From Flavobacteriales bacterium (GTDB lineage: Bacteria; Bacteroidota; Bacteroidia; Flavobacteriales_F; PHOS-HE28): a stretch of 64,000 bases of DNA. The translations under genes and the position numbers were made by a program. Position 1 is the stretch's first letter. Every line of letters starts with the position of its first letter. The DNA lies in the NCBI GenBank assembly GCA_016715895.1, contig JADJXH010000004.1:218876-282875 (forward strand). Reading direction: 5' to 3'. This document shows positions 1 to 64,000 of the stretch, one piece after another. The notes under the pieces are model-generated. The model was given only the letters and a program-made list of their open reading frames with translations. It searched no databases and was not told the DNA's origin.

Positions 1-972
1 GAAACGCAGCAGCAGCAGCAGGGAGGCCTCCGAGGAGCGGAGCACCTTGTCCTCGTTGCCCACGAAGCGGATGTCCTCCAGCACCACATGCTCGCCCGGA
101 GCGATCGGCGTGAGCTTCAGGTCCACTGTGACGGTGGGCTCCATGCTGCCCTTCACCTTCATCGTGGTGAACATGTAGCCTTCGCGCACGCAGCCGATCT
201 TCAGGTTGCGGTACATGTCCATGTCGAACGTGTACGTGCTCCTGCCCTTGGCCTCCACCACCTTGTCGAACACCATGCCGTCGATGGTGAGGCTCGCGTC
301 CACGGGCCTGCCGCTCTTGGCATCGGTGATGTTGATGACGAGCTGCTGTTTCTGCGTCGTCGTTTCCTCCACCACCGGCTTCGGCGGCGGGTCGTAGTGG
401 AAGTGGATCGTGTAGCCGGCCAGCGGACGGTCCTGATAGTCGACGACCAGATAGAACAGGTCGCCCTCCTTCACCTCGATGGCTCGGCTGTAGCTCGCAC
501 CCACACCGGAGCGCACGAAGTCCTCGGTCGCGTCCTTGCTGAGGCCGCAGCGGCTGCCGAGCGCGGGGTCGTTGCGGCTGATGTTCGAGCGCACCGGTTG
601 CACCAGGCGGCTCGGGATCTTGTCGCAGATGCCCGGGATGGCTCCCTCGAAGAGCAGGAAGTCGATGTCGTCCTCGGGGTTGTCCGGGATGATGTCGAAG
701 GTGAGCGTGGTGGTCACCGGGCTCCTGAACTTGTACCAGGTGCTGTGGTGCTCGCGCTCAAGCCACTGCAGGTGGTCCACCGGGTTCTCCCTGATCTCCA
801 GCTTGTTGCCGAAACCGCGCACGGCGTCGGCCTGGTGGAAGATGGAGTCGGCGATGGGGATGGCCCCGGTGCAGTCCCCGTTCTCCTGCGTGAGCCGCGG
901 GTTCTGCTGCGCCTGGACCGCGGTCGCGGCCAGGCTCAAGCCCAGGAGGTACAGGATGCGGATGGTTCGCAC
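1..972 (-). CDS. OmpA-family outer-membrane protein (partial; runs off the window start)
   Basis: Absent from the ORF track. My translation from GTG at 972 gives VRTIRILYLLGLSLAATAVQAQQNPRL (signal peptide), and the frame stays open to base 1, ending ...PGEHVVLEDIRFVANEDKVLRSSEASLLLLLRF, which looks like the start of an OmpA C-terminal domain. Confidence 0.7.
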   Translation of the reverse strand, partial: MRTIRILYLLGLSLAATAVQAQQNPRLTQENGDCTGAIPIADSIFHQADAVRGFGNKLEIRENPVDHLQWLEREHHSTWYKFRSPVTTTLTFDIIPDNPEDDIDFLLFEGAIPGICDKIPSRLVQPVRSNISRNDPALGSRCGLSKDATEDFVRSGVGASYSRAIEVKEGDLFYLVVDYQDRPLAGYTIHFHYDPPPKPVVEETTTQKQQLVINITDAKSGRPVDASLTIDGMVFDKVVEAKGRSTYTFDMDMYRNLKIGCVREGYMFTTMKVKGSMEPTVTVDLKLTPIAPGEHVVLEDIRFVGNEDKVLRSSEASLLLLLRF

Positions 973-1005
973 GGGACCTGCATACGCAGGGACCCCGACC
1001 AAGGT

Positions 1006-3687
<2,682 letters not shown>

Positions 3688-3688
3688 G

Positions 3689-4180
3689 TCACCCAGCTGA
3701 ATAAACCAACTTGCCATTATCCTTAGCCCACGCTTCCGTGAAGCCAACGTGCGAAATGGCATTGGTGCTTCGATCGAGCTTGGCTTCGGTCTCCTTGCAA
3801 ACGATTTCTGGGGCCAGTTCATATATGACCTTCACTTCCAAAGGCCTCTTCTTGAAGAAGACGGCTAGGTAGATCTTGCGATTGCGTCGTATCCTCTCTA
3901 ATGATGCCTGCCTCTTGTCCTCCGGCTTATTGAACACCCGGTCCAACTGTCCGGATCCGCCTTCGAGACATGATAGATACTCGTACAGCAAGTCCTTGTC
4001 CTTGCGATCACGCGCGTCAGAGTCGTGCTTGGTCACGATTACCTCATGGCCTAGTATCTCGGCGATGATTATCTCCTTCACAAGCCCCGGCTGCAGGACG
4101 TTGAGGATGCCTATGCTGGTGGCCAATTCTTGCGCCTGCCTGACCAAAGCCACAATGCTCTTCAGTACCGTCGGACTCAT
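3689..4180 (-). CDS. Putative PvuII-like type II restriction endonuclease
   Basis: 163 aa, lower GC than the flanks, coupled to a DNA methyltransferase. By eye the sequence is colinear with PvuII as I recall it: [14 protein letters not shown] ~ QDLALKHGINDIFQ, DSDARD ~ GNDAVD, YEYLS ~ YELKS, VIYELAP ~ [16 protein letters not shown] ~ VMEHGTKIY. Confidence 0.6.
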
Positions 4181-4968
4181 ACGAACAATGTGTATTCAGC
4201 CTCTTTTGAAATAGAGGCCACCCTCTCATTCGCTATGCGCACATAGTCGCTGTTTTGCTCGAATCCGATGAAGCTCCGCTTCAACCGCTGACAAACAGCC
4301 CATGTAGTACCGACACCGCTGAAAGGGTCCAACACTAGATCGCCCTCGTTCGAGCTGGCACGTACCAGTCGGTCGATCAACTTCTCCGGCTTCTGAATCG
4401 TATTCAATAGGTCACGGCTAATGAGCTCTTTGCTCTTGTAGGTAAGCTGTTTGATATCCCCCCAGACATCGCCAGGGTTCTTTCCTGCTTCATTAAAGCG
4501 TGTCTTTCCATACGTGCCGTTCTGAACACTTGGCACACGTTCACATCGAAGTCGATGCTCAAGCTCCACCAACTGAGGGACCCGGATATCATCAAGGTTG
4601 AAGGTCTTCGCCTTGCCTTTACTGAAGTAGCAGATGAGATCGTAGTTGTTGGTGTAATTGGTTCGACCCTGCGCCAAGCGACTAGGTTGATACCAAACGA
4701 TGCGCGCGTTCAACTTCAAGTAAGGCCTATAGTCGATGAAGTCGATGCAATCCTCCTTGCCGAAGAGGTACATGGCACCACCAGGCTTGAGCACTCGACT
4801 GAACAAACGCAACAGGTTAAAATTATACCCTTGGATATCGCCGATCCGATCCCAGTCCTGATCGGTCACACCGTATGGCCCATCGCAAATGATGAGATCG
4901 ACGCTTTCGTCCGGCACATGTGCAATGAGCTTCAATGCATCTCCTTGGTGAATGGTCTCGTGTTCCAT
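4177..4968 (-). CDS. Site-specific DNA methyltransferase, N6A/N4C beta class
   Basis: IHQGDAL start, motif IV-like DGPY near the N-terminus, QKPEKLI, and motif I DPFSGVGTT near the C-terminus (beta order). Confidence 0.9.
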   Translation of the reverse strand: MEHETIHQGDALKLIAHVPDESVDLIICDGPYGVTDQDWDRIGDIQGYNFNLLRLFSRVLKPGGAMYLFGKEDCIDFIDYRPYLKLNARIVWYQPSRLAQGRTNYTNNYDLICYFSKGKAKTFNLDDIRVPQLVELEHRLRCERVPSVQNGTYGKTRFNEAGKNPGDVWGDIKQLTYKSKELISRDLLNTIQKPEKLIDRLVRASSNEGDLVLDPFSGVGTTWAVCQRLKRSFIGFEQNSDYVRIANERVASISKEAEYTLFV

Positions 4969-5069
4969 GATGTTGAAGTTCGGGATGGTCCTTAATCTAA
5001 CTCAGTACGGCGATCATCATTTATCCACAGCGGATCTCCTTACTGCCAACCCAACTATCGTCGCGTCAA

Positions 5070-6071
5070 TCATGCCATTACCGGTGTTGCGCGTGGTGCG
5101 TGCCGCTTGGCTTCTGCCGCCAGCGCCGCGATATGCTCCGGCGTCGTTCCGCAACATCCCCCCACCACGTTCACCCAGCCGTTGGCCATGAATTCGCTCA
5201 CGAGGCGTGCGGTGACGTCGGGGGTTTCGCGGTACTCGCCCATCTGGTCGGGCAGGCCGGCGTTGGGGTAGATGCTCACGCGGCATGGGCTCTGCTCGGC
5301 GATCACCTCCAGGTAGGGCCGCATCTGGGCCGCGCCCAGCGCGCAGTTGAGGCCCATGCTGAAGAGCGGCACATGCTGCATGCTGATGAGGAAGGCCTCG
5401 ATGGTCTGGCCGCTGAGGGTGCGCCCGCTGGCATCGGTGATGGTGACGCTGCACATGAGCGGGACACGTGTGTTGCGTGCTTCAAAGACCTCCTCGATGG
5501 CAAAGAAGGCGGCCTTGGCGTTGAGCGTGTCGAAGATGGTCTCCACCAGCAGCAGGTCCACGCCGCCGTCGAGCAGGGCTTCCACCTGTTCCTTGTAGGC
5601 CGCCACGAGCTGGTCGAAGGTGACGGCGCGGTAGCCGGGGTCGTTCACATCGGGGCTGAGCGAGGCGGTCTTGTTCATGGGACCGATGGCACCGGCCACG
5701 AAGCGCGGCTTGCTCGGGTCCTTCTTGGTGAACGCATCACAGGCCTCCCGGGCCAGGCGCGCGGAGGCGAGGTTAAGCTCGCGCACCAGGTGACCGCATT
5801 CGTGCTCGGCCTGCGCGATGCGGGTGGCGCTGAAGGTGTTCGTCTCCACGATGTCGGCACCGGCCTCGAGGTATTGCTCATGGATCTTCTTGATCGCTTC
5901 GGGGCGCGAGAGCGAGAGCAGTTCGTTATTGCCTTTCAGCAGGATGGTGTGGTCCTCCATACCGGGCGGATGGAAGTCCTCCTCGGTGAGGCCGAGGCGC
6001 TGGATCATGGTGCCCATGGCGCCGTCGAGGACGAGGATGCGTTGTTGGGCGATGCGTTCGAGGTCTGTCAT
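5070..6071 (-). CDS. metH: Methionine synthase N-terminal part (homocysteine S-methyltransferase domain)
   Basis: LVLDGAMGTMIQ, ETNTF, GLNCALG, YPNAGLP and GGCCGTTPEHI. Start placed at ATG 6071 (MTDLERIAQQR). Confidence 0.95.
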   Translation of the reverse strand: MTDLERIAQQRILVLDGAMGTMIQRLGLTEEDFHPPGMEDHTILLKGNNELLSLSRPEAIKKIHEQYLEAGADIVETNTFSATRIAQAEHECGHLVRELNLASARLAREACDAFTKKDPSKPRFVAGAIGPMNKTASLSPDVNDPGYRAVTFDQLVAAYKEQVEALLDGGVDLLLVETIFDTLNAKAAFFAIEEVFEARNTRVPLMCSVTITDASGRTLSGQTIEAFLISMQHVPLFSMGLNCALGAAQMRPYLEVIAEQSPCRVSIYPNAGLPDQMGEYRETPDVTARLVSEFMANGWVNVVGGCCGTTPEHIAALAAEAKRHAPRATPVMA

Positions 6072-6116
6072 CGGTTCACAAGTGTGCGTGCTTTCCGGTC
6101 GCTCCTTCCAAATGCA

Positions 6117-6203
6117 GGTGAATGGGAGTTGGTGAATGGTGAATGAGACTGAGCGGTTCGGCGATGGGGTCTCCCATTCACCATCGACCATTCGCCATTC
6201 ACC
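6117..6203. repeat. Inverted array of 7-bp tandem repeats (GTGAATG x4 / CCATTCA x4) forming a hairpin
   Basis: Left arm gtgaatg-ggagttg-gtgaatg-gtgaatg; right arm ccattca-ccatcga-ccattcg-ccattca; inner stem gagac/gtctc. Confidence 0.85.
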
Positions 6204-6214
6204 GCACCCAGAAA

Positions 6215-6249
6215 CCCGCCGTCGTCCTCGTTCTTCGGACTATGGCGGG
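6215..6249. repeat. REP-like palindrome (CCGCCnTCGTCC...GGACTnnGGCGG type)
   Basis: cccgccgtcgtcc-tcgttcttc-ggactatggcggg. A near copy lies at 6375-6411 and a related one at 11611-11641. Confidence 0.7.
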
Positions 6250-6254
6250 CAAAG

Positions 6255-6286
6255 AAAAAAGCCCCACCCGATGGACCGGATGAGGC
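6255..6286 (-). terminator. Intrinsic terminator, expression platform of the SAM-I riboswitch
   Basis: Minus strand GCCUCAUCCG-GUCCAU-CGGGUGGGGC (10-bp stem with G-U pairs) followed by a U tract. Its 5' arm CUCAUC can alternatively pair with the P1 3' strand GAUGAG (antiterminator). Confidence 0.9.
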
Positions 6287-6323
6287 TGCATGCTCCCGAA
6301 GGAGGATCGCTACCTGATCACGG

Positions 6324-6461
6324 CTCATCTCTCCCACCATGATGGCGGGCTGGATTTAGCACCGATCGTCGGACGTCCGCCTTCGTCCGCTTTCACGGAC
6401 TTCGGCGGGACGATGGTTGCCAAGGCTTCACAGGGCCAGTCCCTCTGCCTTTCTGGATAAG
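6324..6461 (-). promoter_or_regulatory. SAM-I (S-box) riboswitch
   Basis: Minus strand cTTATCcagaaaGGcaGAGGGActGGCCCtgtGAAgCCttGGCAACC...GGTGCTAAATCC...GAGATGAG matches the SAM-I consensus, and it lies upstream of metH. Confidence 0.95.
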
Positions 6462-6480
6462 CGATGGAAAGAACGCGGGG

Positions 6481-6488
6481 CGAAGATA
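6481..6488 (-). promoter_or_regulatory. Bacteroidota sigma-A -7 element for the riboswitch transcript
   Basis: TATCTTCG on the minus strand, about 20 nt upstream of the riboswitch; a variant of TAnnTTTG. Confidence 0.6.
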
Positions 6489-6512
6489 GGTGGTGGACGG
6501 ACTCCGGCAGGG

Positions 6513-8216
6513 TCAAAGGCAATGGACCACGCGCAGGGCTCGCGCTCCTCGAGGGCCTTGAGCAAGGACGAGGTACACCCCGGCCGGTTGGGCGGCCATG
6601 GAGAACTCCGTGCGCTCGCGCGCGTGGGTGGTCCGCTCCAGAATGCGGCCGAGACCGTCGAGGAGCAGCAGCTCATCTCCGCGCTCGGTCCCCTCGACGA
6701 TCAGCACATCCCCCCTGATGATCGCATGCACAGGCAGCGAGGCGTGCTCCGGTAGGGATACGCCCCCCCCGTCGCACGAGGAGTTCACCGATCTGTACCG
6801 CGCCACGATCGCCGAACTGCTCGCGCTCGTGCTGATCAGTGCTGGAGAACCAGCCAGACCGACATTGGCGGAATCCGAGCACTGCCCACCGATCACCAAG
6901 GCATCTGCAGCGGACCAGGCCATGTCCATGAACCAGTCCTTGCCCGTTCCCTGCACCACGGTGCTCCAAATGTGGGAGCCGTCATCCAGGCAATAGGAAC
7001 CGATCCATGCTGTACTGGGAGGCCCTTGGGTCTGGTAGAGGATGGACCCGCTGCCCGGATCCGCATCCAAGGAGTGGGTGAAGGTGCCTGAAACCACCAC
7101 GGCGCCATCCTTGAAGGGGGTCATGCAACTGATCAGTTCATTTCCGTATTCCGAGAACAGGTCGCTCCATCCCGGCTGCCAAATGGTCCCCTCCAAGGTG
7201 TGGATGAACGCATCATTCCCCGAAGAGGTCAGTTGCTCCACCGTATCCGCGTTCGTGAACGTGGCCTGGCCGGAAAACGCGCCGCCGAGCACGATACCGC
7301 GATCAGGGAGCGGACGGACCAAGGGGGACTGCCACCAGACCGGCCAGTCGAAGCTCTCATGCCGCACATACCCTCCACCGGGGTCCAGCTTGATGGCGAC
7401 GGCTCCCTGATTCTGGCCGAAGTTGGTCCATGCCGTGTCCGGACCAGGGTCCACATCGAATTGTTGCATCGGGACCGGGCCGACCGTACGTAGGGAAAGG
7501 AGCAGGTCGCCTTCGGAGAACGCGAGGTCACAGGCGTACTCCATTCCAACACCACCCATCACGCCCGACCATTCGAGCTGGTCCATGGCATTGAGCTTGG
7601 CCACCCATACGTCGGAATACCCGCTGGAGCTCAATATGGCCACGTTCGGACCAGGATCGACATCAATGCTATCGGTGAACTGGCCGAGGAGGAAGACATC
7701 GCCCTGGTCGTTCGTGAGCAGGTGCATCGCGATGGAACCCTCGATCACCGAAGCGGCAACGAAGGTGCCATTGGTGGACCATCGGACGAGGGCCATCCCG
7801 TTCCCACTGACCATGAAAGTCCCGGGCCCGGGATCCGCATCCCAGCTTCCGTCCAGAAGCACGGACAGCACCACGTCACCTGCTGGTGAGACCGCGATCG
7901 CGCGCAGGGCGTCCGCTTTAAGGCCCCATTGGTACGTGCCTGAGCTGTCGTACTTGGCCAGGAAGCAGCCTGACCCCGGTAAACCACCGAAATTCCAGGA
8001 AAGGGTGGCCGAACCTGGCCCGGGATCAAGGTCGACGGACCCCGTGTTCGCCATCCGACCGAACACGTAGATGTTGTCCTGCGCATCCGTTCGCACCTCT
8101 TGGATCATCGACTCCCCGGATACGCCAAGCAGGTTGGCCCAGTGCAGGACCTGGCCGGCCGACAACAAGGGCAGCTCCATGAGCAGGAGGATCGGGATGA
8201 TCGCCTTGTGGCGCAT
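6513..8216 (-). CDS. T9SS-secreted beta-propeller (SBBP-like repeat) protein
   Basis: Signal peptide MRHKAIIPILLL, repeated DxDPGP and 'LAKYDSSG'-type motifs, and a C-terminal sorting-domain pattern (LLDGLGRIL...PAGVYLV). Confidence 0.75.
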   Translation of the reverse strand: MRHKAIIPILLLMELPLLSAGQVLHWANLLGVSGESMIQEVRTDAQDNIYVFGRMANTGSVDLDPGPGSATLSWNFGGLPGSGCFLAKYDSSGTYQWGLKADALRAIAVSPAGDVVLSVLLDGSWDADPGPGTFMVSGNGMALVRWSTNGTFVAASVIEGSIAMHLLTNDQGDVFLLGQFTDSIDVDPGPNVAILSSSGYSDVWVAKLNAMDQLEWSGVMGGVGMEYACDLAFSEGDLLLSLRTVGPVPMQQFDVDPGPDTAWTNFGQNQGAVAIKLDPGGGYVRHESFDWPVWWQSPLVRPLPDRGIVLGGAFSGQATFTNADTVEQLTSSGNDAFIHTLEGTIWQPGWSDLFSEYGNELISCMTPFKDGAVVVSGTFTHSLDADPGSGSILYQTQGPPSTAWIGSYCLDDGSHIWSTVVQGTGKDWFMDMAWSAADALVIGGQCSDSANVGLAGSPALISTSASSSAIVARYRSVNSSCDGGGVSLPEHASLPVHAIIRGDVLIVEGTERGDELLLLDGLGRILERTTHARERTEFSMAAQPAGVYLVLAQGPRGARALRVVHCL

Positions 8217-8390
8217 CCTGTGAAGGTAGGTCACGCGGTACAACGCGCCGGTGCTTGTTGAATTGCGCCTACCCCCTGACACGCGTCATTCGACAATGCC
8301 CGTAGTGAGTTGGATGGACCCGAAGCCCCGGTCCGCTCGACAAAAAGGAAAGGCGATGGGGAAGAACGTTGTGCCCGGAAAGGTTCGCGA

Positions 8391-8834
8391 TCAGAAGCCG
8401 TGTTGCTCACCCCGTTCGATGACCTCTTGAAGCAACCGCAGATCCTTCCTCGCCACCCCATTGGGAGCCGTGGCCAACGCCTTCCGTGCCAACTCCGCGA
8501 ATCCCGGCAGATGGGGATTGCCTGCGCTCCAATACCCTGCGGGGTGGTTGATCCGTAGCAGTGCGTTCAACAGGTCGCCCGGATAGAATTCGGTCTCCAT
8601 CCAGGGGTCGCTCGCCAATAGCGCCAGGGCTTTCGGCACGAGGTGGCGCAGGCATTCGTTCTGGCCGATCAGGAAGCGCAGGTCGGCAGCCGACAGTTGA
8701 CCGATAGGGATGCGGTGCAGGGCAAAGTAGCGGCGCACGACCTCACTGTCGTCAGCATCAGGCACAGGCTGCGTCCAGGTCCACCCGCCCAAGGCACTGA
8801 TGCTATGCCGGTCGGGCTCCTTCTCCTTGTGCAT
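8391..8834 (-). CDS. CdiI-like contact-dependent-inhibition immunity protein (orphan)
   Basis: PIGQLSAADLRFLIGQNECLRHLVPKAL...EFYPGDLLNALL fits the 'DLRxxIGQxxGLxxLVP.A...YPGDLL' CdiI immunity pattern. Confidence 0.7.
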   Translation of the reverse strand: MHKEKEPDRHSISALGGWTWTQPVPDADDSEVVRRYFALHRIPIGQLSAADLRFLIGQNECLRHLVPKALALLASDPWMETEFYPGDLLNALLRINHPAGYWSAGNPHLPGFAELARKALATAPNGVARKDLRLLQEVIERGEQHGF

Positions 8835-8853
8835 GGAGGTCGTTGCCGCTCAG

Positions 8854-9228
8854 CTACACTTCGTACATCAACACCGCCACCTCGTCCTTGATCCGCTCGA
8901 AGTCGCCATCGGCGGTGAGCAGGGGGATCTGTTGGGTCAGGGCCGTGGCGGCCACGATGGCATCCGGGATCTTCAGGCGGTAGGTCTTCCGTATGCGGAT
9001 GGCCTCTTCCATGATCCGGGCATCCAGCTCGATCATCGGCCACTCGTTCACGAACGCGGTCACGGCCTTGGCCTCTGCTCGGCTCATGCCCGGCTTGCTG
9101 AGCAACTCCATGTAGGTAATGAACGAAATGACCACCCGTTGACCTGAAATGGCATCGGCGGCGGACCTGTCCCCGCGAAGCAGAAAGAGGGCCACATTGG
9201 TGTCCAACACCAGGCTCTCACCACTCAT
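8854..9228 (-). CDS. vapC: VapC/PIN-domain toxin
   Basis: LVLDTNVA, ITYMELL, LKIPDAIVAATA and LLTADGDF. Start placed at ATG 9228. Confidence 0.9.
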   Translation of the reverse strand: MSGESLVLDTNVALFLLRGDRSAADAISGQRVVISFITYMELLSKPGMSRAEAKAVTAFVNEWPMIELDARIMEEAIRIRKTYRLKIPDAIVAATALTQQIPLLTADGDFERIKDEVAVLMYEV

Positions 9229-9394
9229 CCCGCCACTTGCGCTGGAGTGCAACAGGGTCTTCGTCGAGCTTGAGAACACCCACGTACTTGTAAACGTCCA
9301 CCGGCTTACACGCCTTGGCACGCTGGGTGCGGAGCTTCCGCAGCTGCATCTGGATGCGCTGCTTGGACATGCCCCGTTTGATGACCACCACCAT
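9218..9394 (-). CDS. Putative antitoxin
   Basis: 58 aa (MVVVIKRG...VGVLKLDEDPVALQRKWRDEW) overlapping the vapC start; typical size and position for an antitoxin. Confidence 0.75.
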   Translation of the reverse strand: MVVVIKRGMSKQRIQMQLRKLRTQRAKACKPVDVYKYVGVLKLDEDPVALQRKWRDEW

Positions 9395-9429
9395 ACCACG
9401 AAGATACAGCGGTCGCGGATGGACGTGCG

Positions 9430-11496
9430 CTACTTCAAGTGCTTCTCCAACCACCCGAACACCTCCGCATGCCATTGCATGGAGTTCTGCGGCTTCAGCA
9501 CCCAGTGGTTCTCGTCGGGGAAGCGGAGGTACTTGCTCTCGATGCCCTTGGCCTGGCAGGCGGTGAAGCTGCCGATGCCCTGCATGAGCGGCACGCGGAA
9601 GTCCTTGTCGCCGTGCACCACGAGCATGGGCACGCGCCATTGGTCGGCATGCAGCAGCGGGTTGAAGGTCTCGTAGTTCGCGGGCTTCGTGAAGACGCTG
9701 CCGCCGTTCTCCCAGTCGGTGAACCAGAGCTCCTCGGTGCTGTAGCCCATGGCGCGTGTGTCGAAGATGCCGCAGTGCGACACCAGCGCCTTGAAGGGCT
9801 CGTTCCACACGCCGGCGATCCAGTTGATCATGTAGCCGCCGTAGCTCGCGCCCAGCGCCGCCACGTTGCCGTCATCGAGGAAGGGGTATTTGCCCAGCGC
9901 GAAGGCCAGGCCCTTCTGCAGGTCCTCCAGCGGGCGGTCGCCCCAGTGCTCGTTGATGGCGTCGGTGAAGGCCTGCCCGTAGCCGGTGCTGCCGTGGAAG
10001 TCGATCATCACCACGGCGAAGCCCTGACCTGCGTAGGTCTGCGGGTTCCAGCGGTAGCTCCAACTGTCGCCGAAGCTGCCCTGCGGACCGCCGTGGATGA
10101 GGAAGGCCACGGGGTACTTCCTGCCTTCGGTGTAGTTCGAGGGCTTCAGCACGTAACCGTACACGGTCTCGTTGTTCCAGCCGGGGAAGCTGAACTGCTC
10201 ATAGGCGCCGAAGACCTTGTCCTTCAGCGAAGCGTTCACCTGCGTGAGCACCGTGGCGCCCTGGTCGATGAGCTTAGCCTTGGGCGCGCTGGCGTACAGC
10301 TGTGCCGGACCGCTAAGCCCGCTCTTCTGGTACACGAAGCCCTTGGGCGTTTCCACGAAGGCATCCAGGTGCCCGTCCGTGCTCAAGGGCGTGACGGTGT
10401 TGGTCTTGAGGTCGATCCGGAAGAGGCGGTGCTTGCCGAGGTCGTCGGCGGTGACGAGCAGGTTCTTGCCATCGCGGCCCCAGGCCAGGCTGGCGACGCT
10501 CCGGTCCCAGGTGGCGGCCACGTCGGTCACCGTGCCGGTGGTCAGGTCCATCACCTTCAGTTGGAAGCGGTCGGCCTCGTAGCCCGGGCGCTTCATGGCC
10601 TTGTAGGCCAGCCTGGTGCCGTCGGGTGAGATCACAGGCGATGCGTCCCACGCGGGGTTGCTCGCGGTGAGGTTCGTCGGGGTGCCGCCGGTCACCGGCA
10701 CACTGTAGAGGTCGAAGTTGGTGCTCCACGGCTCCTTCTTCCCCGCGATCCGCGCGCTGAAGTACACGGTGCGGCCATCCTTGCCGATCACGAAGTCCTC
10801 GTTGCCGCCGAACGGCTTGGACGGCACATCCCCATCGAAGCCGGTCATCAGCGGCACGGGCTGGGCATTCGGATCCTTCAGCGAGAGGTAGTAGAGGTGG
10901 TTTCGGGTGCCGTCCTTCCAGGTGTCCCAATGGCGCATGAACACACGGTCGTACACCTGACCGGTGCTCTTCCCACCTTCTTGCGCGCTCATGCGTTCCA
11001 AGGTGCAGGCGATGGCGTCATCGCATTCCGGGAACACGGCCAGGGCCACCACCAGGCCGGAGCCATCCGGTGCCACGCGATAGGCCTGCACATCCAGCGG
11101 CAGGAAGGTGATCGGCTCGGCCGCCTTGCCAAGGGCGTCGGCCTTCCACACCTGCGTGAGGCCTCCATCCCCGCGGGCGCTCAGGAAGTAGAAACCCGAC
11201 CGGTCACCCGACCACTGGATGTCACCGGCGCCCCCTTCACCGGCAGGCACCTTCACCTCGGGCTTCTTCAGGTCCGCGAGGTCCTTCATCCACAGCGTGC
11301 TCACCCCCCGGTTCGCCTCCATATCGGTGGCGCGCACATTGAACACCGCGGTGGTGCCCGCGGGATCCACGGCCAGGCCGCCGATGCGGTCGAGCATCAG
11401 CATGTCGGGATACGTGAAGGGGGCCTTCTGCTGGGCGGTGGTCGTGAGCGCCAACAGCAGACCTGTGGCGATGGTAAGGGTTCGACGGTGCATCAT
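9430..11496 (-). CDS. S9 family peptidase (dipeptidyl/acylaminoacyl peptidase)
   Basis: IHGGPQGS, GASYGG nucleophile elbow, VHGDKDFRVP and FPDENHWVLKP, plus an N-terminal propeller and signal peptide. Confidence 0.92.
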   Translation of the reverse strand: MMHRRTLTIATGLLLALTTTAQQKAPFTYPDMLMLDRIGGLAVDPAGTTAVFNVRATDMEANRGVSTLWMKDLADLKKPEVKVPAGEGGAGDIQWSGDRSGFYFLSARGDGGLTQVWKADALGKAAEPITFLPLDVQAYRVAPDGSGLVVALAVFPECDDAIACTLERMSAQEGGKSTGQVYDRVFMRHWDTWKDGTRNHLYYLSLKDPNAQPVPLMTGFDGDVPSKPFGGNEDFVIGKDGRTVYFSARIAGKKEPWSTNFDLYSVPVTGGTPTNLTASNPAWDASPVISPDGTRLAYKAMKRPGYEADRFQLKVMDLTTGTVTDVAATWDRSVASLAWGRDGKNLLVTADDLGKHRLFRIDLKTNTVTPLSTDGHLDAFVETPKGFVYQKSGLSGPAQLYASAPKAKLIDQGATVLTQVNASLKDKVFGAYEQFSFPGWNNETVYGYVLKPSNYTEGRKYPVAFLIHGGPQGSFGDSWSYRWNPQTYAGQGFAVVMIDFHGSTGYGQAFTDAINEHWGDRPLEDLQKGLAFALGKYPFLDDGNVAALGASYGGYMINWIAGVWNEPFKALVSHCGIFDTRAMGYSTEELWFTDWENGGSVFTKPANYETFNPLLHADQWRVPMLVVHGDKDFRVPLMQGIGSFTACQAKGIESKYLRFPDENHWVLKPQNSMQWHAEVFGWLEKHLK

Positions 11497-11564
11497 GGTT
11501 TCGACCGGGATGGGACGCAATGAACGAAGATCGGCGCTTCAGGCCATGGCTGAGTCCTAGGATC

Positions 11565-11641
11565 TTGATCCCTTGAGCCTTGATACTTGAAGCTTGAAGC
11601 TTGAAGCTTGCCTCGTCCGCCAAAGCCTTGGCGGAGGCGGG
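11565..11641. repeat. 7-bp tandem repeat array (TTGAAGC-like, 6-7 units) abutting a REP-like palindrome
   Basis: TTG recurs at 11573, 11580, 11587, 11594, 11601 and 11608, followed by cctcgtccgccaaagccttggcggaggcggg. Confidence 0.8.
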
Positions 11642-11642
11642 T

Positions 11643-11903
11643 TCAGCCTTGCGCCCCCGAGAACTCCTTGAAGAAGCCCACGATCCGCTTGCGGAAGAGC
11701 AGGAACAGCAACAGGTAGGGGACCGCCATCAGGTAGAGGATGCCCAGGTTGAGGCCACGGCCCACGTTCTGCTCGCCACCGAACGGTTGCTGCTGCCCCT
11801 CCACGGTGGCCTTGCACATGGCGCAGCCCTGGGCCAGCCCATCAGCCGGCAGGACCAGCAGCAGGGGTAACAGGAGCAGCAAAGGCCAGGCGCGGCGGAG
11901 CAC
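11643..11903 (-). CDS. Small membrane protein of the Bacteroidota cytochrome oxidase assembly cluster
   Basis: AQGCAMCKA...GLNLGILYLMAVPY pattern. GTG start at 11903, with a TACCTTTG -7 box at 11908-11915. Confidence 0.75.
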   Translation of the reverse strand: MLRRAWPLLLLLPLLLVLPADGLAQGCAMCKATVEGQQQPFGGEQNVGRGLNLGILYLMAVPYLLLFLLFRKRIVGFFKEFSGAQG

Positions 11904-11932
11904 GGGGCAAAGGTAGGCTGACACGCCCTGTC

Positions 11933-12490
11933 TCAGTAATACGGGCTGATCATCAGGTACACCACCACGCCGGTGACGCTCACATAGAACCACACGGGCC
12001 ACACCCGTTTGGCCAGGCGGCGGTGCTCCGGGTACTGCGCCGACAGCGCGCGGTAGGCCGTGAACAGGATGAAGGGCAGGCTGAGACCGGCCAGCACGAT
12101 GTGGCTGAAGAGGATCACGTAGTACACCAGCTTCACCGCGCCGGTGCCGCCAAAGGCCGTGTCGCCGGCGAAGAGGTGGTGGACGATGTAGCTCACCAGG
12201 AAGAGCACGCTGAGCGCCATCGCCGCCATCATGGCCGCGCGGTGGGCGGTCCAGCGGCCGGCCCTGGCGGTGAAGAGGCCCGCGAGCAGCAGCACGCTCA
12301 CCAGGCTGTTGAGCACCGCGTTGATGCGGGCGAAGACGTGCACGTCCAACCCCTCAGGCGCCGGCACCTGCACCCGGTTGAGCACCACCACCGCGGTGAA
12401 GACGATGGCCGAGAAGGTCCAGATGAGGCGTTTGGCGGGACGCTCCTCCAGGCGGAGGCTGCGGGGCGGATGGGCTTCGCGGGGGGGCAT
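11933..12490 (-). CDS. DUF420 membrane protein
   Basis: AHRAAM, FLVSYIVHH, ILFSHIVLA, HRRLAK and WFYVSVTGVVVYLMISPYY. Confidence 0.9.
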   Translation of the reverse strand: MPPREAHPPRSLRLEERPAKRLIWTFSAIVFTAVVVLNRVQVPAPEGLDVHVFARINAVLNSLVSVLLLAGLFTARAGRWTAHRAAMMAAMALSVLFLVSYIVHHLFAGDTAFGGTGAVKLVYYVILFSHIVLAGLSLPFILFTAYRALSAQYPEHRRLAKRVWPVWFYVSVTGVVVYLMISPYY

Positions 12491-12520
12491 GCGGGGTGAA
12501 CGCTCGGCGGGCGGCGGGGT

Positions 12521-13225
12521 TCACGAGCTGCGCTCGGCGGCTTCGCGCCGGCGCACCTTCTCCTCCTTCAGCAGCATCTTGATGTCGCCCGCCAGGCGGC
12601 CCACCTCGGCCGTGCTGGTGCCATCGTAGTAGCCGCGGATGTGGCGGTCCTTGTCCACCAGCACGAACATCTCCGAGTGCAGGAAGCCGTCCGGGGCCAT
12701 CACGTCCTCGCGGGCGGCCAGGAAGTAGCCTTCGCTGCCCAGCAGGTAGAGGTCGGCCTTGGGGCCGGTGAGGAACTTCCAGCGGGCGGTGTCGGCCTGG
12801 TGGCGGCGGGCGTAGGCGTTGAGCACCTCGGCCGTGTCGTTCTCCGGGTCCACGGTGTGGCTCAGGAACACCACGTCATCGAAGGCCTCGTCGTCGAGCT
12901 TGAGCTGCAGCTGCTGCATCTGGCGCGTCATGCGCGGGCAGATGGTGGTGCAGCGGGTGAAGAAGAAGTCGACCACCAGGATGCGGCCCTCCACATCGCG
13001 GTCGCTGAAGGGGCGGCCGAACTGGTCGGTGAAGGCGAAGGGCGGCACGGTGAAGTAGGTGGTGTCGCCGGGGGCGTTCACCTCCTTGGGGCCGTAGTAG
13101 GGCAGAAAGGCGTAGCGGTGCTTCGCCAGCCCCAGGGCCGGTGCGAAGAACAGGAACAGGAGCAGGATGAAGAGCGGGATGCCGCCCAGGATGGCGAGCT
13201 TCTTCCAGCGTGGCGCGGGGCGCAT
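12521..13225 (-). CDS. SCO1/SenC family copper chaperone
   Basis: FFFTRCTTICP (CxxxC), SHTVDPENDT and HSEMFVLVD. Confidence 0.92.
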   Translation of the reverse strand: MRPAPRWKKLAILGGIPLFILLLFLFFAPALGLAKHRYAFLPYYGPKEVNAPGDTTYFTVPPFAFTDQFGRPFSDRDVEGRILVVDFFFTRCTTICPRMTRQMQQLQLKLDDEAFDDVVFLSHTVDPENDTAEVLNAYARRHQADTARWKFLTGPKADLYLLGSEGYFLAAREDVMAPDGFLHSEMFVLVDKDRHIRGYYDGTSTAEVGRLAGDIKMLLKEEKVRRREAAERSS

Positions 13226-13233
13226 CCCTCGGC

Positions 13234-13605
13234 TCAGAGGAACTGCGTCCACAGGCTGTGGACATAGTTCGACTCCCAGATGGCGATGAAGAGCAGGTAC
13301 AGGATGAAGAGCGCGTAGGGCAGCAGGATGATCGCGCGGATGTTGCGGCGCTCATCGCCCAGGTGCATGAACACGGCCACGATGTAGCCCGCCTTCACCA
13401 GTGTGAGGACCACGTACAGCAGCTTGATGGTGTTCCACGCCGAGGCGTCGAACCACTCCTTCCAGTAGGCGCCCACGGCCACCTCGATGGTGGTGACCAC
13501 GGCCAGCAGGCCGGTCACCTGCCAGATCTTGCGGCGGATCCTGCGGCCCTCCTCCTCACCATGGTGGGCGTCCAGGCTGTACTCGATGATGTCGTCGCGC
13601 TCCAT
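13234..13605 (-). CDS. Cytochrome c oxidase subunit IV family protein
   Basis: LTLVKAGYIVAVFMHLGDER motif and three TM segments. Confidence 0.88.
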   Translation of the reverse strand: MERDDIIEYSLDAHHGEEEGRRIRRKIWQVTGLLAVVTTIEVAVGAYWKEWFDASAWNTIKLLYVVLTLVKAGYIVAVFMHLGDERRNIRAIILLPYALFILYLLFIAIWESNYVHSLWTQFL

Positions 13606-13606
13606 G

Positions 13607-14476
13607 TCAGAGGAGGTAGAAGAAGGTGAACACGAACACCCACACCAGGTCCACGAAGTGCCAGTACAGGCCGGCCTTCTCGACCATCTCGTAGTGGCCG
13701 CGGCGGTGGAAGACGCCCCGCATCACCATCAGCAGCACGATGAGGTTGATGACCACGCCGCTGAAGACGTGGAAGCCGTGGAAGCCGGTGATGAAGAAGA
13801 AGAAGTTGGCGTACTGGGGGGGGCCGTACTCGTTGCGCACCATGTTGGCCCCGTCGATGTAGGCCACGCGCTCGTTCCAGAGGGCCAGGGCCTCGGCGCC
13901 CTCCACATGGGCATGGTCGCCCTCGGCGGGCTTGAGGTAGTGGCCGGGCAGCGCCTTCACCAGGTGGAAGCCCGGGGCATTGGCCGGGTCGTGCGTATCG
14001 TGCGTGTCGTTGTGCACCCAGTATCTGGCGCCGTCGGCCGTGGTGATGTAGCCGCCGCCGCCATGGATGAAGTGGCTCCACTCCCAGGCCTGGCTGCCCA
14101 CGAAGAAGGCGCCGCCGATCACCGTGAGGAAGAGCCACTTGATGACGCCCTTCTTGTCCATCCGGTGCCCGGCCTCCACGGCCAGCACCATGGTGACGGA
14201 ACTGAAGATGAGGATGGCCGTCATCAGGGCCACGTAGATCAGCGGGTAGTCGCCGTGGAGGAAGGGCAGGGCGCGGAACACCTCCTCGCCGATGGGCCAG
14301 GTGTCCGTGGTGGCGTGGCGGGCGAAGCCATAGGCCACCAGCAGGCCGGAGAAGGTGAGGGCGTCGGACACCAGGAAGAACCACATCATCATCTTCCCGT
14401 AGCTGATGCTGAACGGGGAGCGCCCGCCGCCCCAGAGGACGTCGTTGCTCAGTGCCTTGGTCGCTTCTCCTGCCAT
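13607..14476 (-). CDS. Cytochrome c oxidase subunit III (CoxP-like)
   Basis: KMMMWFFLVSDALTF, FFFITGFHGFHV and GLYWHFVDLVWVFVF. Confidence 0.92.
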   Translation of the reverse strand: MAGEATKALSNDVLWGGGRSPFSISYGKMMMWFFLVSDALTFSGLLVAYGFARHATTDTWPIGEEVFRALPFLHGDYPLIYVALMTAILIFSSVTMVLAVEAGHRMDKKGVIKWLFLTVIGGAFFVGSQAWEWSHFIHGGGGYITTADGARYWVHNDTHDTHDPANAPGFHLVKALPGHYLKPAEGDHAHVEGAEALALWNERVAYIDGANMVRNEYGPPQYANFFFFITGFHGFHVFSGVVINLIVLLMVMRGVFHRRGHYEMVEKAGLYWHFVDLVWVFVFTFFYLL

Positions 14477-14501
14477 GGGTTCCGTTTGTCCGGCCGCAAA
14501 C

Positions 14502-15230
14502 CTAGTGAACGAAGGTCAAGAACAAAAAGAGGTAGACCCACAGGATGCCCAGGAAGTGCCAGTACATGGTACCGGCCCACAAACCGGCGTGGTCGGCCTG
14601 GGTGTAGGCGCCGCGGGCGGCCAGCACGAGCATCACCACAAGGCTCACCAGACCCAGGCCCAGGTGGGCCAGGTGGGCGGCCGTGAGGGCGTAGATGTAG
14701 GAGCTGGCCGTGTTCTTCTGCTCATCCAGATCGGCGTTCAATGCGGTCCGGCGCTGGGTGTCGTCCGGCATGTAGAACTTGCCATCCTCCAGCACCAGTT
14801 CCTGGCCCTGATGGCGGATCGTCCAGTCCTGGCCGTAGGTGCCGGTGTTCTGGAGCACCTTGCCCACCACGAAGTTGCCCTTGTCCACCAGCTGGCCCCA
14901 ACCTTGGAACTGGCTGACGGTGAAGCCGATGCCGAAGGCCAGCGTGAAGGCGATCAGGAGCGGCACGCCGCCCATCTCGCCGCGGCGGACCCGCGTCAGG
15001 GCCATCTGGATGAAGAGGCTGCTGACAGCGATGCACCCGGTGCTCACCAGGAAGGCATCGGGCAGGCGGATGTCCACCCAGTAGCCTCCGCTCATGCTCA
15101 CCACGTAGGCGCTGGTGAGCCCCGCGAAGAACATCACGATGGCGAAGAGCAGAAGCCAGGTGAGGAGCTTGCGGGCCTTGAGCTTGCGCGGAAGGTCCTC
15201 GATGGCCGGGGAGTAGGTGAAGGTGGTCAT
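14502..15230 (-). CDS. Cytochrome c oxidase subunit III (CoxO-like)
   Basis: MFFAGLTSAYVV, AHLAHL and MYWHFLGILWVYLF. Confidence 0.9.
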   Translation of the reverse strand: MTTFTYSPAIEDLPRKLKARKLLTWLLLFAIVMFFAGLTSAYVVSMSGGYWVDIRLPDAFLVSTGCIAVSSLFIQMALTRVRRGEMGGVPLLIAFTLAFGIGFTVSQFQGWGQLVDKGNFVVGKVLQNTGTYGQDWTIRHQGQELVLEDGKFYMPDDTQRRTALNADLDEQKNTASSYIYALTAAHLAHLGLGLVSLVVMLVLAARGAYTQADHAGLWAGTMYWHFLGILWVYLFLFLTFVH

Positions 15231-16117
15231 GAGCGGTCCAGCACGTAGGCGAGCTGCACCGCCGGGAGGTAGAGGAAGCTGGCGAACATCAGGCGTCGGG
15301 CCTGGCGCGTGTCGCCGGTGCGGTAGAGCTTCCAGGCGGGCACCAGCATCACCAGGCCGGCCACGATGGCCACGACCGGCGCCACGGTCCCCACACGATC
15401 GAACACCCAGGGCAGCATGCCGACGGGGATAACGAACAAGGTGTACAAAAGGATCAGGAAGGCGCTGGACCGGTCACGCTCCCCGCTGGGCAACAGGCGG
15501 AAGCCGGCGCGGGCGTAATCGTCGTGCAGCACCCAGGCGATGGCCCAGAAGTGGGGGAACTGCCACATGAACTGGCCGGCGAAGAGCAGGCCGGGGGTGA
15601 GCCCGAACTGGCCGGTGGCGGCCACATGGCCGAGCATGGGCGGAAAGGCACCGGGGAAGGCCCCCACGAACACGGCCCAGGGGCTGAGGCGCTTCATCGG
15701 GGTGTAGAGGGCCACGTACATGAAGAGGCTCAGCAGCCCGAGGATGGCGGTGAGCACCCCGAAGGCCGCCCACAGCATCCACAGGCCGGCGATGCCCGCC
15801 GCAGTGGCCAGCACCAGGGCGGTGGTCACGCTCATGCTGCCGCGCACCAGGGGCCGTTCGGCGGTGCGCTGCATCAGCGCGTCGGTGTTCAGCTCCCACA
15901 CCTGGTTGAAGGCGTTGCTGGCCCCGGTGACCAGGGTGCCGGCGAGCAGCAGCAGCAGCAGGCCGCCCACGTCGAGCGCGCCGGCCGGGCTGCCCATCCA
16001 ATAGCCGAGACCGGCGGAGAAGACCACCAGGCTGGCCAGGCGCAGTTTGAACAAGGCGGCCGCGTCGCGCAACAGGCCCACGGGGGCGGTGACGGCGGTG
16101 GCGGAGGAGCGCTGCAC
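15227..16117 (-). CDS. cyoE: Protoheme IX farnesyltransferase (heme O synthase)
   Basis: NAFNQVWE..DALMQRTAERPL, YTPMKR, VGAFPGAFPP and WQFPHFWAIAW. Confidence 0.95.
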   Translation of the reverse strand: MQRSSATAVTAPVGLLRDAAALFKLRLASLVVFSAGLGYWMGSPAGALDVGGLLLLLLAGTLVTGASNAFNQVWELNTDALMQRTAERPLVRGSMSVTTALVLATAAGIAGLWMLWAAFGVLTAILGLLSLFMYVALYTPMKRLSPWAVFVGAFPGAFPPMLGHVAATGQFGLTPGLLFAGQFMWQFPHFWAIAWVLHDDYARAGFRLLPSGERDRSSAFLILLYTLFVIPVGMLPWVFDRVGTVAPVVAIVAGLVMLVPAWKLYRTGDTRQARRLMFASFLYLPAVQLAYVLDRS

Positions 16118-16145
16118 GGGGAGGCGGGGGTGTTCCGGAGCGGCG

Positions 16146-16153
16146 CAAAGGTA
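16146..16153 (-). promoter_or_regulatory. Bacteroidota -7 promoter element upstream of cyoE
   Basis: Exact TACCTTTG (TAnnTTTG) on the minus strand. Confidence 0.65.
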
Positions 16154-16174
16154 GCCCTTCGGCCGGCTCGCGGC

Positions 16175-17773
16175 TCAGGGCCTTCCGGTGCGCAGCTGCT
16201 GGTCGGTGTAGCGGTCGCGGAAGGTGGCGGCGATGCCGACGCGCACCCAGTGCTGCACCTGGGTCTCCCCCAGCTCGGGCACGAAGGAGCGGAACACATA
16301 GGCCGCCTCCAGCTGCAGGCCGGCCCGCTCGCTGAGCACATAGGCGCCGCGCAGCTCGTTGTGCAGCAGGTTGGCCTGCACCGGCGCCGCCAGGTAGAAG
16401 CCGTAGTTCTCCAGACGGCCTTCGGCATCGCGTACCGGGCGGTCCTTCTCCGGGCGGTACAGGTCGCTGCCCCAGGAGTAGAGGCCGGTGTCCACCCCCA
16501 TCACCGCGAAGCTGATGTGCTCCCGCAGGCTCCAGCGCCCGCGCCGCCAATCCACGATGGCGAGCGACTCGTGGAAGTTGCTGCCGTAGGGGTGCGCCAG
16601 CGGCTGGGCGAAGTGGGCGTGGTTCTGCCGCGTATCGCTGTGGGTGTACATGAAGGGCCGCACGTAGTTGAACTCCAGCCGCACATCGAGCCCCTTCACC
16701 TTGAACGCGTCATAGGAGATCCAGCCGAGCTGGAAGCCCTGCTTGTTGGCGAACCAGCCCTCCCCGCCGCGCACCTCGCGCAGCAGGAATTCGTCCAGCA
16801 CCAGCTGGCTGTAGAACAGGCTCTGCCAGCCGGCCTTGATGTTGAGGGCGAAGCCGAGGATGGCGTTGTCCGGCGAGCCCAGCCCGAACTCGATCGGGCG
16901 ATAGAAGATCACCGGGTTCCAGTAGTTGAAGTCGAAGCCTCGGGGGTAGTTCGGGTCGTTGTCCTGCCAGATCACCGCCTCGAAGAGCCCGAAGTTGATC
17001 CGCGGGGTCACGTTGTAGCTGAGGTAGTGCATGCTGGTGGCCTTCCGCTGGAACCGGCGGGGCACCCCGTCCGCGCCACGGATGTCGTCCATCAGGGCGT
17101 AGAGGTTCACATAGCGCACCTTCCAGAAGGTGGTGGCGATGCGCAGATAGGGGTAGCTGGTGGCGTTGTCCGACAGCATCAGCGAGCGATGGCCCTCGCC
17201 CCAGAAGTTGCGGCCGCGCCCCACGGTGATGTTGAAGTAGGTGGAGGTGGTCCAGTTGAGGTGGGCGTTCCAGTCGTAGTGCGCGTAGGTGGGCGCGGTG
17301 CCGTAGGCGTAGCCCTCGGAGGGGGCGGCCCCGGAGGCCTGCACCAGGGTGTCCAGGTGGGCGGGAAAGCGTTCCAGCCAGCCCATGCCGTCGGCGTGCA
17401 GGGTCAGCGAGGGATGCAGGTCCACCTCGGCCCAGCCGCCGGCGCCCAGGCGGTAGGCCGGGTCGGTGGTGCGGGCGCTGGAGAGGCCACCGAGCAGGTC
17501 CACGAGCGGGGCACCACGGAAGCGGCCGCTGTCGCCACGGGCCCAGCGGTCCAGGAAGGGCAGCGCACCGGGGCGCGGCATCGTGTCGGCACCGGGCAGG
17601 GCGGCGAGGTCGCTGCGCAGGTAGGGCCGAACGGCGGTGTGCTGGTCGCCCTTCCAGCGGTGCAGGGCGGCGGCATAGGGGGCCTCCAGGGTACGGCTCA
17701 GGGGGAAGAGGCCCGGCTGGGCGGAAGCGGCAGTGGCCCACAGCAGCAGGCCGGACAGGAGCAGCGGCCTCAT
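16175..17773 (-). CDS. Outer-membrane protein, Wzi/RemB-like
   Basis: Signal peptide MRPLLLS; GRGRNFWGEGHRSLMLSDNA, YWNPVIFYRP and QPLAHPYGSNF; paralogous to 18895-20457. Confidence 0.6.
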   Translation of the reverse strand: MRPLLLSGLLLWATAASAQPGLFPLSRTLEAPYAAALHRWKGDQHTAVRPYLRSDLAALPGADTMPRPGALPFLDRWARGDSGRFRGAPLVDLLGGLSSARTTDPAYRLGAGGWAEVDLHPSLTLHADGMGWLERFPAHLDTLVQASGAAPSEGYAYGTAPTYAHYDWNAHLNWTTSTYFNITVGRGRNFWGEGHRSLMLSDNATSYPYLRIATTFWKVRYVNLYALMDDIRGADGVPRRFQRKATSMHYLSYNVTPRINFGLFEAVIWQDNDPNYPRGFDFNYWNPVIFYRPIEFGLGSPDNAILGFALNIKAGWQSLFYSQLVLDEFLLREVRGGEGWFANKQGFQLGWISYDAFKVKGLDVRLEFNYVRPFMYTHSDTRQNHAHFAQPLAHPYGSNFHESLAIVDWRRGRWSLREHISFAVMGVDTGLYSWGSDLYRPEKDRPVRDAEGRLENYGFYLAAPVQANLLHNELRGAYVLSERAGLQLEAAYVFRSFVPELGETQVQHWVRVGIAATFRDRYTDQQLRTGRP

Positions 17774-18888
17774 GGCGTGGCGCGCCGCTGTGGCAGGGCG
17801 AAGGGCAGCAGCGCGAGCACCACGGCCGTGCTGCCCAGCACCATCAGGCCCACATTGGGGTGCCACTTGCGGGTGAGCAGGCTGAGCCCGATGATGGTGA
17901 GGGCGTAGGCGTAGAGGGCGAACGTGGTGCGGCGGTGGCCCAGGCCCATGTCCATCAGGCGGTGGTGGATGTGGTTGCGGTCGGCGGCCAGGGGCGACAC
18001 CCCGCGGGCGGTGCGCACGATGAAGATGCGCAGCGTGTCCACCAGCGGGTAGGCGATGACGGCCATGGTGAAGATGGGCGTGGGGATCTGCCGCAGCGGC
18101 AGCGGCAGGCGGCTGGTGTCGTGGTCCACCACCTTCATGGCCAGCACGGCGATGATGGCGCCGATGATCAGCGAGCCACTGTCGCCCATGAAGATGCGCG
18201 CCGGGTGGAAGTTGAACACCAGGAAGCCCACCAGCGCGCCGGCCAGCACGAAGGCCAGCAGGCTCAGGGCGATGTCACCGGCCATGTACAGCCACACACC
18301 GTAGACCGTGGCGGCGATGAGGCCGATGCCGCCCGCCAGGCCGTCCACCCCGTCGATCAGGTTGAAGGCGTTCACCAGCACCACGTAGGTGAAGAAGCTC
18401 AGCGCGATGCTCATCGCCGTGGGCAGCTCGTACACGCCGAACAGGCCGTGCATGTCGGTGATGCGGATGTCGGCGGTGATCACCAGGATGTAGCCCACGA
18501 TCATGTGGCCCACCAGCTTCTTCACGGGGCTGAAGCCGATGATGTCGTCCTTGACGCCGATGAAGAAGAGCAGCACCATGGCCGCCAGCACGAACTTGAA
18601 GTCCTTGTAGGCCTGCCCCATGGCCTGGTAGAGGGCCTTGTAGCCCTCACCGTCCTCGCCGATCAGGGCGGCCTGAGGGAACCAGAGGGCATAGGAGAAG
18701 ATGACGGCGGCGAAGATGATGATGCCGCCGATGGTGGGCACGCTGCGGTGGTGCACCTTGCGCGCATCGCCGGGCTCGTCCACCAGGTGCTTCAGCCGGG
18801 CCACCTTGATGAGGCTGGGCATGGTGAAGAGCACCACGATGAAGGCCGTCACCGCGCCGAGGATCAGGATGTAGCCGTGCTCCTTCAT
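17770..18888 (-). CDS. MraY/WecA-family undecaprenyl-phosphate glycosyl-1-phosphate transferase (GT4)
   Basis: VPTIGG, IGVKDDI, NAFNLIDGVDGLA, IFMGDSGS and DRNHIHHRL. Confidence 0.92.
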   Translation of the reverse strand: MKEHGYILILGAVTAFIVVLFTMPSLIKVARLKHLVDEPGDARKVHHRSVPTIGGIIIFAAVIFSYALWFPQAALIGEDGEGYKALYQAMGQAYKDFKFVLAAMVLLFFIGVKDDIIGFSPVKKLVGHMIVGYILVITADIRITDMHGLFGVYELPTAMSIALSFFTYVVLVNAFNLIDGVDGLAGGIGLIAATVYGVWLYMAGDIALSLLAFVLAGALVGFLVFNFHPARIFMGDSGSLIIGAIIAVLAMKVVDHDTSRLPLPLRQIPTPIFTMAVIAYPLVDTLRIFIVRTARGVSPLAADRNHIHHRLMDMGLGHRRTTFALYAYALTIIGLSLLTRKWHPNVGLMVLGSTAVVLALLPFALPQRRATP

Positions 18889-18894
18889 GGGCGG

Positions 18895-20457
18895 TCAAAA
18901 GTCGGCATACCGGTTGAACAGCGCCATGCGGAAGGCGGCGTAGAGGTGGCCGCTGTTCTGTTGGTCGGGCGCCGGGCTCAGGTCGCGCATCGAGTAGCCG
19001 ATGGTGAACCGCATGTTGCTCATTTGGTTGATGAGGTAGCTGGCGTTGAGCTCCAGGTAGGTGAGCTGGCGGACGATGGGCCCGTCCGGCAGGGCCGAGA
19101 GCTGATCGGGCAGCAGCAGGTCGCTGCCATGGTTGGCGGCCAGGCTGTCGGGGCCGTCCGTGCGATAGGTGGCCAGGTTCAGCTTGGCCTGCAGCAGCAC
19201 CTTGCCGCGGATGCGATGGTCCAGGATCACGACGGCCTCGTCGAAGTTCGCGCCGTACGGATGCGCCAGGGGCTGCTGCGTGTGGGTGTACGCGGTGAGC
19301 GCATCCCGCTGCATGTACAGGAAGGGCTGGGCGCTGTTGTACTCGGCCTGCAGGTGCATGTCGAGGCCGAAGAGGTCGAACCAGCGGAAACCGGCCTGCC
19401 AACCGTAGCGACCAGGCTTGTCGGTGACGCCCTGGCCGTACACGTACAGCTTGTCGGTGAGCTTCACGCGCAGGTCGAGGCCCAGCACCTGCTTGTGGTC
19501 GCCGTCAAAGCCGTTCACCAGCGTGTTGATGCCGATCACCGGGTTCAGGGTGAGGGCGTTGAACGGGCGCACGCCGCTGCTGTCGATGCGCTTGAAGATC
19601 GTGGCCTCGAAGAGGCCGACCGTCACGCGTCCCAGGTCGAGGCTCAGGTGGGTGAAGGTGGCGCGCTTCCACAGGAAGAGGCTCTCACTGCTCTCGCCGG
19701 TGGGCAGGCGTTGGAGCATGTTGAGCTGGGCGTAGATCGTGCTGTACTGCAGGCGGTCCTTCCAGCCCAGGTGGCTCAGCTTCAGGAAGGGATAGGTGGG
19801 GCTGGCATCGCTCAGCAGCATGCTCCGGTAGCCGTGGCCCACCTGGTGGCGCCCCTGTCCCAGCTGCACGTTCAGCCAGCGGCGCGGCGTCCAGCTCACG
19901 TTGCCCATGGCCCAGGCGTAGTCGAAGGCACGGCCGTTGAAGGGTTTCACCCGGGCCTCGCCGGGCACCACGCCCAGCTCGCGGGTCCTGTTCCACAGGT
20001 ATTGCGGATAGATGGCCTGGTTCTCGAAGAAGGCGGTCTGGAAGGAGAAGCGCGGGCCCAGGTCCCCGGCGACCCAGAAGCCGCGCGTGTTGCGGTAGAA
20101 GCGGGTGGTGTCGGCGAAACGGCTCTGGTCGCGGAAGTCCTGACCGAGCTGGAGGTCGAGCATCAGGTCGGCGTGCAGGCGCACACCCTTCTTACGCACC
20201 TGCAGCAGGTGGCGGCGGAAGAGCACCTCGGTGAGCCAGTAGTAGCGCCGGGTGCTGTCGGGGCGGAAGCCCATCACACCGGTGAGGTCGGCGCGGCTCT
20301 GGATCACGGGCTTCAGCCCGGTGTGGATGCGCGCGGTGCGGCAGGCCGCGCTGCGTTCCACGTCCAGGTAGATGTCGCGCTGCAGGGGGATGTCGTTCTG
20401 CTGGGCGGCGACGCGCAGGGCCAGGGGCAGCAGCAAGAGGAGCAGGCGGCGGCGCAT
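18895..20457 (-). CDS. Outer-membrane protein, Wzi/RemB-like (second paralog)
   Basis: Signal peptide MRRRLLLLL; GQGRHQVGHGYRSMLLSD, LNPVIG and QPLAHPYGANF. Confidence 0.6.
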   Translation of the reverse strand: MRRRLLLLLLPLALRVAAQQNDIPLQRDIYLDVERSAACRTARIHTGLKPVIQSRADLTGVMGFRPDSTRRYYWLTEVLFRRHLLQVRKKGVRLHADLMLDLQLGQDFRDQSRFADTTRFYRNTRGFWVAGDLGPRFSFQTAFFENQAIYPQYLWNRTRELGVVPGEARVKPFNGRAFDYAWAMGNVSWTPRRWLNVQLGQGRHQVGHGYRSMLLSDASPTYPFLKLSHLGWKDRLQYSTIYAQLNMLQRLPTGESSESLFLWKRATFTHLSLDLGRVTVGLFEATIFKRIDSSGVRPFNALTLNPVIGINTLVNGFDGDHKQVLGLDLRVKLTDKLYVYGQGVTDKPGRYGWQAGFRWFDLFGLDMHLQAEYNSAQPFLYMQRDALTAYTHTQQPLAHPYGANFDEAVVILDHRIRGKVLLQAKLNLATYRTDGPDSLAANHGSDLLLPDQLSALPDGPIVRQLTYLELNASYLINQMSNMRFTIGYSMRDLSPAPDQQNSGHLYAAFRMALFNRYADF

Positions 20458-20494
20458 CAGCGGGGAAGGCCCGCCGAAGGTAGCCGATGCCGGA

Positions 20495-20521
20495 AAAGCA
20501 AAAGCCCCGGCGGACCGGGGC
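20495..20521 (-). terminator. Intrinsic terminator after gmd-fcl
   Basis: GCCCCGG-4 nt-CCGGGGC stem followed by TTTTGCTTTT on the minus strand. Confidence 0.75.
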
Positions 20522-20545
20522 CTCGATGCGTTCATGGTCCAGGCC

Positions 20546-21484
20546 TCACACCTTCGCCAGCTCGCTCTTGGCGAACTCGGCGTACACGGCGGTGATGCCC
20601 TCGCGCAGCCCGATGCGGTGCTTCCACCCCAGGTTGTGCAGGCGGCCCACGTCCATCAGCTTGCGCGGGGTGCCATCGGGCTTCTCGGTGTTCCACTTCA
20701 GTTCACCGGTGTAGCCCACGATCTCCTTGATCATTTCGGCCAGGGCCTTGATGGTGAGGTCCTCGCCCGTGCCGATGTTCAGGAAGAGCTCCTCGTCGTA
20801 GTTCTTCATGAGGAAGTAGCAGGCATCGGCGAGGTCGTCCACATGGAGGAACTCGCGCATGGGCGAACCCGTGCCCCACACCTCCACGCTCGGCGCGACC
20901 GTCACCTTGGCGGTGTGGAACTTGCGGATGAGCGCCGGCAGCACGTGGCTGTTGTTGAGGTCGTAGTTGTCGTTGGGCCCATAGAGGTTCGTGGGCATCG
21001 CACTGATGTAGTTGCACCCGTACTGGCGGCGGTAGCTCTCGGCCAGCTTGATGCCTGCGATCTTGGCGATGGCGTAGGGCTCGTTGGTCTGCTCCAGCAG
21101 GCCGGTGAGCAGGCTCTCCTCCTTAAGCGGCTGGGGCGCCATCTTCGGATAGATGCACGAGGAGCCCAGGAAGAGCAGCTTCTTCACCCCGTGCTCGTAG
21201 GCCGAGTGGATGATGTTGCTCTCGATCATCAGGTTCTCGTACAGGAACTGGGCGCGGTACACGTTGTTGGCGTGGATGCCTCCCACCTTGGCCGCGGCGA
21301 GGTACACGTACGCGGGTTTCTCCTGGGCGAAGAAGTCGCGCACGGCCTGCTGCTCCTTCAGGTCGAGCTCCTTGCTGGTGCGCACCACGATGTTGGTGTG
21401 GCCCTCGGCCTGCAGCTTGCGCACGATGGCGCTGCCCACCATGCCGCGGTGGCCGGCCACGTAGATCTTGTCTTGCTTGTTCAT
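20546..21484 (-). CDS. fcl: GDP-L-fucose synthase
   Basis: [36 protein letters not shown] and [10 protein letters not shown]. Confidence 0.96.
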
Positions 21485-21489
21485 CTGTC

Positions 21490-21589
21490 GGGGCGACGTT
21501 AACGTCGCCATGGATTTGAGGATCTCATCAAAAGGCGTGGGCGACGCGAACGTCGCCCTTACGAAGAGTGATCGCGTGGGCGATCACTC
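21490..21589. repeat. Cluster of three palindromes (REP doublet plus hairpin) between gmd and fcl
   Basis: ggcgacgttaacgtcgcc (21492-21509), gggcgacgcgaacgtcgcccttac (21539-21562) and gagtgatcgc-gtgg-gcgatcactc (21566-21589). Confidence 0.75.
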
Positions 21590-22705
21590 CTGTTCGTGCA
21601 GGATCTTGTGGCCGCCCTTCTTCAGGTACACGTCGCGCTTGAAGAGCTCCAGGTCGCTGGCCATCATCTCCTTCACCAGGGCCTTCAGGTCGTACTTGTG
21701 CTTCCAGCCCAGCTCGCGCATGGCCTTGGTGGGGTCGCCCTCCAGGTGGTCCACCTCGGCGGGACGGTAGTAGCGCTTGTCGATGGCCACGAGCACCTTG
21801 CCGGTCTTCCTGTCGACCCCCTTCTCCTTCTCGCCCTTGCCCTTCCACTCGAGCTTGATGCCCACCTCCCCGAAGGCGAGGTCAACGAAGTGGCGCACGG
21901 TGTAGGTCTTGCCGGTGGCGAGCACGTAGTCGTCGGGCTTCTTCGCCTGCAGCATCAGCCACATGCCTTCCACGTAATCCTTGGCGTGGCCCCAGTCGCG
22001 CTTGGCGTCCAGGTTGCCCAGGTAGAGCGTATCCTGCAGGCCCAGCTTGATCTTCGCCGCGGCGCGGGTGATCTTGCGGGTCACGAAGGTCTCACCGCGC
22101 AGCGGGCTCTCGTGGTTGAAGAGGATGCCGTTGCAGGCGAAGATGCCGTAGCTCTCGCGGTAGTTCTTGGTGATCCAGAAGCCGTACAGCTTGGCCACAC
22201 CGTAGGGACTGCGCGGATGGAACGGCGTTTCCTCGTTCTGCGCATGCGGACGCACACCGCCGTAGAGCTCGGAGGTGGAGGCCTGATAGAACTTGGTCTT
22301 CTTCTCGAGGCCCAGGATGCGGATGGCCTCCAGGAAGCGCAGCGTGCCGATGCCGTCGGCGTTGGCCGTGTACTCGGGCATCTCGAAGCTCACGTGCACA
22401 TGGCTCATCGCGGCCAGGTTGTAGATCTCGTCCGGCTGGATCTGCTGCACCAGGCGCAGGCAGTTCACGCTGTCGGTGAGGTCGCCGTAGTGCAGGTGGA
22501 AGGGACGGCCCTTCTCGTGCATGTCGTGGTAGAGGTGGTCGATGCGGTCGGTGTTGAAGAGCGAGCTGCGGCGCTTCACGCCGTGCACCTCGTAGCCCTT
22601 GTTCAACAGGAGCTCGCTCAGGTAGGCGCCGTCCTGTCCGGTGACACCGGTGATCAAGGCGACCTTGCGCTTCTTTCCGCTCGACTTCGTGCTTTTCTTG
22701 GCCAT
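21584..22705 (-). CDS. gmd: GDP-mannose 4,6-dehydratase
   Basis: [50 protein letters not shown] and RDWGHAKDY. Confidence 0.97.
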
Positions 22706-22745
22706 GGGGTCGGGGCGACGATGGATCGCCCATGGGTTTGGTTGT

Positions 22746-23582
22746 TCAGTGGACGATGAACCAGTTGTTCACCAGGGAATGCTTGTTGTAGCGCAAAGGC
22801 GCGTTCGTGGTCACATCGATGAGCGTGCGACCCGCCTCGTTGGCGATGGCGTGGCCGGCGGCGCTGTCCCACTCCATGGTGGGGGCGTAGCGCGGGTAGG
22901 CATCGGCGCTGCCTTCGGCCACCAGGGCGATCTTCAAGGCGCTGCCCATGCTGGTGAGGGCCACCTCGCCGTGCTGCTGTCGCATGCGTGCGATGTAGGC
23001 CTCGGTCTCGGGGCTCGCATGGCTGCGGCTGGCCACGATGGTGAAGGGGCGCTGGGGCATGGATAGCGGCAGGCGCTCGGCCTGTGCGGCAAGTTCATAC
23101 GCCGAGGAGGCGCCCCGGGTTGCCGCCCGCTCGATCCGGTGGGCCCCACCCCCACCCCAGGCGAAGTAGAGCAGGTCCTTCACAGGCACGTAGAGCACCC
23201 CGGCGATCGGCCGCGCTGCGCCCAACGCACCGGAGGGTTCGCCGTCGCGCTCCATCAGCGCGATGTTCACCGTGAACTCGCCGTTGCGCTTGACGAACTC
23301 CTTGGTGCCGTCCAGCGGGTCCACCAGCCAGTAACGCTCCCAGCGCTGGCGCTCCTCCACGGGCAGTTCCTGGCCTTCCTCGCTGAGCACCGGCAGCCCC
23401 GTGGAGGCAAGCGCGGTCACGATGGCCCGGTGTGCGCGGCGGTCCGCCTCCGTGAGCGGCGAGCGGTCGTCCTTCAGCTCCACGGCGATGGCGCCGGCGT
23501 AGACCTCGAGGATCGCGCGCCCGGCATCGAACGCCGCGGCGATCGCCGGACCGAGCAGGTCACCGGGGGCCGTGTGCTGCAT
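22746..23582 (-). CDS. cysQ: 3'(2'),5'-bisphosphate nucleotidase
   Basis: [23 protein letters not shown] and [11 protein letters not shown]; TACCTTTG box at 23590-23597. Confidence 0.93.
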
Positions 23583-23664
23583 CGGGGGCCAAAGGTAGCC
23601 GCACCCGATGCGGGTGTTCCGCGCCGGCGGGTGCTTCCATCAACAACGCGTGTGCACGACGGCC

Positions 23665-24963
23665 TCAGGGCCTCGCGAGACGCGACCGATGCATCTCGAA
23701 GAGCTCCTCCTGCACGCTGTCCAGGGTGATGGCGCGGCCATCGATGAAGGCATAGCGCACCGCGTTGGTGCGCATGTCGAGCGCGTCGCCGGCCGAGAGG
23801 AAGAGGGTGGCGCTCTTGCCCACGGCAAGGCTGCCGTAGCGGGCGTCGATGCCCAGCACCTGTGCGGCACCCAGCGTGACGCAGCGGACGGCCTCCTCGG
23901 CGGGAAGGCCGTAGGCACGGGCGGTCCCGGCCAAGAAGGGCAGGTTGCGGGCGCCCATGCGCTCCATGTCGCCGGAGTAGCTCAGGCAGAAGGGCACCCC
24001 GCGTTCGTGCAGCAGGGCGGGCAGCCGATAGGGCAGGTCCACGTCGTCGTCGTTGCGCAACGGGAGGCTGTGCACTCGACGCAGCAGCACGGCCACGCGC
24101 TTGTCGCGCAGCAGGTCGGCGACGCGCCAGGCATCGTGGCCACCCACGATCACGGTGCGGTGCACGCCCATGCGGTCCGCGAAGAGCACGGCCTCCTGGA
24201 TGTCCTGCGCCTGTTCGGCATGCACGAAGAGGGTCATCTCCCCGGTGAACAGGCCGGCCAGCGCCTGGATGCGGACATCGGCCGGTGCGGCCTCGGGCCG
24301 GCGGGCGCGGGCGGCGGCCTCGGTGAAGAGCTGCTCCAGCTCGCGCAGGCGGCGCTCCCGTTCCTCGGCCTTCTCCTTCACCACGGGACCGGGCTCGGCC
24401 CACCACCCATGCCGGCTGAAGGCCCTGGGCCAGGTGATGTGCATGCCATTGTCGTGGGCGATGAGCGCATCGCGGCGGTCCCAGGCATCGAGCTGCACCA
24501 CGCTGCTGCGCCCGCTGACCACCCCGCCGCGCGGCACGATCTGGGCGATGAGCACACCGTTCCGGCGCACCGTGGGGATGATCCGCGAATCCACGTTGTA
24601 GGCCGTGGAGGCCCGCACCTCCGGAGTGATGTCCCCGGCCTCGTCCTCATCGATCGTGGCGTGCACCTGATCGATCTCGGCCAGGCCCAATGTGGCATCG
24701 GGCAGGATGAGACCCGGGTAGAGGTGACCGCCCGCGGCATCGATCACCGTGTCGTAGCGCGCCGCCGGGGCCGTGGGGCCCACGTGATCGATCACGCCGT
24801 TGCGGAAGCCGACGAAGCCGCCGGTGATCAGCCGGCCATCGCCGGTATGCACCTGCGCCTCGCGGATGAGCACGCTGCGGGACTGGGGCGGGGCGGGCGC
24901 CGGCCGCTGGGCCTGCACCGCACAGGCGGCCAGGGCCGCGAGAAGGGTCAGTGCGGTCCTCAT
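23665..24963 (-). CDS. Amidohydrolase family protein
   Basis: HLYPGLI, VTLGAAQVLGID and GSLAVGKSATL; signal peptide. Confidence 0.85.
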   Translation of the reverse strand: MRTALTLLAALAACAVQAQRPAPAPPQSRSVLIREAQVHTGDGRLITGGFVGFRNGVIDHVGPTAPAARYDTVIDAAGGHLYPGLILPDATLGLAEIDQVHATIDEDEAGDITPEVRASTAYNVDSRIIPTVRRNGVLIAQIVPRGGVVSGRSSVVQLDAWDRRDALIAHDNGMHITWPRAFSRHGWWAEPGPVVKEKAEERERRLRELEQLFTEAAARARRPEAAPADVRIQALAGLFTGEMTLFVHAEQAQDIQEAVLFADRMGVHRTVIVGGHDAWRVADLLRDKRVAVLLRRVHSLPLRNDDDVDLPYRLPALLHERGVPFCLSYSGDMERMGARNLPFLAGTARAYGLPAEEAVRCVTLGAAQVLGIDARYGSLAVGKSATLFLSAGDALDMRTNAVRYAFIDGRAITLDSVQEELFEMHRSRLARP

Positions 24964-27900
24964 GGTTCCTCGCCGAGGGTCTCACAATGCCAGTGTCCGT
25001 CCTTCTTCGGTGCGGGCGCCTCGGTGCGGGCGCCCAGTCGCTGCGCGGCGAGCACCTTGGTCACCAGGCGGTCGCGTTCGGTGCGGATCATCGCGCGGAG
25101 GCGCTCGTCACGTGACCGTTCGTACAGCGGCCTTCCGTCGACCAGGGTCATCTCGGCGCGGGCGTCGATGCTCAACGGATGGGCGCTCCACAGCACAAGG
25201 TCGGCGTCCTTGCCGGGCTCCACGGTGCCCATCCGGTGGTCAAGATGCAGCATGCGTGCGGGGTTGAGGGTCACCATCTTCAGGGCCTCCTCCTCGGGCA
25301 CCCCGCCGTACTTCACGGCCTTGGCGGCCTCCTGGTTCAGGCGGCGGCCCATCTCCGCATCATCGCTGTTGATGCCGGTGAGCACACCGGCCTGCCAGAG
25401 CAGCGCCGCGTTGTAGGGGATGGCCTCGTACACCTCCCACTTGTAGGCCCACCAGTCGCTGAAGGTGCTGGCGGCCACCCCGTGCTCGCGCATCCGGTCG
25501 GCCATCTTGTAGCCTTCGAGGATGTGGGTGAAGGTGTTCACCGTGAATCCAAGGCTGTCGGCGAGGTCCATCAACATTTCGATCTCGCTCTGCACGTAGC
25601 TGTGGCAGCTGATGAAGCGCTCGCCGCGAAGGACCTCGGCGAGGGCCTCGAGCTCCAGGTCGCGGCGGGGCGCGGGAGGCGGGGCCGTGCGGCGACGGCG
25701 CGCTCCGGTCCTGGCGACCGCGGCCGCGTGGGCGTCGTGCAACGCACGGTGATCGCGGGCGCGCAGGAAGGCGTCCAGCATCACCTGCTCCACGCCCATG
25801 CGCGTGCGGGGGTACCGATGGCCATGCGGCGAAGTGCTCTGCTTGACGTTCTCGCCCAGGGCGAACTTGATGAAACCCCGTGCATCATCGATCGGAAAGG
25901 CGTCAGCAGAAAGGCCCCAGCGCAGCTTCACCAGGGCGCTCTGGCCCCCGATGGGGTTGGCCGATCCGTGCAGCAATTGCGCGGCCGTGACCCCGCCGGC
26001 GAGCTGGCGGTAGATGTCCACATCGTCCGGATCGACCACATCGGTCATGCGCACCTCGGCGCTGATGGCCTGCCCTCCTTCGTTGACGCCGCGCCGCAAC
26101 GCGATGTGCGAATGCTCGTCCACGATGCCCGGGGTGAGGTGCAGGCCCGTCGCGTTCACCTCGCGCACCGCCGGTGGGGTCCGTCCGGTGAGCACGGTGG
26201 TGGGATCGAGGGCGGTGCCGACCGCGGCCACACGCCCCTGATGCACGAGGACATCCGCCTGGCGGAGGATGCCCCGCTCGGTGTTCGTCCATACCGTGGC
26301 GCCTTTGAAGAGGATGGTGGCGGAGTCGGGCACCAGGGTATCGCCGTAGGCGGAGAACGGCGCCCATACGGCCCCGGGCGCGCTGGCGAGCAGACTGTCC
26401 AGGGTCGCCTTGCGGGCTGCGGGATCCTTCACGGGCGCGGCATCGGCGCGGCGCACGGCGCTCCACGGTGTCCAGATATCGCCGGGGATCACCCCCTGGC
26501 CGTCCCAGATGGCACCCTCGGCGTGCACCGTACCGTTGAGCCGAACATCGCCAGCGCGGCCGATCGCCCTGGCATCGAAACGCAGTCCGATGCGTTCGCC
26601 ACTGTGCGTGAGGTCGGCGGCATACTTCGCGGTGTCACCGGCGGCACCGCGGAGCGTCGCCTTGCGGTCGCGCCACCGTCCACCGGTCACCTCCAGGCGC
26701 AGGGTCCGCCCGTCGATGTTCAGGTCATAGGTGCCCCGCACATCAGGCAGGCTCCGGTCGGCCAGCACGAACCGTTCACCCGCCACCCAGGTCTCCTGCA
26801 CGGCATTGTCCTCGGCCAGCAGGTGGTCCGTGGTGATGAGCAGGTTGGCCAGGGCCCCGGTGGCGAGGACGCCCAGGCGGTCCTCCAGACCGAGGTAGGC
26901 CGCGGGCACGGTGGTGCAGGCGGCGATGGCGGTGCTGCTGTCGAGGCCGCAACGCACCATGCGGCGCACCGCGGGCCACCAGTCCTCCGGCTCCTTCAGC
27001 CCGTGGCGGGTGAAGGCGAAGCGCACCCCGGCCTGGTGCAGGATACGGGGACCGTGGGGCGCGAGCTCCCAGTGCTTGAGCCGGGCGATGGGCACCTCGA
27101 GGGCGTCGTGCGGGTCACGGACATCGGGCGCATCGGGCTGCACCACGGGCAGGATGAGGTCGAGACCGGCGTCGGCCACCTCGCGCCATCGGGCAACCTC
27201 ATCGCCGCCGCCTTTGACGATGGCCCGGAACCCATGCTCGCGTCCCAGGGCGGCGATCCGCAGGACATCCTCGCGATCGCGGGCCTCGAACACCCAGGGC
27301 AGGCGTTGCTGAGAGGCCAAGGCCTCCAATTCGGCATCGCGCAGTTCGGCGGCGCCCCCTTCGCCATACCAACGGGCATCCAGCAAGGTCTGCCGCAACA
27401 GGGCGATCGAGCCGGTGAGCGAGGACGGGTAGGGGTCGGTGGAGCTGCCCTTCTGAAAGGAGAAGTGCGCCGAAGCGTCGGCCACCAGCACATCCAGTTG
27501 CGGGGACCGGCCTGCCGGGAGCACCACCGCGCCGGTGCCGCGCACGATGCCATCGGGCTGGTGCACCCACACGGCGGTGACACCCTGCGCGCGAAGGCGG
27601 GCGGCCTGATCGGCATCGGGGGCGTAGCGGGCCGCCGCCCGCTGGGTGGCCCGCACGGCCGGGTTCCAATGGCGCGCTCCGGCCAGTGTGCGGGCGGGTG
27701 CCGGTGCGTCCTTGGGCATGCCGAGGTCGCCGTACGGCTCCACGAGCCCCGGCCACACATGCGCGCCACGCAGGTCGTGCACCACGGCATCCTTCGGCAC
27801 GCTGACGTCCCTGCCCACGGCCGTGATGCGCTCCCCGGTCACCACGAGGGTGGCGTCGTACACAGTGCGGCCCGGCTCGGGATGCAACGTGGCGTGCACG

Positions 27901-28025
27901 AACGCGTGCACCGGCACGTTGCGGTCGTGCGGCCCGTTCACCGGGGCGGTCACCTGGGCCATGGCCGTCCCCAGGAACGTCACGGCGCACAGGAGGCCGG
28001 AGGCCGGCGGAAGAAGGGACCGCAT
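24960..28025 (-). CDS. Large two-domain amidohydrolase family protein
   Basis: TPGIVDEHSH, KFALGENVK, GINSDD and GTVEPGKDADLVLW. Confidence 0.85.
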   Translation of the reverse strand: MRSLLPPASGLLCAVTFLGTAMAQVTAPVNGPHDRNVPVHAFVHATLHPEPGRTVYDATLVVTGERITAVGRDVSVPKDAVVHDLRGAHVWPGLVEPYGDLGMPKDAPAPARTLAGARHWNPAVRATQRAAARYAPDADQAARLRAQGVTAVWVHQPDGIVRGTGAVVLPAGRSPQLDVLVADASAHFSFQKGSSTDPYPSSLTGSIALLRQTLLDARWYGEGGAAELRDAELEALASQQRLPWVFEARDREDVLRIAALGREHGFRAIVKGGGDEVARWREVADAGLDLILPVVQPDAPDVRDPHDALEVPIARLKHWELAPHGPRILHQAGVRFAFTRHGLKEPEDWWPAVRRMVRCGLDSSTAIAACTTVPAAYLGLEDRLGVLATGALANLLITTDHLLAEDNAVQETWVAGERFVLADRSLPDVRGTYDLNIDGRTLRLEVTGGRWRDRKATLRGAAGDTAKYAADLTHSGERIGLRFDARAIGRAGDVRLNGTVHAEGAIWDGQGVIPGDIWTPWSAVRRADAAPVKDPAARKATLDSLLASAPGAVWAPFSAYGDTLVPDSATILFKGATVWTNTERGILRQADVLVHQGRVAAVGTALDPTTVLTGRTPPAVREVNATGLHLTPGIVDEHSHIALRRGVNEGGQAISAEVRMTDVVDPDDVDIYRQLAGGVTAAQLLHGSANPIGGQSALVKLRWGLSADAFPIDDARGFIKFALGENVKQSTSPHGHRYPRTRMGVEQVMLDAFLRARDHRALHDAHAAAVARTGARRRRTAPPPAPRRDLELEALAEVLRGERFISCHSYVQSEIEMLMDLADSLGFTVNTFTHILEGYKMADRMREHGVAASTFSDWWAYKWEVYEAIPYNAALLWQAGVLTGINSDDAEMGRRLNQEAAKAVKYGGVPEEEALKMVTLNPARMLHLDHRMGTVEPGKDADLVLWSAHPLSIDARAEMTLVDGRPLYERSRDERLRAMIRTERDRLVTKVLAAQRLGARTEAPAPKKDGHWHCETLGEEP

Positions 28026-28070
28026 GGGCGGCGAAAATAGGGGTGCGGACGCGGCGGCCCCGGCGACGGC

Positions 28071-28078
28071 TACCTTTG
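28071..28078 (+). promoter_or_regulatory. -7 promoter element; divergent partner TATTTTCG on the minus strand at 28032-28039
   Basis: Exact TACCTTTG, 23 nt before ATG 28101. Confidence 0.65.
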
Positions 28079-28100
28079 CCGCCCATCAGCAGCATCCCGC

Positions 28101-28541
28101 ATGGAGACGAACATCCTGGGTTTCTTCCACAGCCTGTTGCGCTACGGTGTGCTGGCCTTCGTGGCCGCTGCCGGCCTCACGGCGCTCAACGGCCTGCTGC
28201 GCGGTCGGCCCATCCTGGTCTATGAGCGCACCTTGGCCATGGTGGCGGTGCTGCTGTGCCATGTGCAGCTGGTGCTCGGCCTCATCCTCTACTTCATGCG
28301 GTTCAAGGCCTTCGGCATGATGCAGCCCGCCCACCAGCGATTCTGGAAGATGGAGCACATCGGAACGATGGTGGTCGCCATCGTGCTGGTGACGGTGGGA
28401 CGTGCGATGAGCAAGCGGGCCAAGGAGGAGCCGCGCAAGCAGCGGCTCATCGCCATCTTCTTCCTGATCGCCCTGGTGCTGATGCTGTGGGCGACGCCCT
28501 GGCCGTTCAAGGAGGTGGGGCGCGACCTGGGCTGGTTATGA
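28101..28541 (+). CDS. Conserved four-TM membrane protein (often labelled cytochrome b-like in Bacteroidota)
   Basis: HSLLRY, HVQLVLGLILY, RFWKMEHIG..MVVAI and IPWP-like TPWP. Confidence 0.75.
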   Translation: METNILGFFHSLLRYGVLAFVAAAGLTALNGLLRGRPILVYERTLAMVAVLLCHVQLVLGLILYFMRFKAFGMMQPAHQRFWKMEHIGTMVVAIVLVTVGRAMSKRAKEEPRKQRLIAIFFLIALVLMLWATPWPFKEVGRDLGWL

Positions 28542-28888
28542 GCATGCGCCTGCTTCCCCTTTTCGCGATCGTGTTGCTGGCCTGCACAGCAGGCGGTTCC
28601 ACGGAGGATCCGGTGATGGCCGACACGCTGCCGAACGGCTCCCCGAACGGTCCGGCGCTGTTCCAGATGCACTGCACCCTCTGCCACGGCAAGGACGGAA
28701 AGCTGGGGCTGAGCGGTGCGAAGGACCTCACCCTGTCGGCGCTCACGCGGGAGGAGGTGAGCACGGTGGTGGCCGGTGGCAAGGGGAAGATGATGGGCTA
28801 CCGCAACATGCTGAAGCCCGTGGAGCTCGACGCCGTGGTGGACCACGTGATGGCGCTGCGCACAAGCGCACCCGGGGGTCGGCCATGA
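28538..28888 (+). CDS. Monoheme c-type cytochrome (lipoprotein)
   Basis: LLAC lipobox, CTLCH heme site and distal Met in GKGKMM. Confidence 0.88.
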   Translation: MSMRLLPLFAIVLLACTAGGSTEDPVMADTLPNGSPNGPALFQMHCTLCHGKDGKLGLSGAKDLTLSALTREEVSTVVAGGKGKMMGYRNMLKPVELDAVVDHVMALRTSAPGGRP

Positions 28889-30117
28889 TCGAGACCACGC
28901 GGGCGAAGGCCGAAACGGCCGTGCTGGTGGGCCTGGTGACCGATGAGCAGGACGCCGGGCGGGTGAAGGAATACCTGGACGAGCTGGAGTTCCTGGCCAC
29001 CACGGCGGAGATCCGCACGGTGAAGCGGTTCACGCAGAAGCTGCACCGGCCCGACGGGCGCACGTACGTGGGCAGCGGCAAGCTGGCCGAGGTGAAGGCC
29101 TGGATCGAGGCGAACGGCACCGACAGTGTGATCTTCGACGATGAGCTGACGCCCGCCCAGCAGCGCAACCTGGAAAAGGAGCTCGGGCGGCCCGTGCTCG
29201 ACCGGCCCCGCTTGATCCTGGACATCTTCGCCCGGAGGGCCCGCACGGCGCACGCCCGCACGCAGGTGGAGCTGGCACAGTACGAGTACATGCTGCCCCG
29301 CCTCACCAAGCTGTGGACGCACCTGGAACGGCAGCGCGGTGGCACCGGCACGCGGGGCGGGGCCGGCGAAAAGGAGATCGAGACCGACCGTCGCATCGTA
29401 CGCGACCGCATCGCCCTGCTGAAGGCCCAGCTGCGCGACATCGACCGCCAGAAGGCCACCCAGCGCGGCAACCGTGGCAAGCTGGTGCGCGTGGCGCTCG
29501 TGGGCTACACCAACGTGGGCAAGAGCACGCTGATGAACCTGCTGAGCAAAAGCGATGTCTTCGCCGAGGACAAGCTCTTCGCCACGCTGGACACCACCGT
29601 GCGGAAGGTGGTGCTCGGCAACCTGCCCTTCCTGCTCAGCGACACGGTGGGCTTCATCCGCAAGCTGCCGCACCAGTTGATCGAGAGCTTCAAGAGCACC
29701 CTGGACGAAACGCGCGAGGCCGACCTGCTGCTGCACGTGGTGGATGTGAGCCACCACGACTTCGAACAGCAGTACGCCACGGTGAAGCAGACCCTGAACG
29801 AGATCGGCGCCGGCGACAAACCCGTGATCGTGGTGCTGAACAAGATCGACGCGTACCGCCCGGCCCCGCACGACCCGGACGACCTGGCGCCCAAGCGCCG
29901 CGATCAGTTCACACTGGAGGAGCTGCAGCGCACGTGGATGTCGAGCATGGACGGTGCGGAGTGCATCTTCATCAGCGCGGCGCGACGCACGAACATCGAC
30001 ACCCTGCGCCGGTTGCTGTATGACCGCGTGAAGGCGCTGCACATCGCGCGCTACCCGTACGAGAGCGATCTGCTGTTCAAGGACGCCTACCTCGAAGGTC
30101 GCGTGGAGGAGGAGTGA
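28885..30117 (+). CDS. hflX: Ribosome-splitting GTPase HflX
   Basis: QVELAQ, LERQRGG, GEKEIETDRR, VGYTNVGKST, DTVGFI and NKID. Confidence 0.97.
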   Translation: MIETTRAKAETAVLVGLVTDEQDAGRVKEYLDELEFLATTAEIRTVKRFTQKLHRPDGRTYVGSGKLAEVKAWIEANGTDSVIFDDELTPAQQRNLEKELGRPVLDRPRLILDIFARRARTAHARTQVELAQYEYMLPRLTKLWTHLERQRGGTGTRGGAGEKEIETDRRIVRDRIALLKAQLRDIDRQKATQRGNRGKLVRVALVGYTNVGKSTLMNLLSKSDVFAEDKLFATLDTTVRKVVLGNLPFLLSDTVGFIRKLPHQLIESFKSTLDETREADLLLHVVDVSHHDFEQQYATVKQTLNEIGAGDKPVIVVLNKIDAYRPAPHDPDDLAPKRRDQFTLEELQRTWMSSMDGAECIFISAARRTNIDTLRRLLYDRVKALHIARYPYESDLLFKDAYLEGRVEEE

Positions 30118-30177
30118 GCCCGGGAGCGCCCGGCAGCGCATACGCACCGGTGCGGGAGGCACGTTGCACAAGGACCG

Positions 30178-32469
30178 ATGGCGAGGAAGCGCGGCAAGGG
30201 GAAGGGGAAGCGGAAGGCGCCGGGGATCGGGGCCATCCTGCTGCTGCTCGTGCTCGCCGCCGTAAGCGGGCTCGGGCTGCTGGTGGCACTGGTGTCGTTC
30301 AACGTGTTCGGTCGGCTGCCCAGCCAGGCCGAGCTGGCCGCCATCGAGCATGAGGAGGCCACGCTGGTGTTCGCCGAGGACGGCACCTTGATCGGCAAGC
30401 TCTTCGCGGAGGAACGCACCAACATCCGCTATGAGGACCTGCCGCAGCACCTCATCGACGCCCTGGTGAGCACCGAGGACGCGCGCTTCTTCGAGCACCA
30501 GGGGGTGGACGGCACGAGCTACGTCCGCGTATTCTTCCGCACCATCCTCGGCGGTGACCGCAGCGCGGGCGGTGGCAGCACCATCAGCCAGCAGATCATC
30601 AAGAACCTCTATGGTCGCGAGCGGCACGGGCTGCTCACGGTGCCCGTGAACAAGATCAAGGAGGCGCTGGTGGCGCAGCGGCTGGAGCGCGTGTATGACA
30701 AGCGCGGCGTGCTCGTGCTCTACCTGAACAGCGTGCCGTTCGGCGAGAACCTCCATGGCATCGAGTCGGCCGCGCGCCGCTTCTTCGGCCGTTCCACGTC
30801 GCGGCTGAGCGTGGAGGAGGCCGCCGTACTGGTGGGCATGCTGAAGGCGAACACGGCCTACAACCCGCGCCTGCATCCCGACCGCGCCCGCGAACGCCGC
30901 AACACGGTGCTGGGCCTGATGGAGAAGCACGGCCACCTGGACGCGCGCACGGCGGACAGTCTTCAGGCCCTGCCGTTGAAGCTGCGCTACACCGGGCTCG
31001 ACGCCTACGACGTGTACGGCTACTTCGTGGCCCGGGTGGCCGAGGAGGCCGAGGCCCTCCTGCGGGAGCAGGCCGCGGCAGCCCCCTCCGGCGGGAAGAA
31101 GAAGAAGGTCCTGCGGGCCCCTGTTCCGCCCGCGGCCCTCCCGGACCTGCGCAAGGACGGCCTGCGCATCCACACCACGCTCGATCCCGAGCTGCAGCAC
31201 CTGGCCGTGGAGGCCTCGCGGGCACACCTCGCACGCATGCAGCCCAGGCTCGATGCGGAACTGAAGGCCTCAAAGGCCCGCACGGCATGGGAGCGCGCCA
31301 AGGGGCGGAAGGCCGACCGCGCTTGGAAAGCCGATGCCACCGCACCGCGCGAGCTGTACGACCACACCGGTGTCCGCGTGGACACGATCGGCCATCGCGA
31401 CAGCCTGTGGCACTACCATCGCCTGCTGAACGCCGCCGTGCTGATGATGGAACCGGGCACCGGCAACGTGCGGGCCTGGGTGGGCGGCGGCCACCCCCGC
31501 TATCTGCCGTACGACCTGGTGAAGGCGCGTCGCTCCATCGCCAGCGCGATCAAGCCCGTGATCTATGCCGCCGCGCTGGAGGCCGGTCACGCGCCATGCA
31601 CCTACCTCAGCAACACGCCACGCACCTATGCCGAATACGATGACTGGGCGCCGGGCAACTTCGACGGCGATACCACCGGCGGCGAGGTGGCCATGTGGGC
31701 GGCGCTGGCGCGCAGCATGAACCTGCCCACGGTGGACCTCTACTTCAGGCTGGACCAGGACTCGCTGCGCGACGTGGTGCGCGCCTTGGGCATTCCCGGT
31801 GTGCAGGTGCAGCATCCGTCGGTGTGCCTGGGTTCGTCCGACCTCAGCCTGCTCGACATGGTTCCGGTGTACGCGGCCTTCGCTGCACGCGGTCAACGGC
31901 CACGCCCACGCCTGATCACGCGCATCACCGACGCCGACGGCAAGGTGCTGTACGAAGCACCCCGTCCGCGGAGCCGGCGGGCGCTCACCGCGGAGGTGGC
32001 TGATGCCATGAACGCCATGCTGCGCCGAGCCGTGGACCAGGGCACGGGCACGGCGCTGCGCTCACGCCATGGCGTGGGTGGCGCCCTGGCCGGCAAGACG
32101 GGGACCTCCCAGGACCAGCGTGATGCCTGGTTCTTCGGCTACACGCCCGGGTTGGTGGTGGGCACCTGGGTCGGCGCGCGCGATCCGTCGGTTCATTTCC
32201 GCGGGGCCCTGGGCACCGGTTCGCAACTGGCCCTGCCCATCGCCGGGCAGGTGTTCCACGGCATCGAGGCGAGCAGTGAGCTGCGCCGGCGCTACATGCG
32301 ACCCTTTACCGCGCCGGACTCCGCACGGTTCGTGATGGACTGTCCTGCCCGGCATGAGCCCGGTTGGATCGAGCGGCTGTTCGGGGGTCCGCCAGAAGAC
32401 CCGACGGATACGAACGCGCGGCCCGGATTTCTGCAGCGCCTCTTCCGCGACCGGGAGCAGGAGCGCTGA
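30178..32469 (+). CDS. Penicillin-binding protein 1A (transglycosylase-transpeptidase)
   Basis: EDARFFEHQG, GGSTISQQ, KIKE, YLNSVPFG, SAIK, SMN and KTGT. Confidence 0.93.
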   Translation: MARKRGKGKGKRKAPGIGAILLLLVLAAVSGLGLLVALVSFNVFGRLPSQAELAAIEHEEATLVFAEDGTLIGKLFAEERTNIRYEDLPQHLIDALVSTEDARFFEHQGVDGTSYVRVFFRTILGGDRSAGGGSTISQQIIKNLYGRERHGLLTVPVNKIKEALVAQRLERVYDKRGVLVLYLNSVPFGENLHGIESAARRFFGRSTSRLSVEEAAVLVGMLKANTAYNPRLHPDRARERRNTVLGLMEKHGHLDARTADSLQALPLKLRYTGLDAYDVYGYFVARVAEEAEALLREQAAAAPSGGKKKKVLRAPVPPAALPDLRKDGLRIHTTLDPELQHLAVEASRAHLARMQPRLDAELKASKARTAWERAKGRKADRAWKADATAPRELYDHTGVRVDTIGHRDSLWHYHRLLNAAVLMMEPGTGNVRAWVGGGHPRYLPYDLVKARRSIASAIKPVIYAAALEAGHAPCTYLSNTPRTYAEYDDWAPGNFDGDTTGGEVAMWAALARSMNLPTVDLYFRLDQDSLRDVVRALGIPGVQVQHPSVCLGSSDLSLLDMVPVYAAFAARGQRPRPRLITRITDADGKVLYEAPRPRSRRALTAEVADAMNAMLRRAVDQGTGTALRSRHGVGGALAGKTGTSQDQRDAWFFGYTPGLVVGTWVGARDPSVHFRGALGTGSQLALPIAGQVFHGIEASSELRRRYMRPFTAPDSARFVMDCPARHEPGWIERLFGGPPEDPTDTNARPGFLQRLFRDREQER

Positions 32470-35400
32470 TCAGGGCAGTTGCGCCACACGCACCGCCGTA
32501 GGTACGCTGCCACCGATGTTCACCAGGATCGGGTCGCGGTCGTTGGTGCCCCCCGCGTACTTCACCACGCCGTCCATGTTCACATCCTCGCGCAGGTACC
32601 CGCCCACGGTGGCCGTGGGCACCGTGCCGCCGATGGCCGACAGGATGGGATCGCGGTCGTTGGCGGCGCCCGCGTACTTCACCTGCCCGTTGAAGGTGAC
32701 GTCACCCGCCCAGAGCACCATGGTCCCGCTCAGGTTCTTACGCGCATCAGTGCCGAAGGTCGCCGTGGCCGGAGCGGTGAGGTCCACCGCCAGCGGAGCG
32801 CCGCTGAGCGTGTAGGCCGAGGCCGTCATCGCGCCGAGGTGGTTGCGATGCCGGACAGCGATGCGGTAGCTGCCCGTGGCCACGGTGAACGACAACGGCG
32901 ACACACCGTCCGCCGCCACCACATCGCCATCTCGTTGAAGCAGGCCGCAGCGCGTGGCGATCACGGTGGAGGGTGTGGTGGCATCCCGCAACTCCACCAC
33001 CACCCAGTCCACCACGGCATTGACGCCGCTGGTCTGCAGCACGGTCGGTGTGGTGGTCTCCCCTCCCCCGCCCACATGGGCATAGCTCAGGGCCGTGTAC
33101 GGTTCGGTGAGGGGAAGGAGACCTGCGGTGCGGAGGTCGTCGCGCATGAGCTGATCGCCGGCGGACCACGGTCCCTCGAGCACGGCGCACAACGCGAGCT
33201 GCACCGCAGGGCTGTTGGGGGTCAGCCGGAAGGTGCGTAGCTGCTGCGGGGCGAAGGAGGCGGTGACGGTGCCGTTCACCAGCGGGGCGGCGCCCGTGTT
33301 CGTCTCGATGTGCGTGGTGGTCTGCACCGCGCCCAGGCCCCAGGTGGAGGCGATGGTCGTGCTCTGTGCCGCGTCGCTCACGTTCCACAGGCGTGCAATG
33401 ATGCCGCTCGCCACGCCTTCCTCAGCCGGTTTCAGGGCCCAGAGCAGCACGTCGGGATCACTGAAGGTGAAGGCGCCGAAGGTGGTGGCGGGATACGGAC
33501 CACCGTTCCCGGTGCAGGTGCCGACCACGAACGGGTTCTGGTGCTCCAGGGCGAAGCGCATGGCGGCCACCTGGTCGTAGGCGCCTTCATGCGGCCGCAG
33601 GCTGAAGCCGTAGTGGAAGAGCGTGTCGCCGTGCTGGTCGGGAATGCCCGGGCCGCTGCCCTGGAAGTTGCCGCCCGCGGTGAACCGCAACTGGCTGCTG
33701 CCGCTGTCGAAGGTGCCGGTGGTGCTGTTGCCGAGCTTCAGGAAGGCGGGGCCGCTGGCGCTCACCGTGAGCCCGTACTGCGCGTTGCTGATGTCGGCGA
33801 AGTGGCCGAGGGTGAGCTGGTCGTACCGCGCGTTCTGCGTGGCGTAGTGGCCGCCGTTGCTTTCCAGCTTCGCGGTGAGGATGGCGCCCAGCTCCTCATG
33901 GCGGACCGTGGCGTTCACGATCTGCACACCGTACGCCCAGTCCAGCATGCTGCTGAAGTTGTCCGTGATGCGGTCCTCCACGTCCACACGGTGCAGGTCC
34001 TTGTACAGGGTGACGCGCACGTCGTGGCCCAGGGGGATCACGCCTTCGGTCTGCACCGTCGCACTGATGGGGCCGTTGTTCACCAGGTACTTGATGCCAC
34101 CGGGCGCCGTATAGGCTCCCAGGTCGTTCATGATCCGTCCGTTCACCGTGCCGGCGTAGCTGCGGTTGGCGAGCTTGTCGCGCAGGCTGGTGATCACCCC
34201 TTCGCCGCTCATGCTGATGCGGAAGCGATCGCTCTCGAAGAGGTGGATGTCCAGCGTGGCCGTGTTGGGCGCGACCGGCGGGTTACCCGGTTGCAGGGTG
34301 TACACCTTGTACCCGGCGGCAGGCACGTCCGTGGCCAGGATGCGCACGAAGGTGGCGCCGTCCTTCACGATCACCTGCGAGGGGATCACCGTGGCCGTGG
34401 TGCGGTCCACCACCTGCACGGGCTGCGGACCGGCATAAGGCAGGTCGGCCACATCGGTGCGCAGATGCCCCAGCGGGTTCACCACCACGAAGCGGAGCTC
34501 ACCGCCCGCGTCGATCTGCGACCCCAGCGAGGCCAGCGCGTTGCTGAGGAGCTGGGTGCCGTAGCCGGTCACCTGGGCCTCCAGCCCACGCTGCCACAGT
34601 GCACGGTCGTTCGCGGGCACCACACCACCCACGCCGAAGTTGTGTTCCCAGTAGAGGCTGATGGCGGTGTGGGCCTCTTCACGCTGCGCGGCCATGTTCG
34701 ACCACACGGCGGGGTCGTGGCGTGCGGCCAGCGTGGCCACGGCCTCGGCACTGCGCAGGCGTTCGATGCCGCGCCGCATGCGACCGGTGACCTCGGCGAT
34801 GCTGGCGCAGTCCAGGTCCCACTCGTTGCCGAAGCTCAATGCCTGGCTGGGCAGCGTGCCGCCGTAGGTGGCCTCGATGTCCTCGAAGAAGTCCTTCATG
34901 TTGCTCACATGGCACTGCGTGGTGGCATCGCTGCGCGCCTGGGCCACGGTGGGAAAGCTGCTGTCCAGCGTGAGGGTGTTGTCCCATCCACGGCCGAAGG
35001 CACCGGCCACGGTATAGGGGTAGTTGTGCGGGAAGGCGACGCTGTTGAGCTTGTCCAGGCACTGGTCCACGGCGGTGTTGGGCACGAAGGCCTCGGCATA
35101 GCCGCCCAGGCCCTGGTTGTAGGTGAGGCTGTACCACTTCATCAGCACGCTGGAACCATCGAGGCCGGTGTACCGGTACAGCTCGTGCTCACGCTGGCCC
35201 AGGCCCGTGACCTGGGTGGCGCAGCCGCACACACCCTTCCAGCTGTAGCGCGCGCCCATGCCGTTCCACAGGGAGGCGAGCCCGAGCGGCTGGGTCTGGT
35301 TCTCCATGCTGATGGCCATGGGGATGTCGATGCCGTATTGCCGTTGCAGACGGCCGGCGTAGTAGCCGCTGCGGATGACACCCTCGGTGATGTTGCCGCC

Positions 35401-35748
35401 GTGCGTGCACACCAGTCCGTTGAGCGGCACGGTCATCTGGCCGCTCTGCAGCTGGGCGATCAGCCGGTCGAACTGGGCCGCCGGCCGGTTGCGCTTGTAG
35501 ATCTCCACCCAGTACCAGCCGTCGCAGTTCCACTTGTTGCGGTAGGGTGCCGGGTTGCCGGCGGTGGCATCGTTGAGGTCCAGGTAGTGGTCGATCATCT
35601 GCGGGATCCACTGCTCGTGGTCCGCCACCGTGCCGCTCCACAGGTAGTCCGTGTGGTCGTCCGGGGCCAGGTAGATCCGGTTGGTCTGACCTTCGGCGAG
35701 GGTCGCCACGACGAGGGCGGGCCATAGGAAGTGGGAACGGCGCAGCAT
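32470..35748 (-). CDS. Secreted GH38-like glycoside hydrolase with a C-terminal dockerin-like repeat domain
   Basis: DDHTDYLW (HxDxxW), GH38-like overall layout, LLWALKPAEEG and ARLWN; C-terminus carries two DVxxxGxVKYAG..NDRDPIL repeats. Confidence 0.7.
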   Translation of the reverse strand: MLRRSHFLWPALVVATLAEGQTNRIYLAPDDHTDYLWSGTVADHEQWIPQMIDHYLDLNDATAGNPAPYRNKWNCDGWYWVEIYKRNRPAAQFDRLIAQLQSGQMTVPLNGLVCTHGGNITEGVIRSGYYAGRLQRQYGIDIPMAISMENQTQPLGLASLWNGMGARYSWKGVCGCATQVTGLGQREHELYRYTGLDGSSVLMKWYSLTYNQGLGGYAEAFVPNTAVDQCLDKLNSVAFPHNYPYTVAGAFGRGWDNTLTLDSSFPTVAQARSDATTQCHVSNMKDFFEDIEATYGGTLPSQALSFGNEWDLDCASIAEVTGRMRRGIERLRSAEAVATLAARHDPAVWSNMAAQREEAHTAISLYWEHNFGVGGVVPANDRALWQRGLEAQVTGYGTQLLSNALASLGSQIDAGGELRFVVVNPLGHLRTDVADLPYAGPQPVQVVDRTTATVIPSQVIVKDGATFVRILATDVPAAGYKVYTLQPGNPPVAPNTATLDIHLFESDRFRISMSGEGVITSLRDKLANRSYAGTVNGRIMNDLGAYTAPGGIKYLVNNGPISATVQTEGVIPLGHDVRVTLYKDLHRVDVEDRITDNFSSMLDWAYGVQIVNATVRHEELGAILTAKLESNGGHYATQNARYDQLTLGHFADISNAQYGLTVSASGPAFLKLGNSTTGTFDSGSSQLRFTAGGNFQGSGPGIPDQHGDTLFHYGFSLRPHEGAYDQVAAMRFALEHQNPFVVGTCTGNGGPYPATTFGAFTFSDPDVLLWALKPAEEGVASGIIARLWNVSDAAQSTTIASTWGLGAVQTTTHIETNTGAAPLVNGTVTASFAPQQLRTFRLTPNSPAVQLALCAVLEGPWSAGDQLMRDDLRTAGLLPLTEPYTALSYAHVGGGGETTTPTVLQTSGVNAVVDWVVVELRDATTPSTVIATRCGLLQRDGDVVAADGVSPLSFTVATGSYRIAVRHRNHLGAMTASAYTLSGAPLAVDLTAPATATFGTDARKNLSGTMVLWAGDVTFNGQVKYAGAANDRDPILSAIGGTVPTATVGGYLREDVNMDGVVKYAGGTNDRDPILVNIGGSVPTAVRVAQLP

Positions 35749-35801
35749 GGCGCAGGGGTTGGGTCCGGTCAAGGTACCGGATCGGCCGGACCTGGACAGC
35801 G

Positions 35802-37445
35802 TCAGCGCCGGCGGTCCATGCCGGGCACGGAGGCGGGGGCGCGCTCCTGCTGCGAAGGTGGCGGAGCCTTCACCTGCATGCCGTCCTTGTACTCAATGGA
35901 CCGCGTCACACGGCCGTCGGTGTCCAGGAACTCCATGGTGCCGTGCAGGCGGCCCTGCACATAGCTCATGCGCTGCACCACACGGCCGCGGTGGTCGTAC
36001 ACCTCGCAGCGCCCGTGGGGGTCGCCGTTCAGCAGTTCCTGCTGGCGCAGCTTCACCCCGGCATCGTCGAAGTAGGACCACTGGCCGCTGGGCATGCCGT
36101 TCACGTAAGTGCCCTCACTGATCGGCAGGCCGGCGGTGTTGTACGCCACCCAGCGACCACCCCGCTTGCCGGCCGCGTAGTAGCCTTCCTCCTTCAGCTT
36201 GCCGTTCTCGTACCAGAACTTCCATGCGCCATCCTTCAGATCGTCCTTCCAGCTGCCTTCGTACTCCTGCTGACCATCGGGGTACCAGCCCTTCCACAGG
36301 CCGCTGATGCGCCCTGCCGTGAACCCGCCCTGGTCCTTCATGCGGCCGTTCTCGAACCAGCTGGTCCACTGGCCTTCGCTGAGGCCGTTCACGTAGGGGC
36401 CCTCCTGGAGCTTCTGTCCGTTCTCGTACCAGGTGGTCCATACGCCCTGCTTCACACCGTCCACGAAGCCGCCCTTCTTCCAGAACTGACCGCCCTCGTA
36501 GAAGTAGACCCAATCGCCCTGCTCGCGATCGTTCGCGTAGATGCCGGTGCTGCTGAGCTGGCCGTTCGGATACCAGTACTTCCACACCCCCTGCCGCTTG
36601 TCCGCCACGAATCCGCCCTGCATGTCGGGCTGGCCGGTGGTGGTGGTCCACACCCAGATGCTGTCCTTCAGGCCATCGCGGTAGTGGCCGGTGATGTTGG
36701 CCTGGCCGCTCCGGAAGAGGAGGCGGAAGGGCCCATGAAGCCGTCCGCGCTCGTAATGCTCCTCCTTCTCAAGCCTGCCATCGCTGAAGGAGTACGACCA
36801 TGCCCCGTGTTTCACTCCGCCGAGGTAGGCGCCCACGGCCTTGGGGTTCCCCGCGGGATACAGTTCCCGGTAGGCGCCGCTGGGCACGCCGCCCACGTAT
36901 GCGGTCTCCGTCTGCAGGGCCCCGCTGGCGTACCAGGTGCGCAGGGTGCCGGTGCCGTCCGTCACGGTGCGCTCGCCGGCCTTGTCCCATGCATCGAGCA
37001 GCAGGCAGATGGTGTCGGCGCACTGTTCGCGCATGTAGGGCCGGCCGTCGGTGTACCAGTACTCCCAGAGACCTTGCTTCCGGCCGCGCTGGTAGGTGCC
37101 GCGCTCCATGAGGGTGCCGCTGCGGTAGTAGCTCTGCATGAGGCTGTCCTGTTCGCCGCGGCGGAACCAGCCGTCGTGCTGCACCTGGCCGTTGTCGTAG
37201 AAGAGCCGCACGTGACCGTCGCGTTCGCCGCCTTTGAACTCTGCCTCCTCGTAAAGTCGTCCCTGCGGGTCCCAGAAACGCCACTGGCCCCACTCGCGCC
37301 CATTGACGAAAAGCCCTTCGCTGCGCTTCACGGTGCGGGTGCTGTCCCAGTGGTCCACGAAGGGTTGCACGGACTGGGCACGGAGGGCGCCGGAAGCGAA
37401 CAGGAGGAGGAGGAGGAGGAAGCAGCTGCGCAGCAGGAGGGGCAT
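35802..37445 (-). CDS. MORN-variant (YwqK-like) repeat protein
   Basis: About 20 repeats of G.W..WY.NGQ...EG.Y..G; signal peptide. Confidence 0.85.
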   Translation of the reverse strand: MPLLLRSCFLLLLLLFASGALRAQSVQPFVDHWDSTRTVKRSEGLFVNGREWGQWRFWDPQGRLYEEAEFKGGERDGHVRLFYDNGQVQHDGWFRRGEQDSLMQSYYRSGTLMERGTYQRGRKQGLWEYWYTDGRPYMREQCADTICLLLDAWDKAGERTVTDGTGTLRTWYASGALQTETAYVGGVPSGAYRELYPAGNPKAVGAYLGGVKHGAWSYSFSDGRLEKEEHYERGRLHGPFRLLFRSGQANITGHYRDGLKDSIWVWTTTTGQPDMQGGFVADKRQGVWKYWYPNGQLSSTGIYANDREQGDWVYFYEGGQFWKKGGFVDGVKQGVWTTWYENGQKLQEGPYVNGLSEGQWTSWFENGRMKDQGGFTAGRISGLWKGWYPDGQQEYEGSWKDDLKDGAWKFWYENGKLKEEGYYAAGKRGGRWVAYNTAGLPISEGTYVNGMPSGQWSYFDDAGVKLRQQELLNGDPHGRCEVYDHRGRVVQRMSYVQGRLHGTMEFLDTDGRVTRSIEYKDGMQVKAPPPSQQERAPASVPGMDRRR

Positions 37446-37641
37446 GGCCTCAAAAGTACCCGGCGAGGCAGGCACCTTGTCAGGAGGAACGACGGATCAT
37501 CCACGATCCGCATGGGGTGCGAACGGATCGCGGCCCTGCCGTGTTCCCACACGCGCCCCCTGTTGGGTCACCAAGGACCACGTACCGATGGATGAGCGTG
37601 AGGAGCACACGCGGAGCAGGGTCCCGGCTACCTTGCAGGCC

Positions 37642-39579
37642 ATGAACGGGAACCGGGGCCGGCGCCTGGCGATCCTCGCCGGACTGGCGGGCGTGGTGCT
37701 GCTGCTGGCCGGCTGGAGCGCCGCCCTGGAGCCGCGCGGCCACCACAACCGGCTGGAGGATCTCCTGTTCCGCTCGGCGGACACGGACCTGGTGGTGCTG
37801 TACAGCACCTATTTCGCCACGGCCGGCCGCTGCGCGGGCTGCCACGGCCATGATGTGAACGGTGTGGCGAGCGTGGACGGCAGCGGCCGCGACGTGAACG
37901 CGGCCGACGACTGGCGCAGCACGATGATGGCCAACAGCGCCCGCGACCCCTTCTTCCGGGCCAAGCTGGAGCACGAAGTGCTGGTGAACCCCGGCCACCA
38001 GGGGGCCATCGAGGGCAAGTGCCTGGGCTGCCATGCGCCCCTCGGCTTCCACGAGCAGCGCATGCTGGGAGGCGCCCCCTTCACCGCGGCCATGCTGGAC
38101 ACGAGCACCATCGGGCTTGACGGCGTGAGCTGTGCGGCGTGCCACCAGCAGGACCCCGACAGCGCCGGCCGATCCTTCAGCGGTGACCTGCGCTTCAGCA
38201 TCGACACGGTGTACGGCCCGTATCAGGAGGACGAGATCAACCCGGCGATCATGGAGTTCTTCGTCGGCTTCAGGCCCACCTTCGGGGAGCACATCGTGGA
38301 TGGACGCACCTGCGCGGGCTGTCACACGCTGATCACTGAGACGGCGGACCTGCAGGGCAACCTCACGGGCGACCGGTTCGTGGAGCAGGCCACCTGGCAC
38401 GAGTGGCTCAACTCGTCGTACAACGGCACCAGCGCCAACTGCCGCAGCTGCCACATGCCGCGCATCCAGGACAGCATCATCCTGGCCTCCGACTATTCGT
38501 TCCTTCCGGGGCACACACCCTTCGGGTTGCACCATCTGGCCGGTGGCAACGTGTACATGCTGGAGCTGATGAAGCAGCACCGCCAGCAGCTGGGCATCCC
38601 CGCCACCGACGTGCAGTTCGACAGCACCATCGCCCGCACGCTGCACAACCTGCGCCACCGCTCGGTGGACCTTGACGTGCAACTGGTGGACCGCAGCGCG
38701 GACACCGCATGGATCGATGTGACCCTGCAGAACCTCACGGGGCACAAGTTCCCCAGTGGTTACCCCAGCCGCCGCGCCTTCGTGGAGGTGGACGTGCTGA
38801 ACACCGATGGCGACACGCTCTTCCACAGCGGGCGTATCGATGCGGCCTGGGAGGTGGAGGGCCATGATCCCGCCATGGAGCCGCACCACGATGTGATCCG
38901 CGGTCCGGACCAGGCCCAGATCTATGAGCTGGTGATGGGCGACGTGAACGACGACGTCACCACCGTGCTGGAGCGCGCCAAGAGCCCGTTGAAGGACAAC
39001 CGCCTGGTGCCGGTGGGCTTCAGCACCACGCATTCGGCGTACGACACCACGCGCATCGCCGGCGTACCGGCGGCGGACATCGACTTCAACCACGATGCGC
39101 TCGGCCTGGAGGGCAGCGGCTCGGACCGTGTGCACTACCACGTGCCGCTCGGTGGCTACGAGGGTCCGCTGCAGGTGCAGGTGCGGGTGTGGTACCAGCC
39201 GGTGCCGCCCCGCTGGAACGCGGAGATGTTCGCCTTCAACGGCCCGCGCATCGACAGCTTCCGCACCATGGTGGACGGGATGGACGGCAGCCCCACGCTG
39301 GTGACGGCGGACAGCCTTTTCGTGGGCGCGCTGGGCCTCGGGGAGGGCGGAGCCACGACGGTGCTGGTGCATCCCAACCCCGCGCCAGACGGTCGCGTGA
39401 CGGTGACCGGCCCCGCCGAGGTGCTGGAGGTCTTCGACGCGCAGGGGCGAAGGGCCGTCGTTCAGGTGGTGCGCCAGGGTGATCGGAGCGTGTTGCAACT
39501 GCCTTCGGTGCCAGGCACCTATCTGGTGGTGCTGCGCCACCGGGGTGTGGACCGCGTGGAACGCGTGGTGCGACCATGA
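37642..39579 (+). CDS. Pentaheme c-type cytochrome with T9SS type-A sorting domain
   Basis: Five CxxCH sites (CAGCH, CLGCH, CAACH, CAGCH, CRSCH), an N-terminal signal peptide and a C-terminal VHPNP...VFDAQGR...PGTYLV domain. Confidence 0.85.
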   Translation: MNGNRGRRLAILAGLAGVVLLLAGWSAALEPRGHHNRLEDLLFRSADTDLVVLYSTYFATAGRCAGCHGHDVNGVASVDGSGRDVNAADDWRSTMMANSARDPFFRAKLEHEVLVNPGHQGAIEGKCLGCHAPLGFHEQRMLGGAPFTAAMLDTSTIGLDGVSCAACHQQDPDSAGRSFSGDLRFSIDTVYGPYQEDEINPAIMEFFVGFRPTFGEHIVDGRTCAGCHTLITETADLQGNLTGDRFVEQATWHEWLNSSYNGTSANCRSCHMPRIQDSIILASDYSFLPGHTPFGLHHLAGGNVYMLELMKQHRQQLGIPATDVQFDSTIARTLHNLRHRSVDLDVQLVDRSADTAWIDVTLQNLTGHKFPSGYPSRRAFVEVDVLNTDGDTLFHSGRIDAAWEVEGHDPAMEPHHDVIRGPDQAQIYELVMGDVNDDVTTVLERAKSPLKDNRLVPVGFSTTHSAYDTTRIAGVPAADIDFNHDALGLEGSGSDRVHYHVPLGGYEGPLQVQVRVWYQPVPPRWNAEMFAFNGPRIDSFRTMVDGMDGSPTLVTADSLFVGALGLGEGGATTVLVHPNPAPDGRVTVTGPAEVLEVFDAQGRRAVVQVVRQGDRSVLQLPSVPGTYLVVLRHRGVDRVERVVRP

Positions 39580-40379
39580 CCGCTCCTGTTCTCGCCTCCC
39601 TGCATTGCTATCCGATCAAGTCGGTCGGCGGCTTCGCCATGCACGAGGCGCGGCTCACCGACCGTGGGTTCGCGCACGACCGGCGCTGGATGCTGGTGGA
39701 TGCCGCCGGGCGTTTCCTCACCCAGCGCGAGCTGCCCTCCATGGCGTGCCTCCGCACGGAACCGGCGGAGGACGGCTTCACGGTGATCGACCATCGCGAT
39801 GAGGAGCACCTGAGCCTGCCCTGGACCTTGGAGGACGGCCCCGAACCCGAGGTGGACATCTGGGGAACGCGCGTGCGCGCGCGCGAGGCACCATCGGGCT
39901 GGTCCGCCTGGTTCAGCACGCGTGTGGGCGGTGCGGTGCGGCTGGTGCACATGCCCGATGCGACGCATCGCCCCATCGACGAGCGCTATGCCCGCGGGTT
40001 GACCTCGCTGAGCGATGGCTTCCCCTACCTGATCGTGTCGCAGGCCTCGGTCAATGCGCTGAACGAACGCCTCGACGTGCCGGTGCCCGTGGACCGCTTC
40101 CGCCCGAACCTGGTGATCGGCGGTGGCGTGGCGCATCAGGAGGACGGTTGGCGCGAGGTGCGGATCGGCACGGCGCGGTTCTCCCTGGTGAAGCCCTGCG
40201 CACGCTGCATCATCACCACCACCGACCAGCGCACGGGTGAGCGTGGCAGGGAGCCGCTCCGTACGCTGGCCACCTACCGCACGATGGACGGCAAGGTGCA
40301 CTTCGGCATGAACGCGGTCGCCGATACGCAGGGCCTGGTGCGTGTGGGCGATCCCATCTCGATCCCGGACCGGCCATGA
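39576..40379 (+). CDS. MOSC domain protein (YcbX-like)
   Basis: YPIKS, DRRWMLVD, DGFPYLI, RFRPNLVI, KPCARC and FGMN. Confidence 0.92.
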   Translation: MTAPVLASLHCYPIKSVGGFAMHEARLTDRGFAHDRRWMLVDAAGRFLTQRELPSMACLRTEPAEDGFTVIDHRDEEHLSLPWTLEDGPEPEVDIWGTRVRAREAPSGWSAWFSTRVGGAVRLVHMPDATHRPIDERYARGLTSLSDGFPYLIVSQASVNALNERLDVPVPVDRFRPNLVIGGGVAHQEDGWREVRIGTARFSLVKPCARCIITTTDQRTGERGREPLRTLATYRTMDGKVHFGMNAVADTQGLVRVGDPISIPDRP

Positions 40380-41164
40380 TCCACTCCATCCTCGCCGACA
40401 AGGCCACCCGCCTCTACCTCATCCTGGGCGGCTTCTTCGTGGCCAACGCGCTCATCGCCGAGATGATCGGGGTGAAGCTGTTCCAGTTGGAGACCTTGCT
40501 GGGGATGCCGAAAGCGGACTTCACGCTGCTCGGCCAGCCGCACCTGAGCTTCGTGCTGAGCGTGGGCGTACTGCCCTGGCCCATCGTCTTCATCATGACG
40601 GATGTGATCAACGACTACTACGGCGTGCGCGGGGTCCGCTTCCTCACCCTCCTCACCACGGCGCTCATCGCCTTCGCCTTCGTCGTGATGTTCTTCGCCA
40701 TCCGCATGCCGGCGGAGCAGGGCTGGTGGACCGGCAGCAGCGCGGCGCAGGGCGTGCCCGACATGCAGGCGGCCTTCACGGCCATCTTCGGCCAGGGCAT
40801 GAACATCATCCTCGGATCGCTCACCGCCTTCGTGGTGGGGCAGCTGGTGGACGCCTTCGTGTTCCGCCGCATCAAGCGCATCACCGGCGACCGGCGGATC
40901 TGGCTGCGCGCCACCGGCAGCACCGTGGTGAGCCAGCTGGTGGACAGCGTGGTGGTGACCTACATGGCGTTCTGGGTCCTCAAGGACATGAGCTTCCCCA
41001 TGGCCACGGCGCTGGTGCTCACCGCATACAGCTACAAGCTCGTCGTGGCCGTTCTGAGCACGCCGCTGGTATACCTCGTCCACGCCGGCGTGGAGCGCTA
41101 TCTTGGCACGGAACGGGCGGCGGCGATGCGCCTGGCCGCGCTCCGCCAGCACGAGGTAGCATGA
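40376..41164 (+). CDS. Queuosine precursor transporter (VUT/YhhQ family)
   Basis: ANALIAEMIGVK, TDVINDYYG, GSLTAFVVGQLVD and STVVSQLVDS. Confidence 0.88.
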   Translation: MIHSILADKATRLYLILGGFFVANALIAEMIGVKLFQLETLLGMPKADFTLLGQPHLSFVLSVGVLPWPIVFIMTDVINDYYGVRGVRFLTLLTTALIAFAFVVMFFAIRMPAEQGWWTGSSAAQGVPDMQAAFTAIFGQGMNIILGSLTAFVVGQLVDAFVFRRIKRITGDRRIWLRATGSTVVSQLVDSVVVTYMAFWVLKDMSFPMATALVLTAYSYKLVVAVLSTPLVYLVHAGVERYLGTERAAAMRLAALRQHEVA

Positions 41165-41688
41165 GCGATTCGGTGATCATCGAGCCGGTGAGCAAGGTGG
41201 ACGACGCCGGCTTCCACAGGCTGGTGAGCCGGGAACAGGACCGTCTCCGCGCCTACTTCCCGGTGACCTTGGGCCGCTGCACGGACGTGGGCGCCACCCG
41301 ACGCTACCTCAAGGAGCTGGTGTCCATGGCGAAGGACGGGACCTTCTTCTGTTTCGTGCTGCGCGACTATGAGGGTTCCGACCCCATCGGCGCGGTGTTC
41401 CTGAAGCAGTTCGACCGCACGGTGGGCCGCTGCGAGGTGGCCTACTTCATCGATGAGCCGCACAGCGGGCAGGGCTACGGCACCCTGGGGGTGATGTGGG
41501 CCGTGGACCATGCCTTCAGCCGGCTGGGCATGGGCAAGGTGGTGGCGCGCATCGCGCCGGACAACACCGCCAGCATCCGGGTGGCCGAGCACTGCGGCTT
41601 CCAGCGCGAGGGCCTGCTGCGCCGCGAGTTCCGCACCGGCCATGGCGAGCTGGTGGACCTGTTGTACTACGGGAATCTGCGCCCATGA
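41161..41688 (+). CDS. GNAT N-acetyltransferase (RimJ/RimL-like)
   Basis: EVAYFI...GQGYGT, NTASIRVAEHCGFQREGLLR. Confidence 0.88.
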   Translation: MSDSVIIEPVSKVDDAGFHRLVSREQDRLRAYFPVTLGRCTDVGATRRYLKELVSMAKDGTFFCFVLRDYEGSDPIGAVFLKQFDRTVGRCEVAYFIDEPHSGQGYGTLGVMWAVDHAFSRLGMGKVVARIAPDNTASIRVAEHCGFQREGLLRREFRTGHGELVDLLYYGNLRP

Positions 41689-41867
41689 ACCGGCGACGAC
41701 GACCCACGCGCCGCACCCCCGCCTCGCTGGACCGTTCGGCGAAGCGCGCCGCGCAAAAGGCCGCCGGGGCCTTCGACGGTCGCTTCCGCCCGCGCGTGGT
41801 GCGCAGCCGGAAGACCTACAGCCGCAGGCCCAAGCACCGCGGGGAAGGTCCCGAAGGCGCGGCCTAG
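41685..41867 (+). CDS. Small basic protein, possibly ArfA-like
   Basis: 60 aa, Arg/Lys-rich, contains RFRPRVVRSRKTYSRRPKH; ATGA-coupled to the GNAT gene. Confidence 0.55.
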   Translation: MNRRRRPTRRTPASLDRSAKRAAQKAAGAFDGRFRPRVVRSRKTYSRRPKHRGEGPEGAA

Positions 41868-42841
41868 GGGGCCGGCGTCCACTTCTCCACCCGACCCGCC
41901 ACCGGCTTCAGCGCCGCCAGGTGGTCGTAGATCGCCCCGAGGTCCTGCTCGGTCATCGTGGCGTACATCGTCCACGGCATCACCGTCTGGAAGTCGCCCG
42001 GGCCCACCTTTGGATGGACGTAGGCACTGTCGGCGTACTGCTTGAACCGCGCGATGAACATGGCCTTGTCCCAGGCCCCGATGCCGTCCGTGGGGTGCGG
42101 CGTGATGTTCGGTGACCGCAGCACGGAGCCATCGGGGAAGGCGAAGGTGAATCCTCCGGCGAAGGGCTGACCCACACGTTCGCCCTTCACGGTGTTCGTG
42201 TGGCACTCGATGCAGGCGGCCGCATTGGTCACATACTCGCCATAGAGCGCGTCGGTCGGAGCGGGACGGTCCATGGGCTTTGGCGGCTCGGGCACCGTGC
42301 GCATGATGAGGTTCACCGGGAAGTCGATCGTGCTCTCCGGATAGGCCGGCGTGGCGATGGGGTCCAGGGAGCGCAGGTAGGCGATGATGCTGTGCACGTC
42401 CTCGGTGGCCAGCCTGTTGTAGTTCGGATAGGGCATCACCGGGAAGAAGGGATGACCGTCCTTGCTGACCCCGCTGGTGATGGCCCGGTACAGTTCGCCA
42501 TCGGTCCAGTCCTTCAGTGCGAAGGGGGTGATGTTGCGTGCGAAGAACTCGCCGGGGAACTGCATGGTGCGGTCGAACTTGTCGCCGCCGGCCCCCAGCG
42601 TCCCGGGTTTGGGCGGACCGGCAAAGAGGCTCCAGTCACGCTGCGCGTGGCAGTCCATGCACACGCACACACTGTTGGCGAGGTAGCGCCCCCGTTCGAT
42701 CCGCTCGGGGGTGAGCTCCACCTTCAGGTCCGCAGGCGCGTCCACATCGGGCAGGGCCTTTGTGATGTAAAGCAGTCCTGCACCGACGACCACGGCCAGG
42801 AGCAGGAGCACGGCAGCAAGGATCTTGATGAACCGTTTCAT
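41864..42841 (-). CDS. Diheme c-type cytochrome, membrane-anchored
   Basis: CMDCH and CIECH, two NITP motifs, and MPY/MPW distal Met residues; N-terminal TM helix. Confidence 0.88.
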   Translation of the reverse strand: MKRFIKILAAVLLLLAVVVGAGLLYITKALPDVDAPADLKVELTPERIERGRYLANSVCVCMDCHAQRDWSLFAGPPKPGTLGAGGDKFDRTMQFPGEFFARNITPFALKDWTDGELYRAITSGVSKDGHPFFPVMPYPNYNRLATEDVHSIIAYLRSLDPIATPAYPESTIDFPVNLIMRTVPEPPKPMDRPAPTDALYGEYVTNAAACIECHTNTVKGERVGQPFAGGFTFAFPDGSVLRSPNITPHPTDGIGAWDKAMFIARFKQYADSAYVHPKVGPGDFQTVMPWTMYATMTEQDLGAIYDHLAALKPVAGRVEKWTPAP

Positions 42842-42949
42842 GGGACAGGTGGTGTTGGATGGAACGAAAGTGGCGAATGACGGATCACCACACAACCGGA
42901 AGCAGCGTCACCTGCGATCGAGGATCAACGCCTGTTACCTTCGGAGCGC

Positions 42950-44644
42950 ATGTCGAAGAACATCACCTCCCTCTCCGGCCGCGACGGCAAGGAGCTGGAC
43001 GACGCCCTGTGGGACCGGTTGCAAGCGGCCGCCGACCTTACGGGCACGCCATCAACGGACGCGCTCACCCGCATCGCGGATGAGTACCTCATCGGCGAGG
43101 CCATCACCTATGGCACCAGCACCTTCTACGACTTCCTGAAACCGGAGAACAAAGGCATCAAGGCCTACGTGTGCAACGGCAGCGCCTGCCTGGTGGCGGG
43201 CACGCAGGACAAGGTGCACCACGCACTGCGAAAGCACTTCAAGGAGGAGGAGATCGGGCACATGTGCTGCCTGGGGCGCTGCCACGAGAACAGCGCCTTC
43301 CACATCGGCGGTCGCAACTACAGCGGCGACAGCGTGGACCGCGTGGACGAGGTGGTGAAGGCGGTGCGTGAAGGTGGTGCGCACGGCGTGGCGGCGAACG
43401 GTGGGCACCATGTGGGCACCACCATGGAGGCCCCCATCCTCACAGCGCCCATGCCGCCGCTGCCGGAGTTCTACGCGGTGTGGGAGCGCGTGCTGCAGAG
43501 CGATCCGGCGGACATCCTGCAGGAGATCAAGGTGGCCACGATCCGCGGAAGAGGAGGGGCCGGTTTCCCCATGGGCTTCAAACTGGAGGCCTGCCGCAAC
43601 GCCACCGACACCACCGGCAACGGCACCCCGCGCAAGTACATCGTGTGCAATGCGGACGAAGGCGATCCGGCGGCCTTCAGCGACCGGTACCTGCTGGAGC
43701 AGCGTCCGCACCGTGTGCTGCTCGGCATGATGATCGCCGGCTACTGTGTGGGGGCCGATACGGGTGTCCTCTACATCCGGGCGGAATATCCCGAAGCGAT
43801 CGCCGCGGTGAAGGAGGCCATCCGGGAACTGGAGGCGGCCGGCTGGATCGGCACCGCCATCAAGGGCAGCGGCTTCCACTGGCGCTTCAAGGTGATCAAG
43901 GCGGCGGGTGCCTATGTGTGCGGTGAGGAGACGGCGCTGCTCAACAGCATCGAGGGCAAGCGCGGCGAGGTGCGCACCCGTCCCCCCTATCCGGCGCAGC
44001 AGGGTCTGTTCAACCGGCCCACGGTGGTGAACAACGTGGAGACGCTCGCCTGTGTGCCCTGGGTGGTGGAGCATGGCGGTGCGGCCTTCGCACGGCTCGG
44101 CTCCGAGAAGAGCAACGGCTCCAAGCTCGTCTGCCTGGACAGCGGCTTCAACCGCCCCGGTCTCTATGAGGTGGAGTGCGGCACCCCCCTCGCCCGTGTC
44201 ATCGACGAGCTCGGCCAGGGCTTCGCCCGCCCCACCAAGGCGCTGCATATCGGCGGACCGCTCGGCGGCATCGTTCCGATGGAGAAGATCAACGCGCTCT
44301 CCATCGATTTCGAGAGCTTCCAGAAGGAGGGCTTCCTCCTCGGGCATGCGAGCGTGCTCAGCATCCCCGCCGGCTTTCCGATGATCGACTACCTGGAGCA
44401 CCTCTTCGCGTTCACGGCGGCGGAGAGCTGCGGCAAGTGCTTCCCCTGTCGCATCGGTTCCACCCGTGGACGGGAGCTGATCCAGGGTGCACGCGACGGC
44501 CGGCGGATCGACCGGGCGCTGTTCCAGGACCTCATCGAGACGATGGAGATCGGGTCGTTGTGCGCGCTCGGCGGAGGACTGCCGCTCGGTGTACGCAATG
44601 CGCTTCAGTACTTCGGCGACGAGCTGCGTCCGGCGTTCACCTGA
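42950..44644 (+). CDS. NAD-dependent formate dehydrogenase flavoprotein subunit (NuoE-like plus NuoF-like fusion)
   Basis: CNGSAC...CCLGRC (2Fe-2S), IRGRGGAGFP, CNADEGDP, AYVCGEETALL, ESCGKCFPCRIG and SLCALG; TACCTTCG box at 42936-42943. Confidence 0.9.
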   Translation: MSKNITSLSGRDGKELDDALWDRLQAAADLTGTPSTDALTRIADEYLIGEAITYGTSTFYDFLKPENKGIKAYVCNGSACLVAGTQDKVHHALRKHFKEEEIGHMCCLGRCHENSAFHIGGRNYSGDSVDRVDEVVKAVREGGAHGVAANGGHHVGTTMEAPILTAPMPPLPEFYAVWERVLQSDPADILQEIKVATIRGRGGAGFPMGFKLEACRNATDTTGNGTPRKYIVCNADEGDPAAFSDRYLLEQRPHRVLLGMMIAGYCVGADTGVLYIRAEYPEAIAAVKEAIRELEAAGWIGTAIKGSGFHWRFKVIKAAGAYVCGEETALLNSIEGKRGEVRTRPPYPAQQGLFNRPTVVNNVETLACVPWVVEHGGAAFARLGSEKSNGSKLVCLDSGFNRPGLYEVECGTPLARVIDELGQGFARPTKALHIGGPLGGIVPMEKINALSIDFESFQKEGFLLGHASVLSIPAGFPMIDYLEHLFAFTAAESCGKCFPCRIGSTRGRELIQGARDGRRIDRALFQDLIETMEIGSLCALGGGLPLGVRNALQYFGDELRPAFT

Positions 44645-44715
44645 TCGATGAAGGCGGCGCCCGAGCCGGCGCTCCCAACGCACGACGCGCCGCGATGCGG
44701 CGCGCCGGAAATGGC

Positions 44716-44740
44716 GAAGGGCCCGGAACCCGGGCCCTTC
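44716..44740. terminator. Hairpin between convergent genes
   Basis: gaagggcccg-gaacc-cgggcccttc, a perfect 10-bp stem. Confidence 0.7.
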
Positions 44741-44761
44741 GATCGTATGGAGCCAGGCTCC

Positions 44762-44890
44762 TTACTTCTTCTTCGCGGCCTTCTTCGTGGCCTTCTTCGC
44801 GGCCTTCTTGGTGGCCTTCTTCGGAGCGGCCTTCTTGGTCGCCTTCTTCGCGGCCTTCTTCGTGGCCTTCTTAGCTGCCTTCTTTGCCAT
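44762..44890 (-). CDS. 42-aa histone H1-like Lys/Ala-rich protein
   Basis: Below the ORF-track cut-off. ATG at 44890 gives MAKKAAKKATKKAAKKATKKAAPKKATKKAAKKATKKAAKKK-TAA, followed by a hairpin terminator. Confidence 0.85.
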   Translation of the reverse strand: MAKKAAKKATKKAAKKATKKAAPKKATKKAAKKATKKAAKKK

Positions 44891-45142
44891 GACGGTTAAG
44901 GGTTTGAGACAAACGTATCACCTCGAACGCATCCACGCATCAAATGGTTGCAAGGATGTACCAACCAAATAGTGTTGATAACGATGAAGTGCGATCATCG
45001 ATCCTCGCATCGCATCGCGGTCATGCGCGCATCCGTTCGTTCGCATCGGTCGCATGCATCACGTGATGCACATGGTGCTCCTGCATCGCGTCGCCGCCAT
45101 CACGCATCGCTCCTGCCATCGATGCGTTCGGTGCCAAGCCGA

Positions 45143-45355
45143 TCATCCCACCGCACGCATCCGGTTGCCCTTCGCCTCGTGCGTGAGCTCGCACAGGCCG
45201 AGCGCCTCCATCAGCGGTGGCAGGTACACGCCGAAGCGTCCACGCAGACCCTTCTTCAACCCATACCAGCCACCCACCGGGTTCTGCGGTGAACGCCCCC
45301 AGGCTTCCACGGTGCCTTCCTTGGCCGGCTTCTGCTCATCGGCCCCGCCGAGCTC
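45143..45355 (-). pseudogene. C-terminal fragment of a conserved hypothetical protein (DUF6855-like by recollection)
   Basis: ELGGADEQKPAKEGTVEAWGRSPQNPVGGWYGLKKGLRGRFG..PPLMEALGL; the expected N-terminal half is not recognisable upstream. Confidence 0.5.
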
Positions 45356-45511
45356 CCTGGATCGCATGCGGACGTCCAGATGAGTCGCATGGGCTCCGAT
45401 CGGCATGCGCAAGGGGACTGATCATTGATCGAAGCGCGTTCGCGCGATGCCTTGCGGAAGGGCAGCGTCCGTCATGGCCGCGTTGCCGGCCCTGGTGCGG
45501 AGCGCTTCCGC

Positions 45512-46060
45512 TCAGCGGAGACCCGCAGGCAGCGGCCACCGCTTATGCGCGCCGGTGAGCCGAGCGAGCAGCAAAGCGAAGCCGAAGAGGGCATCCTGCA
45601 ACCAGAACGGCATGCCCGCCAGCCGGTACTCCTTCCGCATCTTCCACAACAGGTGCATGGCGGCCAAGGGCGGCACCTTGTTCCAATCGCCGCCGCGTTC
45701 CATCGCCGTATCGCCCATCGACTGCAGCATCCATTCGATATGCAGCGCCGGCTCGTACCAGAACTCCGCCTCCACCCGCTCGGTGGCGCTCCCATTGCGG
45801 AAGTTGTGCGCCTCGCCAGAACGGATCACAGTGCTCTGCCCGGGACCGAGGGTCACCTCCTTCTTGCCGATGGTCACGATCAAGGTCCCGCTGTTCACCT
45901 TGAAGCCCTCTTCCTGCCCGAAGTGGACGTGCGGACCCGGGCCTTTGTTGCCAGGCCCAAGGCTCAACGTGGCCTCGCTTCGTTGGCCGTTGGTGCGCTC
46001 GCGGGCATCGTTGAACTGGATGCGCTCGCCGATGGCATGGAGGTCGATCGTCCGTTTCAT
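45512..46060 (-). CDS. Cupin domain protein
   Basis: GPGPHVHFGQEEGFKVNSG...GEAHNFRN cupin motifs; start at ATG 46060. Confidence 0.85.
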   Translation of the reverse strand: MKRTIDLHAIGERIQFNDARERTNGQRSEATLSLGPGNKGPGPHVHFGQEEGFKVNSGTLIVTIGKKEVTLGPGQSTVIRSGEAHNFRNGSATERVEAEFWYEPALHIEWMLQSMGDTAMERGGDWNKVPPLAAMHLLWKMRKEYRLAGMPFWLQDALFGFALLLARLTGAHKRWPLPAGLR

Positions 46061-46093
46061 GCCGTTGCGGTTTCCAGCAAAGCTGATCGGTCT

Positions 46094-47213
46094 TATTGAT
46101 CCGGCATCGATATAGCGGACGATCGGCACGATCTGTGGATCTTGCCGAGGCATGCGCGAGAACGACTCCAGGAAGCTGTCGATGCCCGAGCTCAATGAGC
46201 GTCGTAGGCAGGCGGTGCAATGCAGGCTCAAGGGCATGGGCCTGAAGGAAACGGCCGAACTCTGTGGCATGTCCCGCAACACGGTGAACGAAGCCTGGCA
46301 ACGGTACAAGGCCGGTGGCTGGAAGGCCATTCGTGTGTGGAAGACCGGTCGCCCGGTGGGCAAGGGACGCATCCTGACAAGTGAGCAGGAGAAGGAGACA
46401 CAACGGCTGATCCGTGACAGAACGCCCGATCAGTTGAAAATGCCTTATGCGTTGTGGAACCGGCAAGCGGTGCGCGAGCTGATCGAGCGGCGCTACGACC
46501 GCAAGCTGGCCATACGCAGTGTGGGGCTCTATCTGGAGCGCTGGGGATTTACGCCGCAGAAGCCACTGCGCAAGGCCTACGAGCAGCGACCGGAGGCGGT
46601 GCGCAAGTGGCTGCACGAGGATTATCCGGCCATCCGTGCACGTGCCAAGGCTGAAGGTGCCGTGATCCACTGGGGCGATGAGACCGGTCTGCGCAGTGAT
46701 GACGTTCGCGGGCGCAGCTACTCCCTGCGAGGCCACACTCCCGTGGTCAGGGTGAACCACAACCGCCACGGCTGTTCGGTGATCTCCACGGTGACCAATC
46801 GCGGGGAAATGCGCTGGATGGTCTTCAAGGGCGCACTGAACAGCAGCATCCTGATCGGCTTTCTGAGAAGACTGGTCAAGGATAGCGACAACAAGGTGTT
46901 CCTGATCTTGGACAACCTCAGGGTCCACCACAGCAAGCCGGTCAAGGAATGGCTCGAGGAGCATCTGGAGAGCATCGAGGTCTTCCACCTGCCGAGTTAT
47001 TCGCCCGAACTCAACCCGGTGGAAGTAGCGAACGCAGCGCTGAAGGATGCCGTCACCAAGCACGCTCCAGCACGCAAGAAGGGGCAGCTTGAACTCTTCA
47101 CATCACGCTTCCTGCGTTCCCTCCAGCGACACCCCAAGCGCATCATCGCACTGTTCCAGAAAGACACCGTTCGTTACGCAGCCTGAGTCCAGATCATGAA
47201 TGCCGGATCAATA
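46094..47213 (+). mobile_element. IS630-family insertion sequence
   Basis: Terminal inverted repeats ATTGATCCGGCAT (46095-46107) and ATGCCGGATCAAT (47200-47212), a TA dinucleotide at both ends, and a single transposase ORF. Confidence 0.93.
46152..47186 (+). CDS. IS630 DDE transposase
   Basis: N-terminal HTH, GFTPQKP, WGDETG, LILDNLRVH and LPSYSPELNPVE. Confidence 0.95.
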   Translation: MRENDSRKLSMPELNERRRQAVQCRLKGMGLKETAELCGMSRNTVNEAWQRYKAGGWKAIRVWKTGRPVGKGRILTSEQEKETQRLIRDRTPDQLKMPYALWNRQAVRELIERRYDRKLAIRSVGLYLERWGFTPQKPLRKAYEQRPEAVRKWLHEDYPAIRARAKAEGAVIHWGDETGLRSDDVRGRSYSLRGHTPVVRVNHNRHGCSVISTVTNRGEMRWMVFKGALNSSILIGFLRRLVKDSDNKVFLILDNLRVHHSKPVKEWLEEHLESIEVFHLPSYSPELNPVEVANAALKDAVTKHAPARKKGQLELFTSRFLRSLQRHPKRIIALFQKDTVRYAA

Positions 47214-47325
47214 AGCAATGCTGTGCAAGTCTCGCTCCACCGGCACTTCCATGCCCTCCTCATCCGAGGAGCAGGGTTCGAAGCTGGACGCGCCCTTTCT
47301 ATCTTCGTGCGTTACGTATCTCGCC

Positions 47326-50190
47326 ATGAACCAGCCCCAGGCCAAGACCGGCACCTCCGCCCCTCCCGCCGCCAAGACCCAGTCCGCCCCGGCCTCCTCC
47401 AACAAGGCAGCCGTGGAGGTCGACCTCGCCTACATCGATGGTGTGGCCTACCCCATCCACAAGGGCGAAACGATGCTCGCCTTCCTGAAGCGGCACAAGG
47501 GTCCCAACCCGGTGCCCACGCTCTGCGACGCGCCCAACCTGGAGCCCTTCGGCAGCTGCCGCGTGTGCAGCGTGGAGGTGGCCCTTCAGGAGGACGGCCC
47601 CAGCAAGGTGATGGCCAGCTGCCACATCCCCGTGGGCAAGGGCATGTACATCACGGTGAACAGCCCGCGCATGGAGCGGCTGCGCAAGAACATCGTGGAG
47701 CTGGTGCTCACCGACTACGACACCGAGCGGCTGAAGACCGAGGACCACGGGCGGAACGAACTGTACAATGTCGTCCAGCAGATCGGCTTCGACATCGACA
47801 GCGTGCGCTACCCCAAGGGGAAGAACCACCTCGACACGCCGATGGACACGAGCCATCCGTACATGGTGAGCGACCTCAGCGCGTGCATCAGCTGCTACCG
47901 GTGCGTGCGCGCGTGCGACGAGGTGCAGGGCGAGTTCGTGCTCACCATGGCCGGCCGCGGCTTCGACAACCACATCGTCAAGGGCACCAACGAAAGCTTC
48001 AAGGACAGCGATTGCGTGAGCTGCGGCGCCTGCGCACAGGCCTGCCCCACCAGTGCCATCACAGACGTGTTCCGCGCCAAGGAGACCAAGGCCGATGAAG
48101 TGGTGCGCACCGTGTGCACCTATTGCGGCGTGGGCTGCAACCTGGAGGTGAAGGTGAAGGACGGCAAGGTCGCCGGCATCACCGCACCGCTGGAGGCCGA
48201 GGCCAACCAGGGCCACACCTGCCTCAAGGGCCGCTACGCCTTCCGCTTCTACGACCACCCCGAGCGCTTGCGCACCCCGCTCATCCGCAAGAACGGCGAG
48301 CTCGTGCCCGCCACCTGGGACGAGGCCTACGACTTCATCGTGGACGGCTTCATCCGCATCCGCGAGCAACATGGTCCGGACGCGCTGGCCGGCGTGAGCA
48401 GCGCGCGCTGCCCCAACGAGGAGAACTACCTCATGCAGAAGTTCTTCCGCGCGCAGGTGGGCACCAACAACATCGACGCGTGCGCGCGCGTGTGCCACAG
48501 CCCCACGGCCCTGGGCATGCAGAAGACCTTCGGCACCGGCGCGGCCACCAACAGCATCGACGACCTGAAGGACACGCACACCATCATGGTGATCGGTGCG
48601 AACCCCACCGACGCGCACCCGGTGACCGGCGCCAAGATCAAGCAGCAGATCATGAAGGGGAAGACCCTGATCGTGATCGACCCGCGCCGCACCGAGCTGG
48701 CCCGCTACGCCCACTACCACCTGCAGCTGAAGCCCGGCACCAACGTGGCCCTGCTGAACATGATGATGCACTTCATCGTCAAGGAGGGCTGGGTGAAGCA
48801 GGAGTTCATCGACCAGCGCACCGAGGGCTGGGCCGATTTCAAGAAGGAGATCCTCGCCGTGGACATCGACGCCATGGAGCGCGAGACCGGTGTGGACCGG
48901 AACCTGGTGCGTGAAGCCGCGAAAGCCTACGCCAGCTCGCCCGCCGCCATGAGCTTCCACGGCCTGGGCGTCACCGAGCACTACCAGGGCACCTTCACCG
49001 TGATGCAGATCGCCGACCTGGCGATGATGACCGGCAACATCGGTCGCCGCGGCGTGGGCGTGAACCCGCTGCGTGGCCAGAACAACGTGCAGGGCGCGGC
49101 CGACATGGGCTGCCAACCCCACCAGGGGGCAGGCTACTTCGCGGTGGACGAGCCTGCGAACATCCGGATGTACGAGCAGTTCTACGGCGTGGAGCTGCCC
49201 CACCACGCGGGCAAGAAGATCCCGCAGATGTACGACGCCATGCTCGCGGGCACGCTGAAGGCCTTCTGGGTGGCGGGCGAGGACATGGCGCAGACGGACC
49301 CCAACACCCTGCACGTGCGCAAGGCCCTGGGCCAGCTCGAGCTCTTCGTGGTGCAGGAGCTCTTCATGACCGAGACCGCCAAGCTCGCCCACGTGGTGCT
49401 GCCCGCCAGCAGCTTCCTGGAGAAGAGCGGCACCTTCACCAACGGCGAGCGCCGCATCCAGCGCGTGAACGCCGTGGTGGAGCCCATCGAAGGCACCAAG
49501 AGCGACGGGCAGATCACCTGCGACATCATGGAGCGCTACGCCGCGAAGACCGGCAGGCGCAGCGGCAACGCCAGCAAGGAGTACCACCCGAGATGGGTAC
49601 TGGAGGAGATCAGCCGCATCGTGCCCTTCTTCGCCGGGGTGAAGTGGGACGAGCTGGGCGAGAACGGCAAGCAATGGCCCGTGAAGCCCGACGGCAGCGA
49701 CACCAAGATCCTGCACGCCGACACCTTCAAGCGCGGCCTCGGCAAGTTCATCTTCAACCAATGGGAGAAGAGCCCCGAGGTGCGCGAGAACGAGAAGGAC
49801 TACCCCTACATCATCACCACCAACCGCGAGCTGGAGCACTACAACTGCGGCGCCATGACGCGGCGCACCGGCAACGGCGAGATCCTCACCGAGGACGTGC
49901 TGCTGATCAACCCCGCCGACGCGGAGAAGAACGGCATCGCCGAGGGCGACATGGTGTGTGTGGAGAGCCCGCGTGGCAAGGTGGACATCAAGGCCCGCAT
50001 CACCGACGAGGTGAAACCCGGCATCCTCAGCAGCACCTTCCACTTCCCGGAGATCATGCTCAACATCATCACCAGCAGCGTGAGCGATTCACTGGCGATG
50101 TGCCCGGAGTACAAGGTGGTGACGTGCAGGATACGCAAGGCGAAGAAGGCGCACCTCCGTCAGGCTGGAGAAGTGGTACTGAAAGCCTGA
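47326..50190 (+). CDS. fdhF: Formate dehydrogenase alpha subunit (Mo/W-bisPGD, Cys-type)
   Basis: N-terminal Fe-S motifs (CRVC, CISCYRCVRAC, CVSCGACAQAC, CTYCGVGC), ARVCH active-site Cys-His, LRGQNNVQG; start at ATG 47326 after a TATCTTCG box at 47300-47307. Confidence 0.95.
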   Translation: MNQPQAKTGTSAPPAAKTQSAPASSNKAAVEVDLAYIDGVAYPIHKGETMLAFLKRHKGPNPVPTLCDAPNLEPFGSCRVCSVEVALQEDGPSKVMASCHIPVGKGMYITVNSPRMERLRKNIVELVLTDYDTERLKTEDHGRNELYNVVQQIGFDIDSVRYPKGKNHLDTPMDTSHPYMVSDLSACISCYRCVRACDEVQGEFVLTMAGRGFDNHIVKGTNESFKDSDCVSCGACAQACPTSAITDVFRAKETKADEVVRTVCTYCGVGCNLEVKVKDGKVAGITAPLEAEANQGHTCLKGRYAFRFYDHPERLRTPLIRKNGELVPATWDEAYDFIVDGFIRIREQHGPDALAGVSSARCPNEENYLMQKFFRAQVGTNNIDACARVCHSPTALGMQKTFGTGAATNSIDDLKDTHTIMVIGANPTDAHPVTGAKIKQQIMKGKTLIVIDPRRTELARYAHYHLQLKPGTNVALLNMMMHFIVKEGWVKQEFIDQRTEGWADFKKEILAVDIDAMERETGVDRNLVREAAKAYASSPAAMSFHGLGVTEHYQGTFTVMQIADLAMMTGNIGRRGVGVNPLRGQNNVQGAADMGCQPHQGAGYFAVDEPANIRMYEQFYGVELPHHAGKKIPQMYDAMLAGTLKAFWVAGEDMAQTDPNTLHVRKALGQLELFVVQELFMTETAKLAHVVLPASSFLEKSGTFTNGERRIQRVNAVVEPIEGTKSDGQITCDIMERYAAKTGRRSGNASKEYHPRWVLEEISRIVPFFAGVKWDELGENGKQWPVKPDGSDTKILHADTFKRGLGKFIFNQWEKSPEVRENEKDYPYIITTNRELEHYNCGAMTRRTGNGEILTEDVLLINPADAEKNGIAEGDMVCVESPRGKVDIKARITDEVKPGILSSTFHFPEIMLNIITSSVSDSLAMCPEYKVVTCRIRKAKKAHLRQAGEVVLKA

Positions 50191-50193
50191 TCG

Positions 50194-50640
50194 ATGCGCA
50201 TCTACATCGACACCTCGGTCTTCGGTGGTTGTTTCGACGAGGAGTTCGAGGAATGGTCCTTGAAACTCTTCGAGCTGGTCGCAACCGGCAAATACACGGT
50301 GGTGATCTCGGATGTGACCGAGGATGAGTTACGGGATGCACCCGCACATGTCCGCGAAGTATTGAAGGACCTTTCGCAGAAGCAGTTGGAGGTGGTCAAA
50401 CTCACGGAGGAGTCAAGAGCATTGGCCCATGCCTATGTCAAGGAGCGCATCGTCACCGCCAGGTGGAAGGCGGATACGGAGCACATCGCTGTCGCCACCA
50501 TCGCCCAGGTTGACCTTCTGGTGAGCTGGAATTTCAAGCACATCGTGAATTACGACCGCATCCGGCTCTACAACGCTGTAAATTTGAAGCACGGCTACAA
50601 ATTGCTCGAGATCCGTAGCCCAAGAGACCTGACCACATGA
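50194..50640 (+). CDS. PIN-domain toxin-like protein
   Basis: IYIDTSVFGG, DTEHIAVAT and LVSWNFKHIVN. Confidence 0.88.
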   Translation: MRIYIDTSVFGGCFDEEFEEWSLKLFELVATGKYTVVISDVTEDELRDAPAHVREVLKDLSQKQLEVVKLTEESRALAHAYVKERIVTARWKADTEHIAVATIAQVDLLVSWNFKHIVNYDRIRLYNAVNLKHGYKLLEIRSPRDLTT

Positions 50641-50822
50641 ACACCGAAGCCAGAAAGAAGAAGCGCTTTGACGCCGTGGCCATGGTGCGCGAGATACGTG
50701 AGGCCCACTATCGCCGAGACACCGACCCCAACTTCGATCCAGCGGAGTTGAAGCGCATCAAGGCAAAGTGGACCAAGTTGCTTGAGGAGGACCTGAAGGC
50801 GCGGGGTAAGAAAGCGGCTTAA
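50637..50822 (+). CDS. Putative antitoxin downstream of the PIN gene
   Basis: 61 aa, KKKRFDAVAMVREIRE; ATGA overlap with the PIN stop. Confidence 0.7.
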   Translation: MNTEARKKKRFDAVAMVREIREAHYRRDTDPNFDPAELKRIKAKWTKLLEEDLKARGKKAA

Positions 50823-50824
50823 CA

Positions 50825-51075
50825 ACCGACGAGGTGAAGCCTGCCTACCGGCAGGCAGGCCCGGCATCCTCAGCAGCACCTTCCACTTCCCCGTGATCAT
50901 GCTCAACATCATCACCAGCAGCGTGAGCGACAGCCTGGCGATCCCGTTAGGGCGGGACAGGTCGTGCCCGGAGTACAAGGTGGTGATCCCGCTGGGGCGG
51001 GACAGGCTGTGCAGGATCCGGAAGGCGCGGAAGGCGCACTTGAGGAAGGCCGGCGAAGTCCAGGTGAAGGCATGA
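50825..51075 (+). pseudogene. fdhF: fdhF 3'-end relic copy 1, with three palindromic insertions
   Basis: Aligns to about 50002-50190 (TDEVKPGILSSTFHFP...KA*), with insertions at 50840-50859, about 50941-50961 and 50986-51006. Confidence 0.95.
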
Positions 51076-51401
51076 GCTTGAGAGCACTGCTGACAGCGGT
51101 TCTAGCGCTATGCCTGATCGGGGCAACGCTGCCATCGCACCCGCTTCATCTGTCCGGTACAGTTCGGTTCAAGAGTGAGCGAGTGGACTTACGCGTGGAA
51201 GGGCTCAGCCTCTTTGTGAAAGCAGGTGGTCGGATCCTTGCGAAGAGCGATGTTGATAAGGATGGTCGATACGCCATCAACTTTACTCCAGGTGACCAAC
51301 CTACTGTCGACTTCTACTATGCGGGCCTTGGTCACGATACCACCTTCATCAGGTCCTTCACTCGTTTCGAGAGCGATGTATTGATCTGGAATATTGACTA
51401 A
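51072..51401 (+). CDS. Small secreted hypothetical protein
   Basis: MSLRALLTAVLALCLIG signal peptide, beta-rich 109 aa; ATG overlaps the relic's TGA. Confidence 0.7.
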   Translation: MSLRALLTAVLALCLIGATLPSHPLHLSGTVRFKSERVDLRVEGLSLFVKAGGRILAKSDVDKDGRYAINFTPGDQPTVDFYYAGLGHDTTFIRSFTRFESDVLIWNID

Positions 51402-51449
51402 TGAGCACGCATTGGAACCTTAGTGCGCCTGCCTGCCGAAGGCAGGGCC

Positions 51450-51703
51450 AGGTGGACATCAAGGCCCGCATCACCGACGAGGTGAAGCCCGACATCCTCA
51501 GCAGCACCTTCCACTTCCCGGAGATCATGCTCAACATCATCACATCAAGTGTGAGCGACTCACTGGCGAGCCAGCTTTGGCGGGACAGGTCGTGCCCGGA
51601 GTACAAGGTGGTGATCCCGCTTGGGCGGGACAGGCTGTGCCGGATCCGGAAGGCGAAGAAGGCGCATTTGAGGAAGGCGGGAGAGGTGGTGCTTAAGGCG
51701 TAG
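51450..51703 (+). pseudogene. fdhF: fdhF 3'-end relic copy 2, with two in-frame palindromic insertions
   Basis: VDIKARITDEVKPDILSSTFHFPEIMLNIITSSVSDSLA-[SQLWRDRS]-CPEYKVV-[IPLGRDRL]-CRIRKAKKAHLRKAGEVVLKA*. Confidence 0.95.
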
Positions 51704-51841
51704 GTTCTTGGGGCGTTCCGGCTCGAAGACTCGCCGTCGGGCCATCCGCTCGTAGTCCTCGCCGCCCTCGTTCCTCAGTCGGCTGTGGGCTTTCCGCTTC
51801 AATGCGTCGCGCGGCTTAGTTTTGACTTGAGCAATTGACCG

Positions 51842-52996
51842 ATGGCAAAGAAGCAGTACAAGGTTCCGGTTTCCGGGGTGGTGGCGCAGTACGCCAGGAC
51901 GAGCCTTGGCCTATCGGTCGTGGATGCCTGCAAGATGCTGGAGATTGAGGCTGAGGAATTGGAGGCCATTGAATCCGGTGTGGAGCAGCCAGGGATTTTC
52001 TTGCTCAAGTCGATGGCTAGGGTCTACAAGCGGTCTTTGACTTTCCTGCTCCTCACCGAGGTGCCTTACGAGAAGCCGTTACCACGCGACCATAGGACAG
52101 CCGGCTCTGTCAAGCTTGACCATTTCCATTCGAAGACCATCCTTACAGTTCGGAAAGCCCGTACGCTCGCCATCTCTCAAATAGACCTGCTCAGGAACTT
52201 GAACTTGCCGGTGCCGGCGTTCAAGCACCGCTCGACGTTGCAGGATGATCCCAAGGCATTAGGACAAAAGCTGAGGCAACAGCTTGAGTTGTTCCACCTC
52301 CGCGAGGAGGGTATTACAGATGCGCAGGCCTTGGAACATACCATCGAAGCGGTCTCAGCTCTTGGCGTGCTGGTCTATCAACTGAGTCTGACCCAGGACG
52401 GCCTACGGGGCTTCTCCGTTTTGGACGAGGAGGTACCGATCATCGTTCTGAAACGGCGAGGGGAAATGCCGACCGCGAGATTGTTCACGCTTTTCCATGA
52501 ACTCGGTCACGTCATCCTTGGAGAAAGCGGCATGTGCGACCTGCACGCAGCAGATGGGGAGGCAATAGAACATTGGTGCAACAGCTTTGCCGCAGAGGTC
52601 CTGTTGCCGAGAGAGGAGCTGCGGCAACACACGGTGGTCGTTCAGCACCTCGCTGCAAATGCGGGTAAAGAGTGGGCAAGGGTGGAGTTGGCCAATATCG
52701 CCAAGGGATACCATGACGGCTTGGAGGTGGTATTGCGGGCATTGCTTTCTGAGAAGCTCACCACGCCAGAATTCTATGAGGAGCACCACCTGAAATGGAA
52801 AGAGAAAGCCTTTGGACGGGCAAAGAAGGGCCAGCCACGCGATACGATCAAAGGGAAAGTGCAGGAACGCGGACGTTCGTTCGTGCGCTTGATCTTCAAT
52901 GCCTTTGACCGTGAACGGATCGGCGCCATTCAAGCCTCGCAACTCCTTGATGTGCCGATGGACCGCTTCTCCCAAGCCCGTCAACTGGTAGTATGA
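51842..52996 (+). CDS. XRE-family HTH plus ImmA/IrrE metallopeptidase fusion
   Basis: N-terminal HTH (ARTSLGLS...LEAIESG) and FTLFHELGHVIL (HExxH) followed by EHWCNSFAAEVLLP. Confidence 0.92.
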   Translation: MAKKQYKVPVSGVVAQYARTSLGLSVVDACKMLEIEAEELEAIESGVEQPGIFLLKSMARVYKRSLTFLLLTEVPYEKPLPRDHRTAGSVKLDHFHSKTILTVRKARTLAISQIDLLRNLNLPVPAFKHRSTLQDDPKALGQKLRQQLELFHLREEGITDAQALEHTIEAVSALGVLVYQLSLTQDGLRGFSVLDEEVPIIVLKRRGEMPTARLFTLFHELGHVILGESGMCDLHAADGEAIEHWCNSFAAEVLLPREELRQHTVVVQHLAANAGKEWARVELANIAKGYHDGLEVVLRALLSEKLTTPEFYEEHHLKWKEKAFGRAKKGQPRDTIKGKVQERGRSFVRLIFNAFDRERIGAIQASQLLDVPMDRFSQARQLVV

Positions 52997-53513
52997 TGAA
53001 CTTGTTCGATGAGGATGAGGCCATCTATGCGTTCGACAGTGATGCGTTGGTGACACTTGAGCGATACTACAGCGACCTATCCGTCTTCGATGCGCTTTGG
53101 CAGGACCTGGCATGGCTTTCCCTCGCAGGCCGCTTCAAAGTCATCGACTTCGTGTACGACGAGGTAGTGGATAGCTACAAGGGCGACCGGGGGTTCCTGA
53201 AGTCCTGGTTGAAGAAGCAGCGCAAATACTGCTTCTGGGAAACCGATGAGAAGGCGATGATCTTATCGCAGCGGGTCATCAACGAGAATGTTAGGTCTGG
53301 GTTTCTGAAGCCTGGCAAACTGATTGGAGAGCGGGATGAGGCTGATCCATTCCTGATCGGGACGCTGCGGTAGAAGGTTTCATCATTGTCACCAAGGAGA
53401 AGACAACGGTCTCCAACAAGTTGCCGCAAGTGGCAGCGAAGTATGGTGCTCGCACCATCGGCATCGCGGACTTCTTGAAGGATCGCGGATTCAAGCTACA
53501 GCGCGGGTCTTAA
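52993..53513 (+). pseudogene. DUF4411-like PIN protein, frameshifted
   Basis: YAFDSDAL...EADPFLIG; the continuation AAVEGFIIVTKE...KLPQVAAKYG...DFLKDRG lies in another frame, shifted near 53360-53365. Confidence 0.8.
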
Positions 53514-53597
53514 ACTCCCCCGCTGCCGCGAGTCTGTGAATCGTGGCCTTCACCGCACCCCAGCCACCCCCTTCATCACCGCTGCGCTCATCCGTTA

Positions 53598-53649
53598 GGC
53601 TTGTTCGTCGTGCCGCAGTCCGACCGTGTGGTCGATGGTATGTACCGGC
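53598..53649 (+). repeat. About 50-bp direct repeat X, copy A (copy B at 57874-57924)
   Basis: ggcttgttcg-tcgtgccgcagtccgaccgtgtggtcgatggtatgtaccggc versus ggctcgttcgcccgtgccg--gtccgtccgagtggtcgatgatatgtaccggc. Confidence 0.75.
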
Positions 53650-53715
53650 TTGCCCAGTACCATGATCGCTGAGGTCAAGTGCGTGGCCCCACCATTGGGA
53701 ACGAACGTTCCGGGC

Positions 53716-54702
53716 TCACATCAAGAAGCCGTTCTCCTGCTCCACGGGGCCGGGGATGTCGGTATCGCCGATCATTTCGCGCAGGTCGATCTCAATTCCG
53801 CGTGCGATCGAGGTGATGGGCACATCGTTGTAGGTGCCTTCGAAGGGGTTCTCGGAATAGTCACCGATCATCTCCATCAGGAAGAAGATCCAGATGATGA
53901 GCGCGCTCAGGAAGGGTGATACCCAGAAGAGCCAACCCGCTGAACGGCCGATGACATCGAGCATGCCCAGCGGCACGAACACGGCGAAGACAAGCGTCAG
54001 CCACAGCGCTGTGCTGGCGTACTGGCGCGGGAAGGGGAAGTTCTTGATCCGCTCCGCACGTCCCTGTTCCGCATACAGCTCAGCGACATGTCCGTGGAAG
54101 GCCATGTGCCGGAAGTCATCGAAGTAGCCGGCATCCCGCAGCTCCTGCAGACGGATGCTCTGGTTGCGCAGCAATTGGGTGGCCAGGTTGCTTTGCTGGT
54201 ACACGCCGGACAGCTCCTGCTCGGGCAGGTATTTGGACATCTCCGCCTTGCATACCGGTCCGGGTTGCTCGCTCATCCGGGGCAGGTTCGCACTGTGCTC
54301 CAGCTCACGCGGATGCTCCCAAGCACGGGGCATCCGGAGCTGGTGGCGAAGGGCGGTGAGCCAGGCGATATGGCGATGGACGAGCTCGCGGCGGATGGCC
54401 TGGTCGTCCGGGCCCTTCACGAACGAGCAGACCGCAGCACCGAACGCGCGGCTGCTGTTCACGATGCCGCCCCAGATCTTGCGCGCCTCCCACGTGCGGT
54501 CGTACGAACTGTTGTTCTTGAAGCCGAGGTAGAAGGCCACCGCGATGCCGATGACGCTGATGGGCTGCCAGGGGATGCTGAGATCCGTGTGGAGCAGGTG
54601 AACAAGGATGTTCACCACGGTTGCGTAGGCCAGCCCGATGACAAAAGACCTCCTGGATCAGAAAAAGGTCATGAAGAAGCCGTAGTTGCGCTTGATGTAC
54701 AT
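53716..54702 (-). pseudogene. Bestrophin-like (UPF0187/YneE) channel gene with an in-frame TGA at codon 15
   Basis: FKNNSSYDRTWEARKIWGGIVNSSR, ERIKNFPFPRQY and ENPFEG; the upstream in-frame ATG at 54702 reads MYIKRNYGFFMTFF*SRRSF. Confidence 0.8.
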
Positions 54703-54842
54703 GGGTGTGCTTGGGAGCGTGAAGATGGGGAATGCGGCAGGTCGTCGCTTGCATCCGCGATCGACCGGTCCGGAGATGCACGGGACAAGGGCCTCCACGG
54801 TTGAGCTCATGCCTGGCATCGCACCACGGTGGCCATCACCCA

Positions 54843-54968
54843 CTCGCCCGCGTTTGCAACGCGGGCGATGATCCCGGCGCGCTTGCAGCGCGCACCGCTT
54901 CCGGCTCACATGGGTCATGGTCGTTGCAAACGACCTGCTTCCACGCCCGCGTTACAAACGCGGTCGAG
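54843..54968. repeat. 126-bp four-hairpin element (REPIN/MITE-like), copy A
   Basis: 25-bp terminal inverted repeats ctcgcccgcgtttgcaacgcgggcg and two internal hairpins with TTGCA loops. Confidence 0.88.
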
Positions 54969-55051
54969 CTCTGGCCAACGCGGGTCAGCGAAGGCTACCC
55001 CATCGGGTGGAAAGCCCGCGCGGGCACGCCTGCCCCGGGCCTGACCCGGGG

Positions 55052-55150
55052 GTGGACATCAAGGCCCGCATCACCGATGAGGTGAAGCCGGGCATCCTCT
55101 CTGGCACCCTCCACTTCCCGGAGATCGTGTTCAACATCATCACCATCAGC
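55052..55150 (+). pseudogene. fdhF: fdhF 3'-region relic copy 3 (first half)
   Basis: VDIKARITDEVKPGILSGTLHFPEIVFNIIT, preceded by the palindrome cctgccccgggcctgacccgggg. Confidence 0.92.
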
Positions 55151-56540
55151 GCGCATGCACCACCTCGAACCGTGCCCGTGCCAGGCTGCGGCCGTTGGCA
55201 TCACACAGGGTGGCCACATAGAGCCCCCCGGCCAGCGGGGAGGTGTCCACAACGACGCCGTCCGCTGATGCACCCGCCTGCTCCACCAACCGGCCAGCAG
55301 CATCCGTGATCTCGATCCACGCCGCCTGGGCCGCGCCGTCAAGGCGGATGTACATCGCATCATCCGCAGGATTGGGGCCCAGCGTCATGACGTTCATGTC
55401 GGTCGCTTCTTCCACAGCCGCGACCAGGCAGTTGAGGATCACGCCCACGTAGGCACCGCTGCTGGCGGCGATCACGATGTCCGGGAGCGCATCGGCATTG
55501 AAACGGCCCACGGCGAAGTCGATGGGATTCACGGCGGCGATGGAATGCACGGGAGGGCCGAACTGGCCCGCACCGTAGCCCGGGAACACCCGCACCGAAT
55601 TGTTGGCGTAGTCCGCCACCACCAGGTCGCCGAAACCGTCGAGGTCCATGTCCACTGACCGCACCAGCGCGGGACTGATGCCGCCGTACATCGTCACGGG
55701 CGCCGCGAAGCCACCGGTACCATCGCCCATGCGGAAGGAGAGGGAGTCCGGGGACGGATACGAGTTGGACACCACCACGTCCATGTCGCCGTTCGCATCC
55801 ACATCGATCGCCGAGGCGAAGATGCTGGTGTGCGGATGCGTGACGTGGGTCCGCGTTCCGAAGGTGCCGGGCCTTGTGCCCCACAGGATGCTCCAGAAGT
55901 GGACGACCTCGCCCAAGCCGGCCAGGTGGGTGTAGAGCACATCGAGGTGGCCATCCTCATTGAAGTCGGCGAGGTCCAGGGAAGTGGCCGGGACATCGGT
56001 GGGATGATCCGCGTGCGGCTGGAAGGTGCCATCGCCGTTGCCGATCAGCACGGCCAGGCCACCGCCACCCGCGCCATGGGGAACGAGCAGGTCGATGGCC
56101 CCGTCGTTGTCGAGGTCGCGCGCCATCAGGGTCCACGTTTCCCCGGAAGGGATGGCGTACGGGACAGGGGCATCAAAAGCTCCGCCGCCCAGGTTGAGCA
56201 GCACCTGCACATGGTCCACATGCGCGGTCACCAGGTCCGCGCGCGTGTCGCCGTTCAGATCGGCCGCGATGATGTCCACCGGGTACATCCCCACCGGCAG
56301 CGTGACGGCGGGCTGGAAGCTGCCGTCCCCATTACCGAAGAAGATCGACAGGTCGCCAGTGAGGTGGTTGCTCACGGCCATGTCCAGCAGTGTGTCATCG
56401 TTCAGGTGGCCGGCGGAGATGCCCCAGAGGTCAAGGCCGCCCGAGGCGACGAAGCCGGTATGGTCCAGGCAGATGTTCTGGCTGCGGAGCCCGCCGCCCA
56501 ACGTGAGCAGGACCAACGCGCATGGAACGTCGAAGCGCAT
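55146..56540 (-). CDS. FG-GAP/VCBS repeat protein with T9SS sorting domain
   Basis: Repeated DLNGDxxxDL motifs and a C-terminal LGPNPA...DAAGRLV...GGLYV domain. Confidence 0.9.
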   Translation of the reverse strand: MRFDVPCALVLLTLGGGLRSQNICLDHTGFVASGGLDLWGISAGHLNDDTLLDMAVSNHLTGDLSIFFGNGDGSFQPAVTLPVGMYPVDIIAADLNGDTRADLVTAHVDHVQVLLNLGGGAFDAPVPYAIPSGETWTLMARDLDNDGAIDLLVPHGAGGGGLAVLIGNGDGTFQPHADHPTDVPATSLDLADFNEDGHLDVLYTHLAGLGEVVHFWSILWGTRPGTFGTRTHVTHPHTSIFASAIDVDANGDMDVVVSNSYPSPDSLSFRMGDGTGGFAAPVTMYGGISPALVRSVDMDLDGFGDLVVADYANNSVRVFPGYGAGQFGPPVHSIAAVNPIDFAVGRFNADALPDIVIAASSGAYVGVILNCLVAAVEEATDMNVMTLGPNPADDAMYIRLDGAAQAAWIEITDAAGRLVEQAGASADGVVVDTSPLAGGLYVATLCDANGRSLARARFEVVHAR

Positions 56541-56740
56541 GGTCCGAAATTATCACCCTGGATGCGCCGCGCTCCGATCCTGGTGCCGCTCCGTTCAAAA
56601 GGATGGGCGATCGTTATTCACCGGCACGGTGCTGATCGTGCCTTAGCCCGCACGGCTACGCGTCTCCTACTTCCGCAGCTGGCGCGGATCTGTGATCCGT
56701 GTCCACCTCATCCAGCATAAGCAAGCCAGCCGATCGGCTG

Positions 56741-56968
56741 TCACTTCCGCATCCACCTTGCATTGGGGCTCATCCGATAGTGCTTGTCATCATAGGCCAT
56801 CAATCGAGGGTCAGCAGTGGCCTTCTTGGACACATGCGGCTCTCGCCCGGCGCGGATGGCTGCGCGTTCCACACACCGGAAGTGGTGGTTGGCTAGTCGC
56901 TTGTAGGGCTTCGCCGTACTGCCTTTACAGATACCGAAGTAAGGTGTATGTTTCCTTGAACGGGCCAT
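56741..56968 (-). CDS. Small basic conserved hypothetical protein (MxRSRK...MRK type)
   Basis: 75 aa, MARSRKHTPYFGI...KRLAN...DDKHY...WMRK; pattern recalled from a widespread uncharacterised family. Confidence 0.65.
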   Translation of the reverse strand: MARSRKHTPYFGICKGSTAKPYKRLANHHFRCVERAAIRAGREPHVSKKATADPRLMAYDDKHYRMSPNARWMRK

Positions 56969-57023
56969 AGCAGGTCAAGACGACTGTTGTGCGGCGCGGG
57001 TTGTCCGACTCGTGCCTCTCCCG

Positions 57024-57149
57024 CTCGCCCGCGTTTGCAACGCGGGCGATGATCCCGGCGCGCTTGCAGCGCGCACTGCTTCAGGCGTACATGGTTCATG
57101 GTCGTTGCAAACGACCTTCTTCCACGCCCGCGTTGCAAACGCGGGCGAG
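57024..57149. repeat. 126-bp four-hairpin element, copy B
   Basis: Same length and architecture as 54843-54968; its terminal arms are exact reverse complements. Confidence 0.88.
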
Positions 57150-57157
57150 CTCTGACC

Positions 57158-57199
57158 GTGCCGGACCCGGAAGGCGAAGAAGGCGCATTTGCGGAAGGC
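57158..57199 (+). pseudogene. fdhF: fdhF 3'-end relic copy 4 (short second half)
   Basis: gtgccggacccggaaggcgaagaaggcgcatttgcggaaggc differs at only 2 nt from the same stretch of copy 2. Confidence 0.85.
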
Positions 57200-57228
57200 A
57201 TTCGCTGCCGCGGGTCTGTAGCTCACGC

Positions 57229-57606
57229 CTATACCGCCACCACCCGCCCCTGCATCCACTCACCGATCTCATCCGCAGACGAACGACCTTCAGCGACGCG
57301 GATGGTCAGCTCGTAGAGTTCATCCTGCGTTGCTTCGATCCGGAAGCCCTCCTTGCGCAAGAGCAGAAGTGCGAGACCGAGGCCTGTGCGCTTGTTACCG
57401 TCCAACCACGGATGCCGGATGATCACGCTCTCCATCAGCGCGGCAGCCTTGGCGACCGGTGAAGGATAGAGATCCTCACCACCGAATGTTTGGTATGGCC
57501 GTGCCAAGGCGGCTTCCAAAGCACCCTGATCTCGCAAACCCTGCGCTCCTCCGAATGCCTCGATGGAACGCGCGTGAAACTTTTCGGCGAGGTCCAACGA
57601 GATCAT
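57229..57606 (-). CDS. Fic/Doc (death-on-curing) family toxin
   Basis: GLRDQGALEAALARP and HPWLDGNKRTG. Confidence 0.93.
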   Translation of the reverse strand: MISLDLAEKFHARSIEAFGGAQGLRDQGALEAALARPYQTFGGEDLYPSPVAKAAALMESVIIRHPWLDGNKRTGLGLALLLLRKEGFRIEATQDELYELTIRVAEGRSSADEIGEWMQGRVVAV

Positions 57607-57788
57607 TTCGCGAGCCGGGCCAACACCTCCCGGTTCTCCTCGATGATCTTGTCGATCAACTGATCGTCGCTCTCCTTGGTAGAGCCGACCTTCAGCTCAT
57701 CGAGCAGATCGATGAGCTTGATCAACGCCTTGTCTGAAAGGCCTTCGATGGCTTTCGCGGCCTTCTCGCGGAGTTCCTTGGTGCTCAT
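57603..57788 (-). CDS. Putative antitoxin for Doc
   Basis: 61 aa ending KIIEENREVLARLAK, 4-nt overlap with doc; TAGTTTTG box at about 57826-57833. Confidence 0.8.
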   Translation of the reverse strand: MSTKELREKAAKAIEGLSDKALIKLIDLLDELKVGSTKESDDQLIDKIIEENREVLARLAK

Positions 57789-58052
57789 GGGTTGCGCCGT
57801 AGCACGGCGGAGGTGTATGGTCCAACAAAACTAACGCAACAGCCCCCCCCCCAATGCAGGGCCACCTGCTTTGGGCTCGTTCGCCCGTGCCGGTCCGTCC
57901 GAGTGGTCGATGATATGTACCGGCGCGCCGCCCACACGCGGCGCAGCGCTGATGGGAACAGACTCTAGTACTACCTTCTTAACGATCCTTGTGCTCCAGC
58001 TGCCAGCGTGGACCGATCTGCGCCACTACCTTGTCCGAACATCCAAGCCCGC

Positions 58053-59183
58053 GTGCACACCAGCCGTTCCTTCCTCGCTTCGCCGCTCCTTTCATCGCTG
58101 GTGATCATGGCCTCCTGCGACGCGCAGGTCCCGGCATCCACAGCGGGTGATGTGGTCGTTGCAGCATCGCCGGGACAGGAAGTGCGCATGGACACCGCCC
58201 AGATCTCCGACTACATCGTTGCGGCCTTGGAGGATAGCCAGGGCAACCTTTGGTTCGGCACCGTGGGCGATGGTGTGGTCCGCTACAGCGCCGACCCATC
58301 GGTCGTTCCGGGAGAACGCCTCCGCTACTTCACCTCGAAGGATGGCCTCGCCGACATGGTGGCCTCCAGCATCGTGGAGGATAAGCAAGGCCACATCTGG
58401 ATCGGATCGCACGATGGCGCTACACGTTTCGACGGCAAGACCTTCACCGCCTACAAGGCACCGGAGGGATTGCACGGGGCGGGCTGCGTTCTGCTTGTGG
58501 ACCGCAACGGGACCTTGTGGGCCGGCACCAACGATGGCGCCTTCCGCTTCGATGGCACGCGCTTCCAGCCTTTCGACATTCCCACTCCAGCGATCAAGGA
58601 ACCTTCTCACAAGTGGGTGGCCGGCAAAGTGTGGGAGATCATCGAGGATAGCCGGGGTAACATCTGGTTCGGGCGCGATGGGTACGGCGCGTGCAAGTAT
58701 GACGGCACGTCCTTCACCCATTTCACCAAGGAGGACGGTCTCTGTAGCAACAACGTGGCGAGCATTGTGGAGGACCCGCAAGGCCACCTCTGGTTCGGAT
58801 CCATCACCTCGGACTTTCCGCCAGTACAGGAAGGTGGTTTGGCCCGTTACGATCCTTCGGCTTCGCTCAGGACAGGTGGCAAGGCGTTCACGCAGTTCCC
58901 CCACATGAAAGGGCTGACCGCGAACGACATCTATAACGTCTATAGGGATCGCTCAGGGAACCTCTGGATAGGTGCGGTCCGTGTGGGCGCGTACAAGTAC
59001 GACGGGAAGACCTTCACACTGTTCGACCGCACCGACCGGCCTGACCTTACCAAGTATTTCGGCATCCAAGCGTTCGTGGAGGACCGGCATGGAACGTTGT
59101 GGTTCGGCTTCAGCGGTGGGTTGTTCCGCTTCAATGGGACCGTGTTCAAGAATGTGACACGGGGTGGGCCGTGGCAGCCCTGA
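58053..59183 (+). CDS. Two-component-regulator propeller (Reg_prop) repeat protein
   Basis: Repeated EDxxGNLWFGT...G..RYDGK.F motifs; the GTG at 58053 gives a signal-like N-terminus. Confidence 0.85.
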   Translation: MHTSRSFLASPLLSSLVIMASCDAQVPASTAGDVVVAASPGQEVRMDTAQISDYIVAALEDSQGNLWFGTVGDGVVRYSADPSVVPGERLRYFTSKDGLADMVASSIVEDKQGHIWIGSHDGATRFDGKTFTAYKAPEGLHGAGCVLLVDRNGTLWAGTNDGAFRFDGTRFQPFDIPTPAIKEPSHKWVAGKVWEIIEDSRGNIWFGRDGYGACKYDGTSFTHFTKEDGLCSNNVASIVEDPQGHLWFGSITSDFPPVQEGGLARYDPSASLRTGGKAFTQFPHMKGLTANDIYNVYRDRSGNLWIGAVRVGAYKYDGKTFTLFDRTDRPDLTKYFGIQAFVEDRHGTLWFGFSGGLFRFNGTVFKNVTRGGPWQP

Positions 59184-59231
59184 TGCCCGTCATGCACCCC
59201 CTGCCGCGGGTCTCTGACCCGTGGTCCTACC

Positions 59232-60257
59232 TCACGGCAACGCATCCATCGCCGCTTCCAACGCGGCATCCACCCCGGCATTGAGCTCCTGCCGATCGGC
59301 CACCGCCACCACGGCCGGAGACAATCCACGGCCCTCCCAGCTGATGCCGTTGGCATCGCGGTGGTCGGCGATGGAGAGCGTGACGCCCCAGCCGTTGGGG
59401 AGTTCAAAGAATGCGTTGTCCGCGAAGGCCCCGGCGGTGGTGTCGCCGATGTGCACCACGTGGGTCTGCGTGCGCATGGCCAGGGCGAAGGTCTCGGCCG
59501 CGCTCTGTGAGCCACGACCGGTGAGCAGCACCACCGGCTTCGCATACGCCGGTCCCGTGGGGGTGGTGGTCCAGGCCACTTCCTGCCCGAAGTCGTCCGG
59601 ACCGGGACCGGTCTTACGGCGCACCCGCATGTACGTGGCGGCCTGGCCGGTGAAAAGCCCCGCACTGTACTGCGCGAAGGGATCGATGCCACCGGGGTTG
59701 TCGCGCACGTCCACCACCAATCCTGATGTGCCGGCCAGCGCCTGCACCGCATCGCGCAGGCCCTTGTCGTAGTCGTTGTTGCTGCCATCGAAATGACGGA
59801 TGTGGATGTAACCATGCCCGTCCACGAGCCGGCCGTACGCCACCGCCCCGTTCACTTCCTGGTATTCCGTGAGGTAGTGGTCCTTCACCGTGGGAAAGTG
59901 GAAGGTGGAGTCGATGTAGGCCCCATCCACGAGGTCGATGGACCAGCGCGGTAGCTCGGTGCTGTTCGGATAGAGCGTGATGTGTGCATCGTTCAGGGGT
60001 GTGAGCATGGCGGCCAGCACCTCGCGCAGCTGCGCATCGGTCATGCCCTCGTGCACCTGGGGCCGGTACACGTTGCCGAGGCTGTCCCAATCCAAGGTCT
60101 TCACCCGGAAGAGGCCGTAGTGTTCCTTCACTGTTCGGTGCAGGCTTTCGAAGACGCTGACGGGATCGGCGGCGGGTTCATCGCCGAAGACCATCTTCTG
60201 GCAGGAGCTGAGCAGGACGGCGCCGGTGGCCAGGGCCAGGAGGTGCGAGGTTCTCAT
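59232..60257 (-). CDS. S41 family peptidase (lipoprotein)
   Basis: LLSSC lipobox, LNDAH, VDVRDNPGG, SQSAAETF, HIGDTTAG and EGRGLSP. Confidence 0.9.
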   Translation of the reverse strand: MRTSHLLALATGAVLLSSCQKMVFGDEPAADPVSVFESLHRTVKEHYGLFRVKTLDWDSLGNVYRPQVHEGMTDAQLREVLAAMLTPLNDAHITLYPNSTELPRWSIDLVDGAYIDSTFHFPTVKDHYLTEYQEVNGAVAYGRLVDGHGYIHIRHFDGSNNDYDKGLRDAVQALAGTSGLVVDVRDNPGGIDPFAQYSAGLFTGQAATYMRVRRKTGPGPDDFGQEVAWTTTPTGPAYAKPVVLLTGRGSQSAAETFALAMRTQTHVVHIGDTTAGAFADNAFFELPNGWGVTLSIADHRDANGISWEGRGLSPAVVAVADRQELNAGVDAALEAAMDALP

Positions 60258-61099
60258 CGCTTGAGGAGGTTGTAGGTCAGGGCCGCTTCGAGTCGGCGGT
60301 GGAAGAGGCGCAGCTCGGCGGGATGATCGAGAATATCACGTTCGGCATCGTTCAGGTAGCCGATGTACAGGCCGAGGCCGATGGCGAACCGGCCCGAGAG
60401 CTGGTAGGCATAGCGCAGATCGAGCTGCGCCTGGAACAGCTGCCAGGGCGCCGCCCAGGTGGTGCCACTGTCGAAGAAGGAACTGATGCGACCCATGTTG
60501 CCCGGCACGGAGACCGAACGCGACCAGGGCTCGCGGGTCATGAGCGCCACGAGGGTGAGCGAGAACTCGGCGTTGATCCTGTGACGCCCGGACACGTACG
60601 ACCTGCCGACCAGGCCGTCGAAGGTGGCGCAGGCCATCTGGCCCACCGGGGCGAAGCCCTGCGGCCGGTTGGCGGTCCACCCCAACGCCGGTCCGAAGTA
60701 CCAGCCATTGCCATCCACCTGCGGACTCGCGTGGAAGGTGCGCGCCACGCGCAGCTCGGCCATCCACATGGGACGGTCCATCGGTATGCGCTCGTCGGTG
60801 ATGCTGCCGTCCCATTCCCAGATCGGGAAGAGCGTGGTACGGGCACCGGTGCTCGTGGGTGCGAGCAAACCCCTGCCGTAGGCCAGGTGGAAGACCCAAT
60901 CGCCCTTGGGGCCCGTGTGCGCATAGGTGAGGCCGAGGCGGGCGAGGTCGGCACGGTGCACCAAGTCGCCTACCTGCCGATCGCGCACCAGCAGCCGATC
61001 CAAGCCCGGGGTCAGTTGGAAGTAGCCTTGCTGGCCGTGGGCGTCCATGAGCATGCCTGCAAGTAGCAGGAAAAACAGGAGGTGGAAGGTGCGGTACAT
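60254..61099 (-). CDS. Hypothetical outer-membrane beta-barrel-like protein
   Basis: Signal peptide, alternating aromatic/Gly strands and a terminal ...LTYNL motif; overlaps the S41 gene start. Confidence 0.6.
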   Translation of the reverse strand: MYRTFHLLFFLLLAGMLMDAHGQQGYFQLTPGLDRLLVRDRQVGDLVHRADLARLGLTYAHTGPKGDWVFHLAYGRGLLAPTSTGARTTLFPIWEWDGSITDERIPMDRPMWMAELRVARTFHASPQVDGNGWYFGPALGWTANRPQGFAPVGQMACATFDGLVGRSYVSGRHRINAEFSLTLVALMTREPWSRSVSVPGNMGRISSFFDSGTTWAAPWQLFQAQLDLRYAYQLSGRFAIGLGLYIGYLNDAERDILDHPAELRLFHRRLEAALTYNLLKR

Positions 61100-61698
61100 G
61101 GGGTGACCGATGATGAGTTCAGCGTACGGAGATCTTCAGGCTTCGGCCTGCCTGGCGCGCGATCCATCTGGCAAGGGTGTGACCCTTGTGCGGCCCATCA
61201 CCCTTGGCAACCTGATGCAGGGCCTCGCGCAAGGTGGGTTGCCGTTCCTGCACGGGCGCAGGCACCGCCCCCTTGGACACGGGTCCCACTGCTGCCTGGG
61301 CATGGGCTGCCAGTTGAAAGAATGCCAGGAAGAGAATGCAGATGGGCATGCGCCGATGCATGGCGTTCGGTTCTCGGATGCAAACCTCCGCGGCCGGGCT
61401 GCCCTGCCAAATAGGAGGTGGTGTGAACCGGATAAAGAGCGACATGAAGTGGACACCGTGTCGCATGAGTATCCTTTGGGCACGGTCACGCGCTCCGCGC
61501 CATTGAACGTCGGAGTTCAGTCAGCGGACCATGCGGTCCATACGCACTTTCCGTCGGTACATGTCGATCAGACGCTCATCCTTCCGCAGGAGCGATCAAC
61601 TTCGTACCGCGGTGGGTGCCACCCTGCCCAACATGACCAGAGCAGCGCAGGATCGATCGCTTGGAATGCCCGGAGCCTCGTCCGGCAGCCTCCTCTTC

Positions 61699-62712
61699 AT
61701 GCGGCGGCCGCTCGCGCTCAAGCTGATCATCATCTTCCTGCTCTCGGCGCTTAACCTCACCGGCGATTACGATTGGAGCCGCACCAGCGCGACCCAGGAG
61801 CTCCTGATGGTGCTCACCACCCTCGGGCGCTGGGCCGTCACGCTCTTCGGCGCCTACGCCATCATCCAAGGGTACCAGCGTCGCTACCCGCAGGCGGACC
61901 AGAACTTCGACCGCCGTCGCGGGGCCTTTGTGTTCGTGCTGCTGCTCTGCTTCGCCACCAGCGTGGCCTCCGACTTTCCGGAAGAGCTGATCCTCCAGGG
62001 CGACCTGGATGAGCTCGGCTTCAACTGGGTCAATCACGTCTTCGGGGCGGTGCTGGTCAGCATCATCGTGCTGGGCGTGTTCGAACTGAACTACACCGGC
62101 CAGTTGAACGCCCGGCTCGTGGCCGAGAAGCAGGAGATGGAACGCCTGCACATGCAGAGCCGCTACGAGAGCCTGAAGAGCCAGGTGGACCCGCACTTCC
62201 TCTTCAACAGCCTCAACTCGCTCAGCGCCCTCATTCGCACGGACCCGAAGCGGGCCGAGCAGTTCGTGGAGGAGCTCTCCCGCGTGTACCGCTACCTGCT
62301 GCGTGGCCGCGAGCACGACCTCAGCTCCCTGGAGGATGAGCTGGAGTTCATCCGCTCCTACGAGCACCTCCTGAAGACCCGCTTCGGCAAAGGCTTCGTG
62401 CTGAAGATCGCCGTGGACGAGCACCTGCTGGGCCGGCGCCTGCCCGCCCAGGCCCTGCAGCTGCTTGTGGAGAACACCGTGAAGCACAATGTGATCTCCG
62501 AGGCACAGCCCCTCACGGTGACGATCCGCACGGTGGGCAACGACCGAATGGAGGTGCACAACAACCTGCAGCGCCGCAACAGCCGCATGCACTCCAACAA
62601 GGTGGGCCTGGTCAACATCACCGAGCGCTTCCGGCTGCTGGGCGCCCCGCCCGTGCAGGTGGAGGAGACCGCATCGGACTTCCGCGTAACCCTGCCCCTG
62701 CTGGGGGAATGA
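61699..62712 (+). CDS. LytS-like sensor histidine kinase (His_kinase PF06580 type)
   Basis: LKSQVDPHFLFNSLNSL, LSRVYRYLL, QLLVENTVKHN and KVGLVNITER; N-terminal TM helices. Start codon uncertain. Confidence 0.92.
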   Translation: MRRPLALKLIIIFLLSALNLTGDYDWSRTSATQELLMVLTTLGRWAVTLFGAYAIIQGYQRRYPQADQNFDRRRGAFVFVLLLCFATSVASDFPEELILQGDLDELGFNWVNHVFGAVLVSIIVLGVFELNYTGQLNARLVAEKQEMERLHMQSRYESLKSQVDPHFLFNSLNSLSALIRTDPKRAEQFVEELSRVYRYLLRGREHDLSSLEDELEFIRSYEHLLKTRFGKGFVLKIAVDEHLLGRRLPAQALQLLVENTVKHNVISEAQPLTVTIRTVGNDRMEVHNNLQRRNSRMHSNKVGLVNITERFRLLGAPPVQVEETASDFRVTLPLLGE

Positions 62713-62715
62713 ACC

Positions 62716-63477
62716 ATGGACATCCTGATCATCGAGGACGAACAGCTCGGGGCGGAACGCCTTGCCGCGCTGGTGCACGAGATCGATCCCGCCCATCGCG
62801 TGCTGGCCATCTGCCCCAGCATCCGCGACAGCGTGGCATGGCTGGGCAGCCATCCGGCACCGGACCTTATCCTGATGGACATCGAGCTCGCGGATGGGCA
62901 GTGCTTCGACATCTTCACGCAGGTGGAGGTCAAGGCGCCCGTGGTCTTCACCACCTCCTACGACGAATACGCTCTGCAGGCCTTCAAGGTGAACAGCATC
63001 GACTACCTGCTGAAGCCCGTGCGCAAGGAGGAGCTGCAGGCCGCACTGGACAAGCTGTCAAGGCTTCGCTCGCAGTTCGGGGGTGGCACGATCGACGTCA
63101 ACCGGCTGTTGGGGCAGTTGCAACAAGGACGGAGCGCGTACCGCACACGTTTCCTCGCCAAGCAGGGGAACAAGCTCATCGCCATCGGCATCGAGGAGAT
63201 CGCCTACTTCTACGCCGAGGACCGCATCACCCTCTTCCGCACGTGGGATGGAAGGCGTTTCGTGGCGGAATACAAGCTGGAGGAACTGGAGACCATGCTG
63301 GACCCTCAGGACTTCCACCGGATCAACCGCTCCGTGATCGCCCACGTGCGCTCGGTGCAGGAGATCCACAACCACTTCAACGGCCGTCTGAAGGTGATCC
63401 TGAGACCGGCCTTGGACAAGGAGACCATCGTGAGCCGCGAAGGCGCCATGGCCTTCAAGCTATGGATGGGTAAATGA
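62716..63477 (+). CDS. LytTR family response regulator
   Basis: IIEDE, DLILMDIELADG, AFKVNSIDYLLKP and FHRINRS. Confidence 0.95.
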   Translation: MDILIIEDEQLGAERLAALVHEIDPAHRVLAICPSIRDSVAWLGSHPAPDLILMDIELADGQCFDIFTQVEVKAPVVFTTSYDEYALQAFKVNSIDYLLKPVRKEELQAALDKLSRLRSQFGGGTIDVNRLLGQLQQGRSAYRTRFLAKQGNKLIAIGIEEIAYFYAEDRITLFRTWDGRRFVAEYKLEELETMLDPQDFHRINRSVIAHVRSVQEIHNHFNGRLKVILRPALDKETIVSREGAMAFKLWMGK

Positions 63478-63509
63478 CCCGGTCACATCATTAACTCAAC
63501 CTCCCGACC

Positions 63510-64000
63510 ATGGAACACCTGAAGCGCGCACCCAAGGCATCCCGCAGCTGGATCGACCGCCAAGCTGCGGAAGCGTTCATCCATGGTGGTCTGGTTCGGG
63601 CACGCGGGCTGAGTGCTTTCTTGTCCTTGTTGATCTGCCTGACCACGAGTGTCGTGCACGCGCAGGTCTGTGCCTGCGAGCAGGCCTTCCGATCGGTGCG
63701 CGCCTACTATGAGGAGAACCATCCGGGCTACAACGCCATGGACGCGCAGGAGAAAGCGTTGGTGAATGCCTCAGCGGATGCACTGCTGCAGGAGGTGGTC
63801 GCACGACGGCCTGCGGAGGAGTGCATCCTGTACTTGCAGCGCTATGGACAGTTGCTGCGGGACAACCACAGTTATATCGATGCCGTGCTACCTGCTCAGC
63901 AGGACGTGGACGAGAACGACCCCGAGGCGCTCGCGTCGTTCCGGCAGAGCGAGGTGTTCCGGTCCACCGAACGCATGCAGCTGGACACGGCAGCCTTGCT
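63510..64000 (+). CDS. Probable S41-type secreted peptidase (partial; runs off the window end)
   Basis: Absent from the ORF track. Open frame from ATG 63510: ...LSLLICLTTSVVHAQVCACEQAF...YYEENHPGY...CILYLQRYGQLLRDNHSYI, resembling Bacteroidota S41 N-termini. Confidence 0.55.
   Translation, partial: MEHLKRAPKASRSWIDRQAAEAFIHGGLVRARGLSAFLSLLICLTTSVVHAQVCACEQAFRSVRAYYEENHPGYNAMDAQEKALVNASADALLQEVVARRPAEECILYLQRYGQLLRDNHSYIDAVLPAQQDVDENDPEALASFRQSEVFRSTERMQLDTAAL

Follow-up and report, generated by a model that had tools for sequence, protein, structure and literature searches.

The R and M genes of the PvuII restriction-modification (R-M) system are arranged divergently. R-M units have also been described as insertions with long target duplication (Nobusato et al. 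2000; Furuta et al. 2010, PMC2853133). The criteria for such an insertion are an R and an M gene in an insert of less than 20 kb, a direct repeat of more than 30 bp whose sequence occurs once at the empty site, and an insert without mobility genes. Split cobalamin-dependent MetH proteins are known as well, for example the three-gene MetH of Phaeobacter inhibens (PMC5764234). Our literature search retrieved no paper joining a SAM riboswitch, restriction-modification and a DNA methyltransferase.

The window analyzed in this study is a stretch of 64,000 nt from a Flavobacteriales bacterium (GCA_016715895.1, contig JADJXH010000004.1, positions 218,876 to 282,875 of the forward strand). The first-pass annotation had proposed the minus-strand order SAM-I riboswitch, metH N-half, methyltransferase, restriction endonuclease and metH C-half, and every element was found at its proposed place. 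The features are as follows.

6322 to 6463, minus strand: SAM-I riboswitch aptamer, the operon leader (RF00162, 84 bits, E 2.2e-18, full model 1-108)
6250 to 6287, minus strand: terminator-like hairpin (6287 to 6260, 12-pair stem) and T-run, the riboswitch expression platform
6106 to 6213, minus strand: long imperfect hairpin between the terminator and the metH-N start, with GGTGAATGG-type repeats
5070 to 6071, minus strand: metH N-half, homocysteine S-methyltransferase (Hcy) domain, 333 aa (PF02574, S-methyl_trans, 2.7e-99)
4969 to 5069, minus strand: spacer or cassette leader, 101 nt, with a decayed -7 box, GAACTTCA
4177 to 4968, minus strand: DNA methyltransferase (M), beta-class, 263 aa (PF01555, N6_N4_Mtase, 5.6e-42)
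3689 to 4180, minus strand: candidate PvuII-fold restriction endonuclease (R), 163 aa (AF2 model and Foldseek)
1006 to 3687, minus strand: metH C-half, 893 aa (PF00809, PF02607, PF02310, PF02965)

The start codon of R overlaps the stop of M as ATGA, and a single base separates the R stop from the metH-C ATG at 3687, the 1-nt junction that had been claimed. There is no third ORF in the cassette, which consists of M and R only. The insert had also been described as poorer in GC than its flanks, which was borne out (0.49-0.54 over 3600-5100 vs 0.63-0.70 on either side; 0.50-0.53 for the insert vs 0.65 for the flanks); GC3 is 0.61 in M, 0.67 in R and 0.95 in metH-C. The arrangement is not an assembly artefact, because independent assemblies (NCBI, JGI, ENA, Logan) show it as well. 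The cassette is an uncharacterised Type II R-M family at an unusual, recurrent address, although its parts are themselves ordinary. We assign a probability of about 0.6 to the reading that a mobile Type II R-M cassette has settled, by repeated entry, in the gap of an already split, SAM-I-led metH operon and is transcribed there by read-through. Of this, the identities and positions of the genes, the conserved pairing, the footprints and the discordance of the alleles are shown by the sequences; enzymatic activity, co-transcription and any physiological meaning of the SAM control are inferred.

Judged from the sequences compared, the insert is younger than both the metH split and the riboswitch. 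The N-half matches positions 11-339 of the 1234-position NCBIfam methionine synthase model PRK09490, and the C-half, which carries the pterin-binding, B12-cap, B12-binding and activation domains, matches positions 345-1231. The N-half is 87-93% identical in amino acids to those of the related loci L001, L081 and L085, and these three and L088 have the same stop and start at the split. Among 80 metH loci surveyed, 62 were fused and 12 were split at the same linker; split metH genes in other lineages (Bacteroidota, Proteobacteria) have gaps of about 10-130 nt. The closest genome, L001 (89% MetH-C identity), has the riboswitch and the same split, with no R-M genes in the gap. R-M insertion as the maker of the split is ruled out by L001 and by the other split lineages.

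The aptamer score of 84 bits compares with an Rfam gathering score of 44.4, and the stem of the intrinsic terminator that follows has 7 GC pairs among its 12 and is succeeded by TTTTTTCTTTG. This hairpin is the sole terminator-like site on both strands between 900 and 6700. In L001, L004, L031, L081, L082 and L085 the metH N-half is likewise preceded by the SAM-I element. The 191-nt leader that includes the long imperfect hairpin (6106 to 6213) has an MFE of -79.7 kcal/mol (z -5.1), and the L001 leader has a hairpin of other sequence at the equivalent position (z -4.9).

Co-transcription of M, R and metH-C under SAM control is consistent with this anatomy for three reasons. First, no terminator was found between the genes. 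Secondly, the gap between the R stop and the metH-C ATG is only 1-3 nt in every allele. Third, the -7 box of the window's cassette appears decayed, an argument that is built on a consensus motif. In the homologous cassettes L109, L113 and L152 the Bacteroidota -7 box TAnnTTTG lies 4-5 nt before the M ATG. The counterpart in the window, GAACTTCA, ends 4-5 nt before the M ATG and has three mismatches, including the TA. The spacer itself (5069 to 4969) has no significant structure (z -0.3), and it is common to the window and L088-90 and unlike that of the other alleles. An origin from metH-C for the 20 nt preceding the M ATG was considered as well and dismissed: spacer and metH-C align locally over 8 nt at best, and these 20 nt are homologous to the cassette leaders of other alleles.

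The alternative that the cassette is transcribed autonomously is somewhat unlikely. R and M would then be expressed from a promoter of the cassette, located in the spacer or within M; the riboswitch would govern the metH N-half only, and metH-C would ride on the cassette promoter, so that R-M would stand outside SAM feedback and each metH half would have its own regulation. In many phyla this cassette functions in unrelated surroundings and must thus often come with a promoter; in Bacteroidota copies TAnnTTTG stands just before the M ATG, and four metH-resident alleles keep GAnCTTTG, which is one mismatch from it and, as a motif, may still be functional. Promoters may also lie inside M or R. 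Against this stand the three mismatches in the window's box, a search that found no match to TAnnTTTG over 3600-6560, a sigma-70 scan (ill-suited to Bacteroidota) that found no site on the minus strand, and the lack of a terminator after metH-N that would stop read-through. When four public runs were mapped to 3400-6500, the coverage was limited to conserved stretches of metH and came from other organisms; the depth over 3712-5063 was 0. The search for public runs found no RNA run that contains the R-M stretch.

The proposed restriction-modification pair proved to be a genuine pairing of M and R. In 78 of 80 loci, drawn from many phyla, R follows immediately downstream of M on the same strand. 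These 80 M-R loci were retrieved with an alignment query; a single-protein locus scan gave none. Among them the metH context is confined to Flavobacteriales, and the surroundings in other phyla are unrelated. No R homologues were found in plasmid and phage collections. Palindrome avoidance in the 64-kb window was limited to a generic CTAG depletion: GTCGAC showed a non-significant deficit (7 observed vs 20.8 expected) and CAGCTG was not avoided (34 vs 44.7 expected).

M has motif IV (DGPY) in its N-terminal part and motif I (DPFSGVGTT) in its C-terminal part, and it matches the PADLOC MTase_II model at 7.4e-51. The DGPY/F motif, conserved in 75 of 76 M homologues, is a variant of (D/N/S)PPY in its DGPY form. 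The nearest solved structures are 8urk, M.MboIIA and M.RsrI; the latter two are N6-adenine enzymes that score 1e-29 and 1e-22 against M, and the match to M.PvuII is limited to the C-terminal 56 residues (E 2e-7).

That the insert is foreign to the locus, as the first-pass annotation had proposed, agrees with its low GC and with its absence from L001. Whether it is instead ancestral received a mixed answer from its distribution: R-M genes do occupy the same position in several relatives (L081-90, L171-173, L175-177), but the divergence of the alleles greatly exceeds that of the flanks or, in one case, falls far short of it. Five diverged R-M alleles were found in the same metH gap in related metagenomic Flavobacteriales, and five of the six closest REase clusters (77-94% identity) lie between metH halves. 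Other genes occupy the gap on the same strand in relatives. For example, L001 has a PDDEXK_3/GxxExxY nuclease gene in place of R-M; L001 and L085 both match PDDEXK_3 (6e-42), and L031 has a 23S_rRNA_IVP gene (1.6e-31). GxxExxY and 23S rRNA-IVS genes are small multi-copy inserts of Bacteroidota and Cyanobacteria.

Two alleles have footprints of insertion. In L085 a 104-nt direct repeat (89% identity) of the metH-C 5' end surrounds a 1443-nt unit, and the R-M unit adjoins an L001-like GxxExxY gene. This locus fits the long-target-duplication criteria given above, with L001 as the empty-site form. In L175 the 29 nt directly upstream of M are identical to metH-C nt 148-176, and on this sequence evidence it probably fits them as well. 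The duplication breakpoints differ (nt 100 vs nt 176 of metH-C), and there are three different left junctions among the alleles. The window's own copy has no flanking repeat.

The similarity of the R-M genes disagrees with the similarity of their flanks, which argues that the cassette entered laterally more than once. Host flanks are 90-95% identical in nucleotides while R-M is 71-82% identical. Between the window and L088 the R-M genes are 94-96% identical and the flanks have clearly diverged, whereas between the window and L081 the R-M genes are 71-80% identical and the flanks are closer than those of the window and L088; the flank comparisons for L088-90 and L175-177 rest on about 100-130 nt, from contigs of 1.1-1.6 kb. 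In addition, the insert keeps a GC of 0.50-0.55 in hosts whose metH flanks are at about 0.65, and thus it has not been ameliorated. Taken together, this discordance and the two footprints indicate that the gap is a repeatedly invaded site and that R-M is not ancestral.

A single ancient insertion, followed by vertical descent of a cassette that evolves faster than metH and by loss in L001, is quite improbable. All alleles agree in position, in orientation and in the tight junction from R to metH-C, as it would predict, and the extreme GC3 and strong constraint of metH depress its apparent divergence. The higher divergence of R-M could indeed be due in part to weaker compositional constraint (GC3 0.6-0.7 vs 0.95). 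However, a single insertion does not agree with the reversed order of R-M and flank similarity among the window, L088 and L081, with three left junctions and two long target duplications at different breakpoints, or with an unameliorated insert.

The description of R as PvuII-like stood for the fold and not for a family match. The AF2 model of R has a pLDDT of 92.5, and its top 12 PDB hits in Foldseek are all PvuII (E 1.5e-7 to 8e-6, TM 0.59-0.63). The Pfam PvuII family (PF09225), however, scores 18.6 bits against R (E 0.0019), below the gathering cutoff of 25. The R family profile reached an E of 0.063 against PvuII chains, and sequence-only searches of R against solved structures gave no link. 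None of the REase models at threshold in Pfam, or in NCBIfam or PADLOC, recognises R, and its 907 homologues, from many phyla and with a mean column identity of 62%, are all annotated as hypothetical. D55 and E67 of R align with D58 and E68 of PvuII and are invariant. The position of the catalytic Lys of PvuII (E68-x-K70) is Leu69 in all 36 aligned R members (E67-Y68-L69), and for this reason the sequence does not assure nuclease activity. K51, K117 and R81 are also invariant, and one of them could substitute for the missing Lys. Variants of D...ExK that lack the Lys occur in active restriction enzymes, for example BglII and BamHI. That R is instead a catalytically altered PvuII-fold DNA-binding protein (e.g. 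a regulator or methyl-directed reader) accompanying the methylase with no active restriction is very doubtful: the invariant Leu, the lack of recognition by REase models and the next-best folds after PvuII, the methylation-dependent NhoI and Eco15I, would fit it, but the residues matching D58 and E68 are invariant, active enzymes without the Lys exist, a strictly kept order of M and then R, with the genes overlapping, in 78 of 80 loci is a classical Type II signature, and a methyl-dependent nuclease beside an active methylase would be self-toxic.

The reading that we prefer, repeated entry of a mobile cassette into a split operon, may be set out as follows. The host would belong to a genus-level clade of high-GC Flavobacteriales, and the cassette would consist of a beta-class MTase gene followed by a translationally overlapped gene for a PvuII-fold REase. 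A same-strand insert in the gap would leave both metH halves intact, and read-through from the operon promoter would transcribe it. The gap is bracketed by very conserved coding sequence, which could provide the homology arms for transfer from one related genome to another. Recombination anchored in metH-C would have brought the cassette in, or exchanged it, several times, with long target duplications as its traces in some lineages. The leaderless-type Bacteroidota promoter box of the window's cassette would have decayed, so that M, R and metH-C would most likely be expressed from the riboswitch-controlled transcript, with transcription falling at high SAM. MetH-C would be translated right after R, given the 1-nt spacing.

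Two ideas attached earlier to this arrangement fared less well. Protection of the cassette from deletion by its position finds no support: a nested relative is without the cassette, and the 104-nt repeats of L085 would permit precise excision. A DNA methylase draws a negligible share of cellular SAM, and thus the logic of a SAM-consuming methylase under SAM feedback is weak. It is also unlikely, if conceivable, that cassette and operon are mutually dependent, with R-M expressed only via the riboswitch, metH-C expressed only through M-R, and the metH flanks acting as a vehicle for spreading. If this were true, restriction and modification levels would track SAM supply, and imprecise loss of the cassette would cost methionine synthesis, a form of operon-embedded stabilisation of selfish genes.

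The locus is of interest for several reasons. First, its PvuII-fold endonuclease represents a family that is very conserved and still unnamed. Secondly, it shows clear natural footprints of R-M movement without a transposase, anchored in a conserved gene. Lastly, the transcript of a defence or selfish module probably begins with a metabolite-sensing riboswitch. Should the SAM control be real, the locus would be a simple natural system for the balance of R-M expression under methyl-donor regulation, and also for the question whether selfish genes gain stability from a place within an important operon. If it is not, the gap is still a tidy insertion hot spot between the halves of a split gene.

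The locus may be compared with five known systems. R resembles R.PvuII in being a small, homodimer-sized PD-(D/E)XK fold (163 aa vs 157 aa, TM 0.62 over the full length). It differs in sequence identity, which is only 18-19%, and in the replacement of the catalytic Lys by Leu. Also, M has DGPY and not the SPPY of the N4-cytosine type M.PvuII, the cassette is without a gene for a counterpart of C.PvuII, and M and R are collinear and overlapping where the PvuII genes are divergent.

As in long target duplication (PMC2853133), an R and M unit without transposase or integrase, of lower GC, is bounded by a direct repeat of more than 30 bp (L085 vs L001). Here, however, it is an important gene whose 5' end is duplicated, with the intact copy always right after R, and the same site was struck in several lineages with different breakpoints. 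GxxExxY (PDDEXK_3) genes and the four-helix-bundle genes of 23S rRNA-IVS share the gap and the strand in relatives, but they are single genes flanked by CACAGAG-type repeats and not a methylase-nuclease pair.

As in the split MetH of the Phaeobacter inhibens type, the domains lie on separate genes that are presumed to be still functional, with the break here at the Hcy/folate linker. In contrast, MetH here is in two adjoining pieces of one operon, and selfish genes (the R-M pair, the GxxExxY gene and the 23S-IVS protein gene) have settled in the gap between them. Finally, the locus is like other SAM-I (S-box) methionine genes in having a canonical aptamer and terminator upstream of metH, a leader that is kept in relatives with and without the insert. 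It differs from them in that the controlled unit would here include two genes of foreign origin, one for methylating DNA and one for cutting it.

Each of the elements listed by the first-pass annotation was confirmed when the minus strand was read from 6560 to 1006. The elements are as follows.

6463..6322, minus strand: SAM-I riboswitch (Rfam, 84 bits against a gathering score of 44.4)
6287..6260, minus strand: terminator-like hairpin of 12 pairs and a T-run, 3' of the riboswitch
6071 (ATG) to 5070 (stop), minus strand: metH N-half, homocysteine S-methyltransferase domain (PF02574, 2.7e-99)
between the metH N-half and the methylase, minus strand: spacer of 101 nt
4968..4177, minus strand: N6_N4 DNA methylase (M), 263 aa (5.6e-42)
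4180..3689, minus strand: candidate endonuclease ORF (R), 163 aa, PvuII fold
3687 (ATG) to 1006, minus strand: metH C-half, with pterin-binding, B12-cap, B12-binding and activation domains

The riboswitch was the single Rfam family identified in the whole window. The two metH halves correspond to positions 11-339 and 345-1231 of the 1234-position NCBIfam methionine synthase model PRK09490, which indicates a clean cut in the linker that joins the Hcy domain to the folate domain. The methylase stop and the endonuclease start overlap in ATGA, and one base separates the R stop from the metH-C ATG. The lower GC content claimed for the insert was borne out (0.49-0.54 versus 0.63-0.70 in the flanks), with GC3 values of 0.61 and 0.67 in the inserted genes versus 0.95. 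An imperfect long hairpin with GGTGAATGG / CCATTCACC-type repeats (6106-6213, minus strand, z -5.1), for which no matching Rfam family was found, stands 3' of the riboswitch terminator and 5' of the metH-N start codon. A hairpin of different sequence occupies the equivalent place (4200-4310, z -4.9) in L001, the closest genome.

The six endonuclease clusters closest to that of the window (77-94% identity) were traced to their contigs. Five of the six lie between metH halves, with 1-3 nt from the R stop to the metH-C ATG.

Location of the closest endonuclease clusters
P0001 (loci L088-90): between metH halves
P0002 (L175-177): between metH halves
P0003 (L085-87): between metH halves
P0005 (L081-84): between metH halves
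P0006 (L171-173): between metH halves
P0007 (L174): elsewhere, not in the metH gap

Assemblies from NCBI, JGI, ENA and Logan, made in different studies, supplied these contigs, and thus the arrangement of a restriction-modification (R-M) cassette between split metH halves is real and is shared by five relative clusters in independent assemblies.

Among 80 loci encoding the closest MetH-C relatives, metH was fused in 62, split at or beside the same linker in 12 (gaps down to about 10-45 nt), and without an upstream N-half in six. L001, the MAG Flavobacteriales STL-BAC51, is the only close genome (MetH-C 89% identical). It has the N-half stop, C-half start and riboswitch in common with the window, and its 628-nt gap holds a GxxExxY/PDDEXK_3 gene (6e-42) without an R-M system. 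From this comparison, the split and the riboswitch predate the insert. The GxxExxY/PDDEXK_3 gene is found in the split-metH gap at L001 5373-6000 and at L085 4478-5046. CACAGAG(G/A)-rich repeats, both direct and inverted (for example, ATGAATGCTTCACCACAGAGGCACAGAGG...), lie on either side of the gene and make it resemble a small mobile unit. The equivalent site in L031, a Cyclobacteriaceae MAG, is taken by a third type of insert, also small: positions 5524-5877 encode a 23S-rRNA-IVS four-helix-bundle protein (PF05635, 1.6e-31). The presence of R-M, GxxExxY and 23S-rRNA-IVS genes indicates that the gap takes up small selfish genes of several kinds, in every case in the orientation of the operon.

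The left junctions of the metH-resident alleles vary. The 101-nt spacer is common to the window and L088-90; in L081-84 and L171-173 its place is taken by a GC-rich repeat spacer some 230 nt long. In L085-87 a GxxExxY gene resembling that of L001 is followed by a truncated metH-C copy (its first 100 nt), the cassette and intact metH-C, which gives a 104-nt direct repeat (89% identity, 1443 nt apart). In L175, 29 nt identical to metH-C nt 148-176 stand directly upstream of M; the metH-C fragment and the methylase form one ORF (3-911; 302 aa versus 263 aa), an N-terminal extension apparently generated by the insertion. The L085-87 junction, and probably that of L175, is a footprint of the kind that Furuta et al. 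(PMC2853133) reported for R-M systems, insertion with long target duplication.

Sequence similarity is discordant across the locus. Among the window, L082, L085, L171 and L001, metH-C shows 90-95% identity over its first 690 nt, whereas M and R of the metH-resident loci in that comparison are 71-82% identical (third positions 43-60%). Weaker compositional constraint may account for part of this extra divergence. Between the window and L088, M and R are 94-96% identical and the flanks are clearly more diverged: the MetH-C N-terminus has a 5-residue indel and the final 34 residues of the N-half are 82% identical, although the short L088 and L175 contigs limit flank comparison. L001 has no cassette and groups within the carriers (93.6% identical to L171, 89.6% to the window). 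From the footprints and the discordance, we conclude that the cassette probably entered or was exchanged at the metH gap several times, with conserved metH sequence as the anchor. The suggestion that this position protects the cassette from deletion finds no support, given the nested relative without a cassette and the L085 flanking repeats, which would permit clean excision. Imprecise deletion in the window's form would endanger metH-C expression.

The description of the endonuclease as PvuII-like holds for its fold and fails for Pfam family membership. The match to Pfam PvuII is sub-threshold (E 0.0019, 18.6 bits, cutoff 25), no NCBIfam or PADLOC model was found, and a sequence search against solved structures gave no significant match. 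An AlphaFold model from a 36-member alignment (mean column identity 62%) is confident (pLDDT 92.5), and a Foldseek comparison with the PDB gives PvuII for all of the 12 top-ranked matches (E 1.5e-7, TM about 0.62, 18-19% identity), followed by NhoI and the Eco15I N-terminal domain. In the profile alignment, invariant D55 falls on PvuII D58. E67 is also invariant, and Leu invariably stands in place of the catalytic Lys, so that the whole family has E67-Y68-L69 where PvuII has E68-L69-K70 (residues 55-81, window 4018-3938). A relocated catalytic base might be supplied by one of the invariant residues K51, R81 and K117. The 907 homologues, nearly all labelled hypothetical, occur in Bacteroidota, Planctomycetota, Chloroflexota, CPR, Omnitrophota and further phyla. 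This is a new, uncharacterised family with a PvuII fold, Leu for Lys and no at-threshold Pfam, NCBIfam or PADLOC model.

The methylase is of the beta class, with a motif IV variant, DGPY, conserved in 75 of 76 homologues; its nearest relatives are the N6-adenine enzymes M.MboIIA and M.RsrI rather than M.PvuII. Of 80 genome loci encoding an endonuclease relative, 78 have the methylase gene immediately 5' of it and in the same orientation, and nothing argues more strongly than this pairing that M and R would work as a functional Type II module. Just one of the 80, in a Flavobacteriales MAG, sits within metH, and no endonuclease relatives were found in plasmid and phage collections. CTAG is strongly depleted in the whole window (11 observed versus 70 expected). 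Elsewhere in the window, a PIN-domain gene (8854-9399, minus strand, PF01850, 7e-19) and the short ORF before it (overlapping 9218-9420, ending ...LKLDEDPVALQRKWRDEW) look like a VapBC-type toxin-antitoxin pair. The 147-aa protein at 8391-8834 (minus strand) matches the CDI immunity family CdiI_3 (2.6e-20); no adjoining CdiA-like toxin gene was noticed, and thus it may be an orphan immunity gene.

The sequence favours read-through from the operon promoter into the cassette. The hairpin at 6287..6260 is the sole terminator-like site on both strands of 900-6700, with none after metH-N or R, and no significant structure was found in the spacer. The tight R/metH-C junction is kept in all alleles, and outside the R gene metH-C has no room for its own promoter. 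A search for RNA runs containing the R-M stretch found none, and sequencing runs sharing words with the region covered only conserved metH segments of other organisms. Bacteroidota cassettes located elsewhere carry a -7 box (TAnnTTTG), perfect or nearly so, whose end is 4-5 nt 5' of the M start codon, implying an own, nearly leaderless promoter. L109, L113 and L152 have the perfect box, and L104, L118 and L153 have TAAAATTG. At the homologous place the metH-resident alleles have GAnCTTTG (L082, L085, L088, L171), GAACTTCG (L175) or GAACTTCA (window). TAnnTTTG was not found in window 3600-6560; elsewhere in the window it occurs 10 times versus 3.4 expected, with half of the sites 5-28 nt before ORF starts, which suggests short or absent leaders. 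Such leaders are typical for Bacteroidota. Judged by this consensus motif, the cassette's own promoter looks decayed, most of all in the window, which fits dependence on the operon promoter. If read-through is real, scarcity of SAM, the cofactor of the methylase, would induce M and R at the same time. The argument from a SAM-consuming methylase has slight quantitative weight, and the more novel reading, in which cassette and operon depend on each other under SAM control, is unlikely, at roughly one chance in five.

Regulatory capture of the R-M system by the riboswitch operon is probable, and no paper was found in literature combining SAM riboswitch, restriction-modification and DNA methyltransferase, so that such capture is without precedent there. 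The parts are of known kinds: a SAM-I leader, a split MetH (a split enzyme is known from Phaeobacter, PMC5764234), a Type II R-M cassette and movement with long target duplication. What is new, besides the endonuclease family and the probable regulatory capture, is that several cassette alleles recur in one gap inside a riboswitch-led operon.

Follow-up and report, generated by a model that had tools for sequence, protein, structure and literature searches.

The 3′ end of fdhF is a recurrent hotspot of gene capture: of 37 fdhF loci from related Flavobacteriales, 21 contain relics of its tail, between one and four per locus and every one of them on the + strand, with cargo that differs from locus to locus. 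A preliminary description of the window (the 64-kb stretch of DNA analysed here) had proposed that the fdhF tail is a reusable landing pad at which cargo accumulates serially, and this is supported by the differing cargo, by mosaic native tails and by the presence or absence of cargo among strains. The catalogue of fdhF loci in relatives shows that both cargo and relic number are variable, and the arrays have a uniform polarity. About 40 more distant fdhF loci held zero relics or one weak match, and relic arrays are confined to one lineage among the 37 related and about 40 distant loci compared.

Organization of the fdhF locus

A repeat search of the whole window, combined with MAFFT alignment, revealed that in this uncultured Flavobacteriales bacterium the fdhF 3′ end is repeated at four sites on the + strand, confirming the earlier report of four relics that all face one way (Table 1). 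The repeat unit is the last ~215-290 nt of the gene, its functional tail (49900/49975-50190; repeat families D2, D5 and D6). This tail and the 141-nt D4 palindrome are the only two dispersed repeat families in the 64-kb window, and both lie in the array. The C-terminus of FdhF is conserved at the protein level. The sole transposase seen when 40 window ORFs were scanned with Pfam is of the IS630 type (DDE_3, 46152-47186). Pfam assignments also agree with the gene order given previously, and a homologue of the conserved Reg_prop flanking gene is found 4.5-9 kb downstream of fdhF in seven relatives (L003, L004, L010, L018, L020, L022 and L024).

Table 1. Features of the fdhF array in window coordinates; tail positions (q) are counted from q1 = 49940
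Feature	Position	Strand	Description
fdhF	47218..50190	+	990 aa, NAD-type formate dehydrogenase alpha subunit; Pfam Molybdopterin, Molydop_binding, Fe4S4, Fer2_4
Cassette 1	50194..50822	+	PIN-like toxin 50194-50640 and 61-aa partner 50637-50822
Relic 1	50823..51075 (start 50818/50823)	+	q58-77, 20-nt hairpin 50839-50858, then q78 to stop codon
Cassette 2	51072..51401	+	109-aa protein, signal-peptide-like N-terminus, low GC
Relic 2	51446..51703	+	q36 to stop codon; 93% over first 124 nt
Element E	51704..51841	+	~100-140 nt; BLAST of E against loci
Cargo block 3	51842..54618	mixed	HTH/Peptidase_M78 51842-52996 (+), DUF4411 52993-53373 (+), bestrophin 53716-54618 (-); Pfam
D4a	54836..54976	+	141-nt palindromic MITE-like element preceding relic 3; DNA fold z = -6.8
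Relic 3	55046 to about 55151-55169	+	only q41-141, 77-89% identity
Cargo block 4	55146..56968	-	FG-GAP repeat and T9SS sorting domain (Por_Secre_tail) 55146-56540; 75-aa ORF 56741-56968; Pfam
D4b	57017..57157	+	second palindrome copy, 92% identical to D4a, abuts relic 4; DNA fold z = -10
Relic 4	57158..57199	+	only q184-226; 40/42 identical (95%) to relic 2
Doc module	57229..57788	-	Doc/Fic toxin 57229-57606 (Pfam Fic) and 61-aa partner 57603-57788; last variable module
Right border of variable region	57891
Flanking gene	58008-59183	+	conserved Reg_prop beta-propeller

Relics 1 and 2 each contain two 21-nt hairpin insertions (50943-50963 and 50987-51007 in relic 1; 51571-51591 and 51615-51635 in relic 2). 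The stop codon of relic 1 overlaps the ATG of the next gene (ATGA), while the frame of relic 2, which is preceded by the hairpin CCTGCCGAAGGCAGG (51432-51446), is still open within a 100-aa ORF (51401-51703). Compared with the native tail, relic 1 has 39 identical, 12 synonymous and 5 non-synonymous codons, and relic 2 has 49, 17 and 4, respectively. Relic 3 is truncated where it meets the 3′ end of the FG-GAP gene. Relic 4 ends at q226, and the breakpoint between strains in relic 1 (51050) has this tail position as well. Possibly relics 3 and 4 are parts of a single relic.

Cassette 1 starts 3 nt past the fdhF stop and therefore has no space for a promoter of its own. Its toxin matches Pfam PIN_12/PIN_3 below the curated cut-off, and the same module lies behind fdhF in L006 (77% at the amino acid level), in L082 and in contigs of runs X1-X6. 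The 109-aa protein of cassette 2 gave no match in a Pfam search. Only these two cassettes are compact, apparently promoterless and co-oriented, genes on the opposite strand being found in the distal part. Cassettes have a lower GC content (0.55 versus 0.65-0.67). RNA contigs covered the fdhF of relatives, but not the cassettes of the window. Homologues of the Doc toxin are present in the hotspots of L002, L024, L029 and L030.

Element E lies directly after the native fdhF stop in relic-free relatives and after relics in arrays, which suggests that donors contribute a tail together with their own downstream DNA; its position behind relic 2 apparently marks this relic as a once-native tail with its own downstream DNA. 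The element has no Rfam match, and folding shows no structure. The D4 palindrome, which in D4a has 26-nt inverted arms and four TTGCAA-loop hairpins, also occurs in the fdhF hotspots of L004, L005 (two copies), L006 and L028.

Import of fdhF tails

Native fdhF tails are mosaic, with identities over the gene body and over the last 175 nt of 0.95 and 0.72 (L002/L001), 0.96 and 0.76 (L016/L010), 0.94 and 0.75 (L012/L013), and 0.97 and 0.82 (L031/L028). In L016 the foreign stretch begins at q77, and the relic of this locus is nearly identical, with few mismatches, to the native tail of L010. In relatives the functional tail is a foreign, synonymously recoded allele, and it is the relic lying downstream that agrees with the tail of the lineage itself. 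Over 17 relics, the differences between relic and native tail comprise 222 synonymous and 97 non-synonymous changes, the ratio being 26:2 in L016, 22:4 in L006 and 17:4 in relic 2 of the window. As these differences are mostly synonymous, the tails must therefore have diverged within working genes of different genomes. The functional fdhF tail is thus the imported one, and the relic appears to be the displaced resident tail. The previous suggestion that incoming DNA restores the gene finds support in the lineage-typical tail being displaced downstream and in the synonymous bias of the divergence between relic and native tail.

Turnover of cargo and breakpoints within relics

As a rule, a cargo ORF begins shortly behind a tail stop and finishes at a relic, and many units consist of a single ORF that fits exactly between the tail stop and the next relic. 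The genomes with relics were assembled independently, some of them from long reads, and cargo, relic number and spacing vary among the 21; the order fdhF-PIN-relic 1 is reproduced in independent metagenome contigs. In addition, some cargo is better conserved between distant lineages than FdhF itself (93% versus 74%, and 93% versus 80%).

Strains were compared using assembled contigs of public runs. In strains of X3 and X5, metagenome contigs connect relic 1 (51050) with 57891 by way of 858 nt, and a contig from a strain in X9 contains the joint 51691>57891. Such strains from other metagenomes are devoid of 6.8 kb of the array, their left breakpoint falling within a relic. The joints at 51050 and 51691 to 57891 therefore indicate that the 6.8-kb distal array is dispensable and bounded by a tail copy. 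Breakpoints lie at q77, q134 and q185 in native tails, at q226/q239 between strains, and at about q140 in L003 versus L050; this scatter of breakpoints along the tail fits homology-driven exchange. Relic 5′ ends cluster at q58-93, around GGTGAAGCC, in at least 10 unrelated cassettes (L001, L003, L010, L015, L020, L022, L028, L030 and others), and the foreign part of the native tail starts near q77 in three or four tails, including those of L016, L019 and L020. The crossover position is clustered, yet switches are also seen at q134, q185 and q226-239, relic starts overall range from q-40 to q185, and one PIN cassette has three different relic boundaries (in the window, L006 and L082).

Search for recombinases and recombination sites

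The preliminary description had stated that no integrase lies in the window, and Pfam scans of 40 individual window ORFs identified no integrase or recombinase domain. No recombinase was found in 30 cargo proteins scanned individually, among the 25 most frequent of the 100 families in a pooled scan of 111 cargo proteins, or in the Pfam tables of 10 further loci. Across about 45 loci, no recombinase was detected within about 10 kb, nor did any gene for an integrase, an excisionase, replication or phage functions turn up. The conserved tail motif matched 0 viral contigs. Furthermore, 50191-57900 contained 0 attC-like core pairs (RYYYAAC/GTTRRRY) on either strand, compared to 0.5 on average after shuffling, the cargo side of the junctions showed no conserved sequence, and no dif-like 11-6-11 site was evident by eye in the GC-rich tail.

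Discussion

With roughly even confidence, we propose that the fdhF locus is a hypervariable cargo island that has grown as the fdhF tail was displaced time after time, mainly through RecA-type homologous recombination. The arriving unit would comprise a replacement for the final ~60 codons of fdhF, beginning at about q58-80 or further on and reaching the stop codon, and the donor's downstream DNA, that is, one or a few genes and sometimes element E. This unit would recombine with the resident fdhF inside its highly conserved last ~200-250 nt, leaving the gene intact with an imported tail and placing the cargo directly behind the stop codon, where read-through from fdhF would be possible, while the old tail would be shifted downstream to become a silent relic. 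Repeated rounds would generate the order tail-cargo-relic-cargo-relic, the newest unit adjoining fdhF. We infer that the tail copies would provide portable homology for a RecA-type enzyme, and that the exchange could be either a single crossover of the Campbell type, involving a circle that had been excised between two tail copies, or a double crossover with a donor array that entered the cell in linear form. Now and then, an illegitimate join within the tail would found a new unit.

Alternatively, integrase-less cassettes could be moved by a site-specific (e.g. tyrosine) recombinase encoded elsewhere, a ~20-30-bp site at about q58-88 (ATCACCGACGAGGTGAAGCCCGGCATCC) acting as the attachment site and each cassette being a circle of core, recoded tail and cargo, in the manner of integron cassettes, CIMEs or pdif/IMEX modules. 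We regard this as possible, if rather doubtful. The clustering of relic 5′ ends at q58-93 despite unrelated cargo points towards an enzyme acting at a fixed site, but the same picture could arise if the relics inherited their frame from one founding relic. The foreign part of three native tails begins at about q77, the homology block reaches the stop codon, as in elements restoring a target 3′ end, the cassettes are compact and uniformly oriented, and the confinement of the pattern to one lineage would be explained by a lineage-specific recombinase. However, no such enzyme was found among the window ORFs scanned or within about 10 kb in about 45 loci, the switch is at q134 or q185 in other native tails, strains differ by breakpoints at q226-239, relic starts and the boundaries of the PIN cassette vary, and neither a conserved cargo-side sequence nor attC-like core pairs were detected. 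It also seems unlikely that a lineage-specific recombinase uses about q58-88 in fdhF as an attI-like docking site for promoterless, integrase-less cassettes with synonymously recoded tails, in which case the hotspot-specific mini-hairpins and the 141-nt palindrome might belong to its machinery. Were a trans-acting recombinase at work, the locus would represent a novel type of cassette platform, integron-like with a protein-coding recombination site in a metabolic gene.

The arrays might instead be decayed integrase-bearing islands or prophages that integrated serially at the fdhF 3′ end, with the integrase and most genes then deleted. Tail restoration and tandem att-like repeats in the same orientation are typical of classical integrative elements; tycheposon islands, in which new arrivals push older elements outward and the older ones degrade, stack alike (10.1101/2020.12.28.424599); and the distal array (51842-57788) has the mixed-strand genes and truncated relics expected of decay. 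We nevertheless judge this reading improbable, given the about 45 loci that showed no sign of genes for an integrase, an excisionase, replication or phage functions, the lack of viral contigs matching the tail motif, and the many single-ORF units fitting exactly from tail stop to relic, which would be rare under random deletion. Finally, the copies are directly oriented and close to fdhF, as they would be if they were one old, decayed tandem duplication of the resident tail or assembly artefacts, two scenarios that the preliminary description had set against its own reading. These have a vanishingly small probability: both are ruled out by the synonymous bias, by the relic, rather than the native tail, matching the lineage's own allele, by the 21 independently assembled genomes, some long-read, whose cargo, relic number and spacing vary, and by the recurrence of fdhF-PIN-relic 1 in independent metagenome contigs.

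Variable islands beside core genes are common, and the entry of genes into them in the absence of any mobile-element gene is mostly unexplained. Under repeated tail displacement, the scars at fdhF would be readable, a displaced end having been left at each insertion and synonymous recoding telling which end was imported. The locus would thus provide a dated, ordered record of how an abundant wastewater lineage captured genes for defence, toxin-antitoxin systems and secreted proteins without an integrase.

Comparison with known systems

In integrons, each cassette is followed by an attC site, a 57-141-nt imperfect palindrome with RYYYAAC...GTTRRRY cores; an adjacent IntI is an integron trait that CALINs do not require. 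As in integrons and CALINs, co-oriented and apparently promoterless cassettes, including toxin-antitoxin pairs, lie beside an upstream promoter-bearing unit, separated by repeats and with the newest apparently proximal. In the fdhF array, however, neither IntI nor attC hairpins were found, the repeat is 40-290 nt of coding sequence, and the distal modules are on the opposite strand. The earlier portrayal of an integron-like array with a coding repeat consequently holds as an analogy, but does not extend to an integrase, attC cores or the orientation of the distal genes, nor, probably, to a fixed breakpoint. pdif modules and IMEX elements, which use host Xer recombinases and are located on plasmids or at dif rather than within a gene, are likewise small integrase-less modules, often toxin-antitoxin pairs, arrayed between repeated recombination sites; the fdhF tail differs in showing no evident dif-like site.

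Tandem integrative islands occur at the 3′ ends of tRNA/tmRNA or other genes, with tycheposons and the SCC elements at rlmH as examples. Islands that integrate at 3′ ends carry and restore the target 3′ end, and partial target copies separate their units; similarly, the insert at the fdhF loci lies between direct repeats of the target 3′ end, and the incoming copy restores the gene. Such islands encode an integrase, which may be of the tyrosine, serine or Ccr type, and have a fixed core, whereas the fdhF arrays have variable breakpoints, no integrase found in about 45 loci, and units as small as a single 330-630-nt gene module.

[quoted passage not shown] 2009, PMC2935791), resemble the fdhF array in several respects. 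In Rhs, as also in CdiA and MafB, an intact gene is followed by same-strand fragments that start with conserved coding sequence of variable length, the resident end is displaced by the incoming unit rather than deleted, the conserved part and the variable part have evolved separately and differ in GC, and there is no dedicated recombinase (PMC2935791). What varies in Rhs, however, is the toxin tip within one and the same ORF, together with its immunity gene, and variation of the protein end is the very purpose, whereas at fdhF the variable part consists of unrelated downstream genes and the end of FdhF, a metabolic enzyme, is held constant by synonymous recoding. Repeated tail displacement at fdhF would therefore extend the "C-terminal displacement" logic of polymorphic toxins to an ordinary metabolic gene.

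Displaced copies of the fdhF 3' end in the window

The fdhF gene encodes a 990-aa NAD-type formate dehydrogenase alpha subunit (Pfam Molybdopterin, Molydop_binding, Fe4S4 and Fer2_4) and is followed on the same strand by four copies, here called relics, of its last ~215-290 nt. Positions along this tail are given as q, with q1 at window position 49940 and the fdhF stop codon at q249-251, and the functional 3' end is called the native tail. Pfam and ORF analysis matched the genes that a preliminary description had listed between the tail copies, and bore out its view that all relics face one way in a window free of integrases: all four copies lie on the + strand, an integrase domain was found in 0 of the 40 window ORFs scanned, and the sole transposase among these, of IS630 type, lies directly upstream of fdhF. 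The whole 64-kb window holds only two dispersed repeat families, the fdhF tail and a 141-nt palindromic element (D4), both in this array.

The two proximal cassettes, a PIN-like gene with its partner (PIN-AT) and a 109-aa gene, leave no space for promoters, since the PIN ATG lies 3 nt past the fdhF stop and the ATG of the 109-aa gene overlaps the relic 1 stop as ATGA; both lie upstream of relic 2 and of element E, described below. The distal part of the array is looser, with opposite-strand genes and two truncated relics. These, relics 3 and 4, carry complementary portions of the tail, each with a D4 copy just before it, and may be a single relic split by a later rearrangement. Contigs from RNA runs indicate that fdhF of relatives is transcribed, and the cassettes are covered by none of these contigs. 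One RNA-derived contig, from the metatranscriptome X32, passes from fdhF-like sequence, behind window 50073, into CGCTCGGACATCTCTTGCTTCGCTGGTCAG, the same in-frame 39-nt loop insertion as in the second relic of L006 (L-numbers denote fdhF loci of other genomes); either a loop-bearing fdhF allele or else a relic is transcribed somewhere.

Features of the fdhF locus and its surroundings in the window
Feature	Position	Strand	Remark
N6_N4 DNA methylase	4177-4968	-	
589-aa protein	6513-8282	-	no Pfam match
PIN-domain protein	8854-9399	-	
NuoF-like subunit gene	42950-44644		
Interval between NuoF-like gene and fdhF	44648-47186		contains the 12-nt-periodic repeat
222-aa ORF	45447-46115		no Pfam match
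IS630-family transposase	46152-47186		
fdhF	47218-50190	+	
PIN-like gene and 61-aa partner		+	between fdhF and relic 1
Relic 1	50823-51075	+	tail q58 to stop
109-aa protein		+	between relics 1 and 2; signal-peptide-like N-terminus
Relic 2	51446-51703	+	tail q36 to stop
21-nt hairpin element	50943-50963, 50987-51007, 51571-51591, 51615-51635		
Element E	51704-51841		behind relic 2
TAnnTTTG-like box	~51815-51822		
Distal part of array	51842-57788		
HTH/Peptidase_M78 and DUF4411			distal to relic 2
Bestrophin		-	distal array
D4, two copies	54836-54976, 57017-57157		
Relic 3	55046-55151	+	tail q41-141
FG-GAP protein with T9SS sorting domain		-	distal array
75-aa ORF		-	beside FG-GAP gene
Relic 4	57158-57199	+	tail q184-226
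Doc/Fic and partner		-	last module
Reg_prop propeller protein	58008-59183		next gene; conserved right flank in relatives

D4 has inverted arms of 26 nt and four hairpins whose loops are of TTGCAA type (DNA fold z = -6.8 and -10), and further copies lie in L004 (3806-3941), L005 (2901-3034 and 3064-3194) and L006 (5513-5596). It gave no Rfam match and was not found outside fdhF hotspots in the sequences compared; a Rfam scan of window 44000-59000 returned no family at E<=1. The element is MITE-like, yet its flanks are common to both window copies. Upstream of fdhF lie a 12-nt-periodic CTTCTT/GGCC repeat, which read on the minus strand would encode a histone-like protein rich in lysine and alanine, the conserved 222-aa ORF, which is also upstream of fdhF in relatives, and the IS630-family transposase, matched by no relative locus compared. 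The methylase, 589-aa and PIN-domain genes (4177-9399) form a possible small defence cluster.

Recurrence of tail arrays among relatives

An exact look-up of the window FdhF in public assemblies gave no record. Scanning one genome per species with the C-terminal 299 aa of FdhF yielded 80 loci; the relatives are MAGs throughout, and other strains were examined as assembled contigs. Genes in the relatives' loci were called by a simple ORF/GC3 heuristic, and relics were searched for with the window tail and with each locus's own tail. The closest loci (95-65% aa identity) belong to uncultured Flavobacteriales, largely from activated sludge, and the others mainly to Chitinophagaceae and similar. 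One to four relics were present in 21 of the 37 Flavobacteriales loci having enough downstream sequence, and ~40 other loci gave zero relics or a single weak match (L070). Relic matches lie on the fdhF strand in every case, and the catalogue of related loci that the preliminary description had called for revealed that relic number, spacing and cargo vary among genomes. A typical cargo ORF is on the + strand, with its start 3-100 nt from a tail stop codon and its end where the following relic begins. The cargo comprises T9SS-secreted proteins, Kelch/SBBP propellers, an OmpA-like protein, a HicA-like toxin, PIN and Doc modules, restriction-modification genes, an HNH gene beside a MazG-like gene, a large DUF4011 helicase, Cap15 and M78 peptidases.

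Short FdhF-tail ORFs recovered by protein search were rejected as relics, being mostly pieces of frameshifted or contig-end fdhF; only L082 and L083 among them added a real array. The native tail of L025 shows a frameshift with G-runs (…SDPREVPAYKGGGCGG…), which probably reflects faulty long-read assembly and not a pseudogene, and the fdhF genes of L081 and L084 are fragmented in much the same way.

Mosaic native tails and displaced older tails

Native tails are mosaics, such that the genome nearest over the gene body is often far apart over the last 175 nt (body and tail identities of 0.95 and 0.72 for L002/L001, 0.96 and 0.76 for L016/L010, 0.94 and 0.75 for L012/L013, and 0.97 and 0.82 for L031/L028). 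The divergent stretch of L016 runs from q77 and is almost purely synonymous, and a relic 660 nt downstream matches the native tail of L010 with few mismatches, indicating that the functional tail was imported and the lineage's own tail displaced downstream. Across 17 relics, codon differences from the native tail number 222 synonymous and 97 non-synonymous (26:2 in L016, 22:4 in L006, 17:4 in window relic 2 and 12:5 in window relic 1), which implies that the tails diverged within working genes of different genomes, as in-place decay would give the opposite bias. Mosaicism and synonymous bias together exclude an assembly artefact and one old tandem duplication, the two cases that the preliminary description had held against its own reading. 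Target-site duplication by staggered cuts was likewise ruled out, since most differences between the copies are synonymous. A "recoded" tail allele (for example serine codons AGC -> TCN/AGT; GAGTGTAAGTGACAGCTTGGCGATGTGTCC) occupies the functional position across clades, in L002, L004, L012, L015, L016, L019, L020 and L023; L019 has it without any cassette or relic.

Element E (~100-140 nt) begins 0-16 nt past the fdhF stop in the relic-free loci L007, L008, L009, L014, L017, L019, L024 and L063. Within arrays it sits behind a relic in the window (relic 2), L001, L016, L031 and L054, and in L020 and L006 it follows the final relic. Since E lies directly 3' of the fdhF stop in relic-free relatives, a relic followed by E corresponds to a former native tail with its own downstream DNA, suggesting that donors supply the tail plus whatever DNA lay behind it. 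E (GGGCGTKCCGGCTCGAAG...GGGCTTTCCRCT...) is repeated intergenic sequence, unstructured by folding, and additionally lies inverted upstream of fdhF in L014 and L019. The TAnnTTTG-like box of the window, TAGTTTTG, is located shortly downstream of E, before the XRE/M78 gene.

Turnover between strains

Contigs from other metagenomes carry the fdhF-PIN-AT-relic 1 stretch at ~95-97% identity. Those of the public sequencing runs X3 and X5 depart from the window at 51050 (relic 1, q226), continue through 858 unrelated nt and rejoin it at 57891, which is 117 nt upstream of the Reg_prop gene, and in run X9 a tail copy matching 51594-51691 is linked to 57891 via 845 nt. These joints imply that 6.8 kb of the array is missing in close relatives, with the left breakpoint within a tail copy. 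The X3/X5 breakpoint and the end of relic 4 share one tail position, q226. The order is fdhF-PIN-AT-relic-methyltransferase in GCA_023957375.1 (L082), and fdhF-PIN-AT-relic-Kelch protein-relic-D4-like-DUF7948 protein-relic-E in L006. The relic behind the PIN cassette has its 5' limit at q-40 in L006, at q41 in L082 and at q58, with a hairpin, in the window, where the PIN-relic arrangement resembles that of L006 shortened by a microhomology deletion. L003 and L050 have fdhF-T9SS gene-relic in common and begin to diverge inside that relic. Some cargo is closer than FdhF between distant lineages (93% versus 74%, 93% versus 80% and 76% versus 69%), and GC content is 0.55-0.56 in the cassettes versus 0.65-0.67 in fdhF.

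Possible mechanisms of tail displacement

Tail displacement is what the sequences show: a replacement tail with its cargo recombines into the conserved fdhF 3' end, the old tail being shunted downstream. We favour homologous recombination with tail copies as portable homology, because native-tail switch points are scattered (q77, q134 and q185), strain breakpoints fall at q226-239 and ~q140, relic starts spread from q-40 to q185, a recombinase was seen in none of ~45 loci, and tails throughout the lineage share 85-95% identity over 170-250 nt. A circle excised between a pair of conserved-fragment copies could be reinserted by a single crossover, as proposed for Rhs, or a linear donor array could be exchanged by double crossover; a new unit could be founded by donor DNA that is anchored by fdhF homology and makes an illegitimate join inside the recipient tail.

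The strongest case against homologous recombination is that relics with at least ten unrelated cargos have 5' ends clustered at q58-93, around GGTGAAGCC, and that the foreign stretch starts near q77 in L016, L019 and L020. A site-specific recombinase acting in trans on a short core site in the tail would give this, and the confinement of arrays to one lineage fits it as well; we consider it less likely than homologous recombination. No recombinase was found in the individually scanned cargo proteins, in the precomputed Pfam tables of further loci, or among the 25 most frequent Pfam families of 111 cargo proteins, a survey that a single weak match could escape. Viral contigs scanned with the conserved tail motif gave 0 matches. 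Derivation from decayed classical islands is less likely still, given that ~45 loci yielded no integrase, excisionase or phage gene and that many units are a single ORF fitting exactly between two tails.

That the hairpins are recombination sites was rejected as the simplest explanation, since small palindromes of the same kinds also lie in frame within the bodies of relatives' native fdhF genes; the hairpins resemble small palindromic elements that have spread into DNA tolerant of them. In-frame palindromic insertions occur at one site (~ window 49569) of otherwise intact native fdhF in L009, L017, L020, L022 and L023, with lengths of 21 (L017, CTGCCTGACCGGCAGGCAGGC), 39, 42, 45 and 111 nt (CCCCTCTCCCnnnnGGGAGAGGGG type), all multiples of three, and are reminiscent of Rickettsia palindromic elements within coding sequence. 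The 21-nt hairpin element TCCCGCTnnGGCGGGACAGGyy lies in frame at two tail positions with common flanks GA|YGTGC and is also present in the hotspots of L002, L020, L030, L041 and L050; over 1.37 Mb of loci it is nearly confined to fdhF-downstream hotspots, with one weak exception (L010 near 972). Chi-like GNTGGTGG in tail ends was also discarded, being absent from the window tails and 4x over-represented window-wide (69 occurrences versus 17 expected from shuffles, both strands), an excess that may be a codon-usage effect only.

Comparison with known systems

The fdhF array is not an integron or CALIN. IntI was not seen among the scanned window ORFs, and a search of the window array for attC cores found none, so that of the integron-like array proposed earlier only the look of the proximal cassettes stands. 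SCC elements combine target restoration and stacking as the fdhF arrays do, but with integrases and a fixed core. Target restoration and stacking are likewise common to fdhF arrays and tRNA-targeting islands (tycheposons), whereas the fdhF arrays show no island integrase in the loci scanned and probably have no fixed core. In their working, the fdhF arrays most resemble the orphan arrays of Rhs, CdiA and MafB. The "C-terminal displacement" model for Rhs involves excision of a circle between conserved-fragment copies and its reinsertion by single crossover (PMC2935791). Compared with Rhs/CdiA/MafB, however, the fdhF array keeps the protein end constant, and the variable part consists of unrelated downstream genes.

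Follow-up and report, generated by a model that had tools for sequence, protein, structure and literature searches.

The 3' end of fdhA, the gene for a formate dehydrogenase alpha subunit, is quite probably a recombination hotspot where small promoterless cassettes accrue while the gene stays unbroken, and comparison of sequences points to general homologous recombination as the underlying process. The window, which is the whole 64,000-nt stretch of Flavobacteriales DNA analysed here, carries behind the intact gene an array of cargo genes and 5'-truncated copies of the fdhA 3' end (relics). Its proximal part is organized as follows:

47218..50190, +, intact fdhA, 990 aa, stop TGA at 50188-50190
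50100..50122, +, 23-nt segment GTGCCCGGAGTACAAGGTGGTGA in intact fdhA (repeat search, 3 copies, 100% identity)
50124..50190, +, current functional tail, CRIRKAKKAHLRQAGEVVLKA then stop; divergence from all relatives begins at about 50133
50194..50640, +, cargo 1a, PIN-domain protein of 148 aa, ATG 3 nt past the fdhA stop
50637..50822, +, cargo 1b, basic 61-aa ORF overlapping the PIN stop (ATGA)
50827..51075, +, relic 1, 5'-truncated fdhA 3' end with arm and tail (CRIRKARKAHLRKAGEVQVKA then stop), open frame (alignment, translation)
51072..51401, +, cargo 2, 109 aa with an N-terminal signal-like hydrophobic segment, ATG overlapping the relic 1 stop (ATGA)
51451..51703, +, relic 2, tail CRIRKAKKAHLRKAGEVVLKA then stop TAG (alignment, translation)
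51704..51830, +, conserved native fdhA downstream flank (comparison with relatives)

FdhA has a 2Fe-2S and 4Fe-4S N-terminus followed by molybdopterin domains (Pfam Molybdopterin 3.5e-78, Molydop_binding, Fer2_4). It scores 784.8 bits against the NCBIfam profile TIGR01591 (cut-off 666) and, with 990 residues and a NuoG-like N-terminus, is an NAD-type Fdh-alpha and not the short E. coli FdhF, so that the name fdhF of the preliminary description does not apply. The TIGR01591 profile ends at residue 972; the last 18 amino acids of FdhA are therefore a lineage-specific extension. Copies of GTGCCCGGAGTACAAGGTGGTGA identical to that of the intact gene are found in relic 1 (50964-50986) and relic 2 (51592-51614). 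An IS630 transposase gene (46152..47186) lies directly upstream of fdhA, outside the array.

The tails of the three copies differ almost only at silent sites. The preliminary description had counted 9 synonymous changes, 1 replacement (Q/K) and 2 identical codons over the last 12 sense codons of relic 2 and the intact gene, and our recount agrees (intact/relic 2: cac/cat, ctc/ttg, cgt/agg, cag/aag for the Q/K change, gct/gcg, gga/gga, gaa/gag, gtg/gtg, gta/gtg, ctg/ctt, aaa/aag, gcc/gcg). The stops differ as described, TGA in the intact gene, TGA in relic 1 (51073-51075) and TAG in relic 2 (51701-51703). Nei-Gojobori counts over 21 tail codons, which offer only about 15 synonymous sites, give pS 0.78 (sd=12.0, S=15.3) and pN 0.063 (nd=3.0, N=47.7) between the intact and relic 2 tails, and pS 0.69 and pN 0.157 between the intact and relic 1 tails. 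The probability of at least 12 synonymous changes out of 15 by chance is about 9e-6 (binomial). Intact and relic tails pooled from eight other genomes behave alike (pS 0.68, pN 0.115), and over the full relics pN/pS is 0.14-0.23, not near 1. The tails were thus once functional alleles under purifying selection, as first proposed. The identity gradient is also real, with pS 0.16 in the arms upstream of 50123 versus 0.67-0.78 in the tails; the near-identity reported for the upstream part of the relics stands once two in-frame 21-nt insertions per relic are removed, but not otherwise. Two points count against reading the tails as cassette ends: the small number of synonymous sites per tail, and the faster pace of native tails, which already differ among themselves by pS of about 0.42 versus 0.25 for the gene body.

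The current fdhA tail appears, from its composition and its distance to relatives, to be a foreign-type, lower-GC3 allele. Its GC3 is 0.67 versus 0.86-0.90 in the relic tails, its median pS to 13 native-type tails is 0.78 (baseline 0.42), and its nearest tails are merely 77-79% identical (an L002 relic and L268; L numbers designate fdhA loci of related genomes). It shares the states ATACGCAAGG and GCCTGA with the tail of L006, which likewise precedes a PIN cassette. Cargo 1a has Pfam matches to PIN_12 (7e-06) and PIN_3 (3e-05), each slightly below the gathering score, and a homologous cassette is found at the same position in L006 (76% nucleotide identity) and L184 (68% amino acid identity). 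Cargo 1b, without a match in Pfam or NCBIfam, is kept together with the PIN gene in both (pN/pS 0.26) and is a putative antitoxin-like partner of the PIN protein. Linkage of a tail to the same downstream cargo elsewhere is borne out by these two loci, where the cassette also starts 3 nt past the fdhA stop, and the cassette directly follows fdhA in related strains from four other metagenomes. Synonymous divergence of the tail (0.72) is close to that of the PIN cargo genes (0.57-0.74) and 3-4 times above that of the gene body (0.19-0.27). In L006 the PIN cassette is preceded by the native-type tail allele found in the sister L008, so the linkage between tail and cargo is not absolute.

Relic 2 is most simply read as the resident original 3' end of fdhA, since the conserved native flank comes next and its tail keeps the baseline synonymous distance to native alleles (median pS 0.44, equal to baseline). 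The same flank begins within about 20 nt of the intact-gene stop in L008, L009, L014, L017, L019, L024 and L063, and comes after the last relic in L001, L012 and L016. The earlier proposal that the tails were imported or displaced with their cargo thus holds for the current tail, which looks foreign and has cargo-like divergence, but relic 2 would be a displaced resident ending and not an import. Its nearest tail is the native allele of L005 (89%), while that nearest to relic 1 belongs to L029 (85%). The relic 1 arm with its hairpins, up to 51050, is common to strains related at about 95% in four other metagenomes, which have a different tail thereafter. Cargo 2 has no family match in Pfam or NCBIfam and is not present in the related strains bearing the PIN cassette.

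Local tandem duplication of the fdhA 3' end, with neutral decay and unrelated insertions between copies, is scarcely credible as the origin of this array, and its dismissal in the preliminary description is justified. It would account for relic arms that are 93-97% identical to the intact gene of the same genome and marked by the same host-specific substitutions. However, 80% of the tail differences are synonymous, the full relics keep a low pN/pS, the three tails do not group as within-genome duplicates, and tail divergence is at the level of the cargo and not of the body. The arrangement of cargo and tail recurs in other species, and the phylogeny of the fdhA 3' segment conflicts with that of the gene body.

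We privilege the hypothesis of three-part cassettes, in which a replacement for the last 20-60 or so fdhA codons, with its own stop, precedes cargo genes starting 0-3 nt past that stop or overlapping it, and an arm follows that repeats the fdhA 3' region in 5'-truncated form. Recombination where the gene is highly conserved would fuse the host body to the cassette tail and shove the previous tail downstream behind the cassette arm, where it becomes a relic. Most likely the locus started as a native gene ending in the relic 2 tail and native flank; cargo 2 would then have arrived with the relic 1 tail, followed by the PIN cassette with the present tail. Alternatively, cargo 2 may have entered relic 1 after the PIN cassette. 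Movement would rely on general homologous recombination between fdhA-like repeats, not on a dedicated integrase, by Campbell-type integration or by double crossover of a fragment with both repeats; the cassette junctions would have formed a single time, through illegitimate joining, a rare event. A crossover within conserved sequence with a hitch-hiking tip, as first suggested, fits the mosaic patches seen in relatives.

Of 80 related Flavobacteriales genomes, at least 19 have relic arrays, with defence, toxin-antitoxin and secreted-protein genes as cargo. In a second reading, tentative yet deserving attention, integrase-bearing ICE, IME or phage-like elements with the gene end in their attP targeted the fdhA 3' end through a tyrosine or serine integrase. 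The present units would be decayed, integrase-less CIMEs and microCIMEs in tandem, with att boundaries later blurred by gene conversion with the intact gene. Tandem CIMEs of 1.2-13 kb and gene-less microCIMEs of 130-220 bp are documented for the streptococcal ICESt3 family at the 3' ends of fda, rpsI and rpmG (PMC7563491). Two features of the fdhA arrays resemble microCIMEs and speak against homologous recombination (PMC7563491): the identical arm boundary of homologous cassettes in three hosts (L003, L025, L050), and cargo-less units of similar size, about 50-140 nt long (L010, L012, L268, and L142 at another gene). Relic 5' boundaries also cluster at q417-445, and the invariant 23-nt segment, lying between two direct H21 copies (see below), could be an att core with arm sites. 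On the other side, these boundaries range from q308 to q511 of the last 600 nt, differing among arrays as well as inside single ones, and any plausible core is preceded in the relics by 100-290 nt identical to the gene. Relic arms are specific to the host clade, which supports homologous recombination. Imported patches measure between about 35 nt and more than 190 nt, have varying starts and are sometimes internal (L015, L020, L012, L016); in L016 the tract begins about 24 nt upstream of the relic boundary. The Pfam matches listed for 96 ORFs up to 7 kb downstream in the 19 array-bearing genomes include no integrase, recombinase or transposase, nor does Pfam report one in the window from 47.2 to 64 kb, and the conserved 22-mer occurs in no viral contig. 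An integrase encoded at another genomic locus could act in trans. In the public runs, which consist of assembled contigs, neither an excision product nor a circular form nor a recombination event is directly seen, and this counts against the cassette model. The lack of an integrase match, the variable boundaries and crossover points, and the mosaic patches lead us to favour homologous recombination over a fixed-core integrase.

Relics 1 and 2 each hold two in-frame 21-nt hairpin insertions (H21), absent from the preliminary description, next to shorter hairpins:

50840..50859, +, H0 hairpin of 20 nt, CCTGCC-TACC-GGCAGG, in the relic 1 arm, missing from the intact gene (folded)
50943..50963, +, H21 insertion, relic 1 site A, in frame at GAT|GTGC
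50988..51008, +, H21 insertion, relic 1 site B, in frame at GAY|GTGC
51428..51446, +, H0-type hairpin at the relic 2 5' boundary (fold z=-2.26)
51571..51591, +, H21-type variant, relic 2 site A, shifted stem GCCA-GCTT-TGGC
51616..51636, +, H21 insertion, relic 2 site B

Because of these insertions, relics 1 and 2 are no longer under protein-level selection today. Site A is also filled by H21 in L020, L050 and L269, site B in an L002 relic, and hairpins related to H0 occur, besides the one at 51428-51446, in L014, L017, L029 and L266. REP elements are short GC-rich palindromes. H21, H16 and H0 resemble them as GC-rich hairpins of 16-21 nt that are multi-copy, with filled and empty sites; unlike them, they lie in frame within what used to be coding sequence, with a preference for GAY|GTGC, and no GTAG/CGTC tag is recognised. 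H21 most likely belongs to a REP-like element widespread in Bacteroidota. It is very unlikely that H21 (with H16 and H0) supplies the terminal recognition structures that build cassettes or insert them at GAY|GTGC near gene ends, by hairpin-dependent single-strand transposition or a REP/RAYT-like system. H21 is indeed confined to relics within 1.37 Mb of fdhA loci and interrupts the relics of fdhA and of an unrelated, thiolase-like gene at the same Met-Cys/Thr-Cys codon junction, an H21-like hairpin marks the L142 relic boundary, and relic 3b (below) begins exactly at site B beside another structured element. However, H21 is multi-copy across Bacteroidota in many non-relic contexts, filled/empty site pairs define it as a self-contained insertion of about 21 nt, it is missing from the left junction of every cassette, and hairpin-free relics occur in L001, L006, L016 and L184. 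The relic hairpins are most likely secondary REP-like insertions, able to persist only in unselected copies.

A function of the array itself is likewise improbable. Recombination between the gene and a relic arm could delete proximal cassettes and expose distal cargo to fdhA read-through, or the relic frames could encode small Molydop_binding-fragment proteins. These frames are open for 83 and 100 codons, the ATG of the relic 2 frame (51401) overlapping the cargo 2 stop, and the junction sequences, where cargo starts abut or overlap tail stops, indicate translational coupling of cargo to tails. An RNA-library contig of a relative spans tail, cargo and relic arm, and Rhs orphan arrays operate in this way (PMC3967940). 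Against this, the hairpins would insert 7 residues twice within the last strands of the domain, the relic 1 frame is shifted upstream of H0, and deletion is one-way.

Beyond the native flank lies a variable region with a third, split relic that the preliminary description did not include:

51842..52996, +, HTH and M78 (ImmA/IrrE-like) protein; Peptidase_M78 5e-16 (Pfam), weak match to the spr1629-family antitoxin (NCBIfam)
52993..53373, +, DUF4411 protein; DUF4411 5e-10 (Pfam)
53716..54618, -, bestrophin-like channel protein; Bestrophin_2 8e-49 (Pfam)
54836..54976, +, MITE-like element copy 1, 141 nt (repeat search; fold -50.4 kcal/mol, z=-6.75)
55051..55153, +, relic 3a, arm-only fdhA 3' fragment with 89% identity to the intact gene
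55146..56540, -, FG-GAP repeat protein with a T9SS sorting domain; FG-GAP_3 9e-35, Por_Secre_tail (Pfam)
57017-57157, MITE-like element copy 2, 92% identical to copy 1
57158..57222, +, relic 3b, tail-only, CRTRKAKKAHLRKA followed by divergent sequence, stop TAG; begins precisely at site B, directly adjoining MITE copy 2
57229..57606, -, Doc/Fic toxin; Fic 4e-15 (Pfam), DOC_P1 53 bits, cut-off 38.65 (NCBIfam)
57603..57788, -, 61-aa upstream partner of the Doc/Fic toxin

The HTH/M78 and DUF4411 genes form a toxin-antitoxin or defence-type pair. Copies of the MITE-like element are also found in L004 (97%), L005 and L006. The FG-GAP protein gene, located between the relic 3 halves, has a homologue in L031, about 9 kb downstream of fdhA. 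The position of relic 3 beyond the native flank is not explained by a simple order of events and counts against the cassette model.

The fdhA arrays share with CIME accretion the use of a conserved protein-coding gene's 3' end that is left intact, stacked units separated by direct repeats of the gene end, units without recombinase or any gene, and adaptive or defence cargo (PMC7563491). They differ in that CIMEs are defined by a tyrosine integrase together with short att repeats, identical and always at a single position (PMC7563491), whereas at fdhA no integrase is found, the repeats are 100-290 nt long with variable ends, crossovers vary, tracts are mosaic and cargo appears translationally coupled to the replacement tail. 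As in rhs/cdiA orphan modules, a full-length main gene precedes 5'-truncated fragments without initiation signals, each made of a conserved stretch, an alternative tip and a linked downstream gene; homologous recombination between main gene and fragments reshuffles these modules (PMC3967940) and is a proposal for fdhA. Rhs/CdiA tips are different toxins under diversifying selection, each with its cognate immunity gene (PMC3967940), whereas the tips at fdhA all code for one and the same peptide (pN/pS about 0.1-0.2) and are linked to genes that have no relation to the enzyme. Integron arrays are similar in their small, mostly promoterless cassettes expressed from upstream, the newest probably closest to the entry point, and in hairpin DNA at cassette 3' ends, but fdhA arrays have no IntI/attI/attC architecture, and homology to the end of a housekeeping gene serves as their 'site'.

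Campbell-type insertion-duplication and hotspot turnover via homologous recombination in flanking core genes are established bacterial genetics. The fdhA arrays recall the former in their inserts between direct repeats, with an intact first copy, a 5'-truncated second copy and a variable crossover position. To our knowledge, no cassette system has been described in which one gene end, with recoded replacement tails, is used naturally, recurrently and across a lineage. The same architecture is found at a thiolase(-like) gene in other genomes. At fdhA, each tail would have been translated as the true end of FdhA while it belonged to the first copy, which would be why the tails differ almost only at silent sites and why the cargo-proximal tip has the evolutionary history of the cargo.

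The 990-residue product of ORF 47218..50190 (+) is a NAD-type formate dehydrogenase alpha subunit (FdhA; its gene, here fdhA, was named fdhF in the preliminary description). It passes the NCBIfam equivalog test TIGR01591 (Fdh-alpha) with 784.8 bits against a cut-off of 666.25 over residues 298-972, and has Pfam matches to Molybdopterin, Molydop_binding, Molybdop_Fe4S4 and a NuoG-like 2Fe-2S/4Fe-4S N-terminus. Since the TIGR01591 profile stops at residue 972, the last 18 residues (RKAKKAHLRQAGEVVLKA) form a lineage-specific extension. The top relatives are MAGs of wastewater and bioreactor origin (95% amino acid identity over the last 299 residues), and the host belongs to a high-GC (~65%) Flavobacteriales lineage known from metagenome bins alone. 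The gene is followed by 5'-truncated copies of its 3' end, hereafter relics, that alternate with unrelated cargo genes:

upstream of fdhA: NuoF-like gene
46152..47186: IS630-type (DDE_3) transposase gene, between the NuoF-like gene and fdhA
47218..50190 (+): fdhA with its current tail, first in the array
50194..50640 (+): PIN-domain gene, beginning 3 nt past the fdhA stop
50637..50822 (+): ORF of a 61-aa partner, overlapping the PIN stop
50827..51075 (+): relic 1, after the partner ORF, stop at 51073-51075
51072..51401 (+): gene of a 109-aa signal-peptide protein (cargo 2), its ATG overlapping the relic 1 stop
51451..51703 (+): relic 2, in an open frame 51401..51703 whose ATG overlaps the cargo 2 stop
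51704-51803 (+): conserved flank of ~100 nt, after relic 2
beyond the flank, in order: HTH-M78/DUF4411 pair, bestrophin gene, MITE, relic 3a, FG-GAP gene, MITE copy 2, relic 3b, Doc/Phd-type pair

The GC content drops from ~0.65 to 0.55-0.58 across 50-54 kb. The PIN protein scores below threshold with both PIN_12 (26.9 bits, cut-off 32) and PIN_3 (25.4 bits, cut-off 27). Its 61-aa partner, kept in two other genomes (L006 and L184), follows the PIN gene, an order unusual for type II toxin-antitoxin genes. A T9SS sorting domain was found in the window with Pfam. The IS630 transposase gene (46152-47186) interrupts what should be the fdh operon. Further upstream, a 42-aa Lys/Ala-rich ORF (MAKKAAKKATKK...) at 44762-44890 (-), made of 12-nt tandem repeats (44753-44902), looks like a histone H1-like or small basic protein.

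Within each fdhA copy we distinguish the tail, the last ~20 codons, from the arm, the conserved part upstream of it. The preliminary description had read the relic tails as formerly functional alleles that differ almost only at synonymous sites, and its account of the sequence is correct: the stops are TGA (50188-50190), TGA (51073-51075) and TAG (51701-51703), and the last 12 sense codons of the intact gene and relic 2 show 9 synonymous changes, one Q/K replacement and 2 identical codons. The synonymous changes include the multi-base ctc/ttg and cgt/agg. Over the 21 codons past 50123, Nei-Gojobori counts for the intact gene against relic 2 are sd=12.0 over S=15.3 (pS 0.78) and nd=3.0 over N=47.7 (pN 0.063); the tail of relic 1 gives pS 0.69 and pN 0.157 over 21 codons. 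At least 12 synonymous among 15 tail changes are expected by chance with P = 9e-6, and the tail tips encode one 21-residue peptide, 1-4 replacements apart. Taken over its full length, relic 2 has a pN/pS of 0.14 and relic 1 of 0.23, not near 1. The identity gradient that had been described is real as well, with pS of 0.16 in the arms and 0.67-0.76 in the tails. Recoding of the tails by a DGR-type or other mutagenic process was considered and rejected: the changes are not adenine-specific and the same alleles recur in other genomes.

In relatives, the fdhA match is longer by +21 to +111 nt; this extra length proved not to be tail variation, as it falls in a variable loop past residue ~780. This hypervariable loop (residues ~780-800, window ~49560), located after TGRRSGN, differs by 0-37 residues among relatives, as seen in L009, L017, L020, L022, L023, L029, L054 and L063. 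The 21 extra nt of L017 hold a CCTGCC...GGCAGG hairpin within intact fdhA.

The PIN cassette (PIN gene and 61-aa partner) lies right behind the fdhA stop in L006 (76% nucleotide identity) and L184 (68% amino acid identity). Compared with these two loci, respectively, the window has pS of 0.19 and 0.27 in the gene body, 0.72 and 0.72 in the tail, 0.57 and 0.59 in the PIN gene, and 0.71 and 0.74 in the partner. By these values, divergence of the tail equals that of its cargo and is 3-4 times that of the gene body. A ~95% identical relative in contigs of four other metagenomes has fdhA, a PIN cassette of 97% identity and, up to 51050, the arm of relic 1 with its hairpins; past this point it carries another, native-type tail, and cargo 2 is not present. 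These contigs show the PIN cassette and the arm as one unit in two backgrounds. A cassette for a T9SS protein is common to L003, L025 and L050 with an identical arm boundary. The whole analysis is based on MAG assemblies, among which L025 has homopolymer errors. The expected linkage of tail and cargo is therefore borne out by the PIN cassette behind fdhA in L006 and L184, but it is not absolute, because the L006 tail preceding PIN is of native type and almost matches the one found in the sister L008. In 80 other genomes, PIN homologues lie mostly away from fdhA, with L184 as sole exception, indicating that the toxin family itself is not tied to this site.

The preliminary description had the tails imported or displaced together with their cargo. 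This is supported, except that the tail of relic 2 is the resident allele and not an import. The flank 51704-51803 starts within ~20 nt of the intact fdhA stop in L008, L009, L014, L017, L019, L024 and L063 and follows the last relic in L001, L012 and L016, so that relic 2 retains the ancestral junction. Against 13 native-type tails, median pS is 0.44 for relic 2 (minimum 0.17), 0.64 for relic 1 and 0.78 for the current tail (minimum 0.59); as a control, native tails differ from one another by a median pS of 0.42 and gene bodies by 0.25. GC3 is 0.67 in the current tail and 0.86-0.90 in the relic tails; first-position tails of other arrays go as low as 0.38-0.48. The ancestral flank junction, the distances to native tails and GC3 together indicate that the current fdhA tail is a foreign-type allele and relic 2 the displaced native end. 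In L014 and L019 an inverted copy of the flank is also found ~3 kb upstream (L014:2395-2481 and 5449-5539; L019:3632-3717 and 6652-6706), which brackets fdhA by inverted repeats there; the window has no upstream copy of the flank.

The architecture recurs in relatives. Among the 80 nearest loci, at least 19 show a relic or several behind fdhA; L184, L266, L268 and L269 are additional relic-bearing loci. Intact and relic tails pooled over 8 other genomes give pS 0.68 and pN 0.115 (ratio 0.17). A recoded 3' segment, ACG TCG AGT GTA AGT GAC AGC (T S S V S D S), in which serine changes codon family twice, is found in two body clades, in L012 and L015 of the first and in L016, L019 and L020 of the second, whose respective clade-mates have an AGC-type segment; an exact 29-mer of it occurs in seven species. 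Between L016 and L014, identity is 95% over the body and 75% in this segment. The cargo of 19 arrays comprises two restriction-modification systems, CBASS parts (DncV-like, SMODS, Cap15), Fic/Doc, PIN, AbiEii-like ATPases, M78/DUF4411, SocA, LexA/S24 and T9SS-secreted proteins. A thiolase-like gene shows the same organization at its 3' end in two genomes (L087:5230-6300; L142 ~4100-4530, reverse strand). There the intact end has a recoded tail, with 11 synonymous codon changes and one replacement over 32 codons counted by eye, followed by cargo (L087) or ~65 nt (L142) and then by a relic that holds the hairpin H21 at ACGAT|GTGC, a Met-Cys junction.

H21, a 21-nt element (CCCGCTNGGGCGGGACAGG plus 2 nt), is inserted twice in each of the first two relics relative to the intact gene, at 50943-50963 and 50988-51008 (relic 1) and at 51571-51591 and 51616-51636 (relic 2), positions referred to as sites A and B. 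The insertions keep the frame, read IPLGRDR[S/L] and sit at GAY|GTGC. Between each pair lies a 23-nt segment identical in the intact gene, relic 1 and relic 2. Relic 1 has an additional 20-nt hairpin at 50840-50859. Distal to the native flank, the third relic consists of two pieces ~2 kb apart, an arm at 55051-55153 (relic 3a) and a tail at 57158-57222 (relic 3b); the T9SS FG-GAP gene and a MITE-like element of 141 nt separate them. The preliminary description had caught the tail pattern of the relics; the paired H21 insertions, the 20-nt hairpin and relic 3 had gone unmentioned. The relic 3 tail drops out of homology at GGAAGGC|, the same point where relic 1 departs from related strains. The MITE-like element is strongly structured (fold z=-6.75); its copies at 54836-54976 and 57017-57157 are 92% identical, the second directly adjoins relic 3b at hairpin site B, and further copies occur in L004 (97%), L005 and L006.

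One scan of species-representative genomes found H21 in 103 loci (L081-L183), mostly of Bacteroidota and often several per MAG, usually in the setting (C/G)AT|H21|GTGC. Comparison of filled with empty paralogous sites reveals that ~21 nt were cleanly inserted. H21 thus has the attributes of a REP-like element, being a short palindrome that is present many times per genome and polymorphic for insertion; no GTAG/CGTC terminal tag was evident by eye. Within 1.37 Mb of fdhA loci it is confined to relics. Other palindromes within relics are H16 (16 nt), H0 (~20 nt), a 24-nt one (L003) and a 20-nt one (L050), and L001, L006, L016 and L184 also have hairpin-free relics. Several genomes have a perfect 16-nt palindrome (TCCGCCGTACGGCGGA) inserted in relics at (G)CGATG, at either of two gene positions (L006:5349; L012:10932 and 11619; L020:12139; L030:11560). 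H21 as a relic-specific att structure is weakened by its Bacteroidota-wide multiple copies, the filled and empty sites and the clean relics, and a CRISPR-like repeat-spacer reading of H21-core-H21 was discarded given spacings of 10-123 nt elsewhere and no cas genes. An Rfam scan of 49.5-58.5 kb (E<=1) matched no family, so hairpins and relics correspond to no known RNA, and we found nothing relevant in the literature on this locus or on the H21 sequence. Because of their multiple copies in Bacteroidota, the filled and empty sites and the hairpin-free relics, we read the hairpins as REP-like insertions tolerated solely in the unselected gene copy. The relics have gained them since displacement. 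The hairpins may also help to stabilise cassettes or take part in the mechanism.

As to how the arrays arose, three lines of evidence from the compared loci argue for general homologous recombination over a fixed-core integrase. Imported tracts vary in extent: L015 has ~35 nt, L020 an internal patch of ~130 nt ahead of a native tip, L012 a tract from ~-30 nt up to the stop, L016 over 190 nt, and the window only the last ~55 nt. Relic 5' boundaries range from q308 to q511 (positions within the last 600 nt of fdhA) and are unequal within single arrays, and in L016 the relic boundary lies ~24 nt downstream of the start of the imported tract. The matches listed for 96 ORFs up to 7 kb downstream of fdhA in 19 genomes include no integrase, recombinase or transposase family, none was found in window 47.2-64 kb, and Phage_integrase, Recombinase and Resolvase had no match in window 42-64 kb; the sole transposase nearby is that of the IS630 gene, which directly precedes fdhA and is not part of the array. 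No viral contig has the conserved 22-mer. The arrays show the pattern of Campbell-type or double-crossover integration, in which direct repeats of one segment flank the insert, crossovers vary and copies are mosaic. No joints at repeats were found in assembled contigs of public runs, in which no more than 28% of the locus words occur.

The chief alternative is accretion driven by an integrase, with CIMEs and microCIMEs as its remnants, a process described for fda, rpsI and rpmG in streptococci (PMC7563491). The fdhA arrays likewise build up at a gene 3' end whose coding end is restored, the 990-aa ORF having a foreign-type tail with the native tail downstream. Cargo-less units in L010, L012 and L268 and the arm boundaries shared by L003, L025 and L050 would also fit accretion, and an integrase could act in trans; against it, none is among the matches listed in the 19 genomes or in the window, and relic boundaries and imported tract starts vary where accretion has direct repeats at one fixed core position. 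The arrays also differ from integrons: there is no integrase, their hairpins are simple 16-21 nt stem-loops unlike the imperfect inverted repeats of attC, and many cassettes have none. They resemble the orphan arrays of Rhs/CdiA, where homologous recombination reshuffles displaced fragments behind rhs genes through a conserved stretch that these contain (PMC3967940): in both, the main gene precedes 5'-truncated fragments with a conserved stretch and alternative tips. However, Rhs tips are polymorphic toxins with immunity genes, whereas fdhA tips are conserved in their peptide sequence and the cargo is unrelated (PIN, secreted proteins).

Under homologous recombination, the insertion steps inferred from the compared arrays would be as follows. 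Donor DNA with the order conserved fdhA part and tail, cargo, arm would be homologous to the recipient fdhA end on both sides, so that a cassette could enter by double crossover, or as a circle by single crossover. The tail tip and the 5' edge of the arm would stay linked to the cargo while the middle is exchanged with each host, a scheme that predicts what is observed: the identity gradient, host-specific arms and the cargo-like divergence of the tip.

Cargo starts adjoin or overlap the tail stops (TGAnnnATG, ATGA, TAATG), and the TGA/TAG-nnn-ATG junction ahead of PIN is kept in three species. In a metatranscriptome contig of a relative (public run X31), other cargo of 619 nt lies between an fdhA tail and a relic arm (window 50049-50154 and 51493-51538). 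It suggests read-through transcription of such arrays and is taken as suggestive, since metatranscriptome libraries can contain DNA. A more far-reaching reading, which we put forward tentatively and consider rather unlikely, is that high-GC Flavobacteriales harbour an integrase-free, "homology-armed" cassette system at the ends of housekeeping genes, with lock-in hairpins. A recoded replacement tail would be translationally coupled to the cargo and a decoy copy of the target 3' region would serve as second arm; host recombination would insert cassettes at fdhA and thiolase ends without inactivation, leading to defence-rich arrays; and the recoded tip, together with in-frame REP-like hairpins of the decoy, would prevent the reverse crossover that deletes cassettes and so lock them in.

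Overall, the view that the tails were once functional alleles is upheld, with the refinements that relic 2 is resident and the hairpins came later. The new interest lies mainly in integrase-less, multi-gene, lineage-wide arrays and in an in-frame REP-like element. For annotation, relic ORFs such as 51401..51703 are no genes, the last 18 FdhA residues are a selected, exchangeable extension, and H21 can occupy former coding DNA in frame. If the recombination reading is true, metagenomes could be mined for the signature of a gene end, cargo and a 5'-truncated copy of that end differing at silent sites, and part of the integrase-less hotspots of comparative genomics would be explained. A spare copy of a gene's end would then suffice for cassette entry, and defence and toxin-antitoxin modules would colonise essential or conserved genes without a recombinase of their own.
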